A DNA stretch of 64,000 nucleotides, taken from contig CAYGIH010000001.1 in NCBI GenBank assembly GCA_964349945.1, positions 105,306 through 169,305 of the forward strand. Reading direction: 5' to 3'. Shown piece by piece: positions 1 through 64,000 of the stretch. The DNA comes from an uncultured Candidatus Saccharibacteria bacterium (lineage in GTDB: Bacteria > Patescibacteriota > Minisyncoccia > Phycocordibacterales > Zambryskibacteraceae). The translations under genes were made by a program, and so were the position numbers. The first letter of the stretch is position 1. Each line of letters opens with the position of its first letter. The notes beneath the pieces are model-generated. The model was given only the letters and a program-made list of their open reading frames with translations. It was not told the origin of the DNA and ran no database searches.

Positions 1-53
1 GCATTCCCCTGAAGAGGGAAGGGTCCCCAGTTCGAACCTGGGTCTTGGCACCA
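1..53 (+). tRNA. 5'-truncated tRNA, 3' portion only, with long variable arm and encoded CCA
   Basis: T-arm CCCAG-TTCGAAC-CTGGG is followed by acceptor 3' strand, a discriminator and CCA at 49-53. The 5' part lies outside the window. Confidence 0.4.
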
Positions 54-56
54 ACT

Positions 57-80
57 AAAAACCGCCTGAGGCGGTTTTTG
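57..80. terminator. bidirectional rho-independent terminator
   Basis: Hairpin ACCGCC-tga-GGCGGT flanked by an A-run and a T-run. Sits between the tRNA 3' end and the end of the Hsp20 gene. Confidence 0.6.
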
Positions 81-82
81 TA

Positions 83-532
83 TTATTGACCTTTAACTTT
101 CAGTCTAGTCTGACGATTTTTATCAAGTTTAGGTAAGTGGAGAATAAGGAGTCCATACTTCTCAACTGCTTCTGCTTCGTCTACATCTATTTCTTCTGGG
201 AGAACAACAGTACGAACAAACGAGCCCCAATATAACTCTCTATGATAGTAATCATCAGCAGAAACAGTGCGTTCTTCTTCTCGTTTACCACGAATAGTGA
301 CTGAATCTCTGGTGATGGCAACATCAAGATCTTCCGGCTTTACCCCGGCGACCATGGTCTTGATAACTATTTCTGATGGAGTTTGATAAACATCAACCGT
401 GAGCTGGCCTTCTTCCTCTTCGTCATAAAGACTGGCTTTGTTTTTAGGTGTTTCTTCAATATCCTCTGGGTTTTCATCATCCAATTTGACAGCACCAGTT
501 AATCTTTCAAAAAACGATCTTTTGTTCTGCAT
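83..532 (-). CDS. Hsp20/alpha-crystallin family small heat-shock protein
   Basis: 149 aa. Pattern resembles the alpha-crystallin domain (…TVDVYQT…IRGKREEE…YWGSFVRTVVLP…GLLILHLPK). Confidence 0.8.
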   Translation of the reverse strand: MQNKRSFFERLTGAVKLDDENPEDIEETPKNKASLYDEEEEGQLTVDVYQTPSEIVIKTMVAGVKPEDLDVAITRDSVTIRGKREEERTVSADDYYHRELYWGSFVRTVVLPEEIDVDEAEAVEKYGLLILHLPKLDKNRQTRLKVKGQ

Positions 533-585
533 ATTTTTATTGTTTGTAAGTATTATATCAGTGATTAATTGTGTATAAAAGTTTT

Positions 586-1302
586 TTAGTGGATATCAGG
601 TGGAGAGCTTAGAGGTGGTTTAATGTCTTTAACTTTTTCAAACAATAACAACAATGCTATGATGCTAACCCAAACTGCTCCAAAGGTAATAAAAGTACCC
701 AAATCATTCTGATTAACTATGAATAAATTAAATACTGTATGGAAGCTTACAGCAAGGATAAAAGCTAAAATTCCCCAAATAATTTTATCTAATAATGGTT
801 TGTAGAAGTGAAGAGAAATGGATAGACCGATAGTAGCCGAAGAAACCACATGCAGAAGTGAGGCACCTATAAACCTCATGTTACCCATGATAACTCCATT
901 CAAAATATCTTTTTGTATTAATGGATTAAGTATAAACAAGGCATTTTCTAGAGCCACAAATCCGAGAGCCACAGTAATCATATAAATCATTGGATCGATT
1001 GCCTCATCATCATCAGCTTTAGTTCGGATTGCGATAAAATATGCCGCCAGGAATTTAAAGGCTTCTTCAAGTATTGCCCAAAGAGTAAAGGCCGCAACAC
1101 CCATACCAGGGAAAAAGTCTGCGATTACTTTTTGAAATGGTATAACCAGTATCACTACAGCTGATCCAGCCAAGAAAGTTTTTAAAATTAAAAAGTTTGA
1201 CTCTGGGTTCTTTGCATCCTCTCTAAGCCAAAACAATAGCCACAAAATGGCTGGAAGAAAACCACCTACTAATGCCCAAAATATTGTTGGAAAATCAATC
1301 AT
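586..1302 (-). CDS. PrsW-family intramembrane metalloprotease (putative)
   Basis: Polytopic membrane protein with an EEAFK (EExxK) motif, plus FxxxH-like and H…N motifs (SFHTVFNLF) that are characteristic of PrsW/CPBP-type proteases. Confidence 0.55.
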   Translation of the reverse strand: MIDFPTIFWALVGGFLPAILWLLFWLREDAKNPESNFLILKTFLAGSAVVILVIPFQKVIADFFPGMGVAAFTLWAILEEAFKFLAAYFIAIRTKADDDEAIDPMIYMITVALGFVALENALFILNPLIQKDILNGVIMGNMRFIGASLLHVVSSATIGLSISLHFYKPLLDKIIWGILAFILAVSFHTVFNLFIVNQNDLGTFITFGAVWVSIIALLLLFEKVKDIKPPLSSPPDIH

Positions 1303-1308
1303 GAGTTT

Positions 1309-3420
1309 TTAAATTTTTTCTGGCCATGTTTCTACCATAAGAAATGTTTTCGTATTGTTGTTTGGTCTACTTTGCCATATTTCCTCTGTCACAAACGGCA
1401 TAAATGGATGTAGGAGTTTAAGTGAATTTTCTAATATAAAGTACAATGTTGCTCCATATTCTGGTTTACCTTTACTTTCTTCGATTATCTCATCAGCAAA
1501 GCGGTGCCAGATGTATGCATAAATTTTCTCTGCGGCTAAATAAAACCGATAATTTTCCATATCAAGAGTGATATCTTTAGCTAAAGTTTTAAATTCATCA
1601 ACTAAAGCTTTATTCAAATCACCTCTATTCTCTTGAGAGAAAACAAAGCGGGCAATGTTCCATATTTTATTAGAAAACTTCCCATAAGCTCTTACTTTTT
1701 GAATATCAAATTTACTGTCTGCTCCTGGTCCTATACCGACTATCATAGACATACGGAGTGCATCTGCGCCATACTCGTTAATTATTTCCAATGGGTCTAC
1801 ACCATTATCGAGTGATTTGCTGAATTTCTGTCCCTTCTGATCTCTAAGCATTCCGTGTAGATAAACAGTTTTGAAAGGTATCTCACCAATGAGATATTGA
1901 GACATAAGGATCATACGAGCCACCCAGAAGAAAAGGATTTCATATCCAGGGTTTATCACACTCGTTGGGTGAAATCTTTTTAAATCAGGAGCCGTTTCAT
2001 TGGGCCAACCAAGTGTAGAAAATGTCCAAAGCCCAGATGAAAACCAAGTATCCAAAGTATCTTCATCCTGAACCCAACCGGGTTCCTCGGGGGCTTCTAG
2101 ACCACAAAAAACTTTATTATCTTTGTACCAAACAGGAATTCTGTGCCCATACCAAATTTGCCTTGAGATACACCAATCACGTAAGTTTTCTATCCAATTA
2201 AAATAAACTTTTTCAAAATGTTCTGGGAGGATTTTAATTACTCCACTTCTTACTGGTTCGAGCATCAATTCTTTTAGAGATTTGTTTCCTCTGGAAGGAA
2301 TTTTTTTATTTACATCTATAAACCACTGGAGCATGATTTGTGGTTCAATAGTACCTCCGGATCTTTGGGCTGTGGCTACTCGATTTGTATAGTCTTCATC
2401 AACAGAGACGAGCAAACCCTTATCCTTTAACTTCTCTACAATCTTTTCTCTTGCTTCAGTAATTTTCATTCCTGCAAATTCTCCGGCGACAGGTAAGAGT
2501 CGTCCAAATTGATCAATGATTTGTTCTTTGTCTAATTTATATTTTTCAGCCAATGCGAAGTCTTCATGAGAGTGCCATGGAGTTATGGTCATCACTCCAG
2601 TGCCGAATTCCATATCTATAATCTCGTCTTTGATAATAGTTGCTTCGATTGGTCCATTAATCCACTCAAGATTTATTTTCTGCATATGTTGCCAATCTTT
2701 GTAGCGGGTATCATCTGGATGCATGACTACATATTTATCTCCAAATTTTGTTTCTGGTCTCGCGGTGCCTATTTCAAATGGTCCGTATTTAAATGTGTAA
2801 AACTTTCCCTTACGCTCTTCATAAACCAATTCATCATCTGAGACTACTGTTTGACCCTTGGTGTCCCAGTTAACAATTCTTGAACCTCTGTAGATAAGTC
2901 CGTCATCATACATTCTTTTAAAGGCGGTTTTTACTGCCACGTTGCGTTCATAGTCCAAAGTGAAAGCCTCACGTGACCAATCAAGAGAAGCTCCCATCTT
3001 TCGGAGTTGGTTTACAATTGTTTTTCTACTTTCTGATACGAAGTTGTCCACATGTTCTAGAAATTTCTCTCTGCCTATGTCTCTTTTCTTTACACCTTCT
3101 TTCTCAAGGAGTTTTGTAATCTTTGCATCAGTGGCTATGGCCGCGTGGTCAGTGCCTGGGAGCCACAAAGTTTGTTTGCCTTGCATCCTGTTGTAGCGAA
3201 TCAATGTATCCTGCATTGAATCCTCGAGGGTGTGGCCCAAATGAAGCACTCCTGTGGCATTCGGTGGGGGAAGAATAATAGAGAAAGTTTCTGCATCTGG
3301 TTTGGTTATCCCCAGTTCTATAAGCTTGTCTGGATTAAAAAGACCACTCTCCTCCCAAAGAGTGTAGATTTTAGGCTCTGTATCGCGAGGGTTATAAGGC
3401 GTAAGAAACTTGTCGTTCAT
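1309..3420 (-). CDS. valS: valyl-tRNA synthetase (short form lacking the C-terminal coiled coil)
   Basis: PPPNATGVLHLGH (HIGH motif), KFSKS (KMSKS motif), and a ValRS-like editing/connective region. 703 aa. Confidence 0.85.
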   Translation of the reverse strand: MNDKFLTPYNPRDTEPKIYTLWEESGLFNPDKLIELGITKPDAETFSIILPPPNATGVLHLGHTLEDSMQDTLIRYNRMQGKQTLWLPGTDHAAIATDAKITKLLEKEGVKKRDIGREKFLEHVDNFVSESRKTIVNQLRKMGASLDWSREAFTLDYERNVAVKTAFKRMYDDGLIYRGSRIVNWDTKGQTVVSDDELVYEERKGKFYTFKYGPFEIGTARPETKFGDKYVVMHPDDTRYKDWQHMQKINLEWINGPIEATIIKDEIIDMEFGTGVMTITPWHSHEDFALAEKYKLDKEQIIDQFGRLLPVAGEFAGMKITEAREKIVEKLKDKGLLVSVDEDYTNRVATAQRSGGTIEPQIMLQWFIDVNKKIPSRGNKSLKELMLEPVRSGVIKILPEHFEKVYFNWIENLRDWCISRQIWYGHRIPVWYKDNKVFCGLEAPEEPGWVQDEDTLDTWFSSGLWTFSTLGWPNETAPDLKRFHPTSVINPGYEILFFWVARMILMSQYLIGEIPFKTVYLHGMLRDQKGQKFSKSLDNGVDPLEIINEYGADALRMSMIVGIGPGADSKFDIQKVRAYGKFSNKIWNIARFVFSQENRGDLNKALVDEFKTLAKDITLDMENYRFYLAAEKIYAYIWHRFADEIIEESKGKPEYGATLYFILENSLKLLHPFMPFVTEEIWQSRPNNNTKTFLMVETWPEKI

Positions 3421-3695
3421 ACGTCTTTCATATTAGCACGTGTTCTCTATTAGAATATAGTAAATATAAAGGACAAAATTAAACACAAAAATTAGATAAT
3501 TTCAAATATCTTCAGTATTATTTTAAATGTGTTTACATATAGGTCTTTTATGAAAAGTTTATATTCCATATAAAGGACATTTGGTATATAAAGGACATAT
3601 CTATAAAATATGTTGAAAAATAAGGATATATTCAAAATTTGATTATTTCTCACCATATTGACAAGTTCATAAATAAACGTAATGTAAGAAAATCG

Positions 3696-6182
3696 ATGAA
3701 GAAATTAATTTCCAGCTTGAAATTTAAGAAAATACTCACTACATACCTCGTAGGTGTTTTGCTTGTGCTTAACTTTCCATTTCAGGCTTATGCTGCCTTA
3801 GTAACTGTGGATGTGCAGGCTAATGGCTTAAACGCCTTAACTTTGGCAACATCAACAGATTCATTTGATATTTTAGTGTTTTCTACAGATGCAGCCAGTT
3901 GTCAGATGACTTCACCAACAACCTCTGGGATCTCTCCTTCAGCTAGCATGCATGTAAACCCAGGTGATGCTTTTTACCCTAGTATTGGTGGAAGTGTCAC
4001 TTTTTCTGTGACTTGTGATGATGGAACTGGAGTGACTGCATCAGACAGTGTGGTTGTCTCTCTACCAGCAGTTTCTGTCCCTCCAACACCTCCAACCGTA
4101 AACATCACAGCTAATGGCTCAGATGGCCCGGTGACTCTCACTTCTCCAGCTACATACACCTACACATGGACTTCAACAAATGCCACCAGTTGTATACTCA
4201 CATCTCCAGTAACTTCTGGTATATCAACAGCCGGTACAAGCTCAGCAGTTGCTCCAGGTAGCGCTTTCTATCCTGCAGTTGGTGCTCCAGTAACTATTAC
4301 TATCGAATGTACTGATGGGACAACAACAGTTTCTGACTCGGTGGTGGTGAGCCTTAACTCTGGAGGAGGTGGTACATGTACACTTCCAACTATAAACAGT
4401 TCTCTTACTGCTTCAGGTACTGTGAATACTCCATTTTCATACACAACAACTACAACCAGTACTTCTACTCCCTCATATTCAATTGGAGCTTCAGTCCTTC
4501 CAACAGGCTTGTCCTTTAGCACTACTACAGGAGTAATTTCTGGTACACCAACCCAAAGTGGAACATTTAATATTGCTATCACTCCAACAAATCCTTGTGG
4601 TACAGACACACAAACTTTAGTTATAACCATAAATCCAGCCGGTGGAGGGGGAGGGGCGGTCACAGTAAGTTTAATCCCAAATCCAACAACCTTATTAGCA
4701 AATGCTACCAGCACTCTGACTTGGTCTTCAACCAATGCCACATCATGTTCAGCTCCTTGGACAGTTTCTACAGCCACATCAGGTAACCAAGTTGTCATTG
4801 TGGCAACTACAACAACTTATACAATTACCTGTACAAATGGAGTTACTCCTGTTTCTGCTAGTGCAATAGTAACTGTTATAACTCCAGGTTCCTGCACCCT
4901 CCCAATAGTTTCAAGTGCACTTACTGCTTCAGGTACTGTGAATACACCATTTTCATACACAACCACCACAACCAGTACTTCTACTCCCTCATATTCAATT
5001 GGAGCTTCAGTTCTTCCAACAGGCTTGTCCTTTAGCACTACTACAGGAGTAATTTCTGGTACACCAACCCAAAGTGGAACATTTAATATTGCTATCACTC
5101 CAACAAATCCTTGTGGTACAGACACACAAACTTTAGTTCTAACCATAAATCCAGCTGGTGGAGGCGGTGGAGGAGTTACCCCGCCCGTTTCAACGGGTGG
5201 TGGAGGTGGAGGAGGTGGTCGTAGACATCCAGTTGTTACCACAACTACTTCAACTGGCCTTGAATGTTTCTACCTCAGAGATTATATGAGGAGAGATTTC
5301 AATAATGACCCTATGGAGGTTATTAAACTTCAAGCTTTCCTTAAGAGTTTTGAAGGATATGATTATGTGACTATTAATGGCACATTTGATCAAGCCACTT
5401 TTGATGCTGTTTCAGCATTTCAAATGAAATACGAAGCTGATATTCTCACTCCATGGGGACATACTGCTCCAACAGGATATGTATACATTTTGACCTTGAA
5501 GAAAGTAAATGAAATCTACTGTCAGAGAATATACCCAGTATCTGAACAGCAACAGCTCGAAATCAACGCTCACAGAGCCCTACTTGAGCGCCTAAATGCT
5601 ACAGGAGGCACTATCCCAAGCACAGAAGTGGGTATAAATTCAACAACTACACCAACAATACCGATAATTGGTGAAGCTTCTCCACCTAAAGGACAAAATA
5701 TCTCAAATATAGCCACAGCCTTGTTTGCATTCCCGACCACAATGCAAGGGTTTCTGCAATGTCTGTATGAATGGTTGCTCATACTAATTGTCCTTTATTT
5801 CTTAGGAGATGTCCTTAAAGATGTCCTTTATAAAGATGAAAAGGAAAATGTCCTTAAGAAATTCATAGCCAAGTGGACAATTATCATAGTTGGATTATTG
5901 GCAGCAATAATTATCGCTTTCATACTCTATGAGTGGTGTTTAATCTTCCCACTCCTTGTAGCACTCATACTTTCAATTATCTGGGTTTCGATTTATCCCA
6001 AACATGAGTCTATTAATACCGACATCAAATCTTGGTACATAGTCCTTAGAGCACGAGGAAAGTCTATGTGGATAAAATTTAAGAATAAGAATAATCAATT
6101 ACCTCCGGTGGTTAGTACTATTTCTATTGATAAAACTCTCATGAAGGTTGATGAAAAGATAGAGAATAAAAAGACTAATTAA
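3696..6182 (+). CDS. large cell-surface protein with a signal peptide, tandem putative Ig (He_PIG-like) repeats, Gly/Thr-rich linkers, a peptidoglycan-binding-like domain and a C-terminal membrane anchor
   Basis: Likely start is the MKKLIS… signal peptide; the ORF track starts at 3639. Duplicated segments match the putative Ig domain signature (…LPTGLSFSTTTGVISGTPTQSGTFNIAIT…). IKLQAFLKSFEGYDYVTINGTFDQATFDAVSAFQ resembles a PG_binding_1 domain. Hydrophobic C-terminal segments. Confidence 0.7.
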   Translation: MKKLISSLKFKKILTTYLVGVLLVLNFPFQAYAALVTVDVQANGLNALTLATSTDSFDILVFSTDAASCQMTSPTTSGISPSASMHVNPGDAFYPSIGGSVTFSVTCDDGTGVTASDSVVVSLPAVSVPPTPPTVNITANGSDGPVTLTSPATYTYTWTSTNATSCILTSPVTSGISTAGTSSAVAPGSAFYPAVGAPVTITIECTDGTTTVSDSVVVSLNSGGGGTCTLPTINSSLTASGTVNTPFSYTTTTTSTSTPSYSIGASVLPTGLSFSTTTGVISGTPTQSGTFNIAITPTNPCGTDTQTLVITINPAGGGGGAVTVSLIPNPTTLLANATSTLTWSSTNATSCSAPWTVSTATSGNQVVIVATTTTYTITCTNGVTPVSASAIVTVITPGSCTLPIVSSALTASGTVNTPFSYTTTTTSTSTPSYSIGASVLPTGLSFSTTTGVISGTPTQSGTFNIAITPTNPCGTDTQTLVLTINPAGGGGGGVTPPVSTGGGGGGGGRRHPVVTTTTSTGLECFYLRDYMRRDFNNDPMEVIKLQAFLKSFEGYDYVTINGTFDQATFDAVSAFQMKYEADILTPWGHTAPTGYVYILTLKKVNEIYCQRIYPVSEQQQLEINAHRALLERLNATGGTIPSTEVGINSTTTPTIPIIGEASPPKGQNISNIATALFAFPTTMQGFLQCLYEWLLILIVLYFLGDVLKDVLYKDEKENVLKKFIAKWTIIIVGLLAAIIIAFILYEWCLIFPLLVALILSIIWVSIYPKHESINTDIKSWYIVLRARGKSMWIKFKNKNNQLPPVVSTISIDKTLMKVDEKIENKKTN
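4404..4650 (+). repeat. intragenic direct repeat, copy 1 (about 250 bp, >95% identical to copy 2)
   Basis: The nucleotide stretch cttactgcttcaggtactgtgaata…ccataaatccagc recurs 516 bp downstream. Confidence 0.85.
4920..5166 (+). repeat. intragenic direct repeat, copy 2
   Basis: Near-identical to 4404-4650. Accounts for the spurious antisense ORFs at 4268-4798 and 4817-5242. Confidence 0.85.
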
Positions 6183-7227
6183 GAGAGAGGTTTCCTCGAG
6201 CTTTTATAGAATGTGTTTCAATAGCTAAATTTGGATTTTTGAGCAAGTTTATATAGGCAGTTATTCCTATCATTACCGCATTGTCTGTAGTCAGAGAGTT
6301 TTCAGGGAGAAGTAGGTTCAAACCAGTATTTTTGACTTTTATCTTCTCTAACTCACTTCTCAAGTATTTGTTTGCAGACACACCACCGGCCACAATAAGG
6401 GTGTTTACTCCATACTGTAGGAGAGCTTTTTCTGTTTTGGTTATAAGTACTTCTATGGCTGAATCCTCGAAGGCTCTCGCCATCTCCTCTTTAACTTCCT
6501 CGGTAATAATTTGATCTTTTAATCTATATAAAACAGATGTTTTTAGTCCAGAAAATGAGAAGTCAAAATCATCGGAGTTAATCATGGGTCGAGGAAGTTC
6601 AAAGCTCGGTGTTTTAGCTTCCTTTCTGTGCTTTTCTGCCAGTTTGGATATTTTGGGGCCACCTGGATATTCAAGACCGAGTAATCTAGCCACCTTATCA
6701 AAAGCTTCACCAACAGCATCATCTCTGGTTTGGCCAATCATTTTGTACTCTCCGTAATTCTTTATATATATTAGTTCTGTGTGTCCTCCGGAGATTAAAA
6801 GTGCGACTGCAGGGAGAATTAGTTTTTCTTTTATCCCAAAAAGAGTTGAATAAATATGACCTTCCATATGATTTATAGGCAAAACTTTGATGCCCCATTT
6901 CTCACCAATTTCTTGTGCGAAAACTATGCCTGCCCAAAGTGCAGGTTCAAGTCCTGGTCCGGCGGTCACGGCGATATAGTCTATGTTTGGTTTATCCAAA
7001 CTTTCCTGAGCCTCTTTGAGTACCTTTTCTACTAAAATTGGCAAATTCTTCTCATGTTCTCGTTTGGCAAGCATGGGGACAACTCCACCGAACTCTTTAT
7101 GCATATCTATCTGGGAAACAATGGCATTCGAAAGGATTTTAAATTGTGGGGCATCAATTTCACCACTACATTCGAGTAGAGCGACTGCAGTCTCATCACA
7201 ACTGGTTTCTATGGCTAAGATTTTCAT
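6175..7227 (-). CDS. tsaD: tRNA N6-adenosine threonylcarbamoyltransferase TsaD (Kae1/YgjD family)
   Basis: MKILAIETSCDETAVAL…, HMEGHI motif, about 350 aa. Confidence 0.9.
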   Translation of the reverse strand: MKILAIETSCDETAVALLECSGEIDAPQFKILSNAIVSQIDMHKEFGGVVPMLAKREHEKNLPILVEKVLKEAQESLDKPNIDYIAVTAGPGLEPALWAGIVFAQEIGEKWGIKVLPINHMEGHIYSTLFGIKEKLILPAVALLISGGHTELIYIKNYGEYKMIGQTRDDAVGEAFDKVARLLGLEYPGGPKISKLAEKHRKEAKTPSFELPRPMINSDDFDFSFSGLKTSVLYRLKDQIITEEVKEEMARAFEDSAIEVLITKTEKALLQYGVNTLIVAGGVSANKYLRSELEKIKVKNTGLNLLLPENSLTTDNAVMIGITAYINLLKNPNLAIETHSIKARGNLSLN

Positions 7228-7265
7228 TAAAACAGTAATTATTAGTATATAGGACTATAAACTAA

Positions 7266-9608
7266 GTGTATAATAAGGCAATGATTAAGGATTATGTACG
7301 GGCCGCCAATTATTTGAGCGCCATTCAGATTTATTTGTGGGACAATTTTTTATTAGAAAAACCTCTTAGTAGTGATGATATAAAGTCGAGGCTCCTGGGT
7401 CACTGGGGGACTTGTCCGGGGATTAACTTTGTTTATGCGCATTTGAATGACGTCATCATCAGGCACAAACAAGATATGATGTTTATATTGGGCCCAGGTC
7501 ACGGCTTCCCAGCACTTCAAGCCAATTTGTTTTTAGAAAAAACACTCGGGCAGTTTTATCCAGAAGCAACGCAAGATGAGAGTGGAATAAAATATTTGGC
7601 CAAAAATTTTAGCTGGCCGTACGGATTCCCAAGTCACTCAAATCCTGGTGCACCCGGAGTAATCCTTGAAGGTGGAGAACTTGGTTATTCGCTCTCTACT
7701 GCGTGGGGAACAGTTCTAGATAATCCTAAACTAATTACAGTTTGTCTTGTGGGTGATGGTGAAGCGGAGACAGGCGCACTCGCCACTTCGTGGCACCTTA
7801 GCAAATTTGTGGATCCAAAGACAAACGGAGCGGTTCTCCCAATTCTCCACTTGAATGGTTACAAGATCTCTGGACCAACAGTTTTTGGTCGAATGAATAA
7901 TGAAGAATTAAAGGAACTTTTCCATGGATACGGATACGAACCAATTATAGTCGATGGTGGAGATGATGAACTTTATGAAAGGATGCCTGTGGCACTTGAA
8001 ACTTGTTTAGAAAAAATAAAAAAACTTCAAACAGAAGGTAAGGCAGAAGAAGATTCTTATCCTAGGTTCCCTATGATTATTCTTCGAACCAAAAAAGGTT
8101 GGACAGGAGTGAAGGAATCCAGAGGCAGAAAGATTGAGGATAATGCCTTGGCCCATCAAGTGGTTTGTTCTCATGTGAAGAGTGACCCTGAAGAACTCAA
8201 ATCTGTTGAAGCTTGGCTTCGTTCATATAATTTCTCAGAATTGTTTGGTAAAGAAAATGGTTTTACTAAAAGCATCATAGATCTCATCCCACCACCGGAG
8301 CTTGCGATGGGGAACAACAAACACACTTTTGGTTTGAAATACACTGGTCAACCTCTCGACCTTCCAGATGCAGAAAGTTTAATGGAGGATGCGAGTGTCC
8401 CCGGGACTATGGGTTCAAGCAGTATGATCCGTATGTCTCTATATCTAAAGGAAGTTTTCAACAGAAACAAAGAGAGTAAAAATTTTCGCCTCATGTCTCC
8501 GGATGAAACTTATTCAAACAAACTCCAGGCGGTTTTCCCTGAGACCTCTCGAGCCTTTGCTGGACCGATAGAACCTTGGGACATCGACCTCTCACCAGAT
8601 GGACGAGTGATGGAAATGCTTTCTGAGCACTCGCTCCAAGGTTTAGCCCAAGGTTATATATTGACCGGACGACACGCAGTCTTCGCTTCTTATGAAGCCT
8701 TCGTCCAAGTGGTGTCTAGTATGGCAGATCAATATGCGAAGTTCCTCCACGTCGCCAGAGAGATACCTTGGAGAGGAGATATTCCTTCCCTCAATTATAT
8801 TTTGACCTCTAGTGGTTGGAGACAAGAGCACAATGGTTTCTCTCACCAGAATCCAGGCTTCATTGATGCAATGCTCCAAAAGCAAGGATGTTTTGTGAAG
8901 GTTTTCTTCCCACCAGACGGAAACACCGCACTTGCAGTACTTGAACAATGTCTAAAGTCTAAAAATGAAATCAACTTAATTGTGGCTGGTAAGACTGTTG
9001 AACCAAGGTGGCTCGATGAGAAGTTAGTGAAGCAGGAACTCCAGTCGGGGTTAATGACTTGGGACTTCGCCAGTGATGAAAATCCTGATTTGATTTTCTC
9101 TGCTGCTGGAGAGTATCTGACCAAAGAAGCTCTCGCTGCCATGATGATAATTCGAGAGAAATTACCCGAAGTTAAACTACGCTATGTGAACATTTTGGAG
9201 ATCTCAGCTATAGGTATAGGCAACTCAATGTGTAAGGTGCCCATGCAGTCATTCAATGATTATTATATGGAGGACAAGCCTGTTATCTTTAATTTCCACG
9301 GTTATCCAGAGACACTCAAGCAGGTTTTGTTTGATCACCAAGATGGTAAGAACAGATTTTATGTTCATGGTTATACAGAAAATGGTTCGACCACCACACC
9401 ATTTGATCTTCACCTTAGGAATAAAACCAGTCGCTATGATTTGGCCATTGAAGCCTTTAGAATCTTGGCCGAAAGGAATCTTATCTCTACTGCAGAAGCA
9501 GAACAGTTGATCGAAGAATTCACTCGCAAGATATCTGCTCATCATGAATATATTGTGAAGAATGGAGTGGACCCAGAAGAAATTAATAATTGGAAGTGGC
9601 AAAGATAA
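7266..9608 (+). CDS. xfp: xylulose-5-phosphate/fructose-6-phosphate phosphoketolase
   Basis: 780 aa. Signature motifs GHWGTCPG…GPGHG…EGGELGYSLS, with a TPP-binding fold. Confidence 0.85.
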   Translation: MYNKAMIKDYVRAANYLSAIQIYLWDNFLLEKPLSSDDIKSRLLGHWGTCPGINFVYAHLNDVIIRHKQDMMFILGPGHGFPALQANLFLEKTLGQFYPEATQDESGIKYLAKNFSWPYGFPSHSNPGAPGVILEGGELGYSLSTAWGTVLDNPKLITVCLVGDGEAETGALATSWHLSKFVDPKTNGAVLPILHLNGYKISGPTVFGRMNNEELKELFHGYGYEPIIVDGGDDELYERMPVALETCLEKIKKLQTEGKAEEDSYPRFPMIILRTKKGWTGVKESRGRKIEDNALAHQVVCSHVKSDPEELKSVEAWLRSYNFSELFGKENGFTKSIIDLIPPPELAMGNNKHTFGLKYTGQPLDLPDAESLMEDASVPGTMGSSSMIRMSLYLKEVFNRNKESKNFRLMSPDETYSNKLQAVFPETSRAFAGPIEPWDIDLSPDGRVMEMLSEHSLQGLAQGYILTGRHAVFASYEAFVQVVSSMADQYAKFLHVAREIPWRGDIPSLNYILTSSGWRQEHNGFSHQNPGFIDAMLQKQGCFVKVFFPPDGNTALAVLEQCLKSKNEINLIVAGKTVEPRWLDEKLVKQELQSGLMTWDFASDENPDLIFSAAGEYLTKEALAAMMIIREKLPEVKLRYVNILEISAIGIGNSMCKVPMQSFNDYYMEDKPVIFNFHGYPETLKQVLFDHQDGKNRFYVHGYTENGSTTTPFDLHLRNKTSRYDLAIEAFRILAERNLISTAEAEQLIEEFTRKISAHHEYIVKNGVDPEEINNWKWQR

Positions 9609-9612
9609 ATCT

Positions 9613-10596
9613 ATGAAAATTTTAACTGTCAATGTAGGAAGTGAATCAAAGAAGTACACATTGTTTGTAGATGACAAAGAGATTTGGAATGTTCACATAG
9701 AGGAGCGTGATGGACAAATCGGAGAGGATAAATTAAATGAACAGTTTGATTGTATTGCCTTTCGAGTAGTGGCTCCGGGGACATATTTTAGGGAACACAG
9801 ACTAATAGGTGAGGAATTCTTTAGACAACTTACGGTGGCCAGGGAAAAGGCCCCCCTCCACATAGACAGAACTTTTATTGAGATACAGTTTTTCAAGAGT
9901 CGATTCCCTAATACTAAGATGGTGGCTATTTCTGATTCAGCCTTTCACTCGACCCTTCCTGACTATGCACGACTTTATGCCTTACCACTCGATGATGCTA
10001 AGAAGTTTGATATAGAACATTTTGGATACCACGGCATCTCACTCTCATCTATTGTTGAAAAATTGAAAGCAGAAAATAATTTGAAGGACAGAATTATTGT
10101 TTGTCACCTCGGCGGAGGTTCAAGCATTACAGCGATAAAGGAAGGTAAAAGTATTGATACCTCTATGGGCTTCACTCCACTTTCTGGTTTAACTATGGCG
10201 ACGAGGGTAGGGGAAATTGATGCTGGGGCACTTGTTTATCTCTCGGAAGTGAAAAATCTACACGGAGAAAGATTTGAAGAATATCTTGGTAATCAATGTG
10301 GCTTCCTAGGCTTCGCTGGGACTCCAAGTATGAAGCAACTACTTGATGAAGAAAAGACAAATGAAAGGGCAGAGCAAGTTATAAGGATGTTTGTCTATCA
10401 AGTGCAGAAATATATTGGGGCTTATGCTGTGGCACTTGGTGGTTTGGATTTATTGGTTTTCTCCGGAGGCATCGGTGAACCATCTGAGCCTATCCGCTCA
10501 AAAATTCTTGCTGGTATTGGTGCTCTAAAGGAAAATGTTTTAGTTGTGCCTACGGACGAAGCAGGGGAGATGAATAGAATTGCAAAGGGGATATAA
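9613..10596 (+). CDS. ackA: acetate kinase (short form)
   Basis: MKILTVNVGSESKKY… resembles the ILVLNCGSSS N-terminus. HLGGGSSITAIKEGKSIDTSMGFTPLSGLTMATRVGEIDAG is the acetate/propionate kinase signature. Immediately downstream of xfp. Confidence 0.8.
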   Translation: MKILTVNVGSESKKYTLFVDDKEIWNVHIEERDGQIGEDKLNEQFDCIAFRVVAPGTYFREHRLIGEEFFRQLTVAREKAPLHIDRTFIEIQFFKSRFPNTKMVAISDSAFHSTLPDYARLYALPLDDAKKFDIEHFGYHGISLSSIVEKLKAENNLKDRIIVCHLGGGSSITAIKEGKSIDTSMGFTPLSGLTMATRVGEIDAGALVYLSEVKNLHGERFEEYLGNQCGFLGFAGTPSMKQLLDEEKTNERAEQVIRMFVYQVQKYIGAYAVALGGLDLLVFSGGIGEPSEPIRSKILAGIGALKENVLVVPTDEAGEMNRIAKGI

Positions 10597-10629
10597 ACAT
10601 TCCAACATTCTTGAGAATGTAGGAATGTT
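10596..10629. other. long near-perfect hairpin (15-bp arms) at the ackA stop
   Basis: aacattccaacattc-ttga-gaatgtaggaatgtt. Confidence 0.5.
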
Positions 10630-10640
10630 TGATATGAAAA

Positions 10641-10667
10641 AAGACCCATATTATACTCGTGGGTCTT
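10641..10667 (-). terminator. rho-independent terminator for the minus-strand gene ending at 10685
   Basis: aagaccca…tgggtctt hairpin, with a T-run on the minus strand. Confidence 0.5.
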
Positions 10668-10684
10668 CTACGAGGGTGATTTGT

Positions 10685-10927
10685 TCAGATGTGAGCGGGG
10701 CGGAGCTCGCATTCACGCACACCGAAGCCAAATTTCCTTTCGAGGAATTCGATCACATATTCTGGTTCTCCTTGTGACCATTCCCCGGGTGATTTGAGCC
10801 GAGTGATTCGGCAACGTTTGTTGTCATTGATTCTGACACCAGACGTGCCTCGGTTTATGAATATGCAAACCTGACCAACATGATATCTGTGCCGAACTGG
10901 TTCATCAGCTGTCATGCTGATCTCCAT
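10685..10927 (-). CDS. hypothetical protein (elevated-GC gene)
   Basis: 80-aa ORF. Overlaps the upstream gene by 23 nt. GC is clearly above background. Confidence 0.4.
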   Translation of the reverse strand: MEISMTADEPVRHRYHVGQVCIFINRGTSGVRINDNKRCRITRLKSPGEWSQGEPEYVIEFLERKFGFGVRECELRPAHI

Positions 10928-11276
10928 CGTAAGGCGCGATTTTCAGCTCACGCTTGAGTCGCCTCTCTCGCTCTTCGAGGTGGTAGAGCTGGACTCGATC
11001 GCTGTCAATTGCAGCAGAACGCTTGGCTCGACGGGCATTCCAGGCATCTGTGCTGTAGTCTTCGGCTCTGTCCATACTTCGGACATCAGCGGTCATCTGG
11101 ATGATGCTCGTACTAAACTCGAGAATTCGCTTCTGAACATCTGCGAGTTCGGTCTGCTTCTTTTCAACCTTGCGCTTCTTGTACTCTCGCACCGCGTCCT
11201 TGATGACACCAGAGCTGAGAAGTAGAATTGCAAGGACAAACAGCAGAACAAAGATGTCGATCACGTAGCGCATCAT
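10905..11276 (-). CDS. hypothetical membrane-anchored coiled-coil protein (elevated-GC gene)
   Basis: N-terminal transmembrane segment (VIDIFVLLFVLAILLL) followed by a charged coiled-coil region. 123 aa. Confidence 0.45.
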   Translation of the reverse strand: MMRYVIDIFVLLFVLAILLLSSGVIKDAVREYKKRKVEKKQTELADVQKRILEFSTSIIQMTADVRSMDRAEDYSTDAWNARRAKRSAAIDSDRVQLYHLEERERRLKRELKIAPYDGDQHDS

Positions 11277-11424
11277 GTTGCCTCTGGCCGAAGCCGTAGG
11301 GGAATGAACGAAAAGAACTTTGTTGTAATTTTAGCATAAATTTCTTCAAAGTCAAGTTTGATTTATATATAAAAAAGTCCATGCTTAGAGGAAGTAAATT
11401 CGCTTATAAATAACAATAAAAACA

Positions 11425-11688
11425 ATGATAGACCCAACCAAACTAGACTTGAATCAATTACCAAAGAAATTCTGCGATGGAGCCATTGGGGCGTATGGGA
11501 AGGACCTTTTCTCTTTCGTCCTCACTTCTGGGAACAACCTCGACTCCTTCGCCACCACTCCGCAAGTGATGAAAAGCATAGCCGTTTGGATGAATGGCCA
11601 AATCCAAGATTATGAAAAGAAATTTGGAGTCATAGACATGACCCCTCCTTCAATCCAAAGCCCGATTCAAATTGCGGATTTGAAATAA
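11425..11688 (+). CDS. DUF3467-like small protein
   Basis: …PQVMKSIAVWMNGQIQDYEKKFGVI… resembles the conserved C-terminal block of DUF3467 proteins. Confidence 0.5.
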   Translation: MIDPTKLDLNQLPKKFCDGAIGAYGKDLFSFVLTSGNNLDSFATTPQVMKSIAVWMNGQIQDYEKKFGVIDMTPPSIQSPIQIADLK

Positions 11689-11726
11689 ACTGATGCAAGG
11701 ACAGTCCTTGCTTAATGTTCATGTTG

Positions 11727-11762
11727 ACAACATTGTTTTAAGTGCTACTATAAAAATGTGAA
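11727..11762 (+). promoter_or_regulatory. sigma70-like promoter (TTGACA … TATAAA)
   Basis: ttgaca-N17/19-(c)tataaa. Lies upstream of the leader ORF and the MFS gene. Confidence 0.4.
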
Positions 11763-11778
11763 AGCAATAATAAACATT

Positions 11779-11889
11779 ATGAATAAGCGTCTTATGAACC
11801 TAGAAGCCTTCTGGGGTTATAAGCCTGTATCTGTCACTCATGACAATACACTTACGCTCAGTCGTGATGTTTCTCATTTGCAAAGTTAA
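11779..11889 (+). other. putative 36-codon leader peptide ORF (MNKRLMNLEAFWGYKPVSVTHDNTLTLSRDVSHLQS)
   Basis: ATG…TAA ORF between the promoter and the attenuator hairpins. Not in the ORF track because it is under 60 aa. Confidence 0.35.
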
Positions 11890-11918
11890 AATCTCCTATT
11901 AATTAGCACCTAGAAATC

Positions 11919-11963
11919 TCCCGACTGGACGAAAGTCGGGATTTTTCGTCCCAATTTGTCCAG
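11919..11963 (+). promoter_or_regulatory. attenuator-like alternative hairpins (terminator/antiterminator) in the 5' leader of the MFS transporter gene
   Basis: cccgac…gtcggg followed by aTTTTTcg. Overlapping alternative pairings ggacgaaa/tttcgtcc and ctggac/gtccag. RBS aggag lies just upstream of the ATG at 12005. Confidence 0.45.
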
Positions 11964-12004
11964 TAATTGTTCTTTTACTAGCTAACCACACACAGGAGCG
12001 AACA

Positions 12005-13195
12005 ATGTTAAAGAAATTGATTCGGCAGTACTATCTCTTGTCGTTCCTGTTCTCAGCAGGCGGCATGGCGATCATCAGTGCGACGTACGTCACTTTCCTC
12101 ATTCACAACGGTTTGAATTTGTTCGAAGTGAATTTGGTCAATGCGATTTTCTTTTTCACCCTCTTTATCTGCGAGATTCCAACCGGAGCCTTCGCAGATA
12201 TTTTCGGGAGGAAGCAATCGTTCGTGATGGCTTGTGCCATCACATCTCTCTCGATGTTTGTGTACGGTTTGTCCCATACATTTTGGGGCTTTGCTCTTGC
12301 AGAAAGTTTGGCCGCAGTTGGCAACACTTTCAGGAGCGGTGCCTTTCAAGCATGGTTCGTGGACAGCCTGAAGCATCATGGTTATGAAGGTTCTTATACC
12401 AAGCTTTTTGGGAGGGAGAGTCTTTATAATCGAGTCGGTGGCGGTCTCGGTTCTATCACTGGAGCTTATATCGCCGTTGTGAATCCCGCGTATCCATGGT
12501 TTTTGGGCGGGAGCATTATGTTCGTGATGACACTCATTGCCCTCAAGGTGATGAAGGAAGAATATTTTGTCCGACAGAGTTTCTCTTGGAAGAATGGTTT
12601 GAACAAGATGCTCGAGGTGGCGAAGACCAGTGTTCACTATGGAGCCACCCACAAGCCAGTGAGGTTTATCCTCATCGTCACCTTCATCGAGATCTATGCT
12701 GTGCAGGCCATCAACATGTACTGGCAACCGTTCTTTAGGCAGAGTGGAGTGAATGAACAACATCTTGGATTTCTTTTCTCTGGGATGATGCTCATGGTTG
12801 CACTCGGTGCCTACCTCGTCTCTCGGATGAACACAGAGGGCAAGGAACGAGTGATGATACTCTGGTCCATGATGTTCGTCGGGGTGATGATTTGGATAGC
12901 TTCTTTGTCACCTTGGCTCTCTGGAGCTATCCTTGCTTTCCTTCTCCACGAAGGAGGTAGGGGATTTTGGAATCCGATGAGCGACAGCTATCTCCAACAG
13001 AGGATTCCCTCCGAGGAGCGGGCAACCATCTCTTCATTCTGTTCGACGGCTCCGCACATCGGTGGGGCAGTCGGGCTCCTCGTGAGCGGTGGTATTGCCC
13101 AGATGTTTGGGATAACTGCTTCGTGGATGGTGGGTGGTGCGGTGCTCGTAGTCGGAGCATTTCTCGTTCGTAAAAACGGTTATGATTCGACCTAG
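12005..13195 (+). CDS. MFS transporter, drug:H+ antiporter-like (elevated-GC gene)
   Basis: 12-TM protein of 396 aa with MFS motif A (GAFADIFGRKQSF). GC about 50% against a background of about 35%. Confidence 0.75.
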   Translation: MLKKLIRQYYLLSFLFSAGGMAIISATYVTFLIHNGLNLFEVNLVNAIFFFTLFICEIPTGAFADIFGRKQSFVMACAITSLSMFVYGLSHTFWGFALAESLAAVGNTFRSGAFQAWFVDSLKHHGYEGSYTKLFGRESLYNRVGGGLGSITGAYIAVVNPAYPWFLGGSIMFVMTLIALKVMKEEYFVRQSFSWKNGLNKMLEVAKTSVHYGATHKPVRFILIVTFIEIYAVQAINMYWQPFFRQSGVNEQHLGFLFSGMMLMVALGAYLVSRMNTEGKERVMILWSMMFVGVMIWIASLSPWLSGAILAFLLHEGGRGFWNPMSDSYLQQRIPSEERATISSFCSTAPHIGGAVGLLVSGGIAQMFGITASWMVGGAVLVVGAFLVRKNGYDST

Positions 13196-13201
13196 AAACT
13201 C

Positions 13202-13233
13202 AAACGGTTTGTCCAACGACAAACCGTTTTTTA
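13202..13233 (+). terminator. rho-independent terminator
   Basis: aaacggtttgtc-caac-gacaaaccgttt followed by tttt. Confidence 0.7.
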
Positions 13234-13343
13234 TTACAATTTTATGGCTTAACAGAGGGATATTTATGCTTGACTTTTATAATTAAATATGTTTATATAC
13301 TCGTAGAGTAATTGCACGCCAACCACCATCAGAGGGCTCGAAA

Positions 13344-13634
13344 ATGGGAGAAAAGAAACGGCTACTGCTCCTCGTCGAAGAACTTCCTTCCCAGATGAGA
13401 TCGGTTATCAAGGCATTTCATCCGACCGCGGGAGGGTTCATCGTCGAGGAAGCCAGTTCCGAACATGATGTTGAACAGGTGGGTGGGCAAACCAAACAAG
13501 ACGGGATGCTCATCACTAGCTATCAGCAACGCAAGACTGGTGAACTGTTTTTCCGTGTTGTTGACACGCGGGATAACTGGAGCACCAAGTGGTACAGGGC
13601 GCTCGCCCTCACACAACAAACTCAAATCGCCTAG
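13344..13634 (+). CDS. hypothetical protein (elevated-GC gene)
   Basis: 96-aa ORF followed directly by a terminator. The overlapping antisense ORF 13362-13625 is considered spurious. Confidence 0.4.
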   Translation: MGEKKRLLLLVEELPSQMRSVIKAFHPTAGGFIVEEASSEHDVEQVGGQTKQDGMLITSYQQRKTGELFFRVVDTRDNWSTKWYRALALTQQTQIA

Positions 13635-13654
13635 ATAATTAGGCGATTTTTTTT
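13627..13654. terminator. bidirectional terminator
   Basis: tcgcct-agataatt-aggcga followed by T8. Confidence 0.6.
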
Positions 13655-14711
13655 ATGCAGTTTTGGGGATAGGGAATTCTTGGGTTTCTTGTGTAGGAGC
13701 GATTTTTTGAAATTCTTTTATCATATCTATTTTGCTCAAATAATTTCTGTATACATCCACATAATTTCCATTTTGTATTTCATAGCTAGCATAATTTCTA
13801 GATTGCTTACCTTTGTATTCATATGCAGGTGTAGTGAGACTGTGTGATTTGAAATAAGAATCATGAATACCCAAAGAGTTTCCAGCATCTATTGGTTCAA
13901 CACATGCTACCCAGCTTCTTCCCATCATGTCTGTTCCAAAGGTATATAAAACTGTTTTATCATTTGAATAAAAACTTGAAAGTATTATGTTTCCATATAA
14001 AAAGTTTTCTTGAGTCCAAGTATCAAAAGGATGTTCAAAATCTGGTGCGTGGCTATCTGAAACCTTGACATCTTCTGGTGCCAATCTGGGTTCAGTTTCT
14101 TTTGTTTCGTTAATTACTAGTTCTATTGGTTTACTTGGAATTCTTCTTCTGTAAGTTGTGTTTTCTAATCTTTCTTCGACTAAATTTTTTGATGTTGAAT
14201 AAAATATTTTCATAGAGTCTTCTTGGGTTTCAACAGGGTCAGTATTTTGAGCAAGATAAGATAAAACTCTTTGGATTGAATGTGTGACAGAGACATTTTG
14301 TTCATCATGTCCCTTATCAAATAATTGCAATGCGGGTATGTTTATATAACTGGGCAAGTATTTAAAAACTCCATGAGAATTACTCAAATAATAACTACGA
14401 GCAGTGTAAGTATTGTTTCCTTCTTTTGTATAACCTATAAATGCAATCCTGTTGTCATCAATAATAAATGGACGAGAAAAAGCGAAAATCCTCTCATAAC
14501 CTTCAAACATTATCGCATAAGGCTCCACCCCATTTCTTTTATACATTTCTGGATCTTTAGGATCTTTTTCTCCGGCATGAATTTGGGTTTTGGACAAAAT
14601 CATTTCAGCCATTTCATCTGAAAGAAGCTCAAGCTTTACTTTGGTGCCGGTAGTGCTCTCAAATCTTAAATCTGTTTTTGAACCTTCGTTATTTTCTGGA
14701 AGTTTCTCCAT
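13653..14711 (-). CDS. hypothetical protein (352 aa, soluble, no recognisable motifs)
   Basis: Long ORF with AT-rich codon usage, no transmembrane segment or signal peptide. Adjacent to a tRNA cluster. Confidence 0.55.
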   Translation of the reverse strand: MEKLPENNEGSKTDLRFESTTGTKVKLELLSDEMAEMILSKTQIHAGEKDPKDPEMYKRNGVEPYAIMFEGYERIFAFSRPFIIDDNRIAFIGYTKEGNNTYTARSYYLSNSHGVFKYLPSYINIPALQLFDKGHDEQNVSVTHSIQRVLSYLAQNTDPVETQEDSMKIFYSTSKNLVEERLENTTYRRRIPSKPIELVINETKETEPRLAPEDVKVSDSHAPDFEHPFDTWTQENFLYGNIILSSFYSNDKTVLYTFGTDMMGRSWVACVEPIDAGNSLGIHDSYFKSHSLTTPAYEYKGKQSRNYASYEIQNGNYVDVYRNYLSKIDMIKEFQKIAPTQETQEFPIPKTA

Positions 14712-14718
14712 AAATTTG

Positions 14719-14790
14719 TGACCCTACAGAGAGTCGAACTCTGCTTCCATCCTTGAAAAGGATGTGTCCTAACCGATAGACGATAGGGCC
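14719..14790 (-). tRNA. tRNA-Glu (anticodon TTC)
   Basis: The reverse complement folds as a cloverleaf. Anticodon loop TTTTCAA, T-loop GTTCGACTC. No CCA encoded. Confidence 0.8.
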
Positions 14791-14853
14791 TTAATAACCG
14801 AAATATAGTAACATTTTTGGTCAAAAAGGCAATAAATGCTAATGTAGGAGCAC

Positions 14854-14940
14854 GGAAGAGTGGCTGAGTGGTTGAAGGCACCGGTTTCGAAAACCGGCAT
14901 GGGGGAAACCCCATCGAGAGTTCAAATCTCTCCTCTTCCG
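14854..14940 (+). tRNA. tRNA-Ser (anticodon CGA)
   Basis: Acceptor GGAAGAG/CTCTTCC, anticodon arm CCGGT-TTCGAAA-ACCGG, long variable arm, T-loop TTCAAAT. Confidence 0.85.
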
Positions 14941-14973
14941 CAGATTTGGATTTTGGTATAGAGTAGCCATATT

Positions 14974-15046
14974 GCGCGGTTAGCTCAGTTGGTAGAGCGC
15001 GTCATTGACGTTGACGATGTCAGAGGTTCGAGTCCTCTACCGCGCA
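14974..15046 (+). tRNA. tRNA-Val (anticodon GAC)
   Basis: GCGCGGT…TAGCTCAGTTGGTAGAGC…CGTCA-TTGACGT-TGACG…GGTTCGAGTCC…ACCGCGC-A. Confidence 0.85.
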
Positions 15047-15149
15047 CAGTAAATAGTTTTACTGTGCTTGAGGACTCGAAAAGGTTCTCCTATATTTTTG
15101 AAAAACTCTGTTTTGAAAAAATAGGAAACCTGTACTGAAGCAGTAGGCT

Positions 15150-15173
15150 TCGAGTCCTCTACCGCGCACTCGT
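15150..15173 (+). repeat. direct repeat of the tRNA-Val 3' end (att-like remnant)
   Basis: TTCGAGTCCTCTACCGCGCAC recurs about 105 bp downstream of the tRNA-Val 3' end. An inverted partial copy (GAGGACTCGAA) lies at about 15091. Confidence 0.6.
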
Positions 15174-15186
15174 ATATAATAGGTAG

Positions 15187-16131
15187 ATGAGTTTTGTGAG
15201 GAAATATTTTTTGTGGGTCATATTATTTGCATCATTTGGATATGCATATTTTGGACATATCCCTCAACCTTGTGACAAGCCGATAGAATACAAACTTGGA
15301 GTTTTTGATGAACGTTTTAAGGTATCGAAGACAGACTTCTTAGCTTCTATAAAAAGTGCCGAGAATCATTGGGAGAAGGCGACAGGGAAGAATTTGTTTG
15401 AATACAGTGAGCAAGGTGAACTCGTAGTTAATCTTGTCTATGATGATAGACAAGCCACTACTCAAAAAAATCAAATTCTTGAATTAAACGCGAACCAGAA
15501 CAAAGAATCCGCAGACTCCATCAAGGTAGAGCTTGATAAATTAGAAAATCAATATGAAATAAACAAGAATAGTTACCTTAGTTTCCTAGAGACCTTTAAG
15601 GCTCGAGAATCCAAGTATTCTACAGAGGTCAGTTATTATAATGCTCGAGGTGGTGCACCTAAATCGGAGTACAACAGACTAATACAAGAGAAGCAAAGTT
15701 TGGATGAACAGGGTGTAATTCTGGAATCAAAAAGAATCGCTTTGAATAATTTGAGTAATGAGATAAATGATTTGGTTAAAAAGCATAATGTCTTTGTGGC
15801 AGACGCGAATGAGAATATTAATACTTTAAACCAAACTGCGGGTAAGGAATTTAACGAAGGGGAATATATTATGGATAGAAATGGGGAAAGAATAAATATT
15901 TATGAATTCACTTCAAAAACAAAGTTGGTGAGAATCCTCGAACACGAGCTCGGCCACGCCCTTGGACTCGAGCATGGGCAAGATTCAAATGCCATAATGT
16001 ATTACCTTAATCAAGGCGAGAATTTGATTCCAACCACAGAAGATAAAATGGCAGTAGAGAAGGCTTGTGCAGTCAGCAAAACCTATTTACAAAAAGCGTT
16101 TGATATGATACAATCTATACAGATTAGGTGA
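15187..16131 (+). CDS. membrane-anchored zinc metalloprotease, matrixin/metzincin-like (HExxHxxGxxH)
   Basis: N-terminal transmembrane segment, central coiled coil, and a C-terminal ILEHELGHALGLEHGQDSNAIMYY zinc-binding motif with a Met-turn-like residue. Confidence 0.65.
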   Translation: MSFVRKYFLWVILFASFGYAYFGHIPQPCDKPIEYKLGVFDERFKVSKTDFLASIKSAENHWEKATGKNLFEYSEQGELVVNLVYDDRQATTQKNQILELNANQNKESADSIKVELDKLENQYEINKNSYLSFLETFKARESKYSTEVSYYNARGGAPKSEYNRLIQEKQSLDEQGVILESKRIALNNLSNEINDLVKKHNVFVADANENINTLNQTAGKEFNEGEYIMDRNGERINIYEFTSKTKLVRILEHELGHALGLEHGQDSNAIMYYLNQGENLIPTTEDKMAVEKACAVSKTYLQKAFDMIQSIQIR

Positions 16132-16169
16132 ACCAAGAAGTTCCACCACGTACATTGTGAGGTAACACC

Positions 16170-16934
16170 ATGAGGACGAGAATCGTGTTTCTGGGCCTGC
16201 TTTTGGCCCTTGTAGCACCACTCGGGGCGCAGACGGGCAAGCCGTTTGTGAAGTTCCCGCAGACGAAGGAAAGCCTCGCTCGAGCCATCGAGTACGGCCA
16301 GGACGGCGACATGAAGGTTCTCAACATCACCGCGACGGACTTCGTCAAGGAGATGAATGAGATCTACAATCTCAAGTTGGAAAATCGCGAAGACCTCGCG
16401 AATCACTTGAGAAGCTTGACTGAGATGAGGTTGCCTCAGGGCATCTCGATTCACTTCGGTCGTTTGATCGGTTCCAAGCCTGACGACAAGGGTTGGGAGA
16501 GACCCGCGCATGAGAATGAGTATGGGCTCTTAAACAAGGTGACCCAGCGCATTGAATTGTCGTTGTGGTGTGGCAACCCGACGCCCGGACTTTTGTTCGA
16601 ACCGAAAGTACCCGAGCGATTGGTGATGACTCAGGTCGAGTCACCTGAACCGGCACCTGTGTCTTCGGCACCAACGACGACGAACGCTCAAGTGGGTATC
16701 ACCACACCGACCAAGGTCGAAGTGGTGGTCTCAGGAGAAGTCAAACTCACTCCGAACACTTCGAGACGTGAGACTCATCGCAGAGTTGAGCGGAGCCACT
16801 GGTCCCGCAACTGGGGCTGGTACGTTGGGAGCTTGATCACTGGCGTCGTAGGCTACTACGCCATCGACAACAACCCTCAATGGTTCAGAAGGAGTAGGGA
16901 TGTCATTGACATTGACATCAAACTGCACCGATGA
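16170..16934 (+). CDS. secreted hypothetical protein (elevated-GC gene)
   Basis: Signal peptide MRTRIVFLGLLLALVAPLGAQ. GC about 58%. No known motifs. Confidence 0.5.
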   Translation: MRTRIVFLGLLLALVAPLGAQTGKPFVKFPQTKESLARAIEYGQDGDMKVLNITATDFVKEMNEIYNLKLENREDLANHLRSLTEMRLPQGISIHFGRLIGSKPDDKGWERPAHENEYGLLNKVTQRIELSLWCGNPTPGLLFEPKVPERLVMTQVESPEPAPVSSAPTTTNAQVGITTPTKVEVVVSGEVKLTPNTSRRETHRRVERSHWSRNWGWYVGSLITGVVGYYAIDNNPQWFRRSRDVIDIDIKLHR

Positions 16935-16940
16935 CAACAC

Positions 16941-16966
16941 AGAGCGACCTCGGTCGCTCTTTTTCT
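16941..16966. terminator. bidirectional terminator
   Basis: agagcgac-ctcg-gtcgctct followed by ttttt. Confidence 0.65.
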
Positions 16967-17893
16967 TTAGTTAGTTTTGTGAACGTATAAATAAATATCT
17001 TCTAAGGCCTTCACAGCGTCCCCTGCAGCAATATTGTTTTGATGATAGAGACCATCGGTGCAATCTCCAGCGGCCCAGAGTCCATCTACCACAGAGCGTT
17101 GATTTTTTGGATCTACTGGGATTTGTTTGTTTGTATTTAGTTCAACTAATCCTAGGACGAGTTGTGTAGTAGGGACGAGACCTATTTCTACAAATATTCC
17201 AGTGACATTTAATTCCTTATCTTCTCCAGTGGTTAAATCTGTATAAACAAGAGAGGTGACGAATTGTTCTCCTTTAATCTCTTTAGGCACTGCATTTTTT
17301 ATTAAAGTGAATTTTGGATTTTTTAAAACTGCTTCGATTGTTGATTCATCGGCCCTTAACACATCACTACGGACTAGCATGGTGACAGACTTCGCATAAG
17401 CGAGGAGTTGAGCTGCTGATTCAAAGCCTGCATTACCTGCACCGATGACAACTACGTCTTGGTCAGAGAACATTGGGCCATCACAAGAAGCACAATAAGT
17501 GATACCTTTGTTCTCAAATTCTTTGGCTCCGGGTACATCTAGTTTTCTGCGAGTAGAACCGGTAGTAATGAGAACAGTTTTGGCTTCAAGTGTTTCCTTG
17601 TTTGTTTCAACTTTAAAAATATTATCTGTTTTTGAAATTCTAGTGACTCTTTCACCAAGTTTAATATCTACATAATTTTCTGCATAAGCACGGAGATGTT
17701 GTTCAAGTTGCTTGCCCAAATCTATACCAGAGATTTTCACCGTGCCTATCCAGTTTTCTACTCCGACTGATTCAGTAGACTGACCCCCAATTGATTCGGC
17801 TATGAGAACTGTTTTGAGTCTTTTCCTCGCTGCATAAACACCTGCAGAAACTCCTGCTGGACCACCACCAACAATTATTAAATCGTATACCAT
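16967..17893 (-). CDS. trxB: thioredoxin-disulfide reductase
   Basis: FAD-binding GGGPAG, redox-active CASCDG, NAD(P)-binding GAGNAGFE. 308 aa. Confidence 0.85.
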   Translation of the reverse strand: MVYDLIIVGGGPAGVSAGVYAARKRLKTVLIAESIGGQSTESVGVENWIGTVKISGIDLGKQLEQHLRAYAENYVDIKLGERVTRISKTDNIFKVETNKETLEAKTVLITTGSTRRKLDVPGAKEFENKGITYCASCDGPMFSDQDVVVIGAGNAGFESAAQLLAYAKSVTMLVRSDVLRADESTIEAVLKNPKFTLIKNAVPKEIKGEQFVTSLVYTDLTTGEDKELNVTGIFVEIGLVPTTQLVLGLVELNTNKQIPVDPKNQRSVVDGLWAAGDCTDGLYHQNNIAAGDAVKALEDIYLYVHKTN

Positions 17894-17961
17894 AGTTCGT
17901 CTAGAATAACAGAAAAATTTTTAAATGAAAAATCCGCTCCTATGTACTAGGAGCGGATTAT

Positions 17962-18417
17962 CTAACGCATCAAATCCTTGAGTGCTACTTGCTTGGCTCG
18001 CCACTCGCGAAAGCGTGGATTGACGAAGAGGAAAATCCCTCCGACTGCCACCGCAGATACGAACGTCTTGGGGAAAAGGACGAATAGCTCAGCCAACCAC
18101 AATCCTAGGAAAGCTCCACAGAAGAGCCAAATACCTTCTGCGTAGTCGCCCCCCAAGAGTGACGTGATGAGGGCAAAGCAGGCGAGCAGGGTGGTGATGG
18201 TGACAGCGAAGCTGTGCTCATTCATATAGGTGAACAAGAGACCAGAGAAGAAGCAGATGCTCGGGATGACTAGCACCAGTCCGTTCTTCTTCTTCACTTG
18301 TTTACGGAACCAATGAATAAGGCCCACAAAAAGTGCAGTCATGGAACCTCCAGAGGGTGGGGAAGCGGAAAGTGTCTTCCAATATAATAACACAAATTGC
18401 AAATTTTGCAATATCAC
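17962..18417 (-). CDS. hypothetical integral membrane protein (elevated-GC gene)
   Basis: Four or more hydrophobic helices. GC well above neighbours. Start codon uncertain; an internal Met (MTALF…) is also possible. Confidence 0.45.
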   Translation of the reverse strand: MILQNLQFVLLYWKTLSASPPSGGSMTALFVGLIHWFRKQVKKKNGLVLVIPSICFFSGLLFTYMNEHSFAVTITTLLACFALITSLLGGDYAEGIWLFCGAFLGLWLAELFVLFPKTFVSAVAVGGIFLFVNPRFREWRAKQVALKDLMR

Positions 18418-18442
18418 TTGAGTAACATCCGATGTTGCTCAA
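18418..18442. repeat. palindromic motif TTGAGyAACATCCGATGTTGCTCAA, copy A
   Basis: 25-bp near-perfect inverted repeat next to a terminator hairpin. The same motif recurs at 23959-23983. Confidence 0.6.
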
Positions 18443-18468
18443 AAAACCACCCTTGCGGGTGGTTTTTT
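18441..18468. terminator. bidirectional rho-independent terminator downstream of ftsZ
   Basis: A6-accaccc-ttgc-gggtggt-T6. Confidence 0.75.
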
Positions 18469-18480
18469 GCTTGTTCTTAA

Positions 18481-19665
18481 TTATTTTAGTTTTGAACGGC
18501 GGAGGAAGGCAGGCACGGCACCCCAGTCATCATCATTATCATCTTTGACCGAAGGGGCAATGACTTCTGTATTTTTCTTTTCCTCTGTCAGAGGTTTCTC
18601 TATAACCTTTTCTACTGGCTTGGAGAAGATGGGCATACTGTTAAATATTTTATCTTTACCATCCTCAACTGGAGTGTTCTGGAAAAGGGAAGTAGCCTTG
18701 CGTTGAACATTATCAGGGAAACTTGCAGCGATGACGGTGATCTTGACTTCACCCTTCTTGAGTTTGTCATCCTTGACTGTCCCAAAGATAATCTTCGCAT
18801 TAGAATCCACTGATTCGGTGATAACCTTGGCTGCATCTTGAATTTCAAACATAGTGAGGTCGTCACCTCCAGCGATAGAGAAGAGTACACCTTTTGCCCC
18901 AATGATAGAAACTTCAAGGAGAGGGCTTGAGATGGCTAGACGAGCTGCTTCTTCTGCACGCTTTTCACCTGTGGCGTGTCCTATACCCATGAGAGCTGCA
19001 CCAGCGTTTTCCATAATTGAACGAATATCAGCGAAGTCTATATTGATGATTCCTGGAGTAGTGATGAGATCAGAGATACCTTCTACGGCTTGTTTGAGGA
19101 TATTGTCGCATGAAGCGAAGGCGTTTTTGGCTGTAGTATCTTTGTCTATAGTGGCGAGTAAGCGGTCGTTAGGAATGAGAATAAGGGCATCTACTGACTG
19201 CTTTAATTCTTCTATACCAGCCTCAGCAATTTTCATTCTTTGAACCCCTTCGAAGAAGAAAGGTTTTGTCACCACAGCCACAGTGAGGCAACCAGATTCC
19301 TTGGCAGTCCTTGCGATAACAGGAGCGGCACCAGAACCAGTTCCACCACCCATACCACAAGCGATGAAGACCATGTCTGCTCCTTTGATTGCTTCTTGAA
19401 TTTCTTCTTTTGTTTCTTCGACTGCACGTTTACCGAGTTCAGGATTCATCCCTGTGCCCAAACCTCTGGTTAGGTTCTTTCCTATGTGGATTTTTTTCTT
19501 AGCTAAGGCGTGATGTAAATCCTGTGCATCTGTGTTTACTGAAATGAAATCAACACCCTTCACTTTGGAGTTAATCATGTGATTAACTGCATTTTTCCCT
19601 GAACCTCCAACACCGATGACTTTGATCCTTGCGAATGCTTCAACTTCTGGTTTAATTTGTGGCAT
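18481..19665 (-). CDS. ftsZ: cell division protein FtsZ
   Basis: [13 protein letters not shown]…[12 protein letters not shown] tubulin/FtsZ signature. 394 aa. Confidence 0.95.
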
Positions 19666-19782
19666 GTTTGTCTGATAAATTCTCGTCTTTTAATGTGCCC
19701 ATAGTACAGAAAGCTCATGCAAAAGAAAACCCATTGACATTTTCCTTATAAGTTTTCTTTTTTAGCCCTAAGAATAACGGTT

Positions 19783-20985
19783 TTATGGGAGAAGTCCTTT
19801 GAACCACTCGACAGTCTTTTTTATTCCATCTTGTCCTGAAGAGACAACTCTATCCAATCCTCTTGTCCCAATACTCATCCTTTCGTTCTCTGCATTGAAG
19901 CCAAATATAGCTAAACCGTAAGCCACAGACCATGTTGAGTCTTTTGTTTTAACTTTATCTTCACTACCAAAATGTATGTCACCAATATTGGATGGAAGTT
20001 TTAGAGAATGTTCTGCAAATTCTTTTATAGTAGAAATAGCGGCACTCCCACCAGTGAGGATAATACCTGCGGGTAAGAGAGCGTTGCGTCCGATTTTCTT
20101 TAGATGAACTTCGATGAGTTCAAACATATCAGACAATCTCGCGTTCACAATTTCTTCTAATTTCTTTCTTGAATGATTTGATTTGGTTAGAGAACCAAGC
20201 TTGATTGACTCAGCTTCCTCTAAGGGCACTTTTAATCCTAGGGCTATATCATTGGTTATATCTGTCCCACCGATAGGGAAGACTTCTATAGAAATCGGGG
20301 TATTGTTCTCATAAACGACTATTGATAGGGTTTCCGCTCCAATGTTTGCGAGCAAACATCCAGCCTTTTTTTGTTTCTTAGAAAGTGTGACGAATGATGC
20401 AGCGATAGGAGAGGCTACAACATCAATGACTTCTATATCTGCATCTTCTACTGATTTAATTAAATCTTGGAGGTGATGTTCAAGGCACATTATAAAAAGT
20501 ATTTTGGCTTCCAGTTTTTGAGCCTTGAGTCCTTGGGCTCGTCCCCAAACTACCTTGCTGTCAATTTTAAATTCAACGGGGATAGTATTAATAATTTTCT
20601 TATTTAAGGCGATGGAGTGGGGAATAGCTGATTCGGCGGATTCTTCAACTTTGGTTATATCAAGATCGGTGATTTCTAAATCAGCTCTTGAAATAATTGT
20701 CGAACCACTAGCTGTCACCCCAGATAGACCAATACCACCCACAGAAACGAAAGCTCTCTTTACCTTTACTCCAGCCATTTTTTCTGCCTGAGCTACTGCT
20801 TGTTCAATGTTTTGAGTAACCTCACGGCCACTGGTGATATAGCCGTGGTGAAGACCTTTGGATTCAGAGAAACCGGTACCAATTATTTTGGGGACGATAT
20901 TATTTCCTTCTTCTACTTGTTCAGCAATAACCACACGTACGTGGAAAGTGCCTATATCAATGCCGGTAGCAATGTGGCGAGCCAT
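19783..20985 (-). CDS. ftsA: cell division protein FtsA
   Basis: Actin-like ATPase pattern (IATGIDIGT…) located upstream of ftsZ. 400 aa. Confidence 0.85.
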   Translation of the reverse strand: MARHIATGIDIGTFHVRVVIAEQVEEGNNIVPKIIGTGFSESKGLHHGYITSGREVTQNIEQAVAQAEKMAGVKVKRAFVSVGGIGLSGVTASGSTIISRADLEITDLDITKVEESAESAIPHSIALNKKIINTIPVEFKIDSKVVWGRAQGLKAQKLEAKILFIMCLEHHLQDLIKSVEDADIEVIDVVASPIAASFVTLSKKQKKAGCLLANIGAETLSIVVYENNTPISIEVFPIGGTDITNDIALGLKVPLEEAESIKLGSLTKSNHSRKKLEEIVNARLSDMFELIEVHLKKIGRNALLPAGIILTGGSAAISTIKEFAEHSLKLPSNIGDIHFGSEDKVKTKDSTWSVAYGLAIFGFNAENERMSIGTRGLDRVVSSGQDGIKKTVEWFKGLLP

Positions 20986-21344
20986 TAAATTTTAAATTTT
21001 TTTCGCAAAATTCTTTCTGCTCGCTCCATTGTATCTCCATGATCGAATCCTTTCAAATGCATGAGGCCGTGGATAAAGAGATTTCCAACACTAAAACCAT
21101 TCAAATGAGATAAATTTATAAAAATTTCTCCAGAAGTTTTAGAAAGTGGGAACGACAAAACGTTTGTTTGTTTGTCTTTGTCCCTATAAGTCTTGTTCAA
21201 CTTCCTAGAAAGTTTACTGCCACAAAAAACAAGCGAAAGTTCATAACTTTTCCCTAAAGCCTCATTTTTTATTGACTCAAAAGGCAAGGATTTTACCTTG
21301 CCCTTGGTAGTATTTCTTATACTAAATGTATCCATAATAGACAC
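20985..21344 (-). CDS. ybeY: rRNA maturation endoribonuclease YbeY
   Basis: HGLMHLKGFDHGD (H3xH5xH zinc motif). 119 aa. Confidence 0.8.
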   Translation of the reverse strand: MSIMDTFSIRNTTKGKVKSLPFESIKNEALGKSYELSLVFCGSKLSRKLNKTYRDKDKQTNVLSFPLSKTSGEIFINLSHLNGFSVGNLFIHGLMHLKGFDHGDTMERAERILRKKFKI

Positions 21345-21348
21345 CGGA

Positions 21349-21603
21349 TTATCTCTTACGCTTCTGGAATTTTGAAACCTCTTGAATCTTGCCGAGTTTA
21401 ACTAGTTCTGCAGTGACATCTTTTTTCTTTAGAAAAGCGAGAGTCTTGGCACGCTTCACGTTTTCTGATTTTACTCTTTCGTTGTATCTCTTGCTTCGAA
21501 CTCGAGGAAGGACACCAGCTCCTTGGACACGCTTTTGAAACCTTCGGAGAACCGAGAGGTTGTTTTCATTTGGACCCTTTATTACTTCTATGTTTACAGC
21601 CAT
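21349..21603 (-). CDS. rpsU: 30S ribosomal protein S21
   Basis: …LRRFQKRVQGAGVLPRVRSKRYNERVK… matches the S21 core. Start chosen at the internal Met MAVNIEV. Confidence 0.7.
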   Translation of the reverse strand: MAVNIEVIKGPNENNLSVLRRFQKRVQGAGVLPRVRSKRYNERVKSENVKRAKTLAFLKKKDVTAELVKLGKIQEVSKFQKRKR

Positions 21604-21631
21604 ATAGGGGGTCACTTTAACATATAGCCTC

Positions 21632-22810
21632 TTATAAGGCAATATGTTTGAGGTATTCAACTAATTGGGGTGCAGCTATTGTTTCTTGGGCACGGGTTGA
21701 GATGTTCCTAATAGTAACTGTATTATCTAAAGCTTCTTTTTGACCTAAGATTAAGAGATACGGGACTCTGCAACTTTCTGCACTACTGAGCTGGGCAGTA
21801 AGTTTGTCTCTGCCCAGGAAATGGTGAACCGGTATGTGATTAGAACGAAGAAGTTCTATAAGAGGCAAGGCTTTGAGTTTGGCTTCACATCCAAGCTGGA
21901 TGAGATAAAACTTGGGTTTAGGGAGGTCATTATAAACCTTTTTCATACTCTCTTTTTCTTGTCTCTTTTTGTTGTCAAAAACTGTGATGGAAACAGCTGG
22001 CAACTCCTTCTTAAAACCAACTTTTTTTGTGAGGCGAGAATATCTTGAACCAGAAGCGAGCAAGCTCTCGTCTTCGAGGTCTCGTATGGCGAAGATGGTG
22101 TGGGAATTATATTTCGGATTTCCTATGAGGGTATGCGCAAGTCTAAACTCTACATTTAAATGCTCGAGGCATTCGAGCATCTCTTTAAAATGAGCTCTAG
22201 AGGAGGCAGTGAGAGAGGCAATAGATGGGGGAATGTGAGTGTATGTGTTTTCAGGTAAATTTATTTTTAACAATTCAAACACATTGTCTTTTAATCTTTT
22301 CTTATGTTCTGCATCAAGATCACAAGCAATCTTCTTCGTATAGTTTGAAAGCTCTCGTTCGTAAGAAGCGATAGAATCCTTGTCTCCGATAGTATTAATT
22401 TCTACAACTAATTTTTTGTATCCAATTTCCTCGAGTATTGAAAGGGCGGTACGGATGAGGATGGCTTCGGCTATAGCCTGAGGGAAGCCAAGGATATGCA
22501 AACAATAATCATGGGTGCGTTTGCCCGGCTCAGATCTCCTATAAGCTATGGACAGAGGGTGAGGGAGAGAGGTGAAATTTTTTTCTGTATAGGTTCTCAA
22601 AAGAGCAGCTTTCTCTGCAGCATCGTGCCAAACTTTTTCTTCTCCAAAAGTTTTCAATTCTTCTGTTTGTTTAAGGTCTGCATCAGTAACTTTTGGGCCT
22701 TCTGTGGGGATAAAACCAAAATGAGAAGCAATATAAAGAGGCTTATCGAATTCTTTGAGCAAATATGATGGTCTGTCTTTAGTTTGTTTGGACATTTGTG
22801 GTAGTGGCAC
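21632..22810 (-). CDS. histidyl-tRNA synthetase-like class II aaRS paralog (HisRS/HisZ family, motifs partly degenerate)
   Basis: Motif-2-like AYRRSEPGKRTHDY, motif-3-like SGSRYSRLTKKVGFKKELPAVSI, and a C-terminal anticodon-binding-domain-like region (…ILGQKEALDNTVTIRNISTRAQE…). Confidence 0.5.
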   Translation of the reverse strand: MPLPQMSKQTKDRPSYLLKEFDKPLYIASHFGFIPTEGPKVTDADLKQTEELKTFGEEKVWHDAAEKAALLRTYTEKNFTSLPHPLSIAYRRSEPGKRTHDYCLHILGFPQAIAEAILIRTALSILEEIGYKKLVVEINTIGDKDSIASYERELSNYTKKIACDLDAEHKKRLKDNVFELLKINLPENTYTHIPPSIASLTASSRAHFKEMLECLEHLNVEFRLAHTLIGNPKYNSHTIFAIRDLEDESLLASGSRYSRLTKKVGFKKELPAVSITVFDNKKRQEKESMKKVYNDLPKPKFYLIQLGCEAKLKALPLIELLRSNHIPVHHFLGRDKLTAQLSSAESCRVPYLLILGQKEALDNTVTIRNISTRAQETIAAPQLVEYLKHIAL

Positions 22811-23414
22811 TTTCTGTTTTTATTTCACTGCCTGGCCAAATGTTGAAAGGCCAGAGTCGCACGATTGGTCTACCTATGAAATTCTCTCGAGGCACTGGTC
22901 CCCAAATTCTTGAATCAGCACTACCAGCGCGATTGTCTCCCATGACCCAATATTCACTCGCACTCAAGGTATAAGAAGAATTGTCTATCTTGGGAAGTTT
23001 TATATAAGGCTCGTTTAGGGTGAAGCCTTTTGGATTGTCATTGTTCACAATAGTGACTTTGCCATCTTTCACATTAACAGTTTCTCCAGGGAGACCAATG
23101 ATTCTTTTTATAAAGTATTTAGATGGATCTTTTGGGTACTTGAATATGAGGACAGAACCACGTTCAGGTAGATTGAAGCGATAACTAATCTCATCCACTA
23201 TTAAGTATTGGCCGTCTTTAAACGTTGGATCCATTGAGGCCCCATCTACTATGAAAGGTTGAGCGATATAGAGTCTAAAGGGTATGACAATAAAGACAGC
23301 AATCAGAGCAAGTTTCAACCATTCGTTCCAGTCTCCCAAAAATGATTCTTTCTTCTCTGTTTTTGTTTGCTGAAGTTCATCCATAATTTGTAGCATTGTA
23401 TTATTTAACTTCAT
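22779..23414 (-). CDS. lepB: signal peptidase I
   Basis: GASMDPTF (catalytic Ser box), GDNRAGSADSR (box E), N-terminal transmembrane segment. Start chosen at MKLNN…. Confidence 0.85.
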   Translation of the reverse strand: MKLNNTMLQIMDELQQTKTEKKESFLGDWNEWLKLALIAVFIVIPFRLYIAQPFIVDGASMDPTFKDGQYLIVDEISYRFNLPERGSVLIFKYPKDPSKYFIKRIIGLPGETVNVKDGKVTIVNNDNPKGFTLNEPYIKLPKIDNSSYTLSASEYWVMGDNRAGSADSRIWGPVPRENFIGRPIVRLWPFNIWPGSEIKTESATTTNVQTN

Positions 23415-23430
23415 TTGACACAATAGACAC

Positions 23431-23958
23431 ATGTATATCGTTGTTGGATTAGGAAATCCTGGAGAGGAATATGTGAACACCAGACACAATGCTGGGCGTT
23501 TGGCAATTGCTTATTTAGAAAAAAAAGAACCCAAGGGGGTGAAGTTTGTGCATCTTGATACTTTTATGAATAAATCAGGAAGCGGGGTAGCAAAAGTTAT
23601 TAAGTCAAAGAAAGCTGCAGAAAAACTTGTAGTTATTTATGATGATTTGGATTTGGCTCTAGGAACAATGAAGGTTTCTTATAACCGAGGCTCTGGTGGA
23701 CACAAGGGGATTGAGTCAATTGTAAGGGCATTAAAAACAGAAGCGTTTATTCGTATTCGTATAGGTACTTCCCCAAGTACTCCAAGCGGAAAGTTGAAGA
23801 AACCTCAAGGTGAGAAGGCTGTAGAGAAACATATTTTGACTGATTTCAAAAAACCAGAAATAGATACCTTAAAGAAAGTTTTCAAAAAACTCGAACCAAC
23901 CCTCGAAGCCCTCGTTGAATCTGGCCTCCAAAAAGCTATGACTGTTGGCAACAGCTAA
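23431..23958 (+). CDS. pth: peptidyl-tRNA hydrolase
   Basis: MYIVVGLGNPGEEYVNTRHNAG… 175 aa. Confidence 0.9.
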   Translation: MYIVVGLGNPGEEYVNTRHNAGRLAIAYLEKKEPKGVKFVHLDTFMNKSGSGVAKVIKSKKAAEKLVVIYDDLDLALGTMKVSYNRGSGGHKGIESIVRALKTEAFIRIRIGTSPSTPSGKLKKPQGEKAVEKHILTDFKKPEIDTLKKVFKKLEPTLEALVESGLQKAMTVGNS

Positions 23959-23983
23959 TTGAGCAACATCCGATGTTGCTCAA
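23959..23983. repeat. palindromic motif TTGAGCAACATCCGATGTTGCTCAA, copy B
   Basis: Perfect 12-bp arms around a single centre base. Followed by a terminator hairpin. Confidence 0.6.
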
Positions 23984-23985
23984 AT

Positions 23986-24020
23986 AAAAACCCCACGACT
24001 ATTTCATCGTAGGGGTTTAT
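23986..24020. terminator. rho-independent terminator (imperfect stem)
   Basis: aaaaaccccacgac…tcgtagggg followed by tttat. Confidence 0.5.
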
Positions 24021-24343
24021 TCTCCAAGACCTTCTCCCAGTCCGCCATCATCGGCAATGCTTATACCTATGCCGAGGATGAAAAAGCAGATACCGAAGAA
24101 ACAGGCTGTTCCTGGGTTGTGTTGCCCGCCCCACAATAGTGCCATCTTGCTGTTGTAAAGCATTAAAGCTAGTAATCCAAAACAGACAAACATCCAAAAT
24201 GTTCTGGCCCCAGAACCGATCCATTCATCCTCTTCTTCTCTCAAATCTTCTTGGGTGACCATTTGGAACGCTCCAGTAATGGAGGGTGATATACATAAGT
24301 CTAATTTTACCCTACTCTTTTCACTCCAAAAAATCAAAGCCAT
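24017..24343 (-). CDS. small hypothetical membrane protein
   Basis: Two hydrophobic helices and a Gly-rich C-terminus. 108 aa or shorter, depending on start. Confidence 0.4.
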   Translation of the reverse strand: MALIFWSEKSRVKLDLCISPSITGAFQMVTQEDLREEEDEWIGSGARTFWMFVCFGLLALMLYNSKMALLWGGQHNPGTACFFGICFFILGIGISIADDGGLGEGLGE

Positions 24344-24354
24344 ATAATGTTGTA

Positions 24355-24383
24355 CAAAAAATCCCCACTCGGGGATTTTTTGA
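24355..24383. terminator. bidirectional terminator downstream of rpsA
   Basis: A6-atcccc-actc-ggggat-T6. Confidence 0.75.
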
Positions 24384-24404
24384 TTGATTCTTTTGAATCT
24401 GATT

Positions 24405-25529
24405 TTATTTTACTTCCTTAGCGTCTTTGTCTAAGTAGGTGAGAGCCATTTTTTGTTCCTTGGCATCAAAGAGAGTAATCTTGAACGGATAAGTTTTACC
24501 CATTTCTAGTTTCTCCTTGAGTTTGTCTTCACCTCCGAATTCACTAACATGCACGAGTCCAGCTACTCCTTCTTCTATAGAAGCAAGCGCACCATGCTTG
24601 TTGTATTTGATGATTACTCCTTCTACCTGCATATCCTTCTTGTATTTCTTCTCTGCTTCCTTCCAAGGGTTTTCTTTCAAAGCCTTGATAGAGAGGGAAA
24701 TCTTTTCATCTTTGATTTCTATAATCTTGACCTTCACTTTCTCTCCTATCCTATACATAGCCTTTGGATTCTCGACTAGACCCCAATCGATTTCAGAAAT
24801 ATGTACGAGTCCTTCCAAACCTTCTTCTAATTTCACAAAGATTCCAAAGTCTACCAATCCAGTCACTTCACCAGTGAGTTCATCGCCCAAGGCATAGTGA
24901 GAGATAATTGATTCTTTGTTCTTTGTTTCTGGAGACTTCTCAGAGAAAATAAGTTTACCTTCTTTTGGATTGGCACCAATGATAGTAACCAAAAGTTTTG
25001 TGCCTACGAGTTTCTTTAATTCAGCGAGGATGCTGTCCTTGTCTCCGTCTGTCACACGTGGATAGTGCTCAGGCTTAAGTTGTGAGGCAGGAAGGAAACC
25101 CGAGATACCTTGCCAGTTGATAATGAGCCCACCCTTGTTGGCTTCGGTGATAGGGAGTTCGAAAACTCTCTTTTCATTGATAGCCGTATCTGCTTCACTC
25201 CAAATAAGAGCTTGTCTAGCTTCCTTGAGTGAGATTTCTATATAACCCTCTTTGCCTCCGATGCCTACAACCTTACCAGCGACAATGTCACCAATGTTTA
25301 TTTTCTTGATGATGTCTCTGGCATTTAGAAACTCTCGTCCATAGATAATACCGGTGCCGAAAGGAGCGAGGTTTATATAAACCGCACCCTTATCAACGCT
25401 TATCACTGGACCCTCAACTACATCATCAATTGATGGTGGAGTGGTGGTGTTTAAAACAATCTGACCCATGAGGCTCGTGTCTTCTACGACAGGAGCCTTT
25501 TCCTTCTTAACTTTTTCTTTTTTAATCAA
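24405..25529 (-). CDS. rpsA: 30S ribosomal protein S1 (four S1 domains)
   Basis: Repeated S1 RNA-binding domain patterns (GxV…G.FV.L…GL.H.SE). 374 aa. Confidence 0.75.
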   Translation of the reverse strand: MIKKEKVKKEKAPVVEDTSLMGQIVLNTTTPPSIDDVVEGPVISVDKGAVYINLAPFGTGIIYGREFLNARDIIKKINIGDIVAGKVVGIGGKEGYIEISLKEARQALIWSEADTAINEKRVFELPITEANKGGLIINWQGISGFLPASQLKPEHYPRVTDGDKDSILAELKKLVGTKLLVTIIGANPKEGKLIFSEKSPETKNKESIISHYALGDELTGEVTGLVDFGIFVKLEEGLEGLVHISEIDWGLVENPKAMYRIGEKVKVKIIEIKDEKISLSIKALKENPWKEAEKKYKKDMQVEGVIIKYNKHGALASIEEGVAGLVHVSEFGGEDKLKEKLEMGKTYPFKITLFDAKEQKMALTYLDKDAKEVK

Positions 25530-25639
25530 AATATAATGGCCACTTCCGGCCCTTTGCCTCAGAGTGTTTGCCTAGGCAGAAGGGGGTAACGGTTGTGGGA
25601 ACTAATAAACTGCAAGGCAGTTGGGTTATAAAGTAACAG

Positions 25640-26330
25640 AAAAATGAAAATTTGTAAACAGAAAACGCGTCCCGTTCGGGTACGCGTTGCTTTTAACTTG
25701 ATGTTTCAGGGTGCTGCCCCGTGGTCGCCGTCGAATGTTGTTGTCGTCCGGCGACCACGGGCACTACGCGCCGTTTCCTACGTGGCCTGTGGCCCAGTGG
25801 TCCTGATGAAGTATTGTGACGAGCCCGTTGGTTTCATCCAGTAAAGGATTACTACCAGGTTGGGTTAAGCTTCTGGCAGAAGCTCCGTTGCTCTTCACCT
25901 CCTAGTTTCCAGGAGCGGTCCTGGTGGCGACGTTGATGGCCGAAGTGCGGGGTTGACGACCCCAGCGACGTCGAGGCACCGTAAGCCTCTTTGGAGTCGC
26001 ACGCTCGCGTGCGGGCGGCATCGAAGCCGGCCGGCGAGCGGGCGCACTCACAGTGCGAACGGTGGTTGACCCACGTTAGCGTACCTACGTCATTGTTCTG
26101 CCTCCTGGCAGTCGGCGTTTGGCGTCAACTGTGGCGCTTAATGCCACACGAAGCGAATGAGGGACTTCCGGGTGCCCTCGACCCAAGCCGCGCGGTCCGC
26201 CTGTTGAAATCACAGAGCGGGCCACGCAAACCCCGCGACACGGCAGTGCGATGGCCAGATGGCTCCGCTACCGCCCATGAACTTTCGAACGCGGGGCAAG
26301 AAACATCAAGTTGTAAAGATCACTACTATT
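25640..26330. ncRNA. candidate structured non-coding RNA(s), identity unresolved (high-GC, ORF-free, hairpin-dense)
   Basis: GC roughly 60-65% over about 700 bp in a roughly 35% GC genome. Only junk-like ORFs. Many strong hairpins (for example gtggtcgccg…cggcgaccac and acgcgtcccgttcgggtacgcgt with a T-run). Strand not determined. Confidence 0.4.
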
Positions 26331-26457
26331 TCATCCTAGCATACTATATTGATATTGTCAAGCAATTAAATAATAAAATTGTCAATAGAGGCTAAACAGA
26401 GCCATATTTATAAAAATATGATTGGTATTTATAGACTGAATATGATAGAATATTCAT

Positions 26458-27093
26458 ATGATAATCACTTTCCAGGGTTTGGAGTCATTTCGAGTTTCTC
26501 AAGGAGACACCACTATTGCTCTTAATCCAGTTTCCAAGGATTCTAAATTCAAATCCTCTAAATCAGGAGCAGACATAACCCTCATAACCACGAATCATCC
26601 TGACCTTGCAGGCAAGGATTCTACCAGCCGTGGAGACAAAGAATCTTTTATTATTAACGGTCCTGGAGAATATGAAGTAAAGGATGTTGGGGTAAAAGGC
26701 TTTCTTTCTGAAAGTATGTATGGAGGTGAAAAACGAATTAATACTATTTACCAGATTTCCTTTGAAGGTATGAACCTCTGTTTCCTTGGTGCTCTTTCGA
26801 ATCCTTCGCTTTCTCCAGAGACGATTGAAGCCATTGAAGATGTGGATATTCTCTTTGTCCCTATTGGTGGTGAAGGAGTGCTTGATCCAGAAGCGGCTTA
26901 TAAGCTTGCAGTTTCACTTGAGCCAAAGATAATTATTCCTATGCATTATGGACAGATTGGGGATAAGAACGCTCTTAAACAATTCATAAAGGAAGGTGGC
27001 GAAGAAGATGTGGAGTCAGTAGACAAATTAGTGGTGAAGAAGAAAGACCTCGAAGGACGTGAGGGTGATGTTATTATCCTTAAGGAAGAATAG
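26458..27093 (+). CDS. MBL-fold (Lactamase_B_3-like) protein, metal-binding motif degenerate
   Basis: MIITFQGLESFRV…IALNP… and …ILFVPIGG…PMHYG pattern. The canonical HxHxDH motif is replaced by TNHPDLA. Confidence 0.45.
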   Translation: MIITFQGLESFRVSQGDTTIALNPVSKDSKFKSSKSGADITLITTNHPDLAGKDSTSRGDKESFIINGPGEYEVKDVGVKGFLSESMYGGEKRINTIYQISFEGMNLCFLGALSNPSLSPETIEAIEDVDILFVPIGGEGVLDPEAAYKLAVSLEPKIIIPMHYGQIGDKNALKQFIKEGGEEDVESVDKLVVKKKDLEGREGDVIILKEE

Positions 27094-27094
27094 T

Positions 27095-27421
27095 ATGAAA
27101 AAATATATTTCAGAGATTCATACCAAATCTCCAGAGCACAAAAAAAAGTTTGCACTTCTGGTTTCAGCGGGTATCACTCTTGTTATTTTTGGAGTTTGGG
27201 CTTTTGTGAAATTTAACGACCTTGCAAACAAGCCGGTAGTAGCAGAAAATAAACAACCAATAATAGAGGAAATAACTCCGATTTCAAATATTACTGATGG
27301 TATAGCTAACTCACTTGAAGCGATAAAAACTACTGCAGTTGATTTAAAAAGTAGTTTTGAAGAAGTAAATTTACAAAATCAAAATGGTAAGATAGATACA
27401 AGGAACACTAATGGCCAGTAA
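27095..27421 (+). CDS. hypothetical membrane-anchored protein
   Basis: Single N-terminal transmembrane segment ([19 protein letters not shown]). Overlaps the gyrA start by 11 nt. Confidence 0.4.
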
Positions 27422-29882
27422 AGATATTAAAAAAGAAGACAATGTGACTCCGCCAACTCGAGAGAGTGCGGTTATTTCTCGTTCTATAGTCACAGAGATG
27501 AAAGAATCGTTTATTGACTATGCGATGTCCGTGATTACTGATCGTGCCCTTCCTGATGTTCGAGATGGATTAAAGCCTGTGCACCGTCGCATTTTGTTCT
27601 CCATGAATGAGAAAGGTTTGACCGCGAGTGCCAAGAGTCGCAAGTCAGCCACAGTAGTCGGAGATGTGCTTGGTTCGTATCACCCACACGGCGACGCTTC
27701 TGTTTATGATGCGATGGTTAAGCTTGCTCAAGATTTCTCTACTCGTTACCCACTCATCATTGGTCAAGGTAACTTCGGTTCTATAGATGGAGACGGTGCA
27801 GCTGCATATAGGTACACCGAGGCTAAAATGAGCAAACTTTCGAGTGAGCTGTTGGCTGATATAGAAAAGAACACAGTCGATTTCAAGGCCAACTACGATG
27901 GCACAAAAAAGGAACCAACTGTCTTACCTTCAGCACTTCCTAACTTACTTTTGAACGGTACTCTTGGAATTGCAGTCGGAATGGCCACGAATATTCCTCC
28001 ACACAACCTCACCGAAGTAATTGATGCGACGGTCAAACTTATAGATGAGCCAAGTTCAACAACAGAAGATTTACTTGAATCAGTTAAAGGTCCAGATTTT
28101 CCAACTGGCGGTATTATTTTTAACCAAAAAGAAATTCATCATGCTTATGCGACTGGTCGAGGAGGTATAGTCACTCGTGGAGTTGCAGATATCCAAGAAA
28201 ACAAAGCAGGCAATTTTCAAATTATCATTACGGAGATTCCTTATAGAGTAAACAAAGCCACTCTCATAGAGAAAATTGCTGATTTAATTCGAGAGAAAAA
28301 GATTGAAGGTATCAAGGGTCTCAGAGATGAATCAACTAAGGATATTCGTATAGCCATTGATCTTAAAACTGGCTCTCAACCCCAAAAGATTCTTAATTCA
28401 CTCTACAAATACACTCAACTCGAAGATACTTTCCATGTGAACATGGTCGCTCTGGTGGATGGGGTCCCTCAAACGTTGTCTTTGAAGACAATGCTCCAAG
28501 AATTTATTAAACATAGGCAGGTGGTGGTAAAGCGCCGAGCCGAATTTGATTTGGAAAAAGCACTTGCGCGTGAACACATCCTTCTTGGACTTTCTAAGGC
28601 ACTCGACCATATAGAGGAAGTCATCAAAATTATTCGTGCTTCAAAGTCAGTTGAAGATGCGAAGGCTAACCTCATGAAGAGATTTAAATTCTCTGACCTT
28701 CAGGCGAATGCTATCCTTGAAATGCGTCTTCAGAAATTGGCTGGTTTGGAGAGAAAGAAAGTTGAAGATGAACTCAAGGAAGTACAAGCGCTCATAGAAG
28801 AACTCAAGACTCTTTTGGCCTCTGCGAAGAAAATGCTTGCTGTGGTTAAAACAGAATTAATCGCTGCCAGGGAAAAATATGGAGACGATAGACGCACAAA
28901 AGTGATAAAGGGAGGGGCAAAAATACTTTCTGTAGAAGATATGATTGCAGATGAAGAAAACGCACTCGTTCTAACTTCTGGTGGATATATCAAACGAACT
29001 AATCCAGATGAATACAAGAAACAAAAACGCGGAGGAGTTGGAGTGGTAGATTTGGACACTAAAGAAGAAGATTTCGTCACTCATTTCCTCACCGCTTCAA
29101 CTCATTCTGATTTACTCTTCTTCACAGATAAAGGTAAGGCCTACCAAATCAAGATGTATGACATCCCAGAAGGCAAACGAGCCACAAAAGGTAAATCTAT
29201 AATGAATTTCATATCTCTTTCTGATGATGAGAAGATTACTTCTATTTTGCCTATGTCTAAGGAAGCAAAGAATATTGAAGGAGCACTCCTAATGGTCACT
29301 GAACAGGGTACAGCCAAAAAAGTTGATGCCAAGTCATTCCATGATGTCCGTTCATCAGGAATTATAGCCATCAAATTAGCCACAGGAGATAAACTTGTTT
29401 CTGTGTCTTTGGTTATCAAGGGAGATGATGCCACTATTGTGACCAAGGACGGTCAATCTATAAGGTTTAAGGAATCTGATATAAGGGAAATGGGACGTGG
29501 TGCCGCTGGAGTTCGAGGGATTAAACTTTCTAAAGGAGACAAAGTAGTGGGTGCTCATGAGATAAAGAAAGAGTGGAAGGATGCACACCTCCTTGTAATT
29601 TCTGCCAACGGTTATGGTAAACGTACAGAACTTTCTGAATATAAGGTTCAAGGCAGAGGCGGCTCAGGTATTTTGACTTCAAAGGTGACGAGCAAAACAG
29701 GCAATGTGATGGCCTCACAAATTGTGACTGAGGAAAGTGAAGAGGTGGTGGCAATTTCAAAGAAATCTCAAGTAGTTCGGGTGGATATAAAAGAAATTCC
29801 AGTTCTCGGTCGTCAGACTCAAGGAGTTCGCATCATGAAGCTCCGTGATGGTGATACCCTCGCATCAGTTATTTGTTTGTAG
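27411..29882 (+). CDS. gyrA: DNA gyrase subunit A
   Basis: [25 protein letters not shown] (includes the active-site Tyr region), C-terminal beta-pinwheel repeats. 823 aa. Confidence 0.95.
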
Positions 29883-29897
29883 TGGTACAATTAACAT

Positions 29898-30434
29898 ATG
29901 TTTTCTGATCCAGAAGAGAATGTTCATGAATTTGGATTCCTTGCAGGACAAGCTGTGGCGGATTTTGGTTCTGGGGCAGGGCACTATACCTTCGCACTAT
30001 CTAGAGTTCTTGGCCCAAATGGTCGGGTCTTTGCGGTGGATATCCAAGAGGAAATGCTCACACATTTATCCATTGAACTCAAAAAAAATAATATTGAAAA
30101 TGTGCGGGTAGTACTAGGAGATGTAGAAAAGATAGAAGGAACACATTTGAAGGATGATTATGTAGATGGAGTGGTTTTCTCAAATATCCTTTTTCAACTT
30201 AGAGATAAAGAAAGCGCAGTAAATGAGGCTTTTAGAATTCTAAAATCTGGAGGACGAGTCTGTATTGTTGAATGGCACGACCTTTCATTTTTGGCTGGGG
30301 TCAAAAGTGCTGGCAAAAAAGTAGTGGTCACAGAAGCAGAGGCTAGAAATTTATTTCAAGGAGTTGGCTTTAAATTCGAAAGGGTTTTCGAAGCCGGAGA
30401 TCATCACTACGGTCTCATTTTTAAAAAACCCTAG
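29898..30434 (+). CDS. class I SAM-dependent methyltransferase (small)
   Basis: VADFGSGAGHYT…VFAVDIQEEML…GGRVCIVEW resemble methyltransferase motifs I, II and post-I. Confidence 0.65.
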   Translation: MFSDPEENVHEFGFLAGQAVADFGSGAGHYTFALSRVLGPNGRVFAVDIQEEMLTHLSIELKKNNIENVRVVLGDVEKIEGTHLKDDYVDGVVFSNILFQLRDKESAVNEAFRILKSGGRVCIVEWHDLSFLAGVKSAGKKVVVTEAEARNLFQGVGFKFERVFEAGDHHYGLIFKKP

Positions 30435-30466
30435 TCATACGACCAAGTAGTGGTAGAATAATATAA

Positions 30467-31750
30467 ATGTCCAAGTTTCAATTAATCCTTCTTTCAATCT
30501 TCGGAGCCTTTATTGTGATAGGAGTTATCGCGTTTTCAATGTCCAAAGGCGGAGGCGTATCTTCAACTACTACTGTCATCTGGGGAGACATCGCAGGAGA
30601 TGCCTTTAATAGGACGATTACTGGTCTTGGAGGAGGAGATACTGGTTTGCCTCGTATTCAATATGTTTATAAACCAGCGGACACCTTTTCTGCTGATTTG
30701 ACTGAAGCCATAGCTACAGGCAGTGGACCAGATTTGGTTATTATGAGCATCTCTGGTATAGAAAAAAACAAAAATAAAATATTAGTTATCCCTGAATCAA
30801 GTTTGAGTCAAGGTGATTTTAAGAACACCTTTATCCAAGAAGGAGAACTACTTGTGACCGCTGGTGGTGTTTATGGATTGCCTCTTGTGGTTGATCCAAT
30901 GGTGCTTTATTGGAATAGAGATTTGTTTGATAAGGCTGCCCTTGTCGCACCCATCGAGTATTGGGACAAGATATATGATGATGCGGTAAAACTTACAGAA
31001 AAGGATACAGCCGGCAATATTAAAAAGAGCGCCATCGCAATGGGGGAAACAAAAAATATCCTCAATAGCAAAAGCATCATGACTCTTCTCCTTCTTCAGG
31101 CCGGTTCCCCTATTACTCTTTTCCAAAACGATAGACATTATGCAGTTTTGACTGAGAGATTTAACCTACCACTGTTACCCGCAGCAGCAGCTATAGATTT
31201 TTATACCCAATTTGCCAACCCAACAAAACGCTTTTATACGTGGAACTCTTCTCTCTTACCAGCTCAAACCTCTTTCACCTCAGGTAATTCCGCGATGTAT
31301 TTAGGTTTTGCCAGTGAGTTAGGGATATTAAAAGCCAAGAATCCGACTTTGAATTTAGGAGTGGCATTGGTTCCTCAATCTCGTGTATCAGATAAGAAGA
31401 TTACTTTTGGGAAGCTTGAAGCGGTGGCCGTGCTCAAGAGTAGCAAGAATATTACAGGTGCCTTTAGTTCGGCGATGAATATTGTGTCCAAAGACAATGC
31501 TTCAACTCTTACAAATACAATTTCACTTCCTCCTGCAAGGAGAGATTTACTCGCAGTACCTCCAAACAATTATTTCCAATCAATATTTTATACAGCTGCT
31601 ATTCAATCCAGAGGTTGGCTTGATCCAGATGAGAAGAAGACAACAACTATCTTTGCAGATATGATTGATGGAGTGACTTCTGGTCGAGCTAATACCCAAG
31701 AGGCTATCAATGTAGCTAATACAGCTATTGATTCACTTATAAACCCATAA
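30467..31750 (+). CDS. membrane-anchored extracellular solute-binding protein (ABC-type, family 1-like)
   Basis: N-terminal transmembrane anchor and an SBP-like core (…GLPLVVDPMVLYWNRDLFDKAAL…). No adjacent permease genes. Confidence 0.5.
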   Translation: MSKFQLILLSIFGAFIVIGVIAFSMSKGGGVSSTTTVIWGDIAGDAFNRTITGLGGGDTGLPRIQYVYKPADTFSADLTEAIATGSGPDLVIMSISGIEKNKNKILVIPESSLSQGDFKNTFIQEGELLVTAGGVYGLPLVVDPMVLYWNRDLFDKAALVAPIEYWDKIYDDAVKLTEKDTAGNIKKSAIAMGETKNILNSKSIMTLLLLQAGSPITLFQNDRHYAVLTERFNLPLLPAAAAIDFYTQFANPTKRFYTWNSSLLPAQTSFTSGNSAMYLGFASELGILKAKNPTLNLGVALVPQSRVSDKKITFGKLEAVAVLKSSKNITGAFSSAMNIVSKDNASTLTNTISLPPARRDLLAVPPNNYFQSIFYTAAIQSRGWLDPDEKKTTTIFADMIDGVTSGRANTQEAINVANTAIDSLINP

Positions 31751-32151
31751 TGAAAAGAATATATCCACAAATAATTGCGACTTTAATACTAACTGTGGTT
31801 GTTTTGATTCCATATACAGTCTCAGCTCAGTTTGGAAATTTTATAAAATGTGGGGATGACCCAGTCGCAAATCCTTGCGAGTTCAATGATTTAGTTACTT
31901 TGGTCACTGATGTAATCAATGGTCTCATTAAACTAGCCACTCTCATCACCACTGGAGTTTTGGCATACGCAGGATTTAAAATGATTTTCTCTGGTGGAGA
32001 TGAGGGTGCGTATAAAGATGCGAAGGAGATGGCCCTGAAGACGGTTAAGGGTTATTTGTGGATACTGGTGGCCTGGACTCTGGTTTATACTATAACCAAT
32101 GTGCTGCTTGATCCAAATAATTACACTAATTTATTAGGTAGCCCAAATTAA
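31750..32151 (+). CDS. small secreted two-TM protein, pilin-like (TrbC/VirB2/T4SS-pilin-like), paralog 1
   Basis: Sec signal peptide (…YTVSA|QFG), a Cys pair in the N-terminal region, and two hydrophobic helices separated by a charged loop. Confidence 0.5.
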   Translation: MKRIYPQIIATLILTVVVLIPYTVSAQFGNFIKCGDDPVANPCEFNDLVTLVTDVINGLIKLATLITTGVLAYAGFKMIFSGGDEGAYKDAKEMALKTVKGYLWILVAWTLVYTITNVLLDPNNYTNLLGSPN

Positions 32152-32519
32152 TGAAAAAATTTATTCCTTCAGTGCTTGCGTTTGTTTTCTTGGCTGGTAT
32201 ATCTGTGACACTTTTGAATGTTCATGCAGCAGTTGATGCTGGGGCAAAGTTAGATAATCCATTCAGGACAGGGGGAAACCTTGAGGAGCTCTTTGTGATG
32301 ATTCTAAACAACGTAGTCGTACCTATTGGAGCAGTGGCTGTGGTTGTTGGTTTTATTTATACAGGATTTCTATTTGTGCAGGCACAAGGCAGTGAAAAGG
32401 AATTACCTAAAGCCAGAGAAGCATTAAAAAATACCGTTATTGGGGCCATCATCCTATTAGGAGCAGGAGTAATAGCTAGCGTTATAGGTAATACTATTAA
32501 TCAGCTTAGAACACCATGA
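32151..32519 (+). CDS. small secreted two-TM pilin-like protein, paralog 2
   Basis: Signal peptide (…LLNVHA|AV), NPFRTGGNLEELF, and two transmembrane helices with a GSEKELPKAREALK loop. Confidence 0.5.
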   Translation: MKKFIPSVLAFVFLAGISVTLLNVHAAVDAGAKLDNPFRTGGNLEELFVMILNNVVVPIGAVAVVVGFIYTGFLFVQAQGSEKELPKAREALKNTVIGAIILLGAGVIASVIGNTINQLRTP

Positions 32520-32818
32520 CCACCGACCCAAGGAATTTCACACAAATAGTTGGTTCAATACTTGATTTGATTTCTTTGGCTGTGCCGGTGCTTGCTGGGG
32601 CGGCTTTGTTAGTGTTCTTTTGGGGGTTGGTGAAGTTTATTTGGAAATCAGGGGATGAAGCCAGTCATGAAGAAGGCAAAAATTTGATGAAATGGGGGAT
32701 TATCGCTTTATTTATAATGGTTTCTTATGTAAGCATAGTGCAATTTCTATACATAGGTTTTGGCTTCGGTGATGGTAATAGTTTTGGTATACCCCAACTA
32801 CCCACTAACAATAGGTAA
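32516..32818 (+). CDS. small two-TM pilin-like protein, paralog 3 (no signal peptide)
   Basis: Shares FFWGLVKFIWKSGDE…KNLMKWGIIALFIMVS with paralogs 4 and 5. Confidence 0.5.
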   Translation: MTTDPRNFTQIVGSILDLISLAVPVLAGAALLVFFWGLVKFIWKSGDEASHEEGKNLMKWGIIALFIMVSYVSIVQFLYIGFGFGDGNSFGIPQLPTNNR

Positions 32819-32819
32819 T

Positions 32820-33203
32820 ATGAAAAAGTATTTTAGTTCAATTGTTTTACTTACATTAAGTAGTGTTCCTGTTCAAGTTTTTGGGGCGACCAGAGGATTT
32901 AGAGAAGTTTTACTTGAAGCGCAAGGGATTATAGATAAGTCAGTCATTATTGTTGTTGGGTTGGCTATTTTAGCTTTGTTTTGGGGTTTAGCAAAGTTTA
33001 TATGGAAATCTGGAGAAAGTGACTATGTAGAAGGGTTAAATATTATCAAATACAGTATTTTGGCAATTTTTATTATGGTTTCTATTTGGAGCATTGTTGG
33101 ATTTTTACAAACAGGCTTTGGTTTGGAGCCTACGACTACTATCGGAGAAAGTGCTCCGTGTTATGACCCATTTGGTCGTCCTACCGGTAATCCCGGTTGC
33201 TAG
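32820..33203 (+). CDS. small secreted two-TM pilin-like protein, paralog 4
   Basis: Start at MKKYF (signal peptide). LFWGLAKFIWKSGESDYVEGLNIIKYSILAIFIMVS. C-terminal Cys pair. Confidence 0.5.
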   Translation: MKKYFSSIVLLTLSSVPVQVFGATRGFREVLLEAQGIIDKSVIIVVGLAILALFWGLAKFIWKSGESDYVEGLNIIKYSILAIFIMVSIWSIVGFLQTGFGLEPTTTIGESAPCYDPFGRPTGNPGC

Positions 33204-33308
33204 TTGGTTATTCCTCCACAGCTGTTGTTAGTGCTTGTTTATATTTGGGGTATAATATAGTACATACCATTTATAGGTATATTAAAATTAATTTCAATAT
33301 TCTACACA

Positions 33309-33655
33309 TGAAAAGATTCTTAGTTATTGGTCTCGCAGCAGTTCCAGCTATTGCGTTTGGTGCGTCAACCAGCGGGTTTGACTCGTTCTTGAATTCAGTA
33401 AAGGGAACAGTAGACAAACTCATTCCTTTCCTAGTTGGTCTTGCTCTTTTAGGATTTTTCTGGGGTTTGGTAAAATTTATCTTCCAAGGTAACAAGGATG
33501 AAGATAGTAGAACAGAGGCAAAGAACATGATGATTTATGCCATCATTGCTCTATTCGTTATGACAGCAGTTTGGGGGCTCGTAGGATTCCTAGGCACTGC
33601 AATAGGTATTGATCAAGGAGGATCAGTTAACCTTCCAAGAACTCCATCTCTATAA
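33309..33655 (+). CDS. small secreted two-TM pilin-like protein, paralog 5
   Basis: Start at MKRFLVIG (signal peptide …AFG|AS). FFWGLVKFIFQGNKDEDSRTEAKNMMIYAIIALFVMT. Confidence 0.5.
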
Positions 33656-33660
33656 TCTAA

Positions 33661-33939
33661 ATGGCAGCAGCAGAGATTACCATTGTGCCTTTCCTGCATA
33701 AGGTTAATGCTGTGATTCTAAATCCAGTCATTAAACTTGCGTTCGCTATAGCCATTTTGATTTTCTTTTATGGCATCTTCGAGTTTATACAAAAAGAAAC
33801 AGGAGATAAAGATAGAGAGAAAGGTAAGGATAAGATAAAATGGGGGCTCGTAGGGATGCTTATAATGTTTAGTGCTTATGGCATCATAAATCTCATATTA
33901 GGGACGTTCAATTTCCCGAAGCCGGATATCCTCCCTTAG
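33661..33939 (+). CDS. small two-TM pilin-like protein, paralog 6
   Basis: FFYGIFEFIQKETGDKDREKGKDKIKWGLVGMLIMFS has the same architecture as the others. Confidence 0.45.
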   Translation: MAAAEITIVPFLHKVNAVILNPVIKLAFAIAILIFFYGIFEFIQKETGDKDREKGKDKIKWGLVGMLIMFSAYGIINLILGTFNFPKPDILP

Positions 33940-34006
33940 GATTACAAAATAACTCCCAAACGGGAGTTTTTTGTAATAGAGGAAGTATAAGTGCTAAGAT
34001 AAATAT

Positions 34007-35845
34007 ATGAAATTCAATGTACAGGAGGACAACTACACCCTTCAGGGGTTTTTAAATTTCTCAAAATTATTAAAAACTCTAAAAAAATCAATTGATTTTG
34101 TTTCTAGATATGAAAGCAAAAATCTTCTTATATTGATTCTATTAGCCACAATTTCTGCTGTTGTTCCATATCTTCAGAATGGACTTTTTGGCAAGCTTAT
34201 AGACGCAACCATTGAATACAAGAACACTGGTTTGGGTTTAAGAGGGATTTTAATCACAGTAGCTTTTTTGATTGGTGTGACCATCCTTCCAAATATTATA
34301 GGTTTAATAAAAAGTTTTGTTAGTTCAAATTTTAGATTTAATACCTTAAGGAATTTAAATTTATATTTTCTCAAAAAAATAAGTACTTTTGATATAGCTA
34401 CGATTGAGAACACTGAATATCAAGAATTAACTCAAAAGGCTGGCGAGAGAGGTCATGGCAGCATTTATGATTTTATCAGATTTTCTATTGATAATTATTC
34501 AAATTTTATTGGTGTTTTAGTGTCGTTTATTATTTTGGGTTTTATAGATAGGACCTTATTAATTTATGCTTTTGTTGGTTCTCTTCCTGCTCTTTATGTT
34601 CAGCTTAGATATGGCAAGGATATTTTTTGGATATGGGATTTAAACTCCAGCAATAGAAGAAAATTCTTTAAAAGAAGAGGCTATTTTACTGGTGTGGTGT
34701 CACTCACAGAGATGAAATTGTATCAATTGGCCAAGAGATTTTTGTCAGAAATTACTAAATTACATGATTGTTTTGATGATGAACTAAAACAAGCAGAAAA
34801 AAGCAAACTCGGATGGGAATTGTTTGCCCTGACTGTATTCGGACTATTTCTAGGACTTGGAGTGTGGAGGATTGTTCATCTGACCCTTATAGGCCAACTT
34901 TTAATCGGACAAATGCTCTTCGCATATACTACCTATAGAGGTTTCAAGGGCACTCTATCAGAATTTTTTAGACAAATTGGTTGGATGACTGAGTTTGGAA
35001 ATTATGCCAGATATTGGTTTCAAATTGATGATATTAAACCTAAAATACAAAATATTCGCAACGCAGAAAAAGTTGATTTTAGAAAAGATCCTCCAAGGAT
35101 AGAATTCAAAAACGTATCATTTAAGTATGATGAAAAAGGGGAAAAATTAGCGCTGGATGATTTATCTTTCATTATTGAACCAGGAGAGAAATTGGCTATT
35201 GTTGGTTTAAGTGGAGCGGGGAAGACTACTTTAATTAAATTGCTTTGTCGTATATATGATCCAAATCAAGGGCAAATATTGATTAACGGGAGGGATTTGA
35301 AAGAGATTGATTTGGAATCATGGCACAGACAACTCGGTGTATTGTTCCAAGATTTCGTAGATTATGAATTTAAGGTAAAAGAGGTGATTGCGTTCGGTAA
35401 TTCTGAGATTACCCCAACTGACAAAAATATCGAGAAGGCTGCCAAAATGGCCAAGGCAAATGTCTTCATTGAAAGATTACCTAAAAAATACGATCAGCTT
35501 TTATGGAAGGGTTTTGAGGATGGAGTTAGTTTGTCCAAAGGAGAGAAACAACGTATGGCCTTGGCCAGAGTGCTTTATAGAGAGTCTCCAATCACTATTT
35601 TAGATGAACCAACTGCCTCTGTGGATGCCCTTTCTGAACAAGAAATTTTTGATACTTTAGAGAATCTTCCAAAGAATAAAACAGTTATTCTCATTTCTCA
35701 TAGATTCAGCACAGTAAAAAATACAGATAAAATTTTGGTAATTGAATATGGCAAGCTTATTGAACAAGGAAACCATACTAAATTAATGAAAGAAAAAGGT
35801 CGATATTCTGAGCTGTATAAAATTCAAGCTGAAAGCTATAAATAA
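34007..35845 (+). CDS. ABC exporter, fused transmembrane-domain plus ATPase half-transporter (MsbA/type I exporter-like)
   Basis: Six N-terminal transmembrane helices, Walker A GLSGAGKTT, signature LSKGEKQR, Walker B ILDEPTASVD. No peptidase C39 domain. Confidence 0.8.
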   Translation: MKFNVQEDNYTLQGFLNFSKLLKTLKKSIDFVSRYESKNLLILILLATISAVVPYLQNGLFGKLIDATIEYKNTGLGLRGILITVAFLIGVTILPNIIGLIKSFVSSNFRFNTLRNLNLYFLKKISTFDIATIENTEYQELTQKAGERGHGSIYDFIRFSIDNYSNFIGVLVSFIILGFIDRTLLIYAFVGSLPALYVQLRYGKDIFWIWDLNSSNRRKFFKRRGYFTGVVSLTEMKLYQLAKRFLSEITKLHDCFDDELKQAEKSKLGWELFALTVFGLFLGLGVWRIVHLTLIGQLLIGQMLFAYTTYRGFKGTLSEFFRQIGWMTEFGNYARYWFQIDDIKPKIQNIRNAEKVDFRKDPPRIEFKNVSFKYDEKGEKLALDDLSFIIEPGEKLAIVGLSGAGKTTLIKLLCRIYDPNQGQILINGRDLKEIDLESWHRQLGVLFQDFVDYEFKVKEVIAFGNSEITPTDKNIEKAAKMAKANVFIERLPKKYDQLLWKGFEDGVSLSKGEKQRMALARVLYRESPITILDEPTASVDALSEQEIFDTLENLPKNKTVILISHRFSTVKNTDKILVIEYGKLIEQGNHTKLMKEKGRYSELYKIQAESYK

Positions 35846-35849
35846 TTAT

Positions 35850-35933
35850 TGGTGCCGGGGAGAGGACTTGAACCTCCATGAGTTGCCTCGCTAGTTCCTA
35901 AAACTAGTGCGTCTACCATTTCGCCACCCCGGC
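35850..35933 (-). tRNA. tRNA-Leu (anticodon TAG), CCA encoded
   Basis: The reverse complement reads GCCGGGGTGGCGAAATGGTAGAC…CTAGT-TTTAGGA-ACTAG, a long variable arm, …GGTTCAAGTCC…CCCCGGCACCA. Confidence 0.8.
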
Positions 35934-35938
35934 AGTGA

Positions 35939-35990
35939 ACTTGTGCGCCCGAACTACGTCCTGGGCGACTTCGCTCGGAGATATCCAAAA
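35939..35990 (-). repeat. partial duplicate of the tRNA-Lys 3' end / tRNA-like fragment
   Basis: cttgtgcgccc at 35939-35949 repeats 36014-36024. The fragment gcgcccgaactacgtcctgggcga forms a T-arm-like hairpin. Confidence 0.4.
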
Positions 35991-36018
35991 GTAAACTTTT
36001 GTCTACCTCACTCGCTTG

Positions 36019-36091
36019 TGCGCCCAGTAGGAGTCGAACCTACGACCATCTCCTTAAGAGGGAGCTGCTCTACCAGCTGAGCTATGGGCGC
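36019..36091 (-). tRNA. tRNA-Lys (anticodon CTT)
   Basis: The reverse complement reads GCGCCCATAGCTCAGCTGGTAGAGC…CTCTTAA…GGTTCGACTCC…TGGGCGC-A. Confidence 0.65.
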
Positions 36092-36158
36092 TCGAATGTA
36101 GAGTATCGCAAATTTCTGACGATTTTTCAATCGTTTTATGATAATGTAGATTCTGTTC

Positions 36159-36229
36159 GGCCTAGTAGCCAAGTGGTAAGGCACGGCTCTGCAAAAGCTT
36201 CATCGGCGGTTCGATTCCGCCCTAGGCCT
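36159..36229 (+). tRNA. tRNA-Cys (anticodon GCA)
   Basis: GGCCTAG…GCCAAGTGGTAAGGC…CTGCAAA…GGCGG-TTCGATT-CCGCC-CTAGGCC-T. Confidence 0.7.
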
Positions 36230-36265
36230 CCCGAACAGTTTGTGTTTATAATAACTGTGAGGCAC

Positions 36266-36351
36266 GCCCAGGTGGTGGAATGGTATACACGGAGGACTTA
36301 AAATCCTCTGGTCGCAAGACCTTGTGGGTTCGAGTCCCACCCTGGGCACCA
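36266..36351 (+). tRNA. tRNA-Leu (anticodon TAA), CCA encoded
   Basis: GCCCAGG…GAGGA-CTTAAAA-TCCTC, long variable arm, GTGGGTTCGAGTCCCAC-CCTGGGC-ACCA. Confidence 0.85.
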
Positions 36352-36353
36352 GC

Positions 36354-36424
36354 GCGAGGTTAGTTTAGTGGTAGAACTGGTGCTTCCCAAGCATCGGGCG
36401 CGAGTTCGATTCTCGCACCTCGCA
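36354..36424 (+). tRNA. tRNA-Gly (anticodon CCC)
   Basis: GCGAGGT…GGTGC-TTCCCAA-GCATC…GCGAG-TTCGATT-CTCGC-ACCTCGC-A. Confidence 0.8.
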
Positions 36425-36428
36425 CCGA

Positions 36429-36758
36429 TTAATTAGCTTCGTTTGTAATCTCGTCCAATCTTTGTCTATTCCTTTCACCATAGTCAATTCTCCAAGTGAA
36501 GTGGGGAACAATACCTATTTTGGATTTATTCCTTATATATTCATTAAGTTCTCCACCTTTACGAACTAAAAATTTAAGAACGGTATCTTCTTGATTTTCA
36601 GGGATAGTAGTGAAGAAAAAGTTAGCAGATTTTCCTGACTCATTTAGTTCTACTCGAGTAACAGTGATAAGAGAAGAAGGTGTAGATTCTCTAAGGACAA
36701 AATCAGCAGCCAGTTTGTGGAGAATTTCTGCAGTTCTTTCTTTTTTTATAGGTTTCAT
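36429..36758 (-). CDS. rbfA: ribosome-binding factor A
   Basis: 109 aa. KH-like RbfA pattern (…LITVTRVELNESGKSANFFFT…). Directly downstream of infB, the canonical arrangement. Confidence 0.75.
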   Translation of the reverse strand: MKPIKKERTAEILHKLAADFVLRESTPSSLITVTRVELNESGKSANFFFTTIPENQEDTVLKFLVRKGGELNEYIRNKSKIGIVPHFTWRIDYGERNRQRLDEITNEAN

Positions 36759-38263
36759 TATTTTGTCACTTTAATTATTGATTCAAGAATATCTCCTGGG
36801 GCTATTTCAATTTTTGATTCTATGAGTGTTCCAAATTCAATTCCTTCATTTACTCTTTCTGCATCTACTTTTGACTGTTGGAGTTCTTTAATTTTCCCTC
36901 GGCCGATTTCTGATTCTCTTCTAATGATTCTTACTTGTGACCCAACATCAATGACTCCAGTTTGAACTCTGGCCCCTAAAACCTGTTTGTCTTTGTTCAT
37001 ACTAAATATTCTGAGTACCTTGGCTTGGCCAGAAATCTCTTCAACCTCTATATGGGGTTCTTTTTCTTCGAGTAATTCAGCGATACGTTCAGTTAGTTTA
37101 TAAATAATATCAAAGCTCTCTATTTTTACATCCGATCTCTCAGCGAGTGGTCCTGCTTGTGGATCAATCTTAGTATTAAATGAAAGTATTAGAGTTCCAG
37201 GAGTGGTCAAGGCGCTCTTTACGTCATTTTCACTTACTGTGCCTATCCCACAGAGAATTATTTGTGGTTGAATCCTTTCTCTTCTAAGTTTTCCTATTTC
37301 ATAATTTAAGGCTTCGAGGCTCCCAGCAGTATCAGCCTTAACTATGAGTGGTAATACTTTCATATCTTCTGGGATTATTATATTGTTTTTTTTACTACAA
37401 CATTTAGTTCTTTCACTATCAGCATAAAATTGGGCTTGTTTCTTATCCTCAAATAATTCAAAAATTGCTCCAATGGGAGGGGGATTATCCCAACCAACAA
37501 TTTGGATTGGACTAGAGAAGCTTGCTTCGTCTATCTGTTTGTCATGAAGGTCTAGAATATATCGAAGTGGGGCGACACATCCAGTTGATGCCACATACAT
37601 ACCCTTTTTCACTGTACCGTCTTTTACAATACCCACAGCACTCACTCCTTTCTGAGGATCAAGTTTTGATTCGATTATTACTCCGGTGCCCCATTTACTT
37701 TTGTCTCCATTAAATCCCTCTAACTCAGAAATCAAGAAAATCATTTCAAGTAAATCATTTATCCCTACGCCAGTTTTAGAAGATATTTCAGCCACAGGAA
37801 CATTACCTCCGTAACCCTCAACAAAAATATCATTCTCTGCAAGGCTTTGTTTAGCTCGTTCGATATTCGCGCTAGGCTTATCTATTTTGGTTATGGCTAC
37901 TATAAATTGAAGGGAGGCATCTTTAATCATTTTATAAGATTCAATTGTTTGAGGTTTAACTCCATCTTCTGCAGAAACAATAAGGATGGCAATGTCCGCC
38001 ACAGAGGCTCCACGGTTTCTGATACCCTGAAAGGCCTCATGACCTGGGGTGTCTAAAAAAGTGATTTTCCCAATCGTGCCGTCGGCTTTGGTGTGCTCTA
38101 TTTCATATGCACTAACATGTTGAGTGATACCACCAGCTTCACCTTCTACAATATTTGATTTTCTAATGTAGTCCAAAAGTGTCGATTTGCCATGATCGAT
38201 GTGGCCCATGACCGCGACTACCGGAGGGCGAGGTTCTTTGGTTTTAATGTCTAGAAGTCCCAT
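36758..38263 (-). CDS. infB: translation initiation factor IF-2 (short form)
   Basis: G-domain motifs GHIDHGKST, DTPGHEAF and NKID. C-terminal IF2 beta-barrel domains. 501 aa. Confidence 0.9.
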   Translation of the reverse strand: MGLLDIKTKEPRPPVVAVMGHIDHGKSTLLDYIRKSNIVEGEAGGITQHVSAYEIEHTKADGTIGKITFLDTPGHEAFQGIRNRGASVADIAILIVSAEDGVKPQTIESYKMIKDASLQFIVAITKIDKPSANIERAKQSLAENDIFVEGYGGNVPVAEISSKTGVGINDLLEMIFLISELEGFNGDKSKWGTGVIIESKLDPQKGVSAVGIVKDGTVKKGMYVASTGCVAPLRYILDLHDKQIDEASFSSPIQIVGWDNPPPIGAIFELFEDKKQAQFYADSERTKCCSKKNNIIIPEDMKVLPLIVKADTAGSLEALNYEIGKLRRERIQPQIILCGIGTVSENDVKSALTTPGTLILSFNTKIDPQAGPLAERSDVKIESFDIIYKLTERIAELLEEKEPHIEVEEISGQAKVLRIFSMNKDKQVLGARVQTGVIDVGSQVRIIRRESEIGRGKIKELQQSKVDAERVNEGIEFGTLIESKIEIAPGDILESIIKVTK

Positions 38264-38322
38264 AAGAGCCTTAGATTATCATATTGTTGTCCTAAAAACA
38301 CGGACTGTATTAGAATGACAAG

Positions 38323-39495
38323 ATGAATTTGTTTAAGCCACGAAGAACGTATTTGGATTATGCTTCGACGACACCCGTCCTTCCAGAGGTAAAAAAAGTC
38401 ATGGATAAATACTTATCCAGAGATTTTTATAACCCTTCAGCAATTTATACAGAGGCTGTGCAAGTCAAAAATGAACTTGAAGAAATGCGTACAAGGGTGG
38501 CGAGAATCATTGGGGTGAAGAGCAAGGATATTTATTTCACTGGAAGCGGGACAGAGTCTGTGAATCTCGCCTTACTTGGAGTTTTTGAGAAAGCCAAAGA
38601 AAAAATTGAAAGACCTCATATAATTATTTCAGCTATAGAGCATCCTGCGGTTAAGGAATCTGCCAAGGAGATAGTAAGAAGAGGTGGAGAAGTGACAATA
38701 GTATTCGCTGATGAATTCGGAAAAGTTTCTCCACAAGAAGTATCGAATTCAATAAAACCAAGCACAATTCTCATTTCTGTAATGTTGGCTAACAATGAGG
38801 TTGGTACAGTGCAGCCCATAAGTAAAATTAGTAGATTGGTGGCCGAATACAAAAAGAAAAATAATACTGTTTACCCCTTCGTTCATACAGATGCTAGTCA
38901 AGCCACAAATTATATAAAGATTTATGCCCCATCACTTGGGGCGGACATGATTACCTTGGATGGCTCTAAAATATATGGTCCTAAAGGTGTTGGGGTTTTA
39001 GTGGTGAAATCGAATGTTAAAATTTTGCCAATTATATTTGGTGGAGGACAAGAGAATGGTCTTCGTTCAGCAACAGAAAATGTAGCTCAGATTGCAGGTT
39101 TTACCAAAGCTTTTGAACTTGCTGATAGAGACAGAGAGAAAGAGACAGAAAGATTGGAAATTATTAAAAACAAATTTATAGAAAGCTTAAAAATGAATTT
39201 GCCAGAGATTATTATAAATACTCCAGAAGTTGATAGTTTGCCTAATATTGTAAGTGTCTCTATGAAGGGAATGCTCGCTGAATTTGTAGCCATAAAAATG
39301 GATTTAAGGGGTTTTATGGTGTCTACAGGTAGTGCTTGTGGTTCAAACAGAGGTGCGTCTGGCACAGAAACTTTGGTTGGTATGGGGAAAGAAGAACTAA
39401 AGGAGTCAACCATAAGATTTTCATTTGGTAGACATACAAAAATGAGTGATATGGACAGAGTATTAAAAGCATTTGTTCAAATAATGCAGGGATAA
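38323..39495 (+). CDS. cysteine desulfurase / class V aminotransferase (IscS/NifS-like)
   Basis: PLP-fold pattern (…ISAIEHPAV…SQATNYIKI…DMITLDGSKIYGPKGVG…). Cys-loop SACGS. Confidence 0.75.
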   Translation: MNLFKPRRTYLDYASTTPVLPEVKKVMDKYLSRDFYNPSAIYTEAVQVKNELEEMRTRVARIIGVKSKDIYFTGSGTESVNLALLGVFEKAKEKIERPHIIISAIEHPAVKESAKEIVRRGGEVTIVFADEFGKVSPQEVSNSIKPSTILISVMLANNEVGTVQPISKISRLVAEYKKKNNTVYPFVHTDASQATNYIKIYAPSLGADMITLDGSKIYGPKGVGVLVVKSNVKILPIIFGGGQENGLRSATENVAQIAGFTKAFELADRDREKETERLEIIKNKFIESLKMNLPEIIINTPEVDSLPNIVSVSMKGMLAEFVAIKMDLRGFMVSTGSACGSNRGASGTETLVGMGKEELKESTIRFSFGRHTKMSDMDRVLKAFVQIMQG

Positions 39496-39513
39496 TTTCA
39501 CTATGTTATAATC

Positions 39514-40350
39514 GTGCTCATGACAACAATGGAAGATTTGACCAAGACACAGATCATCCTTTTAACCCTCTTAGTGAGCTTTGTGACTTCTATTGCCACA
39601 GGAATAATTACAGTTTCCTTATTGGCCGAGGCTCCACAGAGTGTTACTCAAACAATAAATCGTGTAGTTGAAAGGACAATTGAGAAAGTTACTCCAGCAG
39701 GTTCAACAAATTCAGGCACAAAAGAAGTGACAGTAGTGAAGGAAGAAGATTTGATAATGAGCTCTATAAATTCTTCGATTCAGTCAATTGTGAGAATCAA
39801 AGAACCGTTTACAGTTGATGGGACACAAGCTTTTTATGCACTTGGAGCTATTGTTTCTAAAACAGGTCTAGTCGTCTCTGATAAACGGGGAGTTATTCTA
39901 GGAGGTACTTATAGTGTTATTTTACCAGACGGTTCAACTTTACCAGCCATAGTGGCTTATGTGAGTGAAACAGAAAGATTGGCTGTATTTAAAATAGTTT
40001 TGGATACAGCTCATCAAAATGGACTAACTCCAATCAATTTTTCTTCTAAAGAATTAAAACTCGGACAAAGTGTTATCGCTATGCAGGGTAGGGAAAAGAA
40101 TACAGTTGGGATCGGACGAGTAGTATCCTTAAATACTAGAGCAGAAAAGAATTCTAAGGGTGTAGAAATCCAAATACCTTATTCTGTTGAAACAGACATT
40201 GATTCAACAAACGAAATTCAGGGTAGTTTATTGTTGAATTTATCAGGGGAATTGGTGGGCATAAAAACATCTAATGATGATTTGATTGTTCCAGCCCATG
40301 TATATACAACAATTGCTCCTATCAGGCAGGCATTGGAAAAGACTAAATAA
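39514..40350 (+). CDS. membrane-anchored trypsin-like (HtrA/S1C-like) domain protein with all three catalytic-triad residues replaced
   Basis: HtrA-like blocks are present (GAIVSKTGLVVS, YSVILPDGSTLPAIVAYVSETERLAVFKI, GSLLLNLSGELVGIK). The positions equivalent to His, Asp and Ser are occupied by other residues. Confidence 0.45.
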   Translation: MLMTTMEDLTKTQIILLTLLVSFVTSIATGIITVSLLAEAPQSVTQTINRVVERTIEKVTPAGSTNSGTKEVTVVKEEDLIMSSINSSIQSIVRIKEPFTVDGTQAFYALGAIVSKTGLVVSDKRGVILGGTYSVILPDGSTLPAIVAYVSETERLAVFKIVLDTAHQNGLTPINFSSKELKLGQSVIAMQGREKNTVGIGRVVSLNTRAEKNSKGVEIQIPYSVETDIDSTNEIQGSLLLNLSGELVGIKTSNDDLIVPAHVYTTIAPIRQALEKTK

Positions 40351-40374
40351 TTTTGTTAGTTTAATAGGAAAAAT

Positions 40375-43056
40375 ATGCCTCCATCATTCAATCATTTTAC
40401 GACCAAAGCAAAGGAAGCCATTCGTAAGGCTCATGAGATAGCTATTGAACGTGGTCAAAATCATGTGAACCCAATGCATCTATTAGCTGCTCTTGTTGTT
40501 CAAGATGAAAGTATGGTTATTTCTATTTTGGATAAAATGCAAGTAGACACGATTCTACTTACTGATTCAGTTCTAGAAGCTATTGAGAGTCCTGAAGCGG
40601 TACAAATGCTTTCTCCTTCATATCAAATATATTTAACTCCAGAATTGGCTCATACAATAGAATCAAGTGCTAAGGTCGCTGAATCTCTAGGAGATGAATT
40701 TATTTCTACAGAACATTTGTTTCTTTCGGTGCTTGATGTACCTGGGGATGCTCGAGAACTATTACAGAAATTCAAAATTGATCATGAGAAGGTGGTGAAG
40801 GTAATTGATGAAATTAAAAAGTCTAATATAAGTGAACCAAAACCAGATAGGAAATTTAAATCTTTAATAAAATATACTCGCTCTCTCACTAAATTAGCCA
40901 AAGAAAACAAACTTGATCCAGTCATTGGACGAGACGATGAGATATCCAGGATGATTCAAATCCTTTCTCGACGTACTAAAAATAATCCAATCCTTATTGG
41001 AGAAGCAGGAGTGGGGAAAACAGCTATTGCAGAAGGTTTAGCTATACGTATGGCTAATGGTAATGTGCCTGAATCTCTTAGAGACAAGGAATTAGTCTCG
41101 CTTGATCTTGGTTTGCTTATTGCTGGGACAAAATACAGAGGAGAATTTGAAGAAAGATTGAAAAATATTATAAAGGAGATAGAGAAATCAGAGGGGAAAA
41201 TAATTCTCTTCATTGATGAGATTCATACTATCGTAGGCGCGGGAGCATCAGAAGGAGCAATGGACGCTTCAAATATGTTGAAACCTCCTTTGGCCAGAGG
41301 TGATCTTCGAGCGATTGGTGCAACTACTCTTCGTGAATATCAAAAGCATATTGAGAAGGACCCAGCCCTTACTCGTAGGTTTCAACCTGTTCACGTGAAT
41401 GAGCCAAGTGTAGAAGATACAATGACAATTCTACGAGGGCTCAAGGAGCGCTATGAGCTTTATCATGGTGTCAGAATCACTGATGATGCGATTCGTGCTG
41501 CAGTGAACCTTTCAGCGCGTTATATCACTGATAGATTTCTCCCTGACAAAGCCGTGGATCTCATTGATGAGGCTTCTTCATATTTAAAGATTTCCTTGGA
41601 GAATATGCCTCCAGTTCTACAAGACGCTCATTCAAAAATAATGAAACTTGAGATAGAGAAGGAGGCTTTAAAGAAAGAATCAAAAAATCCAAAATCAAAG
41701 GCGCGTATAAAAGAAATTGATAAAGACATAGCGGATTATAAAGAAAAAACTTCAGAACTCGAACTCAAATGGAAGAATGAGAAAGAAACAGTGGCAGATA
41801 TTAAAGACATAAAGAAAAATTTAGAAACATTCAGATTGGAAGCCGAAGCTGCTGAAGCACGTTCAGATCTATCTAGGGCAGCTGAACTTAGATATGGCAA
41901 GATTCCTTCACTTGAACGTGATTTGGATACAAAATCTAAGAGGCTAAAGAAACTTCAGAGTTCAAGGAGAATATTAAAAGAGGAGATTACTGAATCAGAT
42001 ATTGCTGATATCGTTTCAAAGTGGACTGGGGTACCTGTATCTAGGATGCTTGAAGCTGAAGCAGAGAAACTTGTTCGAATGGAAGATTTTCTAAAAGCAA
42101 GAATTGTTGGTCAAGAAGAAGCGGTTAAAAAAATTGCAGATACTATAAAGCGAAGTCGAGCGGGTATTTCAGATCCAAATAAACCGATTGGTTCGTTTAT
42201 GTTCATGGGGCCAACCGGAGTAGGGAAAACAGAACTTACCAAGGCGCTTGCAGAATTTATGTTTGATGATGAGAAAGCCCTAATTAGGGTGGATATGAGC
42301 GAGTTTATGGAGAAGCATTCGGTTTCCAAACTTATTGGTGCTCCTCCAGGATATGTTGGATACGATGAAGGCACACCATTTACTGAAACTGTTCGACATC
42401 GACCATATTCAGTTATTCTCTTTGACGAGATAGAAAAGGCACATCCAGAAGTTTTCAATATTCTTCTCCAAGTGTTAGACAATGGACGACTCACAGATAC
42501 TAAGGGTAGACTTGTGAACTTCAAAAATACTGTCATCATTCTTACTTCAAATGTGGGTGCCGAATTCATAGACAAGATGCAAACCATTGGATTCTCTAAA
42601 GGGGAAGCAGGGGAAGATTATACAAATGTGAAGGAGAAATTAATGGAGGCTCTAAAAAAGCAGTTTAGACCAGAATTCTTGAATAGGTTGGATGACATCA
42701 TCGTATTTGACGTGCTTTCAAAAGAAACAATTAAATCTATTGTAGGTATACAGATTGAGATGATAAAGAAACGTCTTGCAGAAAAAGAAATTGAATTGGT
42801 GATCGCTGATCCAGTTTATACTCTTCTTGCAGATGAAGGTTATAACCCAGAATATGGTGCAAGGCCACTAAAGAGGCTTATTCAAAATAAGATTTTGAAC
42901 CCAGTAGCTACGATGATGATAGGAAATAAGGTTTTGACTGGAGGTACAGTGATGGTGACTAGGAATGGAGCGGAGCTGGAATTTGAAGTGATAAAAGGAA
43001 AGAGGTCAGGGAGCGTGAGCACTGTCACAGGTAAACACACAAGAAGAGAGAAGTAA
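40375..43056 (+). CDS. clpB: ATP-dependent chaperone ClpB
   Basis: Clp N-domain, two AAA+ modules ([15 protein letters not shown] and [15 protein letters not shown]), a long middle coiled-coil domain. 893 aa. Confidence 0.9.
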
Positions 43057-43117
43057 AGTTGAAGTTAAGGAGTTCCTTTGTTAGAAATAGTAAGGAAGCG
43101 TTCTACAGGAGGAATGA

Positions 43118-43372
43118 ATGTCGAGAATTTGTGTTTTTGGACCAACGGTGGTCCTCGATGAGATTGTGGACAATCAGAGCATTATTACTAGAGCTGAAAC
43201 TTGGGAGATCTTCCGTAAGGGTATCCCAACTAAAGGGCCTTGCAAACTTTTTGTTGGACACCCTTTGTCCAACGGTGACGGCAAGCGCATCAATGGTAAG
43301 CACCTCAAGGAATATTCGTTCGTCGAAGTGTGCAAACGTGTAGAGCGAGAGCTCGCTCCAAGGACTGGGTAG
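43118..43372 (+). CDS. hypothetical small protein
   Basis: 84-aa ORF. No motif recognised. Confidence 0.35.
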   Translation: MSRICVFGPTVVLDEIVDNQSIITRAETWEIFRKGIPTKGPCKLFVGHPLSNGDGKRINGKHLKEYSFVEVCKRVERELAPRTG

Positions 43373-43384
43373 AACCCCAGTTTT

Positions 43385-43654
43385 TTATTTATAAACTTTC
43401 TTCGCGTAGAGTAGATAGATAACTAAAATAATATTGAATGAATAGTTTAGATAAATAGGGTAGTGGGTGGTTTGTGTCAGATAATCATCTATTAAGATAT
43501 AAAACATTGAGAGTAATTCTCCCCCTAACCAAAATAATATGAACAATAAGGATAAGTCACTGGCTTTCTTTGATTGCCAGGTTTTCATCACTTGTGGGAC
43601 AGCGCAAATAGCAAATAAAAAAGCCCCCATCCATCCAACTAAGTTGTGATACAA
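43385..43654 (-). CDS. SemiSWEET / PQ-loop sugar transporter
   Basis: …GWMGAFLFAICAVPQVMKTWQSKKASDLSLLFILFWLGGELLSMFYIL… matches the bacterial SemiSWEET PQ motif and three-TM pattern. The ORF-track N-terminus overlaps tRNA-Tyr and was trimmed. Confidence 0.7.
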   Translation of the reverse strand: MYHNLVGWMGAFLFAICAVPQVMKTWQSKKASDLSLLFILFWLGGELLSMFYILIDDYLTQTTHYPIYLNYSFNIILVIYLLYAKKVYK

Positions 43655-43658
43655 CATA

Positions 43659-43744
43659 TGGTGCGCCGGGAAGGATTCGAACCTTCGAAGCCCGAAGGCG
43701 CCAGATTTACAGTCTAGTGCGATTGACCACTCCGCCACCGACGC
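43659..43744 (-). tRNA. tRNA-Tyr (anticodon GTA), CCA encoded
   Basis: The reverse complement reads GCGTCGGTGGCGGAGTGGTCAATCGCA-CTAGA-CTGTAAA-TCTGG, long variable arm, AGGTTCGAATCCT…CCGGCGC-ACCA. Confidence 0.8.
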
Positions 43745-43812
43745 ATACGGGCTATAATAAAGCATTTTCAAGGGACTTGCAAAATCTATAAAATCCGGTA
43801 ATCTATAACCCT

Positions 43813-43986
43813 ATGTCACAAGACCATCTAATAAAGCTCGTCTCTGTAGGAGATAAACAAGGAGTAGGTAAAGGCCATACTTATTATTCGACTAGAAACA
43901 GAAAGTCAGTTGAAAGAAAAATCGAAGTCAAGAAATATAATCCGATTGCCAAAAAGCACACAGTTTATAAAGAAAAGAAAGCCTAA
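43813..43986 (+). CDS. rpmG: 50S ribosomal protein L33 (Cys-less C- form)
   Basis: 57-aa ORF, not in the ORF track because it is under 60 aa. MSQDHLIKLVSVGDKQGVGKGHTYYSTRNRKSVERKIEVKKYNPIAKKHTVYKEKKA aligns with the L33 core (…YTTTKNKRNTPERLELKKYxPVxRKHTLHKE…). Confidence 0.65.
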   Translation: MSQDHLIKLVSVGDKQGVGKGHTYYSTRNRKSVERKIEVKKYNPIAKKHTVYKEKKA

Positions 43987-43989
43987 TAA

Positions 43990-44016
43990 AGATTCGCCGA
44001 GAGGCGGATTTTTTGT
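43990..44016 (+). terminator. rho-independent terminator after rpmG
   Basis: cgcc-gaga-ggcg followed by attttttg. Confidence 0.5.
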
Positions 44017-44022
44017 TAGGAT

Positions 44023-44092
44023 TGTTTATCTAGGGCGATTAGTTTAGTGGTAGAACAACGGTCTCCAAAACCGTTGGCGAGGGTTCGATTCC
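44023..44092 (+). tRNA. tRNA-Trp (anticodon CCA)
   Basis: GGGCGAT…ACGGT-CTCCAAA-ACCGT…GAGGG-TTCGATT-CCTTC-ATCGCCC-G. Confidence 0.75.
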
Positions 44093-44105
44093 TTCATCGC
44101 CCGCA

Positions 44106-44705
44106 ATGATAAACCCTTTTAATATTCCTGAAGTTTTAGCTCTGTACGGATACATAGGTGTGTTTGTGATTGTTTTTTTAGAATCAGGGATATTTTTCCC
44201 ACTACCTGGAGATAGTCTTCTCTTTACAGCAGGGATTTTGGCATCAGGGCTTGGTTTAAACATTGGGTTTCTAATACCTCTTATTTTTATAGCTACATTA
44301 TTAGGTGGTATCGCGGGATATTATTTGGGTACTCAAATTGAAAAATTACACAATTATTCTTTTTTTAGAAAAATTCTAAGCCAAGAGCATATAAATACAG
44401 CTCACAATTTCTTTGAGAAATATGGCAGATTTGCAGTAGTTTTTTCTCGCTTTGTACCATTGGTTAGAACATTTATTCCTATTGTGGCTGGAATCGCCCG
44501 CATGGATTACAAAAAGTTTTTGAAATACAGTCTTATTAGCTCATTGCTTTGGTCCACAACCATAACTTTGGCTGGCTTTTTCTTAGGACGTTCTTTCCCT
44601 TTGATAAAGGATTATCTTCACTATTTTATTTTTCTTATAATCCTCCTTTCAATCCTTCCAGGTATCTTTGAATGGATGCGAACTCGGCAGAAGAAAACCA
44701 CTTAA
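44106..44705 (+). CDS. DedA/SNARE-associated family membrane protein
   Basis: …FLESGIFFPLPGDSLLFTAG… DedA signature. 199 aa. Confidence 0.85.
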   Translation: MINPFNIPEVLALYGYIGVFVIVFLESGIFFPLPGDSLLFTAGILASGLGLNIGFLIPLIFIATLLGGIAGYYLGTQIEKLHNYSFFRKILSQEHINTAHNFFEKYGRFAVVFSRFVPLVRTFIPIVAGIARMDYKKFLKYSLISSLLWSTTITLAGFFLGRSFPLIKDYLHYFIFLIILLSILPGIFEWMRTRQKKTT

Positions 44706-45531
44706 TCTTTTTGTTCCTTCTGAACCAAGTCATCTGGCGTTTGGAATAGTGCTTAATTTCTTTATATAACTCTTCTAAAAATGCTTTTTTAGTAAGTTTG
44801 TTTTGAAGTAGGCGAGCGAGATATCTATATTCAAGCCCAAGTTCTTCCATGCGTCTATAAGACAGTTTATTAGCTTTTAGTCTTTTAGCTTCTCTTATCA
44901 TCCCCGGTATTCGAGCGAGCAGTCTTTTATAAATCAATTTTTCTAATATTTCTTTTTTTGGATTTACTCCTACATAAATATATTCATATATGTTAGACCC
45001 CCGGGGTTTAACATTTGGGACTTGGCCTAGAGATTCTATGATTTCTAAGGCACGGATAAGTCGTACTTTATTTTTTTTATCAATAGTTTTGGCTCTTTTA
45101 GAATCTTTCTTCTTTAGGAAATTAAAAAGCTCTTCGACAGTTTTACTCTCTAAATATTTTCGTAGTTTAGGATTAGGTGGCACTTCAGGTAAAACCATTT
45201 TGCCAGTTAGAGTATCAATATAAAATCCTGTGCCCCCAACAATAATTGGCAGTTTATTTTTCTTTATTATTTGTTGAATAGCTTTGTCTCCAAGTTTTTT
45301 ATAGTCTGATGCAGAGAATCTTTTTTTTGGATTAGCTACATCTAAGAGATGGTGGGTGATACCAGACATTTCTTTTTTGGTCACTTTACCTGAACCAACA
45401 TTTAGACCTTTATAAACCTGTCTTGAATCAGCAGAAATAATCTCCCCATTAAACTTCTTGGCGAGCCTTACCCCTAAACTGCTTTTACCTGAGGCTGTTG
45501 GTCCTACTATTATCAAAACCTTCTTTTTCAT
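44635..45531 (-). CDS. miaA: tRNA dimethylallyltransferase
   Basis: MKKKVLIIVGPTASGKSSL (P-loop) …DSRQVYKGLNVGSGK… The ORF-track N-terminal extension overlaps tRNA-Leu and was trimmed to MKKKV. Confidence 0.85.
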   Translation of the reverse strand: MKKKVLIIVGPTASGKSSLGVRLAKKFNGEIISADSRQVYKGLNVGSGKVTKKEMSGITHHLLDVANPKKRFSASDYKKLGDKAIQQIIKKNKLPIIVGGTGFYIDTLTGKMVLPEVPPNPKLRKYLESKTVEELFNFLKKKDSKRAKTIDKKNKVRLIRALEIIESLGQVPNVKPRGSNIYEYIYVGVNPKKEILEKLIYKRLLARIPGMIREAKRLKANKLSYRRMEELGLEYRYLARLLQNKLTKKAFLEELYKEIKHYSKRQMTWFRRNKKIKWFSSAEFASIQRYLEGLKGGL

Positions 45532-45533
45532 TG

Positions 45534-45614
45534 TGCCGGGAAGAGGACTCGAACCTCCACCCCTTGCGAGACACGATTTTGAGTCGTGCGCGTCTACCAT
45601 TCCGCCATCCCGGC
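45534..45614 (-). tRNA. tRNA-Leu (anticodon CAA)
   Basis: The reverse complement reads GCCGGGATGGCGGAATGGTAGAC…CACGA-CTCAAAA-TCGTG, long variable arm, GGAGGTTCGAGTCCTCT-TCCCGGC-A. Confidence 0.8.
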
Positions 45615-45661
45615 ATAACTTACCCATACAACTTACAATAAACTCGTGCTAAAATCTACTT

Positions 45662-46660
45662 ATGTCACAGTTTTATAACGACTCAATCTTTTGGATTGAG
45701 GTGGAGAAGATTCACCCAAACCCATTTCAACCCCGAAGAGAATTCGATGAAGCCCAACTAAACAGCCTTGCAGATTCAATGCGTCAGTACGGAGTACTCC
45801 AAGCATTGGTAGTGACTCGGACTGAAGTAGAGAAGCCAGAAGGCGGTTTAGCAGTCGAATATGAACTCATCGCTGGAGAGCGTCGTCTCCGTGCAGCCAA
45901 GCTCGCTGGACTTAAACAGGTACCAGTTCTAATACGTACCGGTGCAGAAAATGATCTTACAAAACTTGAACTTGCGATTATTGAGAACATTCAGCGTGAA
46001 GATTTGAATCCAGTAGATAGAGCAAGAGCGTTTGATAAGCTTGCTCGTGAGTTTGGGTTTAAGCACGCGGAGATAGGTAAGAAAGTAGGCAAGAGTCGAG
46101 AGTATGTCTCAAACACCCTTCGACTACTTATGCTTCCAGAGCATATCCTCCAAGCACTTTCGGATGGGAAGATAAGTGAAGGACATTCTAGACCTCTCAT
46201 GATGCTTGTAGACAAACCAGAGGAACAAGAAACTTTGTTTAAAGAAATTTTATTTAAAAAATTAAATGTTCGTGATGCAGAAGGCATCGCTCGACGTATT
46301 GCTTTTGAAAAGGCTCGCAAGCAAATGGACCCAGAGTTGGTGGATATGGAAGAGAAGCTCAAAGAATCACTAGGCACACGCGTAAGAGTAGAAAGAAAAG
46401 AAGAGGGAGGTAAAATTACTATAGATTTCTTTTCTAAAGATGATCTAGAACACTTATATACAATGCTTACTGCGCATAATGCAGAAAAAGCGGGGAATGT
46501 GATGTTGAATAATTATATTGCCAATGTAGAAGCATCGGGCCAAACTGTTGAAAACATTCCTCCAATGACCGAAGAGGAAAAGGAGATTAATAAAGAAGAG
46601 AGTGATAAGGCGATGGAAGAACCAGAGGACTTGTATTCCGTCACTAATTTTACTGTCTAA
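45662..46660 (+). CDS. parB: ParB/Spo0J-family partition protein (no adjacent parA)
   Basis: ParB N-domain (…LIAGERRLRAAKLAGLKQVPVLI…), HTH region, and an acidic/Lys-rich C-terminus. Confidence 0.8.
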   Translation: MSQFYNDSIFWIEVEKIHPNPFQPRREFDEAQLNSLADSMRQYGVLQALVVTRTEVEKPEGGLAVEYELIAGERRLRAAKLAGLKQVPVLIRTGAENDLTKLELAIIENIQREDLNPVDRARAFDKLAREFGFKHAEIGKKVGKSREYVSNTLRLLMLPEHILQALSDGKISEGHSRPLMMLVDKPEEQETLFKEILFKKLNVRDAEGIARRIAFEKARKQMDPELVDMEEKLKESLGTRVRVERKEEGGKITIDFFSKDDLEHLYTMLTAHNAEKAGNVMLNNYIANVEASGQTVENIPPMTEEEKEINKEESDKAMEEPEDLYSVTNFTV

Positions 46661-48169
46661 CTATTTTTTAGAGATTTTAGAAAGTTCGTTCTTTATATGA
46701 CGTTTGGTCATAGGCATTTTGCACATTTCAACCCATTTCAAATTTGGCTTAGCTGACTGTTTTGTCATGATTTCTACAATGTCTCCATTTTGGAGTTTAG
46801 TATCCAAGGAGACGAGTTTGCCACCAACTTTTGCTCCTATCATATGGCTGCCTATATCTGAGTGGATGGAATAAGCAAAGTCTATAGGGGTTGAATCTAT
46901 AGGCAGGTCAACCACATCACCCTTTGGAGAAAAGGCAAAAATGCGATTACTAAAAAAGTCGTTCTTTAAGTTTTCTTGGAAAGTTTCTTTATCTGTAGAA
47001 TGCTCTTGGTAGGCTACTAGTTCTTTAATCCAATGGGGGATATCTTTTGTAGTTTCCAAAACAGATTTATGCAACTCCTTCATTTGAGTTTTGGGTAGAA
47101 GTGATTTTACCCATCCGAAAGTTTCCTCATCTTTTCCAGTTTTTCCACTCTTGTAAGTGATGTGAGATGCAACCCCATATTCAGAAAATTGGTGCATTTC
47201 ATGGGTTTTAATTTGTATTTCTACAATACTTCCGTCACCAGTGAAGATGGTGGTGTGGATACCTTGGTAACCATTTGGTTTGGGAAAAGCAATATAATCC
47301 TTGATTCTCCCAGGCAGAGGTTTCCATGAACCGTGGATAACACCTAAAACTCTATAACAATCAGCAGATGTGTCTACGATGATACGAACAGCATTGATGT
47401 CAAAAATCTTTTCTATATCCTTTTTCTCTTGGAGTTTTTTATACAAGCTGTATAAACCTTTTATTCTATAGTCAGTTTTTATATTCACTAAACCTTCTTT
47501 GGCCAAAGCCTTTTTGACTTGATTTATGAATTTCTCAAGTGACTCTAATCTTTCTCGTTCACTCTCTTTCATTGCCTTTTTAAGGTTTTCAAATTCTTTG
47601 GGATAAACATAAGGAAAGGCGAGATCCTCAAGTTCTCGATTAAGCTTTCTAATTCCTAGACGATAGGCGATAGGGGCATAGATTTCCAAAGTTTCTGTGG
47701 CTATACGTTTCTGCTTCTCTTGTGGTACATGAGAAAGGGTTCTCATATTATGAAGTCGGTCTGAGAGTTTAATCATAAGGACTCTGATGTCTTCAGACAT
47801 AGCCACAAAGAGTTTGCGGAGACTTTCATTATGTCTATCTGCACCGTTGTAGCGGATACTACCCAGTTTGGTTACGCCATCAACCAAAAACGCCACTTCT
47901 TTTCCAAATTCTTTTTCTATAGTTTCAAGTTCAATCTCACAATCCTCAACAGTGTCGTGTAAAAGTCCAGCGACCACTGTGGTGACACCCATCCCAAGTT
48001 CAGCTAAAATCTTGGCTGTTTCTACTACGTGTATAAAATATTCTTCTCCTGAATGTCTCGTTTGACCTTCGTGGGCCTGTTTTGCGAATTCATAAGCTCT
48101 GTCGATGAGTATCACATCATCATTCGTCTTCTCATCTATGAGTCGTATGATGTCTGTGGCGCTCGTCAT
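46661..48169 (-). CDS. RelA/SpoT homolog, (p)ppGpp hydrolase plus synthetase domains (short, no TGS/ACT)
   Basis: HD domain (HDTVED) and RelA/SpoT synthetase domain (…GRIKDYIAFPKPNGYQGIHTT…). 502 aa. Confidence 0.85.
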   Translation of the reverse strand: MTSATDIIRLIDEKTNDDVILIDRAYEFAKQAHEGQTRHSGEEYFIHVVETAKILAELGMGVTTVVAGLLHDTVEDCEIELETIEKEFGKEVAFLVDGVTKLGSIRYNGADRHNESLRKLFVAMSEDIRVLMIKLSDRLHNMRTLSHVPQEKQKRIATETLEIYAPIAYRLGIRKLNRELEDLAFPYVYPKEFENLKKAMKESERERLESLEKFINQVKKALAKEGLVNIKTDYRIKGLYSLYKKLQEKKDIEKIFDINAVRIIVDTSADCYRVLGVIHGSWKPLPGRIKDYIAFPKPNGYQGIHTTIFTGDGSIVEIQIKTHEMHQFSEYGVASHITYKSGKTGKDEETFGWVKSLLPKTQMKELHKSVLETTKDIPHWIKELVAYQEHSTDKETFQENLKNDFFSNRIFAFSPKGDVVDLPIDSTPIDFAYSIHSDIGSHMIGAKVGGKLVSLDTKLQNGDIVEIMTKQSAKPNLKWVEMCKMPMTKRHIKNELSKISKK

Positions 48170-48172
48170 AGA

Positions 48173-50344
48173 TTATTCTGGTTTATTGAGTTTATGTGGG
48201 TTGTGGTTAGGGCAGGATTTGTCTGAACATCTCTCTGGGATAGTTTTGGTCCCTTCCATCATAAGCGATCCGCAAATTTTGCATAGGTTACCTGTTGGTT
48301 TGGCTTTAATCGCATACTTACAATCAGGATAGTTCTGACAAGAATAGAATACACCAAATCTGCCTCGTCTTTCGGCCATGTAGCCAGTCTTACAAATAGG
48401 ACAGAGAACACCGGTTGAATTGGCCTTCTCTTGTTCTGCATCTTTCTTTATAAACTTACATTTAGGGAAACGGGAGCAGGCGGTGAACATACCGAATTTA
48501 CCTTCACGAGTGACTAGATTTCCCTTACCACACTTTGGACAAAGCTCACCTGTGTCTTTTGGGCCTTCTAATGCTTTCCCATCAATTGTCCTTGCACCAT
48601 TGCAGTCTGGATATTTCTCACAAGAAAGGAATTTACCTGCTTTTCCTAGTTTAATTATCATTGGTCCTCCACAGACAGGGCAGAGAATATCTTTGGGTGC
48701 ATCACCCATGTTTGTGACCTTGGCTATTTTGTCTTTCGCCTTAACATCTTTTATAAAAGGAGTGTAGAAATCTTTGAGTGTTTTTAAATAAGTTCTTTTG
48801 CCATTGGCTATATCATCCAATTCATCTTCCATCTCCGCAGTAAAGCTGTCGCTAATGTATTTACCAAAATTAGCTTCGAGGAAACTAGAAACTACATCTC
48901 CTGTGTCAGTTGGGTGAAGTGCCTTTTGGATTTTCTCCACATAGCCACGGTCATCCAAGGTTTTTATAATAGATGCATAAGTAGAAGGGCGACCTATTCC
49001 TCGCTTTTCAAGTTCTTTAATGAGTCCAGCTTCAGAATATCTAGCTGGTGGTTCTGTTTGTTTCTGTTCAGGTAAAATGTCTACGAGTTTTAATTCATCA
49101 TTTACTGTGAGTTTAGGTAGGATGACATCTTCACCTTGTGCATCGTTGTCAGCCCGAGTCCAACCATCAAATATAATTCGAGAACCGTTTAACCAAAAGT
49201 CAGGGATTTTATTCTTTTCTATGTTGGCTGTTATTTTGGTACGCATTATCTCGGCAGCACTCATTTGTGAAGCAACGGTACGTGCCCAAATTAGTCTATA
49301 AAGCTTTTTTTGTTCATCATTGACTCCAGTAATTTCAGAGCTCATATGAGTTGGGCGGATGGCTTCGTGTGCTTCCTGAGCATTTTTGGATTTTTTTGTA
49401 TATGAATGAGCTTCAAAATAATTCTTGCCATACTTACTTTCAATAACCTTCTTTATGTCTGCTTTAGCCTGAACACTGAGGTTAGTAGAATCTGTACGCA
49501 TATAAGTAATATGTCCAGCTTCATATAATTTTTGGGCCACTTGCATAGTGCGTGATGGGGCGAAGCCTAAGCGAGATGATGCAGTTTGTTGAAGGGTCGA
49601 AGTAATGAATGGTGCTCGAGGTGCGCGAGAAACCTTGGTCTCTTTTATATCAATGACTTTCCATGAGCCGTTCTTTCCTAGCTCAATAATTCTATCTACT
49701 TCCTTTTTTTCTTTTGGTTCTTCTGAACATTCGAAAGATAATTCATTCTTTTGTTTATCTTTAAGTATGGCAGTCAGGGTCCAGAAAGTGACAGGCTTAA
49801 AAGCTCGAATCTCACGCTCACGCTCCATGATGATGCGTAGTGCGGGGGATTGCACACGACCAGCGGAGAGCCCGTAGCGAACCTTCTTCCATATGAGACC
49901 ACTCAAATCATAGCCCACAAGCCTATCAAGGACTCTACGAGCCTCTTGAGCTTCTTTGAGGTCTATATCTATAGTACGAGGGTGGTTTAAAGCTTCCTCG
50001 ACTGCTTCTTTGGTAATCTCATGAAAGACAATTCTTTTTGGATTCTTAAGCCCTACCGCTTCTGCAATATGCCAAGCAATTGCTTCTCCCTCGCGGTCGG
50101 GGTCTGTGGCCAGAATTACTTCGTCAGCTTTTTTAGTGAGAGTTTTAATATCTTTAATAACATGAACTTTTTCTTTGGAGATTTCGTAGTGGGGAATAAA
50201 TCCACCTTCGATGTCTATGGCTGCTTTATTTGATTTTGGTAAATCACGTACATGTCCAACAGATGCGACCACGCGAAAATCTTTCCCGAGATATTTCTCG
50301 ATTGTTTTTGCTTTCGATGGTGATTCAACAATTAATAACTTCAT
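48173..50344 (-). CDS. topA: DNA topoisomerase I
   Basis: TOPRIM and Topo IA core (…YITYMRTDS…), plus C-terminal Cys4 zinc-ribbon repeats. 723 aa. Confidence 0.9.
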   Translation of the reverse strand: MKLLIVESPSKAKTIEKYLGKDFRVVASVGHVRDLPKSNKAAIDIEGGFIPHYEISKEKVHVIKDIKTLTKKADEVILATDPDREGEAIAWHIAEAVGLKNPKRIVFHEITKEAVEEALNHPRTIDIDLKEAQEARRVLDRLVGYDLSGLIWKKVRYGLSAGRVQSPALRIIMEREREIRAFKPVTFWTLTAILKDKQKNELSFECSEEPKEKKEVDRIIELGKNGSWKVIDIKETKVSRAPRAPFITSTLQQTASSRLGFAPSRTMQVAQKLYEAGHITYMRTDSTNLSVQAKADIKKVIESKYGKNYFEAHSYTKKSKNAQEAHEAIRPTHMSSEITGVNDEQKKLYRLIWARTVASQMSAAEIMRTKITANIEKNKIPDFWLNGSRIIFDGWTRADNDAQGEDVILPKLTVNDELKLVDILPEQKQTEPPARYSEAGLIKELEKRGIGRPSTYASIIKTLDDRGYVEKIQKALHPTDTGDVVSSFLEANFGKYISDSFTAEMEDELDDIANGKRTYLKTLKDFYTPFIKDVKAKDKIAKVTNMGDAPKDILCPVCGGPMIIKLGKAGKFLSCEKYPDCNGARTIDGKALEGPKDTGELCPKCGKGNLVTREGKFGMFTACSRFPKCKFIKKDAEQEKANSTGVLCPICKTGYMAERRGRFGVFYSCQNYPDCKYAIKAKPTGNLCKICGSLMMEGTKTIPERCSDKSCPNHNPHKLNKPE

Positions 50345-50424
50345 AAGCTTGTATGTAACAAATACTACAGATATCTCTTTTGTGCAAATTCAACAAAGAA
50401 AAAACGCCAGCAACGGTGGGCGTA

Positions 50425-50679
50425 TTAGTTAGTGAACACGATATCTAAATCCTGAAGATGCAGATATTCATAGAGGGTGTCGTCTACACGAGTAGAGTTT
50501 ATTATTGCCATACCAACAACCCTAATTTCTATGCATTTCCTGTATCTTGCCCAAAACGGGTTTGCGTCTCCAATTACAATTGGGAGCCAGAATTCTTGTC
50601 CTACATCTAAGTCCTTAAAAAGCACAAGCTTCAGAGATGGCTTTCTCATATGAGCTCTCGGAAAAAGGTCTAAAAACAA
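50425..50679 (-). CDS. hypothetical small protein
   Basis: 84-aa ORF between topA and dprA on the same strand. Confidence 0.3.
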   Translation of the reverse strand: MFLDLFPRAHMRKPSLKLVLFKDLDVGQEFWLPIVIGDANPFWARYRKCIEIRVVGMAIINSTRVDDTLYEYLHLQDLDIVFTN

Positions 50680-50721
50680 TCTACTCTTTAATTAAAAATG
50701 TGCAACATCGAATGTTCTATA

Positions 50722-51585
50722 CTAAAAAGTTTTGCGGACTTCGCCGAGTTCTTCGGTGATGAGGCCTTTGATTTCAAGGAGTGAGAGGACAGCGCTCGCT
50801 TTACCTGTTTCAAATTTGCTGTTTCTTATAAGTTCGTCGCGTGTTAGTGGTGTTTCAAGAAGTTCTATAAAAATCTTTTCTTCGTCTGTCAGGTCACTTG
50901 CATCAAAAAGAGTTTGATCTTCGTCCTTTCTCTTGAGATGGAGCATCTCCAGCACATCATTAGAATCTCTTATTAATGTTGCTCCAAGTCTTATAAGCAT
51001 GTGTGGACCTTCGGAAGTTGGAGAAGTGATTGGTCCGGGGATTGCGCCTACATCTCTATTGTATTCAGTCGCGAGTCGAGAGGTGATGAGGGTGCCGGAT
51101 TTGAGTTGGGCTTCTATGACTATAGTGGCGTCACACATGCCGGCCATGATTCTGTTTCTTTGAGGGAAGCTCCAGAGAGTGGCTTTGAAATCATCTTTAT
51201 ATTCAGAAATAATTCCTCCGCCAGATTCAATTATTTCTTCTGCAAGGTTCACATTCGATCTGGGGTGGATAACATTACTTGAGACTCCAGAACCAGGGAT
51301 ACCTATTGTTTGTAGTCCTGCTCGGAGCGCAGCACGATGTACTATAGTATCCATACCTATGGCTAGGCCGGAGATAATAGTGATGGGGTAGCCAGAGAGC
51401 CCTGCGATAATTGATTCGCACATCTCCTGGCCATACGAACTATATTTTCTGGTCCCTACAATTGCCACCAGTTTGTTTCCTTCTATTGGGAGTTCTCCAC
51501 GAATGCGGAGAGATTTGGGTGGATCATTAATTTCCTTCAATAATTCTGGAAATTGGTCAAATGAAAGATCACGTATTTCATTCAT
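50722..51585 (-). CDS. dprA: DNA processing protein DprA (Smf)
   Basis: Rossmann-like DprA core (…AIVGTRKYSSYG…GLAIGMDTIVHRAAL…SGTLITSRLA…). 287 aa. Confidence 0.85.
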   Translation of the reverse strand: MNEIRDLSFDQFPELLKEINDPPKSLRIRGELPIEGNKLVAIVGTRKYSSYGQEMCESIIAGLSGYPITIISGLAIGMDTIVHRAALRAGLQTIGIPGSGVSSNVIHPRSNVNLAEEIIESGGGIISEYKDDFKATLWSFPQRNRIMAGMCDATIVIEAQLKSGTLITSRLATEYNRDVGAIPGPITSPTSEGPHMLIRLGATLIRDSNDVLEMLHLKRKDEDQTLFDASDLTDEEKIFIELLETPLTRDELIRNSKFETGKASAVLSLLEIKGLITEELGEVRKTF

Positions 51586-51697
51586 TTAAATATTTTAACA
51601 TCTTTGTTATGATTGTTTGTAGTAACAGAAAACCAAAGTCTTTACCCGACCCGGTCGGGCTTCGACAACTTTGATTTTCTTATTACTCCCAAACAAT

Positions 51698-52963
51698 ATG
51701 TTAGATATTAAATTTATACGAGAAAACAAAGACCTTATAACCCTTGCGGCCAAGAAGAAGCACGTTGAGTTTGATGTTGATGAGCTACTGTCCATAGATG
51801 ATGAGCGTAGAGCGCTTATGACTCGACTCGAAGAAAAGCGAGCCGAACAGAATGCTGCTTCACTTGAGATAGTGCGTGCAGTTGGTCCAGAGAAATCTCA
51901 AATATTGGAGAAGATGAAATTCCTGAAAGAGAGTATGGGTGCAGAAGAAGAGAAACTCAAAGAAGTAATGCAGAAATGGCAGTTGATGATGCTCTATGTA
52001 CCAAATATTCCAGATATTTCTGTGCCGGATGGAAACAGTGACGGAGACAATCAAGAAATAAAGAAATGGGGGAAACTTCCTAAATTCGATTTTGAACCCA
52101 AAGACCATATTGAAATAATGGAAAATCTTGGAATATTGGATTTGGAACGCGGGGCAAAAGTTTCAGGGTTTAGAGGTTATTTTTTAAAGGGGGATGGAGC
52201 ACTACTTTCGTTTGCAATTTGGAATTATGCGATGGATTTCTTTGGTAAAAAGGGGTTTACACCTATGCTTACACCAGCCATTGTTCGCAAAGCGGCCTTT
52301 ATTGGCACAGCCATGATTCCTCAGGCAGAGGAGGACTTGTATAAAACTCAAGATGGAGATTATTTGGCTGGGACAGCTGAGGTACCAACAATGGGTTATT
52401 ATCAAGATGAAATAATTGATAAGAAGGATTTACCTATAAAATATCTTTCTTTCTCTCCATGTTTCCGTAGAGAGGCAGGAAGTCATTCTAAAGATGTGAA
52501 GGGTCTTATTCGAGTCCATGAATTTTTCAAAGTTGAACAAGTAGTGCTTTGTGAAGCTAGCCACGAAGAATCTGTTAATAATCATGAGTTTATTACTCGC
52601 AACAGCGAAGAGTTTATGGAGTCACTCGGTATACCTTATAGAACTGTAGTGAACTGTGGTGCTGACCTTGGACTTGGACAAGTGAAGAAATACGATATAG
52701 AAGCATGGGTGCCACTTGAGAACAAATATAGGGAAACACACTCTGCATCTTATTTTCATGATTTTCAAACACGTAGATTAAACATTCGATACAAAGATAC
52801 AGATGGGAAGACAAAATATGTTCACTCACTTAACAACACCGCCACCGCTTCTCCTCGTATTCTAGTGTCTCTTGTAGAAAACTTCCAACAAGCAGATGGT
52901 TCAGTAAGGATTCCAGAAGTGCTCGTACCTTATATGGGAGGGAAGACGGCGATAAAGAAGTAG
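51698..52963 (+). CDS. serS: seryl-tRNA synthetase
   Basis: N-terminal coiled coil (MLDIKFIRENKDL…) and a class II core (…FSPCFRREAGSH…, …GLGQ…RETHS…). The ORF-track start at 51671 was trimmed. Confidence 0.9.
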   Translation: MLDIKFIRENKDLITLAAKKKHVEFDVDELLSIDDERRALMTRLEEKRAEQNAASLEIVRAVGPEKSQILEKMKFLKESMGAEEEKLKEVMQKWQLMMLYVPNIPDISVPDGNSDGDNQEIKKWGKLPKFDFEPKDHIEIMENLGILDLERGAKVSGFRGYFLKGDGALLSFAIWNYAMDFFGKKGFTPMLTPAIVRKAAFIGTAMIPQAEEDLYKTQDGDYLAGTAEVPTMGYYQDEIIDKKDLPIKYLSFSPCFRREAGSHSKDVKGLIRVHEFFKVEQVVLCEASHEESVNNHEFITRNSEEFMESLGIPYRTVVNCGADLGLGQVKKYDIEAWVPLENKYRETHSASYFHDFQTRRLNIRYKDTDGKTKYVHSLNNTATASPRILVSLVENFQQADGSVRIPEVLVPYMGGKTAIKK

Positions 52964-53041
52964 ATTTATTTGACAAAAGACTGTTTTGGGTTATCATTAT
53001 ACTATAGTTCTTAAACCAATCATTTCAACTAGGAGTGGCCA

Positions 53042-53326
53042 TTGGAAACTCGAGAGGTCGAGTTATCTCTGCTCGAACAGTATCTTTTGGGTGTGGGTTT
53101 GGTTAGCAAACTTCCTCACACAAATGAAATCATTAGTGAGTGGGTAGATGAACCTGAGAAGTTTCTCAGGATGACTGGAGGGCAGATGTTTTTTGTGCTC
53201 GAATCTGCCAAGCTTGGTGATGATGGTGTTTGGGAGGTCGGCTACTATATCTACTATCACCATTCGGTCGCATTCTATCGATACCGAGTTTGTGATCGAA
53301 TGATAGAACGTCGTTTGGCTTCTTGA
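53042..53326 (+). CDS. hypothetical small protein
   Basis: 94-aa ORF followed by a terminator-like hairpin at about 53333-53362. Confidence 0.35.
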   Translation: METREVELSLLEQYLLGVGLVSKLPHTNEIISEWVDEPEKFLRMTGGQMFFVLESAKLGDDGVWEVGYYIYYHHSVAFYRYRVCDRMIERRLAS

Positions 53327-53414
53327 GAACTTTGACTCTTATTGCCACGCAACAAGAGTCTTTTTATTTAAACTTTATTCATAGAAGCTTGAAGAAGTAA
53401 GATATAATGTTTTT

Positions 53415-54245
53415 ATGAAAATCATTGGCAACAAAAATGCCCTTCATACACCTGAATTTCATAAGAAGAAATTAATGGAGAAGCGTATTCGCGTTGCAAT
53501 CATTACTATAATTATTTTGATTGTTACTATTGTCCCTGTTCTCATTCTTAGACATAAGAATTTTCAGATTACTAACATCGAAATTGTGGGCAATGTGGTG
53601 ACAAAGAATGAGGAAATTCAAGCAATTATTTCAAAAAATTTATCTGGCAACTATCTTTGGATTATTCCGCGTACTAATACTCTCCTTTATCCTAAAAATA
53701 AAATTATTAAAGATTTGATGGAACTTGAACCTAGACTTTCTAAAATAGAAGTTAATACCCCGTCTGTCCAATCAGTAATTTTCAATGTTTCAGAAAGATC
53801 CCCAAGAGCAATGTACTGTAATGATGTTTCAAACACTTCTACTCCAGCAGATTGTTATTTTATTGACTCAAATGGTTTTATTTTTTCTGAAGCCCCAGCG
53901 TTTTCTGGGGGAGTATATATGGTCTATACTAGTGACCCGAAGCTAGATTCTCCACTAAGAACAAACTATTTTGAAAAGGAAAAATTTTTATTAATAGATA
54001 ATTTTGTGACAAGTTTGCCAAATATTGATTTGTATCCAAAGATTTTTGAGTCAAAGCGAGATGAATATAGTCTTATACTCTCAAATAACGCCATAATCCG
54101 ATGGAATATTAAGCAGGATTTAACCACAATATATTCAAATCTCGATACATTAATTCATAGTGAATCTTTTAAAAAAGATGGTGGTTTTAATAACATTCTT
54201 TATTTAGAAATAATAGGTGGTAAGATGACGTTTAAGTATAAATAA
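53415..54245 (+). CDS. FtsQ/DivIB-like cell-division protein (putative)
   Basis: N-terminal transmembrane segment, then a POTRA-like module (…FQITNIEIVGNVVTKNEEIQAII…) and a beta-rich C-terminus. Confidence 0.5.
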   Translation: MKIIGNKNALHTPEFHKKKLMEKRIRVAIITIIILIVTIVPVLILRHKNFQITNIEIVGNVVTKNEEIQAIISKNLSGNYLWIIPRTNTLLYPKNKIIKDLMELEPRLSKIEVNTPSVQSVIFNVSERSPRAMYCNDVSNTSTPADCYFIDSNGFIFSEAPAFSGGVYMVYTSDPKLDSPLRTNYFEKEKFLLIDNFVTSLPNIDLYPKIFESKRDEYSLILSNNAIIRWNIKQDLTTIYSNLDTLIHSESFKKDGGFNNILYLEIIGGKMTFKYK

Positions 54246-55234
54246 TGAATAATTTTTGGAACAAGTTGGATAGGCCTTTTTTTTGTTTGGCACCTATGTC
54301 GGATGTGACTGATGTGGCATTTCGTTTTATGTTGGCAAAATATGGAAAAAATTTTGAGAACAAGAATCAAGTAGTATTTTGGACAGAATTTGTGGCTGCA
54401 GATGGTTTAGCTAATAAGTTGGCTAAAAAGAGATTAGCTCACATGCTTAAGTTTGCTGAGCGAGAAAGACCGATTGTGGCTCAAGTTTTTGGTGCTCATC
54501 CAGAAAATATGAAAAAGGCTTGTCAATATGTTGCAAGTCTTGGTTTCGATGGAATAGATATAAACATGGGATGTCCAGACAAATCAGTGGTAAGCCAAGG
54601 GGCAGGAGCGGGCCTTATTAAAACTCCAGAACTTGCAAGGCAAATTATTCAAGCGGCCCATGCAGGGATTGAAGCTGCGGGCTCGCACATTCCAGTATCA
54701 GTTAAAACAAGAATTGGGTTTAATAAAGAAGAAATAGACATTTGGATTCCTGAATTATTAAAGGAAGATATTTCTGCGCTTACAATTCACTTACGTACTG
54801 CCAAGGAATTGTCACTTGTGCCAGCTAATTGGGAACATCTAAAAAAGATAAAAAATTTAATTAAAAAAAGCGGTAAGGAGGTGCTTCTTATTGGTAATGG
54901 AGATGTTGAGAGTATAGAGGATGCTAAGGAGAGAGCATACAAATACGACTGTGATGGAGTGATGATCGGTCGTGGGATCTTTGGTAATCCTTGGTTTTTT
55001 TCTGAACACATTCCAACTCATATAGAAAAGTTAAACGCCCTAGTGGAACACACAAAGCTTTTTGAAGAGCTTTTAGGTAAACACAGTAATTTTGCAGTGA
55101 TGAAAAAACATTTTAAAGCTTATGTGAATGGTTTCGATGGTGCGGTTGAATTGAGGACTAAACTTATGAATACAAATTCGGCAAAGGAAATAGAAAAAAT
55201 TATTAAAAACTACTTATCCACAGGTCGCGTATAA
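54245..55234 (+). CDS. dus: tRNA-dihydrouridine synthase
   Basis: …FCLAPMSDVTDVAFRFM…FDGIDINMGCP… TIM-barrel Dus signature with catalytic Cys. 329 aa. Confidence 0.85.
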   Translation: MNNFWNKLDRPFFCLAPMSDVTDVAFRFMLAKYGKNFENKNQVVFWTEFVAADGLANKLAKKRLAHMLKFAERERPIVAQVFGAHPENMKKACQYVASLGFDGIDINMGCPDKSVVSQGAGAGLIKTPELARQIIQAAHAGIEAAGSHIPVSVKTRIGFNKEEIDIWIPELLKEDISALTIHLRTAKELSLVPANWEHLKKIKNLIKKSGKEVLLIGNGDVESIEDAKERAYKYDCDGVMIGRGIFGNPWFFSEHIPTHIEKLNALVEHTKLFEELLGKHSNFAVMKKHFKAYVNGFDGAVELRTKLMNTNSAKEIEKIIKNYLSTGRV

Positions 55235-55249
55235 ACACTTGCAAAGTTT

Positions 55250-55775
55250 TTTGGGTGGGTATATATTAATCCTTACCCTCAATCGGTATTCTCCGGTTGG
55301 TGGGAAACGACCACCCCTTACCAGGGCCAGTCGATGGTGAATCGTTTGGGCTCCGGGCTGTTCAACAGTTTCCGGAGTGACCTTCCGCCGTAGCTTCGGC
55401 CACGACCGTAAGGTCAGCGACACACCGATCACTTGGTAGATCTTCCTTGCTACCGCGCTTGACGCTTCGTCGAGCACTGTGATCCATTCCACGAATCCTG
55501 TGGAAGAACCCCTCAGTGTCTCCAGGGTTAAGAGAGATGCAACAAGTGCTCGTCAACGTAACGAGCAGGCGGCAGGAAGGCCGCAACCCTAGGTCGCTTC
55601 GTCGACCGGCTGCTGATACCAGACCACAACTATCCGCGTTCCGCGCGTCACAGCGGATCGGACTCTCCTGGGTCAGGCGTACAAATCGTTACGCCAAGCC
55701 TGGCCCAGTGAGAGGCTCCGATGCTCTACGAGCAACACACACCGCGACCGCAAGGCACGCGGTTTATTTTTTTTA
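55250..55775 (+). ncRNA. candidate structured non-coding RNA, identity unresolved (high-GC, ORF-free, ends in a strong intrinsic terminator)
   Basis: GC about 60% over about 500 bp. Only short overlapping junk ORFs on both strands. Numerous GC-rich helices. Some weak resemblance to RNase P RNA blocks (CCACGACC…, …CAGUGAG…) that I could not confirm. Terminator accgcg…cgcggt-T10 at 55741-55775. Confidence 0.4.
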
Positions 55776-55862
55776 TTCATTTTCCCTTTGACAAATTTAA
55801 TTTTTTATGATAATAAGGGTATAGAGCAGTTGTCCTTTTAGGCTACTTTCCAGGGGGTTTCA

Positions 55863-56729
55863 ATGCGTGCATTTCGATGGTTGTTGGGAGCAATACTGCT
55901 TATCACAGCGTGTCAGCATGACCGCTTGATCAGCATCAAGATTGACGATGGCTCAGGTCATCCAGCGGGCCCGTCTGGACCTTCTGCTCCGGCTGTTTGC
56001 CCGAGTGGTTTCAGTACGTGCACTGGGGCGCGGTGGAGCGATCTGGGGATGGCCCCACTCGACACCACGTACACCTTCAGCCACAAGCGTCACGTGCGAG
56101 GTCTCGCTTACATCCCGAGTGGTGCAAGCATCGAGATCCTCGTGCGCTCGACGCTTGGCTGTGAGGCTGTGGCCAGCACTCCGCAAGTGATTGCGACGAC
56201 GGTGTCGAATGTCTACACGGTGGATGTGGAAATGCAGGCAATCAACATTTGCTCTGACAGTACGGTCTTCAAGTTGAAGGCCGACTCGACTCAGCGCAAA
56301 GCTGTCCGTGTGACAGTAGTGTCAGCACCGGTGGTGGCGGGTTCAATCAGATTGAACCAGCCGACGACGCTTGGTGGTGTGGGTGCTACTGGGAGATACA
56401 CCTGCACAGTGACCGGCTTGTCTGATTTGAGATGCTGGTACTACAGCACCAATCCGCTTGTGGTGTCCATCGTTCAGAAGGACACGACTTACACCGTGGC
56501 CACATTCCCGTGGCCAGCCGGTGCGAATGTCGGTGGTACGTACAAGAACCTCGGTTCTGGTTCTGCGGGCATTTGTGGATTCAGCCCAAGCAATCCGGCC
56601 ATCGCGGATTGCAAGAACCACAACGTGTCTGCTGCCTCTTCTCTGATGTCCAGTTCGAACCTCATGGCTCCTGCTGAACTCCGTGAATGGGCAGTACCTG
56701 AGGTTCTCAAGAACCTTACGAAACCCTAA
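55863..56729 (+). CDS. putative lipoprotein, Cys-rich, secreted (elevated-GC gene)
   Basis: Lipobox LLITAC after a signal peptide. About 58% GC. 288 aa, no known domain. Confidence 0.5.
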   Translation: MRAFRWLLGAILLITACQHDRLISIKIDDGSGHPAGPSGPSAPAVCPSGFSTCTGARWSDLGMAPLDTTYTFSHKRHVRGLAYIPSGASIEILVRSTLGCEAVASTPQVIATTVSNVYTVDVEMQAINICSDSTVFKLKADSTQRKAVRVTVVSAPVVAGSIRLNQPTTLGGVGATGRYTCTVTGLSDLRCWYYSTNPLVVSIVQKDTTYTVATFPWPAGANVGGTYKNLGSGSAGICGFSPSNPAIADCKNHNVSAASSLMSSSNLMAPAELREWAVPEVLKNLTKP

Positions 56730-56740
56730 CGGGTACAATG

Positions 56741-56775
56741 GCCAGTCTATCTTCGGATAGCTGGCCTTTTTCTTT
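56741..56775 (+). terminator. strong rho-independent terminator
   Basis: ggccagtctatc-ttcg-gatagctggcc followed by T5. Confidence 0.8.
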
Positions 56776-56798
56776 ATCTAGAATGCTATATTTAAAGA

Positions 56799-57056
56799 AT
56801 GAAGATTATGGTGAGAGCCAGAGCAGGAGCAAAATTTGAAAAGATAGAGCGAGTAGATCAACCAAGCTTAAATTTTGATAATGAGAAGTTAAGTATGCCA
56901 ATCTATAAAGTGTGGGTACGAGAACCGGCTGTAGATGGGAAAGCTAATAAAGCTATTATAAATGTTCTCTCAGATCATTTCGGAGTTGCTCCATCACTAG
57001 TGATACTTGTCTCTGGACAAATTGCCAAACAAAAAATTTTTGAAGTAGATTTATAG
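56799..57056 (+). CDS. DUF167 (YggU-family) protein
   Basis: …VWVREPAVDGKANKAIINVLSDHFGVAPSLVILVSGQIAKQKIFEV… matches the YggU pattern. Confidence 0.65.
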   Translation: MKIMVRARAGAKFEKIERVDQPSLNFDNEKLSMPIYKVWVREPAVDGKANKAIINVLSDHFGVAPSLVILVSGQIAKQKIFEVDL

Positions 57057-57070
57057 TGTAGAATAACTTT

Positions 57071-57778
57071 ATGGAACTTATATTTATTGATACAGAAACA
57101 ACTGGAATAGATGTGGCTACGGATAGATTGGTGCAAGTTTGCTATAGAGATGCAAATGGTATTCATACAGAATATTTCAAACCACCAATTCCTATGACGG
57201 TGAAGTCTATGAGTATTACTCACATCACAGATGCGATGCTTGTAGACAAGCCGACATTTGCAGATAGTCAGATGAAAAAGGATTTAACTTTTCTTTTGTC
57301 TTCAGGAATTTTTGTGGCCCATAATGCCAAGTTTGATATGGCGATTCTTGAGAAAGAGGGAGTAAAGACGGGCCAATATATTTGTACACTACGAGTGGCC
57401 AAGAATTTGGATAAGGAAGGGGAGATACCAGAATATAATTTGCAATATTTGCGCTATCACTTTGGATTAAATGTCGAAGGGAATCCTCATGATGCAGAAG
57501 GAGATGTGAATGTTTTGGTTGCTTTATTTAATAAACAGCTAGAAGAAGTGATGAAGACTATCCCAAATAGGGAAGAGGCTATTAAAAAAATGATTGAAAT
57601 ATCTAGTACGCCCTCACTTTATAAAATATTCAATTTTGGGAAGCATAAAGAGGAAAAAATCGCTGATGTGGCTGTATCCGATAGAGGCTACCTCGAATGG
57701 CTTTTAAATCAAAAGCTTATTTCTGGAGAGGAAGACGAAGATTGGATATATACTCTCAAATATTATCTGGGTAAATAA
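57071..57778 (+). CDS. DEDD-family 3'-5' exonuclease (DnaQ/epsilon-like)
   Basis: Exo I FIDTETTG, Exo II VAHNAKFDMAIL, Exo III-like HDAEGD. 235 aa. Confidence 0.8.
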   Translation: MELIFIDTETTGIDVATDRLVQVCYRDANGIHTEYFKPPIPMTVKSMSITHITDAMLVDKPTFADSQMKKDLTFLLSSGIFVAHNAKFDMAILEKEGVKTGQYICTLRVAKNLDKEGEIPEYNLQYLRYHFGLNVEGNPHDAEGDVNVLVALFNKQLEEVMKTIPNREEAIKKMIEISSTPSLYKIFNFGKHKEEKIADVAVSDRGYLEWLLNQKLISGEEDEDWIYTLKYYLGK

Positions 57779-57904
57779 AGGCTAATTATAGCCATGTAAC
57801 ATACTTGACTTTATGTCTAGTATATGCTAGTCTAAGGGATAGAAGTAACGAGGCTAGAAAACCTCGGCTAGCCAAGTAATTGGTTTAGTGCGGTCTTTCA
57901 CATC

Positions 57905-58156
57905 ATGGAGGGAAAGATGATTTGGAGAATCTTGCTGGAAGTTGCCGTCTTTGTCTTCGTACCACTTTTTGTGGTGACGCAGATGATTGCTCCGGCTTGG
58001 AGGGGTCGACCGATGTTTCCGCTTTTCAGGAAGAAGCCGGTCGTTCTCGACAGACTCGATGCTGCCAAGAGCAGTATTGCGGACGCTGAGCTTGATCTCA
58101 GAGTTCGTGCGGTTGAGCGAGAGGCTGAGAAAATTCGCAAAAAGGCAAGCAGCTAA
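57905..58156 (+). CDS. small membrane protein (elevated-GC gene), possibly NfeD-like partner of the downstream SPFH protein
   Basis: Transmembrane segment plus coiled-coil tail. Same strand as the SPFH gene and directly upstream. High GC. Confidence 0.35.
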   Translation: MEGKMIWRILLEVAVFVFVPLFVVTQMIAPAWRGRPMFPLFRKKPVVLDRLDAAKSSIADAELDLRVRAVEREAEKIRKKASS

Positions 58157-58224
58157 CACCCGCAATGCAGTAATGTTGACTCACGAATCAAAAAATCCAC
58201 GCAATAACCTAGGGGAGGTACCAC

Positions 58225-59499
58225 ATGGATCGTTACGAAGATATTCGCTCCGGAATTGGCTCTGATTGGAGCGTTCGCAAAATCATCATCACGGTGGTGT
58301 CGGTTTTCGGCGCTATCGTTTTGATGGTTTTCGGCAGCAAGATGTTCGAGAACAATGGTGGCAGTGAGATCATGGTTGTGCAAGCGCCGTTTTCCGGCAA
58401 GTTCACCGTCTACAAGACAGCCGGCATGAAGTGGCAAGGGGGTGGAAGTGTTACGACCTACAAACTGCGTGAGCAGTTTTGGTTCTCTTCCGACCCCAAG
58501 CATGGAAGTGAAAAGGACGAGTCGATTGCGATTCGTTTCAATGACAACGGCACCGGACGGCTTTCTGGCTCAATCGCTTGGGAGATGCCTCTGTCGGACA
58601 GCCTTATCGTCCAGCTTCACAGGAAGTATCATGGTGAAGAGGCCATTCAGCGTCAGCTCATCAGTACTGTGGTTGGCAAGTCAGTCTTTTTGACCGGCCC
58701 GCTGATGTCTTCAACGGAGTCCAACTCCACGAAGCGCAACGATCTGCTGTCGCTGGTTAGCGATCAGGTCAATCACGGGGTCTACAAGACCGAAAGTCGA
58801 GATGAACACGTCAAGGATCCGATGACCGGCATCGATAAGACGGTGCGTGTCGTGAATCTGATTCCGAGCACGAAGGTGTCTGATCACGGGTTCGCTCGAC
58901 AGGAGAATTCTCCACTCGACGAATTCGGCATCCGTGCCTTCAATCTCTCTATCGACCAGATCCACTACGATCCGGACGTGGAGAAGCAGATCAAGGCTCA
59001 GCAGGAAGCGATCATGCAGGTTCAGACAGCCGTTGCACAGGCAAAGACTGCTGAACAGGCAGCGATCACGGCCGAGAAGAATGGTCAGGCTGAAGCAGCC
59101 AAGGCCAAGTGGGCCCAGGAAGTCATCAAGGCCAAGGAGGTCACGACTGCCGAACAGCGGAAGGAGGTAGCAAGGCTTGATGCTGATGCTGCCGAGTTCC
59201 GCAAGCTCGCGAACATTCGCGATGGTGAAGGTGAAGGACGAAAGCGGCAACTCATCATGGGTGCCGACGGCGCACTTGGCCAAAAGCTCGAGGCATGGGT
59301 GAAGGTGCAGGAGAAGTGGGCCGATGCGGTTAAGGGATACCAGGGTAACTGGGTTCCGTCTGTCGTGATGGGTAACGCTGGCAACGGCGTTGCCGGTTCT
59401 GGCGCCAATGGTCTCATCGACATGTTGATGGCTAAGACCGCCAAGGATCTTGCTCTTGACTTCCGTGCTGGTCTTAACGGACCGGTACGCGAAAAGTAA
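58225..59499 (+). CDS. SPFH/band-7 (prohibitin/HflKC-like) domain membrane protein (elevated-GC gene)
   Basis: N-terminal transmembrane segment, SPFH-like core, and a long Ala/Glu/Lys-rich coiled coil (…AQAKTAEQAAITAEKNGQAEAAKAKWAQE…). 424 aa. Confidence 0.6.
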   Translation: MDRYEDIRSGIGSDWSVRKIIITVVSVFGAIVLMVFGSKMFENNGGSEIMVVQAPFSGKFTVYKTAGMKWQGGGSVTTYKLREQFWFSSDPKHGSEKDESIAIRFNDNGTGRLSGSIAWEMPLSDSLIVQLHRKYHGEEAIQRQLISTVVGKSVFLTGPLMSSTESNSTKRNDLLSLVSDQVNHGVYKTESRDEHVKDPMTGIDKTVRVVNLIPSTKVSDHGFARQENSPLDEFGIRAFNLSIDQIHYDPDVEKQIKAQQEAIMQVQTAVAQAKTAEQAAITAEKNGQAEAAKAKWAQEVIKAKEVTTAEQRKEVARLDADAAEFRKLANIRDGEGEGRKRQLIMGADGALGQKLEAWVKVQEKWADAVKGYQGNWVPSVVMGNAGNGVAGSGANGLIDMLMAKTAKDLALDFRAGLNGPVREK

Positions 59500-59522
59500 G
59501 TCTTCTTCATGATGTAATACAA

Positions 59523-59559
59523 GGGCTCAGGTCTATACGACTTGAGCCCGTTTTTTTTA
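59523..59559 (+). terminator. rho-independent terminator
   Basis: gggctca…tgagccc followed by gT8. Confidence 0.8.
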
Positions 59560-59608
59560 TATAAATATTGACAATTTGGGGCTAAATTGCTATAGTAATA
59601 CTAAGATT

Positions 59609-60814
59609 ATGTATCAAAAGAGATCTTTCGGGCGCCCTAGTAGCTCTCGTTCATACAGCCCTCGACCAGTGCATCGTGGCCGACCTCAAAGCAGAGGACG
59701 AGCTCCACAAGGCCAACATCTCGATATCCGAAGCTTCATAAACAAAGCAGTGATCGTCGAAGAAGTCGATCATTTTATACCTGAACACGAATTCAGTGAT
59801 TTTCTCATAGATGAAAAGTTAAAAAAGAATATTGCTACAAAAGGCTATGTTGCTCCTACTTCTATCCAAGACAGAACTATTCCTCATATACTCAAAGGCC
59901 AAGACGTGGTGGGTATAGCGAACACAGGTACAGGTAAAACAGCTGCCTTTCTCATACCTCTTATAAATAAAATGATGAAGGACCCCACACAATCAGTTTT
60001 GATTTTGGTGCCAACTAGGGAATTGGCTACCCAAATTAATGATGAATTAAAAGGTTTTGCACCAGGCACAGGACTTTTCTCTGTTGTTTGTGTAGGTGGT
60101 ACTCAAATGGGTCCTCAACTCCGTGAACTTAAATATAAAAATCATTTCATCATCGGTACTCCAGGGAGACTTAAAGATTTAATAGAGAGACGAGCTTTGG
60201 ACTTATCCAAAACTACTTCAGTAGTTTTAGATGAAGCAGACAGAATGCTTGATATGGGATTCATGCCTGATATGAAATTTATTATGGGTCAGATGCCCAC
60301 AGAGAGACATACCTTATTCTTCTCTGCCACTATGTCCAAAGAGATAGAGAAACTAATACATGAATTCTGTAGAGAACCGGTTTCAATTTCAGTAAAGACC
60401 CAAGACACCTCAAAGAATGTTGATCAAGATATTGTGCGTATGAAAGCGGGGGAGGATAAACTTGTTGCCCTTGAAAATATTCTCAAACACGAGGGTTCAA
60501 ATAAAGTTTTGATTTTTGGACGAACAAAACATGGAGTAGAGAGATTGGCTAAAACTCTTGTGACTCGTGGTTTTCATGCAGACTCTATTCATGGAGATAA
60601 GAGCCAAGGTCAAAGACAACGAGCTTTGGATTCTTTTAAAACAAATAAAATAAAGATTTTAGTGGCGACAGATGTGGCTGCTAGGGGTCTCGACATCCCT
60701 AAAGTTTCTCACGTCATTAACTATGACCTCCCAGCAACATATGAGGATTATATCCATAGGATAGGCCGTACAGGACGTGCAGGGGAGATTGGCAAAGCTC
60801 TAACTTTTGTTTAA
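59609..60814 (+). CDS. DEAD-box ATP-dependent RNA helicase
   Basis: Motifs Q, I (ANTGTGKT), II (DEAD), III (SAT), VI (HRIGRTGRAG). Arg/Ser-rich N-terminus. Confidence 0.85.
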   Translation: MYQKRSFGRPSSSRSYSPRPVHRGRPQSRGRAPQGQHLDIRSFINKAVIVEEVDHFIPEHEFSDFLIDEKLKKNIATKGYVAPTSIQDRTIPHILKGQDVVGIANTGTGKTAAFLIPLINKMMKDPTQSVLILVPTRELATQINDELKGFAPGTGLFSVVCVGGTQMGPQLRELKYKNHFIIGTPGRLKDLIERRALDLSKTTSVVLDEADRMLDMGFMPDMKFIMGQMPTERHTLFFSATMSKEIEKLIHEFCREPVSISVKTQDTSKNVDQDIVRMKAGEDKLVALENILKHEGSNKVLIFGRTKHGVERLAKTLVTRGFHADSIHGDKSQGQRQRALDSFKTNKIKILVATDVAARGLDIPKVSHVINYDLPATYEDYIHRIGRTGRAGEIGKALTFV

Positions 60815-61524
60815 TTAGCTTTTATTGGTTTTGTGTCGTTGGAGAATTGAAGGCTGTTTCGAACCGGGACAGTTTTTATTATTTCCAAAATTTCATCATG
60901 ATTGTCTGTAATGGTGAATAAGTCGATGTCCTCACGTTCAACAGTACCTCGGCTAAGAAGTTCATTTCTGATAAACTTTTCCATACTTAACCAATAATCA
61001 CTACCAACACAAATTATAGGCACTCCTTCAATTTTTCTTGTTTGAATAAGAGTTAATATTTCAAAAAATTCATCTAGTGTTCCAAATCCACCGGGGTAGA
61101 AAATAAATGCTTCAGCGGAGAAAGAGAGCAATACTTTCCTTACAAAGAAATAATAACAATCAAATTCTTTGGTTAGGTATTTATTAATGATTTGTTCGTG
61201 TGGAAGCTTTATCGTGATACCAAGAGATGTCCCACCAGATTCAAAAGCACCTCGACTGGCTGCTTCCATTATCCCTGGACCTCCACCGGTGACTACGGAA
61301 TAATCCAGTTCCTTACTAATACGACCAGCTAGTGTTTGAGCACTTTTATAATATTCGTTTTGTTCAGAAAATTGATTGGAGCCAAAAAAAGTAACGGATT
61401 TTGGATATTTCTCAAGAAACTCAAATCCCCAAATAAATTCTTTGTTGATTTCTGATACTCGTTCTCTTGCTACCTTATGAATTTCTGTTTTGCTTAATGT
61501 GTATACATTTGTGTCTTTGTTCAT
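60811..61524 (-). CDS. LOG-family (TIGR00730) Rossmann-fold nucleotide-binding protein
   Basis: …VVTGGGPGIMEAASRGA…PGGFGTLDEFFEILTLIQ… LOG/YvdD signature. Confidence 0.8.
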   Translation of the reverse strand: MNKDTNVYTLSKTEIHKVARERVSEINKEFIWGFEFLEKYPKSVTFFGSNQFSEQNEYYKSAQTLAGRISKELDYSVVTGGGPGIMEAASRGAFESGGTSLGITIKLPHEQIINKYLTKEFDCYYFFVRKVLLSFSAEAFIFYPGGFGTLDEFFEILTLIQTRKIEGVPIICVGSDYWLSMEKFIRNELLSRGTVEREDIDLFTITDNHDEILEIIKTVPVRNSLQFSNDTKPIKAN

Positions 61525-61589
61525 AGGATTATCTTACCATAGTGGATTGGCCACTTTCCCATAGGGGGTGAGAGATGTATACTTGTTGT

Positions 61590-62045
61590 ATGAAAAAAAT
61601 GAATAGAAATGAGTGGATCGCAGTAGCTGTATCCCTCGCGTTTATTACGTATATGTTTGCAGGAGGATTAATTATGAATTTATTTAACCCACAAACAACC
61701 GTGAATACTCAAACAGGAGTCAAGATTCAAGATTTAGTAATGGGGCAGGGAGCCACAGCCGAAGCTGGAGATAATGTGACTGTGCATTATGTAGGCACAT
61801 TAGAAAGCGGTAAAGTTTTTGACAGCTCTATAGATAGGGGCGCACCATTTACCTTCACACTCGGGGTTGGACAAGTTATTAAAGGTTGGGATGTTGGAGT
61901 GGATGGAATGCAAGTTGGAGGCAAGAGAAAACTTACGATTTCTCCATCGTTTGGTTATGGTGCTCAAACCGTCGGTCCAATTCCTGCGAATTCGACACTC
62001 ATTTTTGAAGTTCAACTTCTTGATGTGAAGAAAGCAGTAAGATAA
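61590..62045 (+). CDS. FKBP-type peptidyl-prolyl cis-trans isomerase (membrane-anchored)
   Basis: …[16 protein letters not shown]…[16 protein letters not shown]…[14 protein letters not shown] signature. N-terminal transmembrane segment. Confidence 0.9.
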
Positions 62046-62054
62046 CTTAAAGAT

Positions 62055-62693
62055 ATGGAGATAAATATAGACAATCTCCACCACGCATATTTATTCGAAG
62101 GTGACACAGAGACAGGTGTCGCCTTTGTGTTTGAATTGCTTGAAAGGTTAAATATACCAACTGCACAAAACCCAGATCTCCATACATATGGAAATGATTC
62201 GTTTACTATAGAGGAGGCTCGTTCCCTCGCAGATAAGGCCCAAGGCAAGGCATTTGGTCCAAAGAAAATATTCATCATTTCTTCACCAAAATTCTCTCTT
62301 CAAGCTCAAAATGCGTTGCTTAAAACATTTGAAGAGCCATTTGAAAATACTCATTTTTTCATAGTGCTTAGTAGTAGGGAACTGCTCATCCCCACACTCC
62401 TTTCTCGTTTAGAAATTAGAAGATTGAATGAAGAAGTGTTAAACACCGAGTGTTTAACACTTGCGGAAAAATTTTTGGATATGAGTATCAAAGAACGGAT
62501 GAACCTTATAAAGAAATTTGTTGATAATGAAAAACCTCTCTCGCCGTTTCTTGACTCTCTTTTGCTTGAATTAAGAAAGGATAAAAACAGAAGTGACGAA
62601 TTAGAAAAAGTTTTTAATGTTCGCAAGTATTCCGACGATCCAAGTGCCATGAGTCGATTAATTTTGGAGCATTTAGCTCTTGTGCTAAAATAG
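62055..62693 (+). CDS. DNA polymerase III delta' subunit-like (HolB-like, degenerate P-loop)
   Basis: …HAYLFEGDTETG…AQNALLKTFEEPFENTHFFIVLSSRELLIPTLLSRL… (the delta' sensor and Arg-finger region). Confidence 0.6.
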   Translation: MEINIDNLHHAYLFEGDTETGVAFVFELLERLNIPTAQNPDLHTYGNDSFTIEEARSLADKAQGKAFGPKKIFIISSPKFSLQAQNALLKTFEEPFENTHFFIVLSSRELLIPTLLSRLEIRRLNEEVLNTECLTLAEKFLDMSIKERMNLIKKFVDNEKPLSPFLDSLLLELRKDKNRSDELEKVFNVRKYSDDPSAMSRLILEHLALVLK

Positions 62694-62697
62694 TAAT

Positions 62698-63237
62698 ATG
62701 GCTTATAACTTTACGAATTTTAAGACCGCTAGTGAAGCGACTTTGGAGTGGTTAAAAAAGGAATACACCGGTCTTCGTACTGGTCGTTCAACTCCCACAA
62801 TTCTCGACGTTGTTTCCGTAGATGCTTATGGTTCAAAGATGGCTATTAACCAAGTGGCCAACATTACAGTTGAAGATGCGAGGACTCTTAGGATCACTCC
62901 GTGGGATAAGACTGTGACTCAAGCAATAGATTCTGCAATACGAGAATCAAATTTGGGTTTGTCAGTATCTGTGGATGATCAAGGTCTCCGTGTGGCTTTC
63001 CCAGCATTAACAGCAGAACGACGAACAGAGATAATTAAGGTTTCTAAACAAAAGCTAGAAGAATCACGTATTCGTGTTCGAGCAGAGAGACAGAAAGTTT
63101 TGAGTGATTTGGATAAAGGTGAAATGCCAGAAGATGATCAAAATAGAACCAAAACAGAATTACAAAAACTTGTGGATGAGGTAAATAACAAACTAGATGA
63201 ATTAGCAGCTAAGAAAGAAAAGGAAATTAGAGAATAA
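62698..63237 (+). CDS. frr: ribosome recycling factor
   Basis: …LRTGRSTPTILDVVSVDAYGS…LRITPWDKT…ERRTEIIKVSKQKLEESRIRVRAERQ… 179 aa. Confidence 0.9.
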   Translation: MAYNFTNFKTASEATLEWLKKEYTGLRTGRSTPTILDVVSVDAYGSKMAINQVANITVEDARTLRITPWDKTVTQAIDSAIRESNLGLSVSVDDQGLRVAFPALTAERRTEIIKVSKQKLEESRIRVRAERQKVLSDLDKGEMPEDDQNRTKTELQKLVDEVNNKLDELAAKKEKEIRE

Positions 63238-64000
63238 TGACAATTATCTACTTTCTGATTATTTTGAGTGTCCTAGTTTTTGTACATGAACTCGGGCATT
63301 TTCTGGTGGCCAAATATTTCGATATTCGAGTGGATGAATTTGGTTTAGGATATCCTCCTAGAGCCAGAAAATTATTTAGTTGGAGAGGAACTGATTTCAC
63401 TCTAAACTGGTTGCCTTTTGGTGGCTTTGTCAAAATATTTGGAGAAAATCCAAACGAGGAGATAGAAGAGAAAGATGAAAGAGCTTTTTCTTCAAAAAAT
63501 AGAGGTGCCCAAGCGAGTGTATTATTCGCAGGGGTATTTTTTAACTTTCTATTTGCTTGGATTTTGATTTCGATTGGTTTTATGAATGGCATGCCCGCTC
63601 CAGCAGGGATGAATTTACCCATTACTAATCCAAAGACTGTCATCACTGAAATTGTGCCTAATTCTCCTGCAGAAAATGCTGGTTTAAAGTCAGGAGATAT
63701 TATTATTGGGGCCAGCAGAGGAGGGGTTAATGGAGATATTGATCCTTTGAAGCTTTCAGTATTTATTAGTTCTTCAAATGAACCTATAGAAGTTCTTATT
63801 AAAAGAGGAAAAGAAGAATTTTCTAAAACCATAAACACAAGTGAGGCAATAGTATCTGGGAAGCCTGCTATAGGTGTGGCCATGGAAACAGTAGGCAATG
63901 TCTATTTGAGGCTAGACAGAGCTATTTTTGAGGGGTTGAAAGTAACTACAGATTTGACTTGGCTAACTGCAGAGTCCCTAGGATTATTTATTGGTCAAAT
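63237..64000 (+). CDS. rseP: RIP metalloprotease RseP (site-2 protease, M50 family), 3'-partial at the window edge
   Basis: Not in the ORF track because there is no stop before the window end. The translation starts MTIIYFLIILSVLVFVHELGHFLVAKYF… (HExxH). The PDZ segment …ITEIVPNSPAENAGLKSGDIIIGA… is in frame. Overlaps the frr stop (TAATG). Confidence 0.85.
   Translation, partial: MTIIYFLIILSVLVFVHELGHFLVAKYFDIRVDEFGLGYPPRARKLFSWRGTDFTLNWLPFGGFVKIFGENPNEEIEEKDERAFSSKNRGAQASVLFAGVFFNFLFAWILISIGFMNGMPAPAGMNLPITNPKTVITEIVPNSPAENAGLKSGDIIIGASRGGVNGDIDPLKLSVFISSSNEPIEVLIKRGKEEFSKTINTSEAIVSGKPAIGVAMETVGNVYLRLDRAIFEGLKVTTDLTWLTAESLGLFIGQ

Follow-up and report, generated by a model that had tools for sequence, protein, structure and literature searches.

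A wall- and membrane-anchored surface protein of a Patescibacteria lineage in which one Ig-like module was probably overwritten by its neighbour's copy

How did two stretches of almost identical DNA come to lie within a single gene, and what do they say about the protein that it encodes? The question is raised by a surface-protein gene in the window (the whole 64,000-nucleotide stretch of DNA analysed here), for which a first-pass annotation had claimed more than 95% identity between nucleotides 4404–4650 and 4920–5166. The two segments agree at 240 of 247 positions (97.2%). The evidence set out below indicates that the gene probably encodes a wall- and membrane-anchored surface protein in which the first copy overwrote the core of the second by gene conversion after the split from a sister species.

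The extent of the gene had to be revised. A protein of 847 aa had been read from position 3696, but the ATG at 3696 gives 828 aa, and 847 aa, the length of the database version, requires an in-frame TTG at 3639. The later start is supported by an ortholog (P0002) that begins at the equivalent Met. A candidate core promoter, TTGACA-N16-TAATGT, lies between the TTG at 3639 and the ATG at 3696 and ends 10 nt upstream of the ATG, so that the predicted mRNA would be near-leaderless; the pattern TTGAC[ATG]-N16-17-TAnnnT is found at the same place in 35/52 family loci. An Rfam scan returned only tRNAs in the window and no credible match in the intergenic region. The promoter, the gene and the parts of its product are as follows.

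3658..3685, forward strand: candidate sigma-70-type core promoter, identified by consensus match only (TTGACA 3658–3663, 16-nt spacer, TAATGT 3680–3685)
3696..6182, forward strand: surface-protein gene, start ATG 3696, 828 aa plus stop
3696..3794, forward strand: signal peptide, aa 1–33, with basic N-terminus and hydrophobic core (sequence, hydropathy) and a helix at 2–25 in the AF2 model
3795..4067, forward strand: module A1, Ig-like beta-sandwich (AF2 strands 37–122, pLDDT about 87–92)
4086..4358, forward strand: module A2, of the same type as A1 (53% DNA identity to A1; motif 'TWTSTNATSC')
4377..4634, forward strand: He_PIG module 1, aa 228–313 (Pfam He_PIG)
4656..4886, forward strand: module A3, Ig-like, 77 aa, between the two He_PIG modules and of a type unlike He_PIG
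4893..5150, forward strand: He_PIG module 2, aa 400–485 (Pfam), the first 27 nt of which (4893–4919) are not homogenised
5151..5264, forward strand: Gly/Thr-rich flexible linker with G6 and G8 runs (pLDDT <50 for aa 489–522)
5196–5218: short tandem repeat GGTGGAGGA, inside the Gly/Thr-rich linker
5265..5600, forward strand: PG_binding_1-type helical domain, aa 524–635 (Pfam match aa 541–579)
5742..5990, forward strand: three transmembrane (TM) helices, aa about 683–711, 719–743 and 747–765 (hydropathy; AF2 helices)
5991..6179, forward strand: basic cytoplasmic tail with 12 K+R and an amphipathic helix at aa 767–798 (hydropathy, AF2)

Most of the architecture first proposed was borne out by Pfam, hydropathy and AF2 models (mean pLDDT 76.9 and 78.6), namely a signal peptide, Ig-like modules, Gly/Thr/Ser-rich linkers, a PG-binding module and a membrane anchor. 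The anticipated He_PIG family (PF05345) is present twice (Pfam E 1.5e-18, 67.5 bits against a cut-off of 24), module 1 scored alone reaching 47.5 bits over profile positions 2–96 of 96, and AF2 strands at aa 238–313 and 410–485 (pLDDT about 74–94) form the beta-sandwich of both modules, with Foldseek matches to tandem Ig arrays (E about 1e-13). PG_binding_1 (PF01471), likewise anticipated, was found at aa 541–579 with 28.2 bits against a cut-off of 23, in a partial HMM match (profile positions 4–41 of 57), and the same precomputed Pfam match occurs in 13 of the best 15 listed family members. This domain has the three-helix fold of PG-binding domains; peptidoglycan binding itself is predicted from the sequence. 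Module A1, which carries two Cys (aa 69 and 107), matched no Pfam family, with Big_9 appearing below threshold only. Two details of the first description changed: Gly-rich tracts are present, but their runs measure 4, 5, 6 and 8 residues, not 5 to 8 throughout, and the C-terminal membrane anchor exists, but as three hydrophobic helices and a basic tail, not as one helix. The three TM helices are strongly conserved across the family, with invariant and near-invariant residues. The anchor region gave nothing significant against NCBIfam and PDB sequences, and the TM part of the AF2 model found only generic helical matches in the structure search.

These features suggest a consistent topology. The protein would be Sec-exported and its signal peptide then removed, presumably at an AYA/A-type site. 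Five Ig-like beta-sandwich modules, in the order A1-A2-HePIG1-A3-HePIG2, would be extracellular, with the Gly-rich flexible linker connecting this array to a membrane-proximal PG_binding_1 domain; the conserved three-helix anchor would span the membrane and leave the basic tail in the cytoplasm. Given the PG_binding_1 domain and the three-helix anchor, the protein is predicted to be fixed to both wall and membrane with the Ig array facing outward.

The repeat pair is superimposed on this modular order.

4404..4650, forward strand: repeat copy 1, likely donor of the conversion tract
4920..5166, forward strand: repeat copy 2, likely recipient, ending in the Gly linker where the homology of the contexts stops

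Each copy lies within a He_PIG module, and the two are non-adjacent, with A3 between them and the PG_binding_1 domain downstream; the offset of 516 nt (172 codons) preserves the reading frame. The seven mismatches are T>A, A>C, T>C, C>T, A>C, C>T and G>C; all but one of them fall at codon position 3, and six are synonymous. A repeat search extended the pair to 4371–4663 / 4887–5179 at 91%, the longest perfectly identical stretch being 126 nt, and Tandem Repeats Finder reported no long-period array in the gene. Since every other pair of modules in the gene shows only 32–53% DNA identity, 97.2% is far beyond chance. The tract has clear limits: its 5' edge is sharp at 4404 (12/27 differences in 4377–4403 versus 7/247 in the core; Fisher p 2e-9), and 18/27 positions differ after 4650.

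The origin of this identity was assessed against a sister species, in which the locus is syntenic, with flanks about 82% identical, and encodes a 758-aa protein that lacks module A3. The two He_PIG modules occupy collinear positions in both species. The orthologous first copies are 79.8% identical at the DNA level, the second copy of the window resembles copy 1 of the sister (75.6%) more than the sister's copy 2 (69.4%), and the sister's own copies share 72.1%; protein-level clustering of the He_PIG copies agrees with these values. Core dS is 0.092 between the two window copies, 0.92 between the orthologous first copies and 1.25 between the sister's own two. Because the sister copies are only 72% identical, copy 2 of the window is nearer to sister copy 1 and identity jumps at 4404, we infer intragenic gene conversion after the species split. 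In keeping with the proposal of recent duplication or ongoing conversion, the near-identity reflects a recent, non-reciprocal DNA event, and the sister comparison favours conversion over fresh duplication. Two He_PIG modules, already diverged, would have been present in the common ancestor; once the species had separated, module 1 would have supplied a tract of at least 247 nt that replaced the core of module 2, spared its first 27 nt and ended where homology ends in the Gly linker, and about 0.09 synonymous substitutions per site would since have accrued between the copies. The 27 spared nucleotides are He_PIG-coding, 56% identical to copy 1, and encode 'CTLPIVSS', which resembles the A3-adjacent He_PIG of distant relatives. 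Relatives of this kind, with A3 directly before He_PIG, point to A1-A2-H1-A3-H2 as the likely ancestral order; the sister lacks A3.

A fresh duplication, in which a He_PIG module was recently copied and inserted downstream of A3 and the sister's second He_PIG arose independently, would be in keeping with copies 97% identical, and family members have between 0 and 3 He_PIG modules, so that independent gains do occur. It is nevertheless improbable: the two modules are collinear in both species, the dissimilar first 27 nt of module 2 fit a pre-existing module with a replaced core, and the insertion would require two precise in-frame junctions within an existing domain. Diversity-generating retroelements (DGRs) are reportedly common in Patescibacteria, where they act on surface proteins, and the repeats might on that account be a template/variable pair. 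The mismatch spectrum, which is not adenine-specific, refutes this; valS and tsaD flank the gene and no reverse transcriptase is present there, and each copy codes for a module of one and the same protein, which reduces the probability of a DGR practically to nil. An assembly artefact, the caveat attached to the original claim, would mean that a segment had been collapsed or duplicated falsely. Short-read assemblers can be misled by repeats of about 250 nt, and the two available assemblies differ from each other nowhere but in the repeats. Against this, those independent assemblies agree on the in-frame architecture, the copies sit in different unique contexts, neither the reading frame nor the domain boundaries are disrupted, and AF2 folds both modules with confidence, making an artefact very unlikely. 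Read as gene conversion, the repeat pair is a textbook intragenic case that will not surprise a specialist.

The assemblies compared were the 381-kb NCBI contig and a 70-kb ENA MEGAHIT contig (k141_1107212), which is 99.981% identical to the window over 16,182 nt. The ENA contig was reached through the cluster member P0121; exact look-ups of the 828-aa and 847-aa products, and of the product of an 823-aa gene downstream, had matched no contig. Both contain the same 847-aa ORF, when counted from the TTG, with the same in-frame architecture and 7–10 copy-specific differences. The assemblies differ at 3 positions (4538, 4553 and 5074), every one of them within the repeats (chance 2.8e-5); at the first two, the other assembly has the copy-1 state, as in the sister, while copy 1 of the window has the copy-2 state. 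This confinement is suggestive, though only that, of ongoing exchange between the repeats; the 3 differences may instead have arisen in one assembly as errors of consensus or graph collapse. Conversion aside, the repeats had been expected to support variation in repeat number. The substrate is there, in the 126-nt perfect stretch, but no length variant was seen, the two strain-level assemblies being of the same length. No near-identical variant of another length occurred among the database matches, where nothing fell between 88% and 100% identity, and JGI metagenome contigs scanned with a 41-mer from the repeat core yielded nothing. The two sister MAGs are identical over 13.3 kb and give no polymorphism information; a Logan contig is 100% identical to window positions 14992–30985, and the gene lies outside its coverage. 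Repeat-number variation within strains is plausible, and length variation was seen between species only. The pair would now be a substrate for RecA-type recombination, in which a crossover would leave the gene exactly 172 codons (He_PIG + A3) shorter by deletion or longer by duplication; the deletion product would probably be an A1-A2-HePIG protein like those of existing relatives.

The gene belongs to a large family. There are 176 relatives in GTDB species genomes, and the 79 loci fetched all come from Patescibacteria-type MAGs except one labelled Nanoarchaeia; the nearest records are Minisyncoccia/Parcubacteria MAGs, which places the lineage in the Patescibacteria. tsaD lies downstream in 81/83 loci and valS upstream in 69/83; across about 79 species both the position valS / gene / tsaD and the C-terminal module (PG-binding domain, three TM helices) are conserved. 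It is a core gene whose position is conserved across a large clade, a point that the first-pass annotation had not made. The ectodomain is far from constant: family ORFs range from about 460 to 1700 aa, with 0–3 He_PIG and 0–7 A-type modules, two members (P0009 and P0014) have anchor regions 91.6% identical and different module content, and seven other species have internal repeats of their own, at least 94.9% identical and built of other module types. These data suggest that, across the family, Ig modules are gained, lost and homogenised at this one locus over a constant anchor, as would be expected of a surface protein that is exposed and evolves fast (adhesin, host-contact or phage-exposed). 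The overwriting of one Ig-like module by its neighbour's copy is ordinary surface-protein evolution; the family is widespread and undescribed.

Concerted evolution of surface-protein repeats by intragenic gene conversion is a general phenomenon in bacteria. As there, paralogous modules here are closer than orthologous ones and the tract is sharply bounded; unlike concerted evolution of a whole array, a single event appears to have involved two non-adjacent modules. Periscope proteins (SasG, Rib, Sgo_0707) have globular, mostly Ig-like surface repeats whose high DNA identity is proposed to permit recombination within the gene and changes in length (Whelan et al. 2021; PMC8201768). The present protein resembles them in being a surface protein with Ig-like modules and near-identical repeat DNA. 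Periscope proteins, however, carry their highly identical repeats side by side in long arrays, and their length is documented to vary between strains, whereas here two segments lie 516 nt apart with another module between them, and the two strain-level assemblies, few as they are, both give 847 aa. With the 'stalk-only' class of fibrillar adhesins (Monzon et al. 2022; PMC9210967) the protein shares a rod-like run of stalk-type domains, Thr-richness, a surface anchor and a repeat number that varies between homologs. It differs in its modest 828 aa, in an anchor type outside the class definition and in lacking a known adhesive domain. A cell-surface anchor, as in both groups, is provided by the signal peptide, the PG-binding domain and the three TM helices. 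In place of the LPXTG anchor of periscope proteins there is PG_binding_1 with three TM helices; the last 60 aa contain no LPXTG-like motif, and the anchor is not of the classical sortase or T1SS type. Pfam found no distal adhesive domain, and the N-terminal A1 and A2 are Ig-like, unlike the arrangement in periscope proteins and fibrillar adhesins. PG_binding_1 itself targets an enzyme to the wall in the SleB N-terminal domain (6tci), AP3 endolysin (5nm7), CtpB (4c2c) and Zn DD-peptidase (1lbu); here, unlike in those proteins, there is no catalytic domain, and PG_binding_1 has an Ig array on one side and a membrane anchor on the other.

As for function, we only infer a role in adhesion or host attachment; the episymbiont and host-attachment labels of the first-pass annotation drew no support from the analysis. 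The protein might instead be mainly an envelope component (a membrane-to-wall tether, spacer or surface coat) whose Ig array varies through exposure to phage or predators and not through host binding, which is possible, if on the unlikely side. The positional conservation of the gene across the whole clade would suit such a role, as would the PG-binding domain and TM helices being the most conserved parts, the 280 cluster representatives that match the anchor module at E <= 1e-30 and the lack of any adhesive domain detected by Pfam; some Parcubacteria are also reported as free-living (PMC12625730). On the other side stand the structural matches, which include adhesion molecules and an RTX adhesin extender, and Thr-rich tandem Ig arrays with variable module number, which typify the stalks of fibrillar adhesins (PMC9210967). 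Neither role rules out the other. How Patescibacteria recognise and bind their partners is reportedly largely unknown (PMC12206443). With a constant wall/membrane anchor and a rapidly reshuffled Ig array, the gene is a concrete candidate for comparison with host range, phage pressure or habitat, and in most genomes belonging to a large clade its position is enough to find it.

Upstream of the gene lie repeated copies of a 9-mer, TAAAGGACA, that is specific to it; the complement of this 9-mer occurs inside the coding sequence.

3465..3597, forward strand: three direct copies of TATAAAGGACA, starting at 3465, 3569 and 3587, upstream of the core promoter
5789..5855, reverse strand: four antisense AAGGACA copies, encoding Val-Leu of conserved TM1/loop peptides

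The TATAAAGGACA copies are candidate operator or activator sites specific to this gene, and the antisense AAGGACA copies are maintained through synonymous-codon choice. A replication origin was rejected as the cause of the motif cluster, as GC skew is positive again upstream; the local negative skew only tracks minus-strand genes and the Thr-rich gene. A 5' leader could, on energetic grounds, pair over a long range with the coding sequence (duplex −40.5 kcal/mol versus −23.5 ± 4.0 for shuffled leaders), but this explanation is weakened by a core promoter 10 nt from the ATG, and upstream and internal motif copy numbers showed no correlation, which also speaks against it.

A broader and rather doubtful reading would make the valS / gene / tsaD locus the main variable surface determinant of a whole Patescibacteria clade (Parcubacteria/Paceibacteria/Minisyncoccia), with its own cis-element TAAAGGACA and a coding-sequence echo in one subclade. 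One vertically inherited gene would then combine a constant anchor with an ectodomain rebuilt by module gain, loss and conversion; TAAAGGACA, present 2–3 times upstream of the near-leaderless promoter, would control it, and its complement in the coding sequence would constrain synonymous codons in one subclade. If so, the locus would set partner/host specificity or phage susceptibility, and a dedicated regulator or an RNA/DNA pairing mechanism, so far undescribed, would be implied. The upstream motif and its codon-level echo are the less expected part of the locus and could lead to a regulator.

Two long antisense ORFs (4268–4798 and 4817–5242) also lie wholly within the Thr/Ser/Gly-rich part of the gene and are taken to be a by-product of that composition.

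The surface-protein gene is a single long ORF on the + strand, ending at 6182, and the near-identical internal repeats claimed in the first-pass annotation were borne out: nucleotides 4404–4650 and 4920–5166 are identical at 240 of 247 positions (97.2%), at an in-frame offset of 516 nt (172 codons), with six of the seven mismatches at third codon positions. A repeat search gave the same pair as 4371–4663 / 4887–5179 at 91% identity. The repeat identity is sharp-edged on both sides: the 27 nt leading up to 4404 contain 12 differences, compared to 7 in the 247-nt core (Fisher p = 2e-9), and the 27 nt following 4650 contain 18. The two copies are non-adjacent, and the remaining module pairs of the gene share just 32–53% DNA identity. 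Both domains named by the annotation were matched in Pfam, He_PIG twice (67.5 bits, cut-off 24) and PG_binding_1 once (28.2 bits, cut-off 23). The feature is thus real, and its earlier description largely right. The repeat pair is very unlikely to be an assembly artefact: the window's protein (P0001) is encoded on a 381-kb NCBI contig, and the second member of its cluster (P0121) on an independent ENA MEGAHIT contig (99.981% identical to window 1–16182), where the 847-aa ORF is found again and each of the two repeat copies keeps its own specific differences.

The length of 847 aa belongs to a start at TTG 3639, and needs correction; ATG 3696 gives 828 aa. The ortholog in the sister species (P0002) begins at a Met equivalent to ATG 3696, and a candidate TTGACA-N16-TAATGT promoter (3658–3685) sits between the two candidate starts, which argues against TTG 3639, the start of the database protein. 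An AlphaFold2 model (mean pLDDT 76.9) gave the following modules.

Modules of the surface protein in the AlphaFold2 model
N-terminus: signal-peptide helix
aa 37–122: A1 beta-sandwich
aa 134–221: A2 beta-sandwich
aa 238–313: He_PIG-1 beta-sandwich
aa 323–395: A3 beta-sandwich
aa 410–485: He_PIG-2 beta-sandwich
aa 489–522: Gly-rich linker, disordered
aa 524–635: helical domain
between helical domain and hydrophobic helices: second linker
aa 683–711, 719–743, 747–765: three long hydrophobic helices
after third hydrophobic helix: amphipathic helix, then basic tail

The C-terminal membrane anchor was correctly annotated, although it consists of three hydrophobic helices instead of one, and the Gly runs, given as 5 to 8 residues, are 4, 5, 6 and 8 residues long. 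The loop after TM1 (5 residues) and the C-terminal tail (12 residues) are K/R-rich, which fits a putative N-out, C-in topology. Every extracellular module has exactly two Cys, suggesting putative disulfides. The A modules matched no Pfam family (Big_9 only, below threshold), and a search of the protein for a sortase motif found none. Two antisense ORFs, 4268–4798 (-, 176 aa) and 4817–5242 (-, 141 aa), lie wholly within the Thr/Ser/Gly-rich part and are assumed to be by-products of composition, not genes.

In silico, the protein was shown to combine an export signal, an Ig array, a PG-binding fold and a membrane anchor, from which we infer a wall- and membrane-fixed protein with an exposed, fast-evolving Ig array. 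It resembles fibrillar adhesin stalks (PMC9210967) and is like periscope proteins in mechanism (PMC8201768); however, two features that define such proteins, identical repeats placed side by side and a separate binding domain at the distal end, are missing from the surface protein. By analogy, it may work as such proteins do, and is not classed as a member of either group. The protein might instead serve in envelope architecture (tether, spacer or coat), an alternative to the adhesin role that deserves serious weight although it is less likely than not, and the two are non-exclusive. The label "episymbiont" is itself an assumption from phylum membership: all cultivated Patescibacteria are stated to be episymbionts (PMC12206443), but a free-living lifestyle has been proposed for Parcubacteria (PMC12625730).

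The origin of the pair, left by the annotation as recent duplication or ongoing gene conversion, was narrowed by comparison with the nearest other species, a Minisyncoccia MAG (locus L001), in favour of conversion. Its gene (P0002, 758 aa) lies at the same position, between valS and tsaD-xfp-ackA, in flanking DNA that is ~82% identical, and has two He_PIG modules that lie side by side, lacking the intervening A3, at just 72.1% identity (dS 1.25). Copy 1 of the window has a normal orthologous distance to copy 1 of the sister (79.8% identity, dS 0.92). Copy 2 of the window shares 69.4% identity with the sister module at the corresponding position, 75.6% with copy 1 of the sister, and 97% in the core with copy 1 of its own gene (dS 0.092). 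The same grouping was obtained at the protein level with further relatives included. The first nine codons of copy 2, spared by the event, encode CTLPIVSS, which resembles CTLPIISS and CTLPVISS in the A3-adjacent He_PIG of more distant relatives. These sequence comparisons suggest that intragenic gene conversion best accounts for the pair: in this simplest history, two diverged He_PIG modules would already have been present before the species split, after which a tract of at least 247 nt of module 1 would have replaced the core of module 2, stopping in the Gly linker at the point where homology is lost. Duplicating a He_PIG module afresh would require more steps, and we consider this improbable. 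A DGR template/variable pair was excluded, as the copy differences are not adenine-specific and no reverse transcriptase adjoins the gene.

Over 16,182 nt, only three differences separate the two strain-level assemblies, and every one falls in a repeat (chance 2.8e-5): two in copy 1 (4538 and 4553) and one in copy 2 (5074). At 4538 and 4553, copy 1 of the ENA assembly has the sister copy-1 state, whereas that of the window has the copy-2 state. This is what a short conversion patch from copy 2 to copy 1 would leave, and is suggestive only; it would be explained equally well if one assembly contained an error of consensus calling or graph simplification, or if two alleles co-existed. The longest perfect stretch shared by the copies is 126 nt in the window and 64 nt in the ENA assembly, and a perfect 126-nt stretch should suffice for homologous recombination. 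A crossover between the copies would add or remove He_PIG plus A3, in frame, with a predicted deletion product of A1-A2-HePIG plus anchor (656 aa); a natural relative, P0013 (659 aa), has this architecture. The repeat-number variation proposed earlier thus has a sound mechanism, but database searches returned no length variant at the strain level: a protein search gave no match between 88% and 100% identity, both strain-level cluster members are 847 aa, and a JGI metagenome scan with a 41-mer of the repeat core gave zero matches.

While the pair is one more case of a known kind of phenomenon, the family-level picture and an upstream motif deserve note. When GTDB was scanned with one genome for each species, 176 relatives were found; 79 loci were fetched, and all but one bear the label of a Patescibacteria-type MAG (Parcubacteria, Zambryskibacteria, Paceibacteria, Minisyncoccia). 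The exception, L060 (DATGWK010000014.1, "Candidatus Nanoarchaeia archaeon"), has the family anchor module followed by tsaD and is probably a mis-binned Patescibacteria contig. A convergent tsaD lies downstream in 81 of 83 loci and a divergent valS upstream in 69 of 83, the others ending at a contig edge; in the window, the 3' ends of tsaD and the surface-protein gene overlap by 8 nt (6175–6182). Many residues are invariant in the conserved C-terminal module (PG-binding plus three TM helices), which matched 280 cluster representatives at E ≤ 1e-30, rising to 1968 at E ≤ 1e-10, and is C-terminal in every matched protein (~250–1900 aa). The ectodomain is not conserved (ORFs of ~460 to 1700 aa, with 0–3 He_PIG and 0–7 A-type modules). 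The orthologous gene of seven other species (L013, L033, L047, L049, L068, L073 and L075) has its own internal repeats, of 179–585 nt at 94.9–100% identity, which consist of other kinds of module (Cna-B-like, A-type, DUF5011-like, and an A + He_PIG pair), although collapse during assembly may explain some of those at 100% identity. Two relatives with anchor regions 91.6% identical differ in having a duplicated A module (P0009, 84/95 aa identical) or a different domain inserted at that place (P0014). Module turnover and homogenisation are therefore a property of the locus, with the window pair as one instance. The surface proteins constitute a conserved, undescribed family of Patescibacteria.

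The intergenic region between valS and the gene has three direct copies of TATAAAGGACA (starts 3465, 3569 and 3587; region 3465–3597), whose AAGGACA cores start 227, 123 and 105 nt before the ATG. Their number and spacing are unchanged in the 82%-identical sister species (L001 9770–9901), and dozens of family loci share this stereotyped layout (a distal copy at ~-227 and a pair 17–18 nt apart at ~-120/-105). The 9-mer TAAAGGACA occurs at 3.45/kb in the 350 nt upstream of the gene versus 0.11/kb elsewhere between the genes of these loci, and none of its eight exact copies within the 64-kb window falls outside 3467–5828. A TTGAC[ATG]-N16-17-TAnnnT promoter ending ~7–13 nt before the ATG was found in 35 of 52 family loci (10 nt before ATG 3696 in the window), a position from which the mRNA would be nearly leaderless, with no evident Shine-Dalgarno sequence. 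As the motif copies lie upstream of this conserved promoter, they resemble DNA sites bound by a dedicated regulator, and are a candidate gene-specific operator.

The motif recurs within the coding sequence, once in sense (5685–5697, +, encoding P-K-G-Q-N) and four times as its reverse complement (5789–5855, -), where it encodes the Val-Leu of the conserved TM1/loop peptides IVLY, DVLK, DVLYK and NVLKK. Family-wide, 41% of the Val-Leu pairs within the final 160 codons (88/215) are written GTC-CTT, compared to 3.0% (29/979) in neighbouring genes (p = 5e-48), and the Lys-Gly-Gln just upstream of the Val-Leu stretch is AAA-GGA-CAA in 17 of 17 cases; synonymous sites are therefore under a constraint that does not come from the encoded protein. 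Pairing between leader and coding sequence is energetically possible, but is unlikely because of the promoter position. Internal copies are limited to a closer subfamily, and their number showed no correlation with that of upstream copies among family loci. A replication origin and an Rfam family were excluded as explanations of the motif.

Directly downstream of tsaD are xfp (phosphoketolase) and acetate kinase (7266–10596), a position shared by the sister species and the independent assembly; xfp was present in only five of 83 loci checked (L001, L002, L003, L010 and L012). Beyond ackA, ~0.7 kb in the window (10600–11400) corresponds to ~2.7 kb in L001 (17200–20000), with small ORFs and a zeta-toxin/AAA_33-like gene, a small variable island between otherwise collinear genomes. 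An Rfam scan of the window gave no family reaching its gathering score other than tRNAs, of which eleven genes lie in four groups (14719–15046, 35853–36424, 43662–44103 and 45534–45614).

Follow-up and report, generated by a model that had tools for sequence, protein, structure and literature searches.

Resident GC-rich transcription units in an AT-rich Parcubacteria genome fragment and their possible maintenance by RNA structure

Genomic islands and islets, as treated in the Lawrence-Ochman amelioration framework, deviate from their hosts in GC content and codon usage and occupy variable slots between core genes. The GC-rich patches in the 64,000-nt stretch of DNA analyzed here (the window) are similar in these respects, and at least one patch unit, the MFS cassette, was exchanged between lineages. 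Genomic islands are more often AT-richer than the host, whereas the patches are GC-richer, and each patch is a single transcription unit with no integrase, tRNA target or flanking repeat. Far from ameliorating, their deviation has outlasted near-saturating synonymous divergence, and their homologs are confined to the recipient's own phylum. Integron cassettes are likewise single-gene mobile units, often encoding membrane, secreted or unknown-function proteins, and the contents of a given position vary among relatives. In contrast to integron cassettes, the patches have no IntI integrase nearby, form no array, are scattered over several slots, and have their own promoters and terminators.

The large GC-rich structured non-coding RNAs of AT-rich bacteria (OLE, GOLLD, ROOL, HEARO and raiA) were discovered through the GC-rich intergenic approach, in Breaker-laboratory pipelines such as DIMPL (PMC8723152, PMC11109978). 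Two non-coding blocks in the window resemble them in being long (about 500-675 nt), GC-rich and intergenic in an AT-rich genome, with their own promoters and terminators, strong folding z-scores and, in block 2, compensatory changes. They differ in that neither block matches any of 4227 Rfam families, even at E<=10, in their very narrow range (block 2 occurs in three close genomes, and block 1 has positional analogues only), and in having interiors that change fast between conserved ends.

Some RNA viruses are known for genome-scale ordered RNA structure (GORS), and Katz and Burge reportedly described, in 2003, that bacterial coding regions are selected for local secondary structure of the mRNA. 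The patch coding sequences are similarly predicted to fold better than their synonymous-codon shuffles, and as in GORS the excess is pervasive along the gene while specific pairs are unconserved. Unlike GORS, the excess is limited to a compositionally distinct subset of genes in a DNA genome and goes together with a GC3 offset of +0.2-0.35; neither the other genes nor ordinary GC-rich genes show it. GC-biased gene conversion (gBGC) in recombining bacterial genes also gives a gene-specific rise in GC3, in G and C alike, but the magnitude in the patches is far larger and is accompanied by a folding excess and by an asymmetry in favor of the sense strand, and the patches include slowly evolving genes and non-coding RNA genes.

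Composition and integrity of the stretch

The window comes from a Zambryskibacteria-like Parcubacterium of the CPR. About a tenth of this genome piece (approximately 11% of the window) consists of GC-rich units, which are mostly old residents common to related bacteria only. The GC content of the whole window is 0.405, with a median of 0.395 among 200-nt windows, so the figure of about 35% given for background coding DNA in a previous sequence-only reading was slightly low. Every patch listed in that reading had elevated GC where it had been placed, with windowed values of 0.53 (10801-11200), 0.52 (13301-13600), 0.54 (16101-16950), 0.53 (17951-18350), 0.60 (25601-26350), 0.57 (55251-55800), 0.57 (55851-56750) and 0.52-0.55 (57901-59550). 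The GC content of the MFS gene is 0.49, climbing to 0.54, and that of the two non-coding blocks is 0.57-0.60. tRNA genes account for the minor GC bumps at 14.7-15.0 kb and 35.85-36.43 kb.

Background GC3 is 0.319 +/- 0.049 with a maximum of 0.43 (n=52 genes), compared with 0.48-0.69 in the ten patch ORFs, which lie 3.4-7.6 SD above background with zero overlap. The patches are clearly distinct in GC, as had been proposed (Mann-Whitney p = 7e-7 for GC3), and their codon usage is very different from that of the background. AAG has a frequency of 0.79 in the patches vs 0.35 in the background, CCG 0.45 vs 0.06, and ATC 0.61 vs 0.22. Both G3 and C3 are approximately doubled, four-fold sites included, and the amino-acid composition is also shifted.

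Foreign GC-rich fragments joined into an AT-rich contig during assembly or binning could produce such a mosaic, but nothing apart from the compositional contrast speaks for a chimera. The Logan assembly of run ERR3094292, however, matched window positions 14992-29665 with 0 mismatches in 14,674 bp, spanning three patches, and contigs of runs ERR3094293 and ERR3094302 and of ENA ERZ27247817 were likewise identical to the window. Four independent assemblies agree at 100% across the GC junctions. The same arrangement occurs in sister genomes from other studies, and the patch promoters and terminators are conserved and of host type, all of which refutes an artefact.

The GC-rich units

The description of the patches as discrete units of one or two genes with their own signals held up, in that most of the GC-rich units have a promoter-like site and an intrinsic terminator. 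Patch 1 (10685..11355, minus strand) contains two overlapping small ORFs and a promoter-like site at 11355->11328 (TTGACT-16-TAAAAT with TG). The product of g10905 (10905-11276, minus strand; 123 aa, GC3 0.60) has an N-terminal TM helix followed by a charged coil, and g10685 (10685-10927, minus strand) encodes 80 aa with a GC3 of 0.48. The two ORFs have folding z-scores of -2.4 and -5.1 relative to codon shuffles, and no Pfam, NCBIfam or PADLOC family of note was found for this patch. Its coding status is the least certain of all the patches because the sister loci stop short of the site. The neighboring g11425 (11425..11688, plus strand; 87 aa) is a borderline member of the mosaic, with a GC3 of 0.52 (z = 4.2) and an overall GC of 0.44, and its family search gave only a sub-threshold match to DUF3467.

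The MFS cassette (11724..13240, plus strand) is a complete single transcription unit, with a promoter (11724-11751), an upstream ORF (uORF, 11758-11889; 43 aa if translated from GTG, 36 aa if from the ATG at 11779), a leader hairpin and T-run (11919-11946), the transporter gene (12005-13195; 396 aa, GC3 0.59, Pfam MFS_1 at 1.4e-24), and a terminator (13202-13229) followed by a T-run. It is followed by g13344 (13344..13649, plus strand; 96 aa, GC3 0.58), which has a bidirectional terminator at 13624-13649 and no family match in Pfam, NCBIfam or PADLOC. In the sister genome L006 the corresponding interval is occupied by a GC-rich HrpA-like DEAH helicase of 818 aa, and the nhmmer comparison of g13344 with L006 gave a weak 59-nt match and nothing more.

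The g16170 unit (16086..16960, plus strand) has its promoter at 16086-16114, its ORF at 16170-16934 and its terminator at 16941-16960. The product, a fast-evolving envelope protein of 254 aa with a signal peptide and a C-terminal TM helix, is encoded with a GC3 of 0.69 and a folding z-score of -1.5 relative to codon shuffles. Its family was found in nine species, with GC3 above the local value in every one (+0.08 to +0.36). The g17962 unit (17931..18411, minus strand; GC3 0.65) consists of a promoter (18411->18384), a small membrane protein gene with its stop at 17962, and a terminator (17959->17931). The earlier reading of 17962-18417 as a GC-rich membrane protein was right except for the start, since the promoter falls within the long GTG-started frame. 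Translation probably begins at the ATG near 18342, for a product of approximately 126 aa, in agreement with the 123-aa L006 homolog, which is at the same site with 44% identity. The gene sits in the ftsZ-trxB slot, which, as read from coordinates, is empty in most relatives; no gene is called at its position in the Logan contig. Both g16170 (amino-acid identity with L006 of 43-49%) and g17962 evolve very rapidly at the protein level.

Block 1 (25650..26361, minus strand), a putative separately transcribed structured RNA of approximately 675 nt, lies immediately upstream of a co-oriented S1-domain gene (24405-25529), which has a conserved leader at 25530-25640. The block 1 promoter (26361->26333, TTGACA-17-TAGGAT with an extended -10 TG) is seen in the window and L022 only. 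A predicted 13-bp closing helix pairs 26312-26300 with 25707-25695, and the 3' end is a hairpin (25688->25664) followed by a U-tract to about 25650. The assignment is based on the promoter conserved in L022, the terminator and the strong folding z-scores (MFE -302 kcal/mol, z -5.9 for the minus strand); no minus-strand ORF of at least 60 aa is present. The predicted fold is slightly better on the plus strand (-313 kcal/mol, z -9.5) than on the strand indicated by the promoter. The positional analogues in L022 and L031 have a terminator hairpin and T-run ahead of the conserved S1 leader, and structured GC-rich bodies (z -4.9 and -3.1) that are not alignable.

Block 2 (55239..55775, plus strand) would specify a structured RNA of approximately 500 nt with a multi-domain body, a promoter at 55239-55267 (TTGCAA-17-TATATT), a terminator at 55746-55764 followed by a T-run, and a folding z-score of -4.6. 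Its homologs in L086 and L176 have the promoter and terminator conserved and a variable center with indels. RNAalifold predicted 114 pairs, seven with double compensatory changes, and covariation was found in four of the eight pairs of the 5' hairpin. The conserved signals, the compensatory changes and the lack of any ORF conserved across the three copies identify block 2, on comparative grounds, as an RNA gene. The high GC noted earlier for the two blocks was thus correct, whereas their reading as foreign acquisitions was not, as they appear to be structured RNA genes that are GC-rich because of RNA structure.

The lipoprotein unit (55790..56729, plus strand) is invariably downstream of block 2 and consists of a conserved promoter-like site (55790-55818, TTGACA...GATAAT) and an ORF at 55863-56729 encoding 288 aa with the lipobox LITAC (GC3 0.62). 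The family is an orphan, with three clusters among 5.8 billion proteins, all within this species group. Identity is 84% in L086 and 80% in L176, under purifying selection, and both of these copies have an additional N-terminal Ig-like (Big_2) part. A three-taxon directional test of the gene gave 46 GC->AT vs 23 AT->GC changes, a nominal net loss of GC that is subject to a parsimony artefact in the test. The last patch is a pair comprising the small membrane protein g57905 (57905-58156, plus strand; 83 aa, GC3 0.56) and an SPFH/Band-7 protein (58225-59499, plus strand; 424 aa, GC3 0.64, Pfam Band_7 at 3e-8), with a terminator at 59523-59549 on the same strand.

Residence, exchange and homolog range

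Comparison with sister genomes, which had been suggested as a check, placed g16170, g17962, MFS, block 2 and the lipoprotein gene at the same sites in L006, L086 and L176. Patch and flank synonymous divergence were 0.36-0.44 vs 0.34-0.43, or 0.69-0.70 vs 0.56-0.70 when normalized; g16170 was at 0.70 of saturation relative to L006 (flanks 0.56-0.70), and the lipoprotein gene had the synonymous divergence of its flanks in L086 and L176. SPFH, MFS and lipoprotein evolve at ordinary rates.

L166, L167 and the P0005 contig share the SPFH pair in synteny with the window. Its GC3 elsewhere is 0.73/0.77 and 0.53/0.60, with local values of 0.31-0.47, and SPFH itself has GC3 values of 0.64 in the window (background 0.32), 0.77 in L166 (background 0.42) and 0.60 in L167 (background 0.38). 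Amino-acid divergence of the pair falls inside the range seen for core genes (74/57% vs 50-84%, and 57/49% vs 52-59%), and its synonymous sites are at 0.85-0.94 of saturation. Because GC3 remains 0.2-0.35 over the local value in three genera despite near-saturated synonymous sites, these comparisons indicate that the GC of the pair is maintained and is not a relic. The pair appears to have been vertically inherited over a span long enough for amelioration, although transfer after speciation is a less likely alternative, all synonymous sites in this comparison being near saturation.

At least one unit has moved. The L181 counterpart of the MFS cassette, which also has a called 43-aa upstream gene, is at another locus with an almost identical leader. 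Homology with the window begins in the promoter region, is approximately 95% from the uORF on, and stops past the terminator, where the differences in the stem are compensatory. Synonymous divergence of the cassette is 0.60 of saturation, compared with 0.85-0.97 for core genes; this low value, the different locus and the leader show that the cassette was exchanged horizontally among Parcubacteria. MFS orthologs have GC3 values of 0.50-0.67 across host backgrounds of 0.33-0.70, and in general family GC3 depends little on host GC. The Exo-DEAD, S1-MBL and ftsZ-trxB slots have differing GC-rich contents, or are empty, among relatives, and the SPFH-pair slot holds other cassettes in L086 and L181. 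Neither flanking repeats nor recombinase or mobility genes were found for the cassettes.

The sequence-only reading had explained the mosaic by multiple independent acquisitions from a high-GC donor, plausibly a host such as an actinobacterium; in this model the acquisitions would be recent and their GC not yet ameliorated. Such a donor would account for the strongly atypical composition, codon usage and amino-acid shift, for the discrete units with their own signals, and for the slot differences among relatives, some of which have GC3-rich genes that are classic candidates for horizontal transfer (purC in L166, pyrE/pyrF in L167). The homologs point elsewhere, as no patch gene was closest to Actinobacteria or another high-GC group. 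Named MFS homologs are Patescibacteria without exception, as are all named SPFH homologs but one Bryobacteraceae protein (52%). Genes of a 65-70% GC actinobacterial donor generally have GC3 far above 0.5-0.7, which the patch values do not fit. A published survey traced 83% of the transfers it could detect into Patescibacteria to other members of the same group and one event to Actinomycetota (PMC12455944). The residence of the patches in sisters with flank-like divergence and the persistent GC3 of the SPFH pair argue against recent un-ameliorated imports, and the folding excess described below is absent from ordinary GC-rich genes. The donor model is largely refuted and now seems very unlikely; what stands of repeated horizontal acquisition is the MFS exchange and the variable slots.

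Predicted folding excess and its explanation

Folding excess was defined as thermodynamically predicted stability relative to synonymous-codon shuffles. The window patches had a folding z of -1.77 and were negative in all of their 20 windows, compared with a background value of -0.03 (p = 1.3e-5), and patches in L166, L086 and L006 gave -1.6 to -2.2, whereas ordinary genes of GC-rich relatives and of a GC-rich phage ranged from +0.24 to -0.50. When codons were shuffled strictly within 240-nt windows, values of -1.99 (97% of windows negative) vs -0.20 and -0.23 were obtained, and a dinucleotide shuffle gave the same result. This excess argues against a relic of donor composition, which predicts none. 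Predicted pairs in patch mRNAs were kept in sisters no more than matched random pairs (0.311 vs 0.299, p = 0.27), so the coding patches are without covariation support and have a statistical excess of predicted stability only.

We assign a probability of about 0.55 to the reading that the patches are transcription units of long standing, mobile in part, in which selection for RNA structure keeps GC high. Each would be self-contained, with a promoter and a terminator enclosing either a non-coding RNA or one to two genes. They would belong to the Parcubacteria's own flexible gene set and occupy a small number of intergenic slots flanked by core genes. Most would be old residents of the lineage, and some would move now and then between Parcubacteria genomes. 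GC-richness would then be an intrinsic, maintained trait of the units and not the fading mark of a GC-rich donor, with selection on transcripts for extensive secondary structure as the most likely maintaining force. The protein-coding units would give mRNAs with a generic excess of predicted pairing like that of GORS. In a slow-growing, AT-rich cell such structure would plausibly prolong the life of the RNAs or protect them from RNases or from Rho-type termination.

Alternatively, cassettes might circulate neutrally among Patescibacteria and GC-rich phages or plasmids, their composition being that of the reservoir (about 55-58% GC), GC being unselected and the folding excess being a by-product of reservoir life or of transfer, for example through single-stranded DNA intermediates. 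This is doubtful but the most credible of the rivals, given the movement of the MFS cassette between lineages and slots, the variable or empty slots in relatives, and the rough independence of family GC3 from host GC. The phage-like 165-kb contig L168, with a uniform GC of 0.58, has an SPFH homolog at 60% identity, yet neither its ordinary genes nor its SPFH copy shows a folding excess. Viral relatives were found for SPFH only, and these are distant, with GC matching their own contigs; g16170 had none and the lipoprotein a single weak match. Most patches have co-diverged with their flanks, the SPFH pair is apparently vertical, and mobility genes and border repeats were not found. The folding excess is also stronger on the sense than on the antisense strand (-1.65 vs -1.13, p = 4e-4), which points to RNA rather than DNA. 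Were the patches instead recombination hot spots, such as diversifying envelope genes, biased heteroduplex repair could raise GC3, and the joint rise of G3 and C3 at four-fold sites too, the fast evolution of the g16170 and g17962 proteins and the polymorphic slots would fit. GC3 effects reported for bacterial gBGC are, however, far smaller than the offsets of +0.2 to +0.36 seen here. Gene conversion predicts neither a folding excess over synonymous shuffles nor its sense-strand bias, leaves the non-coding RNA units unexplained, and accords poorly with the ordinary rates of SPFH, MFS and lipoprotein; we consider it unlikely.

The folding excess extends beyond the window. Across 26 genomes, 47 GC3-elevated ORFs had a folding z of -1.52 vs -0.36 (p = 1.5e-8), a signal that may be inflated by short "ORFs" that are in fact non-coding RNAs, and GC3 excess correlated with folding z in the same set (rho = -0.40, p = 3e-7).

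Composition of the patches and range of their homologs

The mosaic in the window is real, yet it does not record recent imports from a GC-rich host. Window GC is 0.405, and a 300-nt profile together with a per-ORF table bore out, at the very positions given, the discrete high-GC patches that the sequence-only reading had described. Their composition is significantly atypical: GC3 is 0.48-0.69 in ten patch ORFs and 0.319 +/- 0.049 (maximum 0.43) in 52 background genes of the window, which places the patches 3.4-7.6 SD above background (Mann-Whitney p = 7e-7). The two non-coding blocks have a GC of 0.57-0.60, and the patch ORFs and both blocks make up 11% of the window. Two lesser GC bumps are tRNA clusters. 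Most patch units carry promoter-like and terminator-like signals of their own.

G3 and C3 are each about twice as frequent in patch genes as in background genes, and codons that are rare in the background are common in the patches (CCG rises from 0.06 to 0.45, ACG from 0.05 to 0.32, and AAG from 0.35 to 0.79). The patch proteins also favour residues encoded by GC-rich codons. Translational selection for C-ending codons was ruled out as the cause of the patch GC3, since G3 increases as much as C3 and the amino-acid composition changes too. The initiation region of patch genes was not significantly AT-richer (GC3 0.51 vs 0.59). Searches of the patch proteins against PADLOC, NCBIfam and Pfam reached significance for MFS_1 and Band_7 only and gave no defence-system assignment.

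The tRNA genes of the window (14718-15047, 35850-36426, 43659-44104 and 45533-45614; 11 tRNAs) include Lys-CTT, Gly-CCC, Ser-CGA and Leu-CAA, whose C34 anticodons read only G-ending codons. Such codons, AAG among them, are rare in the background and common in the patches, and the GC-rich genes may be one reason for keeping these tRNAs.

The patches had been attributed to repeated acquisition from a high-GC donor, perhaps an actinobacterial host, and homolog searches spoke against such a source. The best named matches of the SPFH/Band-7 protein, which forms a pair with the small membrane protein g57905 (the SPFH pair, 57905-59499), are from Parcubacteria bacterium C7867-005 (74%), Yanofskybacteria and other Patescibacteria, with one Bryobacteraceae protein (52%) among the named homologs. 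The named matches of the MFS transporter (12005-13195) are all from Patescibacteria, are uniform in length, and fall smoothly in identity from 86% to about 50%. The lipoprotein (55863-56729) is an orphan, with only three clusters among 5.8 billion proteins, all of this species group, and the family of the patch ORF g16170 was found in Zambryskibacteria-type loci only. No actinobacterial homolog was found for the SPFH protein, the MFS transporter or the lipoprotein. In a published survey, 83% of the detectable transfers into Patescibacteria came from Patescibacteria, and a single event came from Actinomycetota (PMC12455944).

Phage were ruled out as a general source of the patches, since viral relatives are few and distant and the phage-like locus L168 lacks the folding signature discussed below. 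Scans of IMG/VR gave no match for g16170 and one weak match for the lipoprotein; the SPFH homologs there are distant (41-45%) and have a GC like that of their own contigs. L168 (Logan SRR21397094_16525, a 165.6-kb contig, locus 1-21272) encodes GP88, integrase, RecA, class II RNR, dUTPase and peptide deformylase. It has a uniform GC of 0.58 (GC3 about 0.67) and an SPFH homolog 60% identical to that of the window; L168 could be a vehicle for the SPFH gene or a recipient of it.

Inheritance, persistence and exchange of patch units

A Logan assembly from a different run (L001) corresponds to window positions 14992-29665 with 0 mismatches in 14,674 bp, a stretch that takes in g16170, g17962 and non-coding block 1. 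Three further contigs, from other runs and ENA, are likewise identical to the window, and sister MAGs from unrelated studies have the same patch layout; the mosaic is thus not a product of chimeric assembly. The window belongs to a Zambryskibacteria-like Parcubacterium, and the relatives anchored on FtsZ are MAGs labelled Minisyncoccia, Zambryskibacteria, Parcubacteria or Paceibacterota.

In the nearest sister, L006 (FtsZ 97%, FtsA 94%, TrxB 84%), g16170, g17962 and the MFS gene occupy the same sites as in the window and are also GC3-rich. In two other relatives, L086 and L176, block 2 and the lipoprotein gene follow Dus, as they do in the window. The same-site comparison covers these five units; the sister loci do not reach the patch at 10685-11276. 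Synonymous divergence, taken as the fraction of identical residues with different codons, is 0.36-0.44 in patch genes and 0.34-0.43 in their neighbours (0.69-0.70 vs 0.56-0.70 when normalised to saturation). Because the patches have diverged at synonymous sites as their neighbours have, they are older than the splits from L006, L086 and L176, and the idea of recent import fails at these sites. The MFS and lipoprotein genes are under ordinary purifying selection. The g16170 and g17962 genes combine normal synonymous with very high non-synonymous divergence (43-49% identity), and are therefore fast-evolving envelope proteins and not swapped alleles.

The SPFH pair has the same neighbours (Exo ... 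DEAD helicase, LOG, FKBP, Pol III delta', RRF, M50) in L166, L167 and the P0005 contig. Its amino-acid identities (74/57% and 57/49%) are within the range of the core proteins (50-84% and 52-59%), and its synonymous sites, like those of core genes, are at 0.85-0.94 of saturation. In three genera the SPFH gene has a GC3 of 0.64, 0.77 and 0.60 against local values of about 0.32, 0.42 and 0.38, so that the pair has kept an offset of +0.2-0.35 without visible amelioration. With synonymous sites so near saturation, the signature of a donor should have vanished had it been unselected. In each of the nine species that carry it, the g16170 family has a GC3 above the local value. The MFS orthologs hold a GC3 of 0.50-0.67 while that of their hosts varies from 0.33 to 0.70, and for this reason the gene is conspicuous in low-GC hosts only.

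The loci L166 and L167, which belong to other genera, have the same kind of mosaic made of other genes, on backgrounds of 0.31-0.47. The GC3-rich genes in L166 are purC (948-1904, GC3 0.75) and a gene for a 463-aa protein (12365-13756, 0.70), and those in L167 are pyrE/pyrF (2432-3714, 0.51-0.54) and a second, 617-aa Band_7 protein (7279-9132, 0.54).

The MFS unit has a different history. In the related locus L181 it lies, with 85% amino-acid identity, between DoxD and the DEAD helicase and so occupies the slot taken by the SPFH pair in the window. The core proteins of the two genomes are 49-73% identical (DEAD 87%), with synonymous divergence at 0.85-0.97 of saturation; for the MFS gene the value is 0.60, and the leader is about 95% identical. 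Being closer than the core genes and at another locus, the MFS cassette has been exchanged within Patescibacteria. A transfer signature of this kind is missing for the SPFH pair, g16170, g17962 and the lipoprotein. The homology between the window and L181 corresponds to exactly one transcription unit, comprising the promoter region, an upstream ORF, a hairpin with a T-run, the MFS gene and a terminator whose stem shows compensatory changes between the two. The leader (11758-11946) has a small upstream ORF (36-43 aa) followed by the hairpin and T-run ahead of the MFS start. Both elements are kept in L181 and in L182 despite the other genomic context, and the leader resembles a leader-peptide or attenuator arrangement.

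Several sites accept different contents. The Exo-DEAD slot contains the SPFH pair in the window and L166, the MFS unit in L181, and another GC-rich island, at least 3.8 kb long, in L086. In L006 a gene for an 818-aa HrpA-like DEAH-box helicase (11473-13929, minus strand; GC3 0.71, folding z -2.6 to -3.0) sits between the MFS gene and the homolog of 13653-14711, a site where the window has only the 96-aa g13344 and no helicase homolog. The S1-MBL slot, which holds block 1 in the window, is shorter than 320 bp in 18 of the 38 relatives in which it could be delimited; in the others it is 460-2478 bp, mostly GC-rich and mostly unrelated. No direct or inverted repeats flank the patches at their borders, the only tRNA-derived repeat (15027/15149) delimits no patch, and the genes neighbouring the patches include no recombinase or integrase domain. 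Unlike integron gene cassettes, the patches have no integrase domain nearby and no array organisation. Of the proposed horizontal acquisition, what stands is exchange of the MFS unit among Parcubacteria and the variability of the slots; the high-GC donor and recent arrival do not.

Predicted RNA structure and its proposed role in keeping GC high

Patch coding sequences are predicted to fold better than their base composition requires. Compared with synonymous-codon shuffles, which keep protein sequence, codon usage and GC3, the patch genes of the window folded better in 20/20 windows of 240 nt (mean z -1.77), and background genes had a mean z of -0.03 (patch vs background, p = 1.3e-5). The patches of L166, L086 and L006 gave z of -1.6 to -2.2. 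Ordinary genes of the GC-rich loci L028 and L043 and of the phage-like L168 gave +0.24 to -0.50, and the SPFH copy of L168 is also without the excess. Across 26 low-GC genomes, 47 GC3-elevated ORFs had a z of -1.52 vs -0.36 for 110 background genes (p = 1.5e-8), and GC3 excess correlated with folding z (rho = -0.40). Dinucleotide shuffles had the same outcome, and shuffling codons within each window gave -1.99 for patches (97% of windows negative) and -0.20 and -0.23 for controls. The excess therefore survived all controls, namely dinucleotide, whole-gene codon and within-window codon shuffles and ordinary GC-rich genes.

The excess is greater on the sense strand (z -1.65) than on the antisense strand (-1.13; Wilcoxon p = 4e-4), a modest effect because most pairing is strand-symmetric. 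Sister genomes do not share the specific pairs predicted for patch mRNAs more often than expected (0.311 vs 0.299). A folding excess without pair conservation argues for generic foldability and not for specific conserved structure. The patches are GORS-like in folding better than synonymous shuffles, beyond the effect of GC, as judged from predicted structure only, and in having a stronger signal on the RNA strand.

The two GC-rich blocks between genes are probably structured non-coding RNA genes. Block 2 (about 55274-55775, plus strand) has a promoter (TTGCAA-17-TATATT) and an intrinsic terminator, both kept in L086 and L176. Its centre is variable and contains indels whose lengths are not divisible by three, and the three copies have no ORF in common. 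A consensus fold of these three sequences contains 114 pairs, among which 7 show double compensatory changes, and covariation is seen at 4 of 8 pairs of the 5' hairpin; the folding z is -4.3 to -4.6 vs shuffled controls. Block 1 (about 26326-25650, minus strand) has a promoter (TTGACA-17-TAGGAT, with an extended -10) that is kept in the related locus L022. It ends in a hairpin and U-tract ahead of the conserved leader of the S1-domain gene, a terminator read from the sequence and unflagged by the terminator scan. A 13-bp helix closes the whole body, the folding z is -5.9 on the minus strand and -9.5 on the plus strand, and the transcribed strand has no ORF of 60 aa or more.

Homologs and positional analogues of the blocks also fold well (z -3.1 to -4.9). 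L022 and L031 have structured bodies at the position of block 1 that are not alignable to it, and the inserts of other species between the S1-domain and MBL genes are mostly unrelated to block 1 and to one another. When both blocks and four patches were compared with 160 related loci by nhmmer, the only matches were in L086 (block 2) and L006 (g17962). Rfam 15 at the gathering threshold gave only tRNAs for the window and the loci of seven relatives, so no known family explains the blocks, and at E<=10 the blocks had only chance-level matches.

We propose that the patches are self-contained transcription units of the flexible genome of Parcubacteria, most of which would be old residents and some occasionally exchanged. 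Their GC-richness would be a stable property of each unit tied to RNA structure, a coupling that is explicit for the two putative RNAs and statistical for the mRNAs. The force most likely to maintain it would be selection for transcripts whose structure makes them stable or resistant to termination, although what structure does in patch transcripts is conjecture. We put the whole of this reading at slightly better than even (a probability of roughly 0.55). Its main rival is a neutral mobile pool of genes fed by a GC-rich reservoir. Such a pool accounts for the mobility seen in the MFS unit and for GC that is independent of the host, but it leaves the long co-divergence with neighbouring genes, the folding excess and the sense-strand bias unexplained.

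A bolder form of the reading that selection maintains the structured units is tentative, and we think it rather doubtful. It would make the patches a new class of Parcubacteria "armoured" transcription units: single-unit cassettes, coding or non-coding, selected for pervasive structure, which would have stayed 15-20 GC points above an AT-drifting genome for a very long time. They would be portable because their expression would be independent of host-specific RNA-decay or termination regimes, and would include at least two new large non-coding RNA families, blocks 1 and 2. Full-text searching of the literature turned up nothing on persistent GC-rich, structure-rich genes, or on these RNAs, in Patescibacteria.

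Recent horizontal transfer is routinely concluded from atypical GC, which in CPR episymbionts also prompts guesses at the host. The window is a case where that step can fail, since the genes are GC-rich in every low-GC relative, have diverged with their neighbours, and have their relatives inside the phylum. Composition-based detectors of transfer and "contamination" filters for MAGs would mis-flag these regions. If selection on RNA structure holds the GC offset, this would be an unusually clear instance of RNA-level selection on the base composition of whole bacterial genes. In uncultured CPR cells poor in ribosomes, sequence alone would then single out transcripts, many of them for envelope proteins, that probably have long lifetimes or special regulation, and new large structured RNAs would be added to a phylum with few known non-coding RNAs.

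Minor features of the window and of related genomes

The long, GTG-started ORF of g17962 (17962-18417, minus strand) and the promoter predicted for it (18411->18384) overlap. An ATG within the ORF, after GGAGG, gives 126 aa, which fits the 123-aa homolog in L006; the gene has no gene call in the Logan contig.

A perfect 16-mer, CTGCACCGATGACAAC, occurs at 16923-16938, in the last codons of g16170, and at 17437-17452, in the region of the adjoining trxB that encodes the Gly-rich dinucleotide-binding motif. By chance, 8.3 kb would contain about 0.01 such matches, and the repeat could be a microhomology footprint of insertion beside trxB. The 3' end of the tRNA-Val gene is duplicated as a perfect 21-nt repeat (15027-15047 and 15149-15169), with the copy 122 nt downstream, and the arrangement resembles a scar left by an element that had once integrated in the tRNA gene. 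Two independent Logan contigs stop at 14992, inside tRNA-Val.

Raised GC in an 847-aa ORF (3639-6182, plus strand; local GC 0.44-0.47) has another cause than in the patches: GC2 (0.52) exceeds GC1 (0.43) and GC3 (0.27), which points to a protein of low complexity with a high content of Ala, Gly, Pro, Ser or Thr. Genes for phosphoketolase (XFP) and then acetate kinase (7266-10596), a fermentative module with background GC, lie next to the first GC-rich patch.

The reverse pattern is found in L180, from a GC-richer Paceibacteria genome (GC3 about 0.6), where a low-GC island (2541-7572, GC3 0.25-0.34) encodes Fic, a BglII-type endonuclease, a DNA methylase and a Schlafen/AlbA_2 protein. This is a conventional AT-rich, defence-type island.

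Follow-up and report, generated by a model that had tools for sequence, protein, structure and literature searches.

A putative leader-peptide transcription attenuator with an asparagine-rich leader ORF upstream of an MFS transporter gene in uncultured Patescibacteria

The attenuators of the enterobacterial leaders trpL, hisL, pheL, leuL, thrL and ilvL combine a short 5'-terminal ORF with alternative 1:2, 2:3 and 3:4 helices, and in translation attenuation of the erm/cat type a ribosome stalled on the leader unmasks a downstream ribosome-binding site. The bmrB leader of the Bacillus subtilis multidrug ABC transporter bmrCD is 53 codons long and folds into a terminator, an antiterminator and an anti-antiterminator (PMC4191407). 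The mef(E)L leader of the macrolide efflux operon mef(E)/mel encodes an 8-codon arrest peptide (MTASMRLR) within a 327-nt leader found on mobile elements (PMC4335068). Leaderless polycysteine short ORFs of mycobacteria are reported to act as amino-acid-responsive attenuators of the genes downstream of them (bioRxiv 10.1101/834739).

Here we describe a region of a 64,000-nucleotide stretch of DNA from an uncultured Candidatus Saccharibacteria bacterium (the window), which we regard as very probably being, in its core features, a ribosome-dependent (leader-peptide) transcription attenuator of a monocistronic MFS gene (Table 1). The original prediction, which had described a leader-ORF attenuator at this place, appears to hold in that the position of the ribosome would select between terminator and antiterminator, but what is controlled is most probably transcription and not, as had been proposed, translation in the manner of erm/cat.

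Like the trpL-type attenuators, this locus begins with a short ORF, has alternative 1:2, 2:3 and 3:4 helices ending in an intrinsic terminator, is enriched for the codons of a single amino acid where a stalled ribosome would mask segment 1, and is proposed to terminate both without a ribosome and with a free-running one. It departs from them in that the regulated gene encodes a transporter instead of a biosynthetic operon, in that its ORF is long (about 43 codons), holds two internal hairpins, runs through seg2 and stops about 25 nt before seg3, in the predicted leaderless nature of its transcript, in the scattered placement of its Asn codons (unlike the codon runs of hisL and pheL), and in an extra covarying helix, c:c', past the U tract. 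With bmrB it shares a long leader ORF (43 codons here, 53 there) that would have to be translated, a place upstream of a transporter gene, and three types of stem-loop through which the rate of translation is predicted to set read-through. However, the bmrB terminator lies inside the coding region of a transcript with a 5' UTR, whereas the terminator here follows the stop codon of a leader predicted to be leaderless, and bmrCD encodes an ABC transporter whose induction by antibiotics has been shown experimentally, whereas the present system is a prediction from sequence. In mef(E)L, too, an MFS pump is placed under leader-peptide transcription attenuation with a Rho-independent terminator, but at our locus no constraint acts on the peptide sequence, and the module is phylum-wide and located on the chromosome. 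The mycobacterial ORFs resemble this leader in being leaderless, short and enriched for the codons of one amino acid; they differ in having runs of Cys and in belonging to another phylum. Finally, a ribosome stalled on the leader ORF is proposed to remodel downstream RNA here as in erm/cat, but masking of the Shine-Dalgarno (SD) sequence is not conserved, and it is a terminator that is conserved as the output element.

Table 1. Features of the leader and of the MFS gene, in window coordinates
Feature	Position	Strand	Basis or remark
-35 hexamer TTGACA of the leader promoter	11724-11729	+	promoter scan
-10 hexamer TACTAT, TG-extended	11746-11751	+	promoter scan; ends 6 nt before the leader start codon
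Leader ORF, 43 codons GTG...TAA, MKAIINIMNKRLMNLEAFWGYKPVSVTHDNTLTLSRDVSHLQS	11758-11889	+	ORF list, start alignment, frame maintenance
Asn-rich stretch, codons 2-14	11761-11799	+	Asn at codons 6, 9 and 14 in the window
seg1, AAACAUUAUGA, 5' strand of closing helix P1 (anti-antiterminator)	11772-11782	+	MFE fold, covariation
P2 hairpin within the ORF, CUUAUGA-CCUAGAA/UUCUGGG-UUAUAAG	11791-11823	+	MFE folds
P3 hairpin within the ORF, GUAU.UGUCA/UGACA.AUAC	11827-11849	+	MFE folds of the window and most loci
seg2, AGUCGUGAUGUUUCU, shared by P1 (as 3' strand) and the antiterminator (as 5' strand)	11860-11874	+	near-copy of the terminator 3' arm
seg3, AGAAAUCUCCCGACU, partner common to seg2 (antiterminator) and seg4 (terminator)	11912-11926	+	covariation
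Intrinsic terminator, stem 11919-11926/11934-11941, loop GGACGAA, U tract 11942-11946	11919-11946	+	scan
c, CUGGACG, top of the terminator stem plus loop, complementary to c'	11925-11931	+	covariation
c', UGUCCAG, shortly after the U tract	11957-11963	+	can pair with c in trans or else only after read-through
a' motif, GUUCUUUUAC, consensus GUUCUUUrAmAA	11969-11978	+	conserved in alignments A2, A3 and A4
Shine-Dalgarno AGGAG of the MFS gene	11995-11999	+	seen in the sequence
MFS transporter gene, 396 aa	12005-13195	+	PF07690 match
MFS gene terminator, end of the conserved module	13202-13229	+	scan

Leader promoter and reading frame

The promoter that had been described as TTGACA…TATAAA is present, though its TTGACA begins at 11724 and not at 11727, and TACTAT, which overlaps the proposed TATAAA, makes the better -10 box. 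The two hexamers are separated by a spacer of 16 nt, with a TG upstream of the -10. Of 52 homologous loci, 37 have a sigma70-like promoter at this place, with 9 or more of 12 positions matched, compared with 1.5% of random anchor positions under the same criterion, and the gap from the -10 box to the start codon measured 6-9 nt in 36 of the 37 promoter-matched loci and 11 nt in the other. As the start codon follows the -10 box at 6-9 nt, the transcript is predicted to be leaderless or nearly so, with its start codon at GTG 11758.

The leader ORF had originally been given as 36 codons, from ATG 11779 to the TAA ending at 11889. This ORF exists and is present in the ORF list, but the start homologous to that of related loci is the GTG at 11758, which yields 43 codons: 19 of 23 close relatives have their ATG aligned with it, every close relative has either ATG or GTG there, and the ATG at 11779 is replaced by ACG in the closest relative (L001). 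GTG 11758 is, on this alignment, the most likely start. The frame is likewise open in about 50 loci, and all 127 gap runs that fall inside the ORF in the alignment are multiples of 3, compared with 73 of 156 downstream of it. Out-of-frame readings carry stops (10-11% stop triplets), and gene callers annotate the homologous 43-aa ORF under the name 'hypothetical protein'. Judged by the alignment, the leader ORF is probably translated and its reading frame is kept.

The peptide itself is barely conserved, with entropies of 1.06, 1.03 and 1.12 at codon positions 1, 2 and 3, and no conserved arrest motif was found among the aligned leader peptides. Candidate arrest motifs (NITN, GY, LxxSRDVS, LFSRDNF and LFNQGGF) were considered and rejected, as they coincide with seg1, P2 and seg2 and turn into other residues wherever the RNA covaries. 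In 4 loci, seg2 is read in another frame. The leader stop codon comes 18-39 nt after seg2 begins, and seg3 follows it at a distance of mostly 18-36 nt.

Alternative RNA helices and the proposed switch

Four RNA segments would make up the switch. The seg3 and seg4 segments are the 5' and 3' arms of the terminator, which is followed by the U tract, and since seg2 is a near-copy of seg4, seg3 is able to pair with either. The seg1 segment lies within leader codons 5-9 and seg2 within codons 35-39. The GC stem and T run that had been taken for a terminator were recovered by our scan as the hairpin TCCCGACT/AGTCGGGA (11919-11941) followed by TTTTT at 11942-11946; the scan found 12 intrinsic terminators compared with 2.8 expected, and such terminators were taken as being used in this genome.

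When RNAalifold was applied to 23 close relatives aligned with MAFFT, its output was limited to the terminator and one small hairpin; because MAFFT misregisters P2 and P3, the helices were set by hand and their pairs counted. In this way the competing 2:3 helix, which can form at 13 of 15 positions in the window, was found to be 83.1% paired on alignment A4 (32-48% in slid controls), with compensatory changes in 10 of its 15 pairs and a score that none of 500 shuffles reached. Realignment with a covariance model could not bring the terminator, P1 and c:c' into a single register across sequence families. Since the GCCUCGG family stands 2-4 columns off in the alignment, the counts on A4 for the 3:4 helix (80.5% paired, 7 of 13 pairs compensatory, 0 of 500 shuffles reaching the score) and for c:c' (85.8% paired, 6 of 7 pairs compensatory) are lower bounds, and P1 (seg1:seg2) was counted in the close group only, being 90.9% paired with compensatory changes on A2, the alignment of close relatives. 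The terminator stem covaries across 58 loci. P1 is also present in the MFE folds of individual loci, with covarying variants of seg1, and together with P2 the 1:2 helix is 84.4% paired compared with 31-50% in controls; the differences of P2 from L001 are compensatory (CACAG/CUGUG), as are 3 of 6 of its pairs on A2. Duplex energies served as a second test: for all four helices cognate duplexes were better than cross-family ones, with -12.4 versus -8.5 kcal/mol for P1 and -9.9 versus -5.3 kcal/mol for c:c'. Comparative evidence thus shows both the ORF and the four helices, and that these helices exclude one another.

The leader ORF, terminator and alternative helices of the original prediction are, in the homologous loci, conserved and covarying, though its choice of antiterminator was only partly right: alternative helices do exist, but the main one, seg2:seg3, had been overlooked. 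Of those it named, ggacgaaa/tttcgtcc (11927-34/11944-51) consists of exact complements, and so does ctggac/gtccag (11925-30/11958-63), whose helix covaries in 6 of 7 pairs but is not decisive for termination; both lie 3' of the U tract and are therefore unable to prevent termination at that site. Three readings of the a' motif were rejected: base-pairing with the sequence flanking seg3 on its 5' side, which holds up well in the GCCUCGG family yet reaches only 53% overall; a -35 box, for which the distance to the MFS start is too short to accommodate a -10 box; and the U tract belonging to a second terminator, which is contradicted by a spacer of 5-10 nt in close-group loci.

A covariance model of the element (R1) matched the window at 11856-11990 (86.5 bits, E 1e-9) and, besides the window, found exactly one copy per locus in 58 of 80 homologous Patescibacteria loci. 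By blastn, the hairpin region is 85-96% identical where the MFS protein is only 53-64% identical. A member of one MFS family always follows the switch directly, whereas the genes flanking the module vary from genus to genus, and the gene neighbourhood offered no functional clue.

These observations bear on the idea that the leader constitutes a gene in its own right, for a small protein or an sRNA, whose position is meaningless, or that its short transcript acts in trans on c' via the terminator loop. The leader unit does have its own promoter and terminator, its ORF is annotated by gene callers, and the complementarity of c and c' would be equally usable in trans. Nevertheless we consider such an explanation highly improbable, since the codon-position entropies reveal no amino-acid-level selection on the peptide, the element keeps its place before one MFS family, and seg2 mimics seg4 in every sequence family, which is sensible only for a switch.

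A search of the whole window against Rfam at gathering scores returned tRNAs and no cis-regulatory match, and a search of 11600-12100 at E values up to 10 gave chance-level matches only, among them the S4 leader (15 bits, gathering score 37.5); a match to PsrR1 (28 bits, gathering score 42) amounts to the terminator plus U run. No description of the element was found in Rfam 15 or the searchable literature. The lack of an Rfam match speaks against P1-P2-P3 being the aptamer of a metabolite riboswitch in which the 3' strand of P1 controls the terminator and the ORF is incidental, a reading to which the enclosure of two hairpins by a closing helix in almost every locus, a fold z-score of -4.7 for the 256-nt leader and the covariation of P1 and P2 would otherwise lend themselves. 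Junction and loop nucleotides vary between sequence families, however, and a non-coding aptamer would not be expected to show ORF gaps exclusively in threes, a fixed distance from -10 box to start codon, or Asn codons enriched in frame only. We thus deem a riboswitch extremely unlikely.

In the attenuation mechanism that we propose instead, the strong promoter would place the 5' end of the transcript at or near the start codon of the 43-codon leader ORF. Without a ribosome, the 1:2 and 3:4 helices would form and transcription would end at 11942-11950. A free-running ribosome that is on seg2, or at the stop codon between seg2 and seg3, while seg3 and seg4 are being synthesized would likewise lead to the terminator. 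A ribosome delayed in the first ~30 codons would leave seg2 free, the effect of the delay being strongest in the first ~14 codons, where the ribosome would cover seg1; seg2 could then pair with seg3 before seg4 exists, and the polymerase would enter the MFS gene. Any agent that slows early elongation would produce the same output, and what the switch senses is most likely the speed of the ribosome on the leader. The c:c' helix, which could form only after read-through and adjoins the 2:3 helix, may act as a lock on the read-through fold. Ribosome-polymerase coupling, the trigger, the direction of transport and this role of c:c' are what we infer beyond the comparative evidence.

Equilibrium folding of the window with a ribosome mask gave a terminator probability of about 1.0 without a ribosome and with the P site at codons 1-3 or from codon 30 through the stop, which dropped to 0.1-0.5 for P-site codons 4-9, 15-21 and 24-29. 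Across 39 loci, the mean equilibrium probability was 0.89 without a ribosome, 0.57 with one in the early to middle ORF and 0.96 with one from seg2 to the stop. About half of these loci retained the terminator at equilibrium even with seg2 free, and the switch must therefore be kinetic.

The same region could in principle work primarily by translation attenuation of the erm/cat type, with a long c:c' hairpin masking the ribosome-binding site of the MFS gene until a leader ribosome opens it. In the window, the full-length free fold indeed pairs CUCCU (11893-97) with AGGAG (11995-99) around c:c', the SD has an unpaired probability of 0.07 compared with 0.43 when 2:3 is enforced, and several loci have CUCC-like motifs after the leader stop codon. 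Over 37 loci, however, the native value is 0.55 versus 0.56 with shuffled upstream sequence, which means no extra pairing; a clear, recognisable SD is absent from many loci, and the conserved U tract and covarying 2:3 and 3:4 helices indicate termination. We consider this mechanism very unlikely as the primary one, and SD masking as a conserved second layer was rejected on the same 37-locus comparison.

The transporter and the candidate trigger

The AGGAG ribosome-binding site (11995-11999) and MFS gene (12005-13195) of the original prediction were both confirmed, the latter by a match to PF07690 (MFS_1) of 87.1 bits against a gathering score of 33.4. The predicted motif A, GAFADIFGRKQSF, the signature expected between TM2 and TM3, is present in the translation, and its residues G61, D65, G68, R69 and K70 are invariant in 24 homologs. 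We found 378 homologs, the named ones from Patescibacteria, and no match to the protein among solved structures at E < 1e-3. Homology with the closest relative, L001, extends from 11758 to 13235.

The gene had also been described as acquired-looking and of elevated G+C content. The content is indeed 47.8% in 12001-13000 compared with about 40% for the window, but several other 1-kb bins reach 48-52%, so that the G+C of the MFS region is unremarkable. Moreover, the leader-MFS module occurs throughout Paceibacteria-type genomes with 50-86% protein identity. Horizontal acquisition is not supported, the G+C excess being modest and not unique in the window and the upstream ORF being common to the closest relative.

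As for a drug-efflux or resistance role, the nearest named relatives are the exporters Tet(40), TetA(P), DHA3 and EntS, all far below cutoff. The best NCBIfam model was Tet(40), with 67.9 bits against a cutoff of 800, and TetA(P) reached 56.8 against 750 and TIGR00900 52.5 against 319.6. With this best match of 68 bits and an in-frame enrichment of Asn codons in the leader that an antibiotic sensor would not lead one to expect, the role originally assigned is not supported.

That enrichment is strong. AAY makes up 25.4% of the in-frame leader codons 2-13 compared with 1.9% and 3.6% in the other frames, and Asn codons account for 5.6% later in the leader ORF and 2.8% in the MFS genes: a 7- to 13-fold, frame-specific enrichment confined to the first 14 codons. 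At least two Asn codons fall within codons 2-14 in 41 of 48 leaders, the other 7 having none or one, and the mean per leader over these codons is 2.5-3.2 in the three main sequence families. The codons are scattered (about 3 in 13) and partly occupy RNA-constrained positions: Asn6 and Asn9 are in or adjoin seg1, and GAAUA at codon 9 pairs with UAUUY in many loci, so that part of the Asn signal must be ascribed to RNA constraint. Codons 2-5 and 10-13 alone still hold 20.7% Asn. No comparable frame bias was seen for His, Tyr, Asp or Lys codons in the leaders; the idea that queuosine-tRNA (NAY codons) is sensed was rejected, as the enrichment concerns Asn alone and not His, Tyr or Asp.

In view of the in-frame enrichment at codons 2-14, we take a shortage of charged tRNA-Asn as the most likely trigger. 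Stalling with the A site in the Asn-rich stretch would put the ribosome footprint over seg1. This identification of the physiological trigger is tentative, and we would place it slightly short of an even chance; the full explanation, namely the attenuator with its tRNA-Asn trigger, is the one that we favour with modest confidence. If tRNA-Asn shortage is the trigger, the MFS protein would be an Asn-related importer; we know of no MFS importer of Asn. No report of Asn-specific leader-peptide attenuation was found in the searchable literature.

The same attenuator may instead respond to ribosome-targeting antibiotics and control a drug exporter, in parallel to bmrB-bmrCD and mef(E)L, and this, although on balance unlikely, is a possibility to be taken seriously. 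The best NCBIfam matches, weak as they are, are tetracycline and DHA3-type efflux pumps, the bmrB leader is induced by many translation inhibitors (PMC4191407), the MFS pump mef(E) is under a leader-peptide transcription attenuator (PMC4335068), and an unconserved leader peptide fits a generic sensor of ribosome speed. But the 7- to 13-fold Asn enrichment in the first 14 codons would be left unexplained, there is no conserved arrest motif, the 68-bit match stands far from the Tet(40) cutoff of 800, and the MFS family is phylum-wide and not carried on mobile elements. A strong in-frame Asn enrichment is not what is expected of an antibiotic sensor, and from the codon pattern it suggests that tRNA-Asn supply is implicated at least as much as antibiotics.

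A more elaborate version of the tRNA-Asn reading is speculative, and we judge it improbable. In it, the locus would be a two-checkpoint, Asn-specific attenuator unique to Patescibacteria, in which a leaderless, Asn-rich leader would sense charged tRNA-Asn in auxotrophic episymbionts and the MFS protein would import Asn or a precursor. Here c:c' and the conserved U-rich a' motif would form a second decision point that would gauge the duration of the ribosome stall, conceivably as a read-through lock, a second weak terminator or a trans site for the short attenuated RNA.

To our knowledge, cis-regulatory RNA in Patescibacteria (the candidate phyla radiation) is almost unexplored, and the attenuator appears to be conserved across dozens of uncultured members of this group and to be undescribed. 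A conserved four-helix attenuator together with a frame-preserved leaderless ORF would imply that these bacteria with tiny genomes couple translation to transcription for regulation, and the element offers a testable handle on an MFS family that recurs in Paceibacteria-type genomes. Were the antibiotic reading true, the locus would represent inducible efflux in episymbionts; if the Asn reading is true, it would represent an amino-acid specificity for leader-peptide attenuation of which we found no report, one that controls an importer in organisms believed to rely on a host for their amino acids.

The module and its leader reading frame

Reading the sequence between 11400 and 13500, together with the ORF listing, bore out the elements of the original prediction, namely a promoter, a short ORF, a hairpin followed by a T run, an RBS and the MFS transporter gene, and the two alternative pairings it had named (ggacgaaa/tttcgtcc and ctggac/gtccag) are exact complements. 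The elevated G+C content it ascribed to the MFS gene held against the window (47.8% versus ~40%), but other bins reach 48-52%. The leader matched no Rfam family. A sub-threshold Rfam match to PsrR1, a cyanobacterial sRNA (11847-11946, 28.3 bits; gathering score 42), was judged to be chance; the terminator hairpin and its U run account for it.

Features of the module and its surroundings in the window
Feature	Coordinates	Strand	Basis or remark
Phosphoketolase (780 aa, XFP domains) and acetate kinase genes	7266-10596		upstream of module; 47-nt overlap
87-aa ORF	11425-11688		weak DUF3467 similarity
Hairpin GCAAGGACAGTCCTTGC	11695-11711		13 nt before leader -35
-35 TTGACA	11724-11729	+	promoter scan
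-10 TACTAT, TG-extended	11746-11751	+	promoter scan
seg1	11772-11782
seg2, AGUCGUGAUGUUUCU	11860-11874
Leader ORF stop TAA	11887-11889	+	ORF listing of window
Direct repeat AAAUCUCC, two copies	11889-11897, 11914-11921
seg3 (terminator 5' arm)	11912-11926
Terminator hairpin TCCCGACT-GGACGAA-AGTCGGGA, then TTTTT	11919-11941 (hairpin)	+	terminator scan
a' motif, consensus GUUCUUUrAmAA	11969-11978	+	kept in nearly all loci
SD AGGAG of MFS gene	11995-11999	+	sequence reading
MFS gene, 396 aa	12005-13195	+	PF07690 match
MFS gene's own terminator	13202-13229	+	terminator scan
ORF	13344-13634	+
Symmetric hairpin AAATCGCCTAGATAATTAGGCGATTT	13624-13649		T runs on both strands
ORF	13653-14711	-
Eleven tRNA genes, three clusters	14719-15046, 35853-36424, 43662-45614		Rfam tRNA, 54-71 bits

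The hairpin directly after the 87-aa ORF probably closes off the upstream transcription unit, and the symmetric hairpin, which sits between two convergent ORFs, looks like a bidirectional terminator.

The leader start codon occupies one alignment column in 23 close relatives, being ATG in 19 and GTG in the window, L001 (the closest relative), L002 and L015; the ATG at 11779, originally taken as the start, is ACG in L001. A sigma70-like promoter (at least 9 of 12 positions matched, usually a perfect TTGACA with a 17-nt spacer) lies just before the start in 37 of 52 loci, compared to 1.5% of random positions, and ends 6-9 nt from the start codon in 36 of these 37 and 11 nt in the other, so that the ORF begins at or beside the predicted transcription start. 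The frame is open for 35-50 codons in ~50 loci, with the other frames closed, and all 127 gap runs inside it are multiples of three (downstream, 73 of 156). Gene callers also predict it, under the NCBI name hypothetical protein. Judged from these sequence features, the leader is a genuine ORF on a transcript predicted to be leaderless or nearly so.

Alternative helices and their covariation

Four segments can pair in alternative ways: 1:2 (P1, the anti-antiterminator), 2:3 (the antiterminator) and 3:4 (the terminator). Seg2 is a near copy of seg4, the terminator 3' arm (AGUCGGGAUUUUUC), a likeness present in every sequence family (AACCAAGGCGAUUUU with CCGAGGCGUUUU in one, AGCCGAGAUAAUUUU with AGCCGGUUUUU in another). 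A covariance model spanning seg2 through the a' motif (R1) matched once per locus in 58 loci and the window; the leader ORF and hairpins are kept in homologous loci, as the original proposal required.

Pairing in the 58-locus (A4) and close-group (A2) alignments
Helix	Alignment	Cells paired	Slid control	Compensatory	Shuffles
2:3 antiterminator	A4	83.1%	32-48%	10/15	0/500
3:4 terminator (figures are a lower bound, one family being two columns out of register)	A4	80.5%	31-58%	7/13	0/500
1:2 (P1) + P2, a hairpin inside the leader ORF	A2	84.4%	31-50%	5/17	0/500
c:c'	A4	85.8%	joint with a:a'	6/7	joint with a:a'

P1 alone is 90.9% paired in the close group, closes the MFE fold in nearly all loci and varies between families in a compensatory manner (AUCACGA/UCGUGAU, AUAUCGCGA/UCGCGAUAU, AAUCGCC/GGCGAUU, AAUUAUC/GAUAAUU, UUGUC/GACAA, AUGCC/GGCAU). 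For all four helices, cognate duplexes have better energies than cross-family ones; in the window the helix energies amount to -16.2 (2:3), -18.7 (3:4) and -10.9 kcal/mol (1:2).

Column entropy is equal at all three codon positions of the leader ORF, suggesting that the peptide itself is hardly selected. Seeming peptide motifs fall on RNA helices and vary where the RNA covaries, and so no arrest peptide is evident. In L039, L042, L052 and L056, the leader ORF ends earlier and reads seg2 in another frame with the seg2 nucleotides kept, which marks the C-terminal 'motif' as a constraint on the RNA and not on the peptide.

Ribosome position and the fate of the transcript

This helix logic is that of textbook attenuation. 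The spacing is conserved: from the seg2 start to the leader stop codon there are 18-39 nt, and from the stop to seg3 there are, in most loci, 18-36 nt. When the window transcript was folded up to the U tract, with the ribosome footprint masked and pairing across it forbidden, the predicted terminator probability was ~1.0 in the absence of a ribosome and also when the P site stood at codons 1-3 or anywhere between codon 30 and the stop. P sites at codons 4-9, 15-21 and 24-29 favoured the antiterminator, the terminator falling to 0.1-0.5. The modelled ribosome position therefore shifts the balance between the mutually exclusive structures, as originally proposed. Across 39 loci, the mean modelled probability was 0.89 without a ribosome, 0.57 in the early-mid ORF and 0.96 from seg2 to the stop. 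About half of these loci are predicted to hold the terminator at equilibrium even with seg2 free, so the decision there would have to rest on the order of synthesis: 2:3 could form before seg4 has been made. Read-through would require a ribosome that initiated and was then delayed early in the ORF, and whatever slows elongation early on would throw the switch.

The additional helix c:c' couples the terminator stem top and loop (11925-11931) to the segment directly after the U tract (11957-11963). Lying 3' of that tract, it cannot affect termination at this site; it adjoins the 2:3 helix with zero gap and would bring ~-10 kcal/mol to the fold of the read-through RNA, pointing to a locking of that state. 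An equally good possibility is that the short attenuated RNA targets it in trans. In the free full-length fold predicted for the window, c:c' forms part of an extended hairpin in which CUCCU (11893-97) is base-paired to the SD, a masking that is not conserved across homologous loci. The first copy of the direct repeat, right after the leader stop, contains this CUCCU, and several other loci have CUCC-like motifs in the corresponding place. The a' motif, between c' and the MFS start (A4 columns 189-199, 58 loci), is conserved in every sequence family, including in L077, whose MFS is only 32% identical; its pairing with the terminator/seg3 5' flank holds in one family only.

Relatives, parallels and the likely signal

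Homologs of the MFS protein number 378, and those with names are from Patescibacteria (Minisyncoccia, Paceibacterota and others), with identities of 50-86%. Scanning a single genome for each species gave 312 relatives; 80 loci were kept. When the leader was compared with the kept loci by blastn, identity in the hairpin region was 85-96% even at loci where the protein shares only 53-64%, as is characteristic of a non-coding element with a function. Flanking genes vary from genus to genus, and homology between L001 and the window sets in precisely at 11758 and continues to 13235, arguing for a self-contained module that has a promoter of its own. The 87-aa ORF is common to both; it lies ~700 nt from the leader in L001 (2052-2750) and 70 nt in the window (11688-11758), and homology picks up again exactly at the leader start codon after this unequal spacer. 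Of the inducible resistance attenuator first proposed, the attenuator is real, with a leader ORF and covarying alternative helices, but drug resistance is not supported, and neither is horizontal acquisition: there is no sign of a recent event and L001 keeps the upstream ORF. Two distant MFS homologs (32-35% identity), L077 in a bin labelled Gammaproteobacteria and L078 in a Bacillota MAG, nevertheless carry a hairpin and T run ahead of the MFS gene, and L077 also retains the loop/downstream-segment complementarity. The module may predate Patescibacteria or reach beyond them; mis-binning of these contigs is the other possibility.

The element would work in the same way as enterobacterial amino-acid leaders. 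Among transporter regulators it would work like bmrB-bmrCD, with its 53-codon leader, three alternative stem-loops and requirement for translation (PMC4191407), and it resembles mef(E)L (PMC4335068); mycobacteria supply a precedent for leaderless, amino-acid-rich attenuator ORFs (10.1101/834739). It differs from known systems in combining a leaderless start with a long ORF across a folded domain and seg2, in a terminator placed after the stop codon, in enriched Asn codons and in the c:c' helix, and no description of it was found in Rfam or the searchable literature.

AAY (Asn) triplets make up 25.4% of leader codons 2-13 in frame, compared to 1.9% and 3.6% in the other two frames, 5.6% from codon 14 to the stop and 2.8% in the MFS genes, with no comparable frame bias for Lys, His, Tyr or Asp codons in the leader. 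At least two Asn occur in codons 2-14 in 41 of 48 leaders, the three main sequence families average 2.5-3.2 of them there, and the share is still 20.7% after dropping the RNA-constrained codons 6 and 9. Against an asparagine signal, these codons are scattered with no run, 7 leaders have only 0-1 of them in codons 2-14, and the nearest named MFS relatives, very weak ones, are exporters. Antibiotic or general translation stress ranks second as the trigger, and we consider it rather unlikely. Since the in-frame Asn enrichment falls on the A-site positions where the ribosome footprint covers seg1, limitation of charged tRNA-Asn is tentatively ranked as the most likely trigger of the switch.
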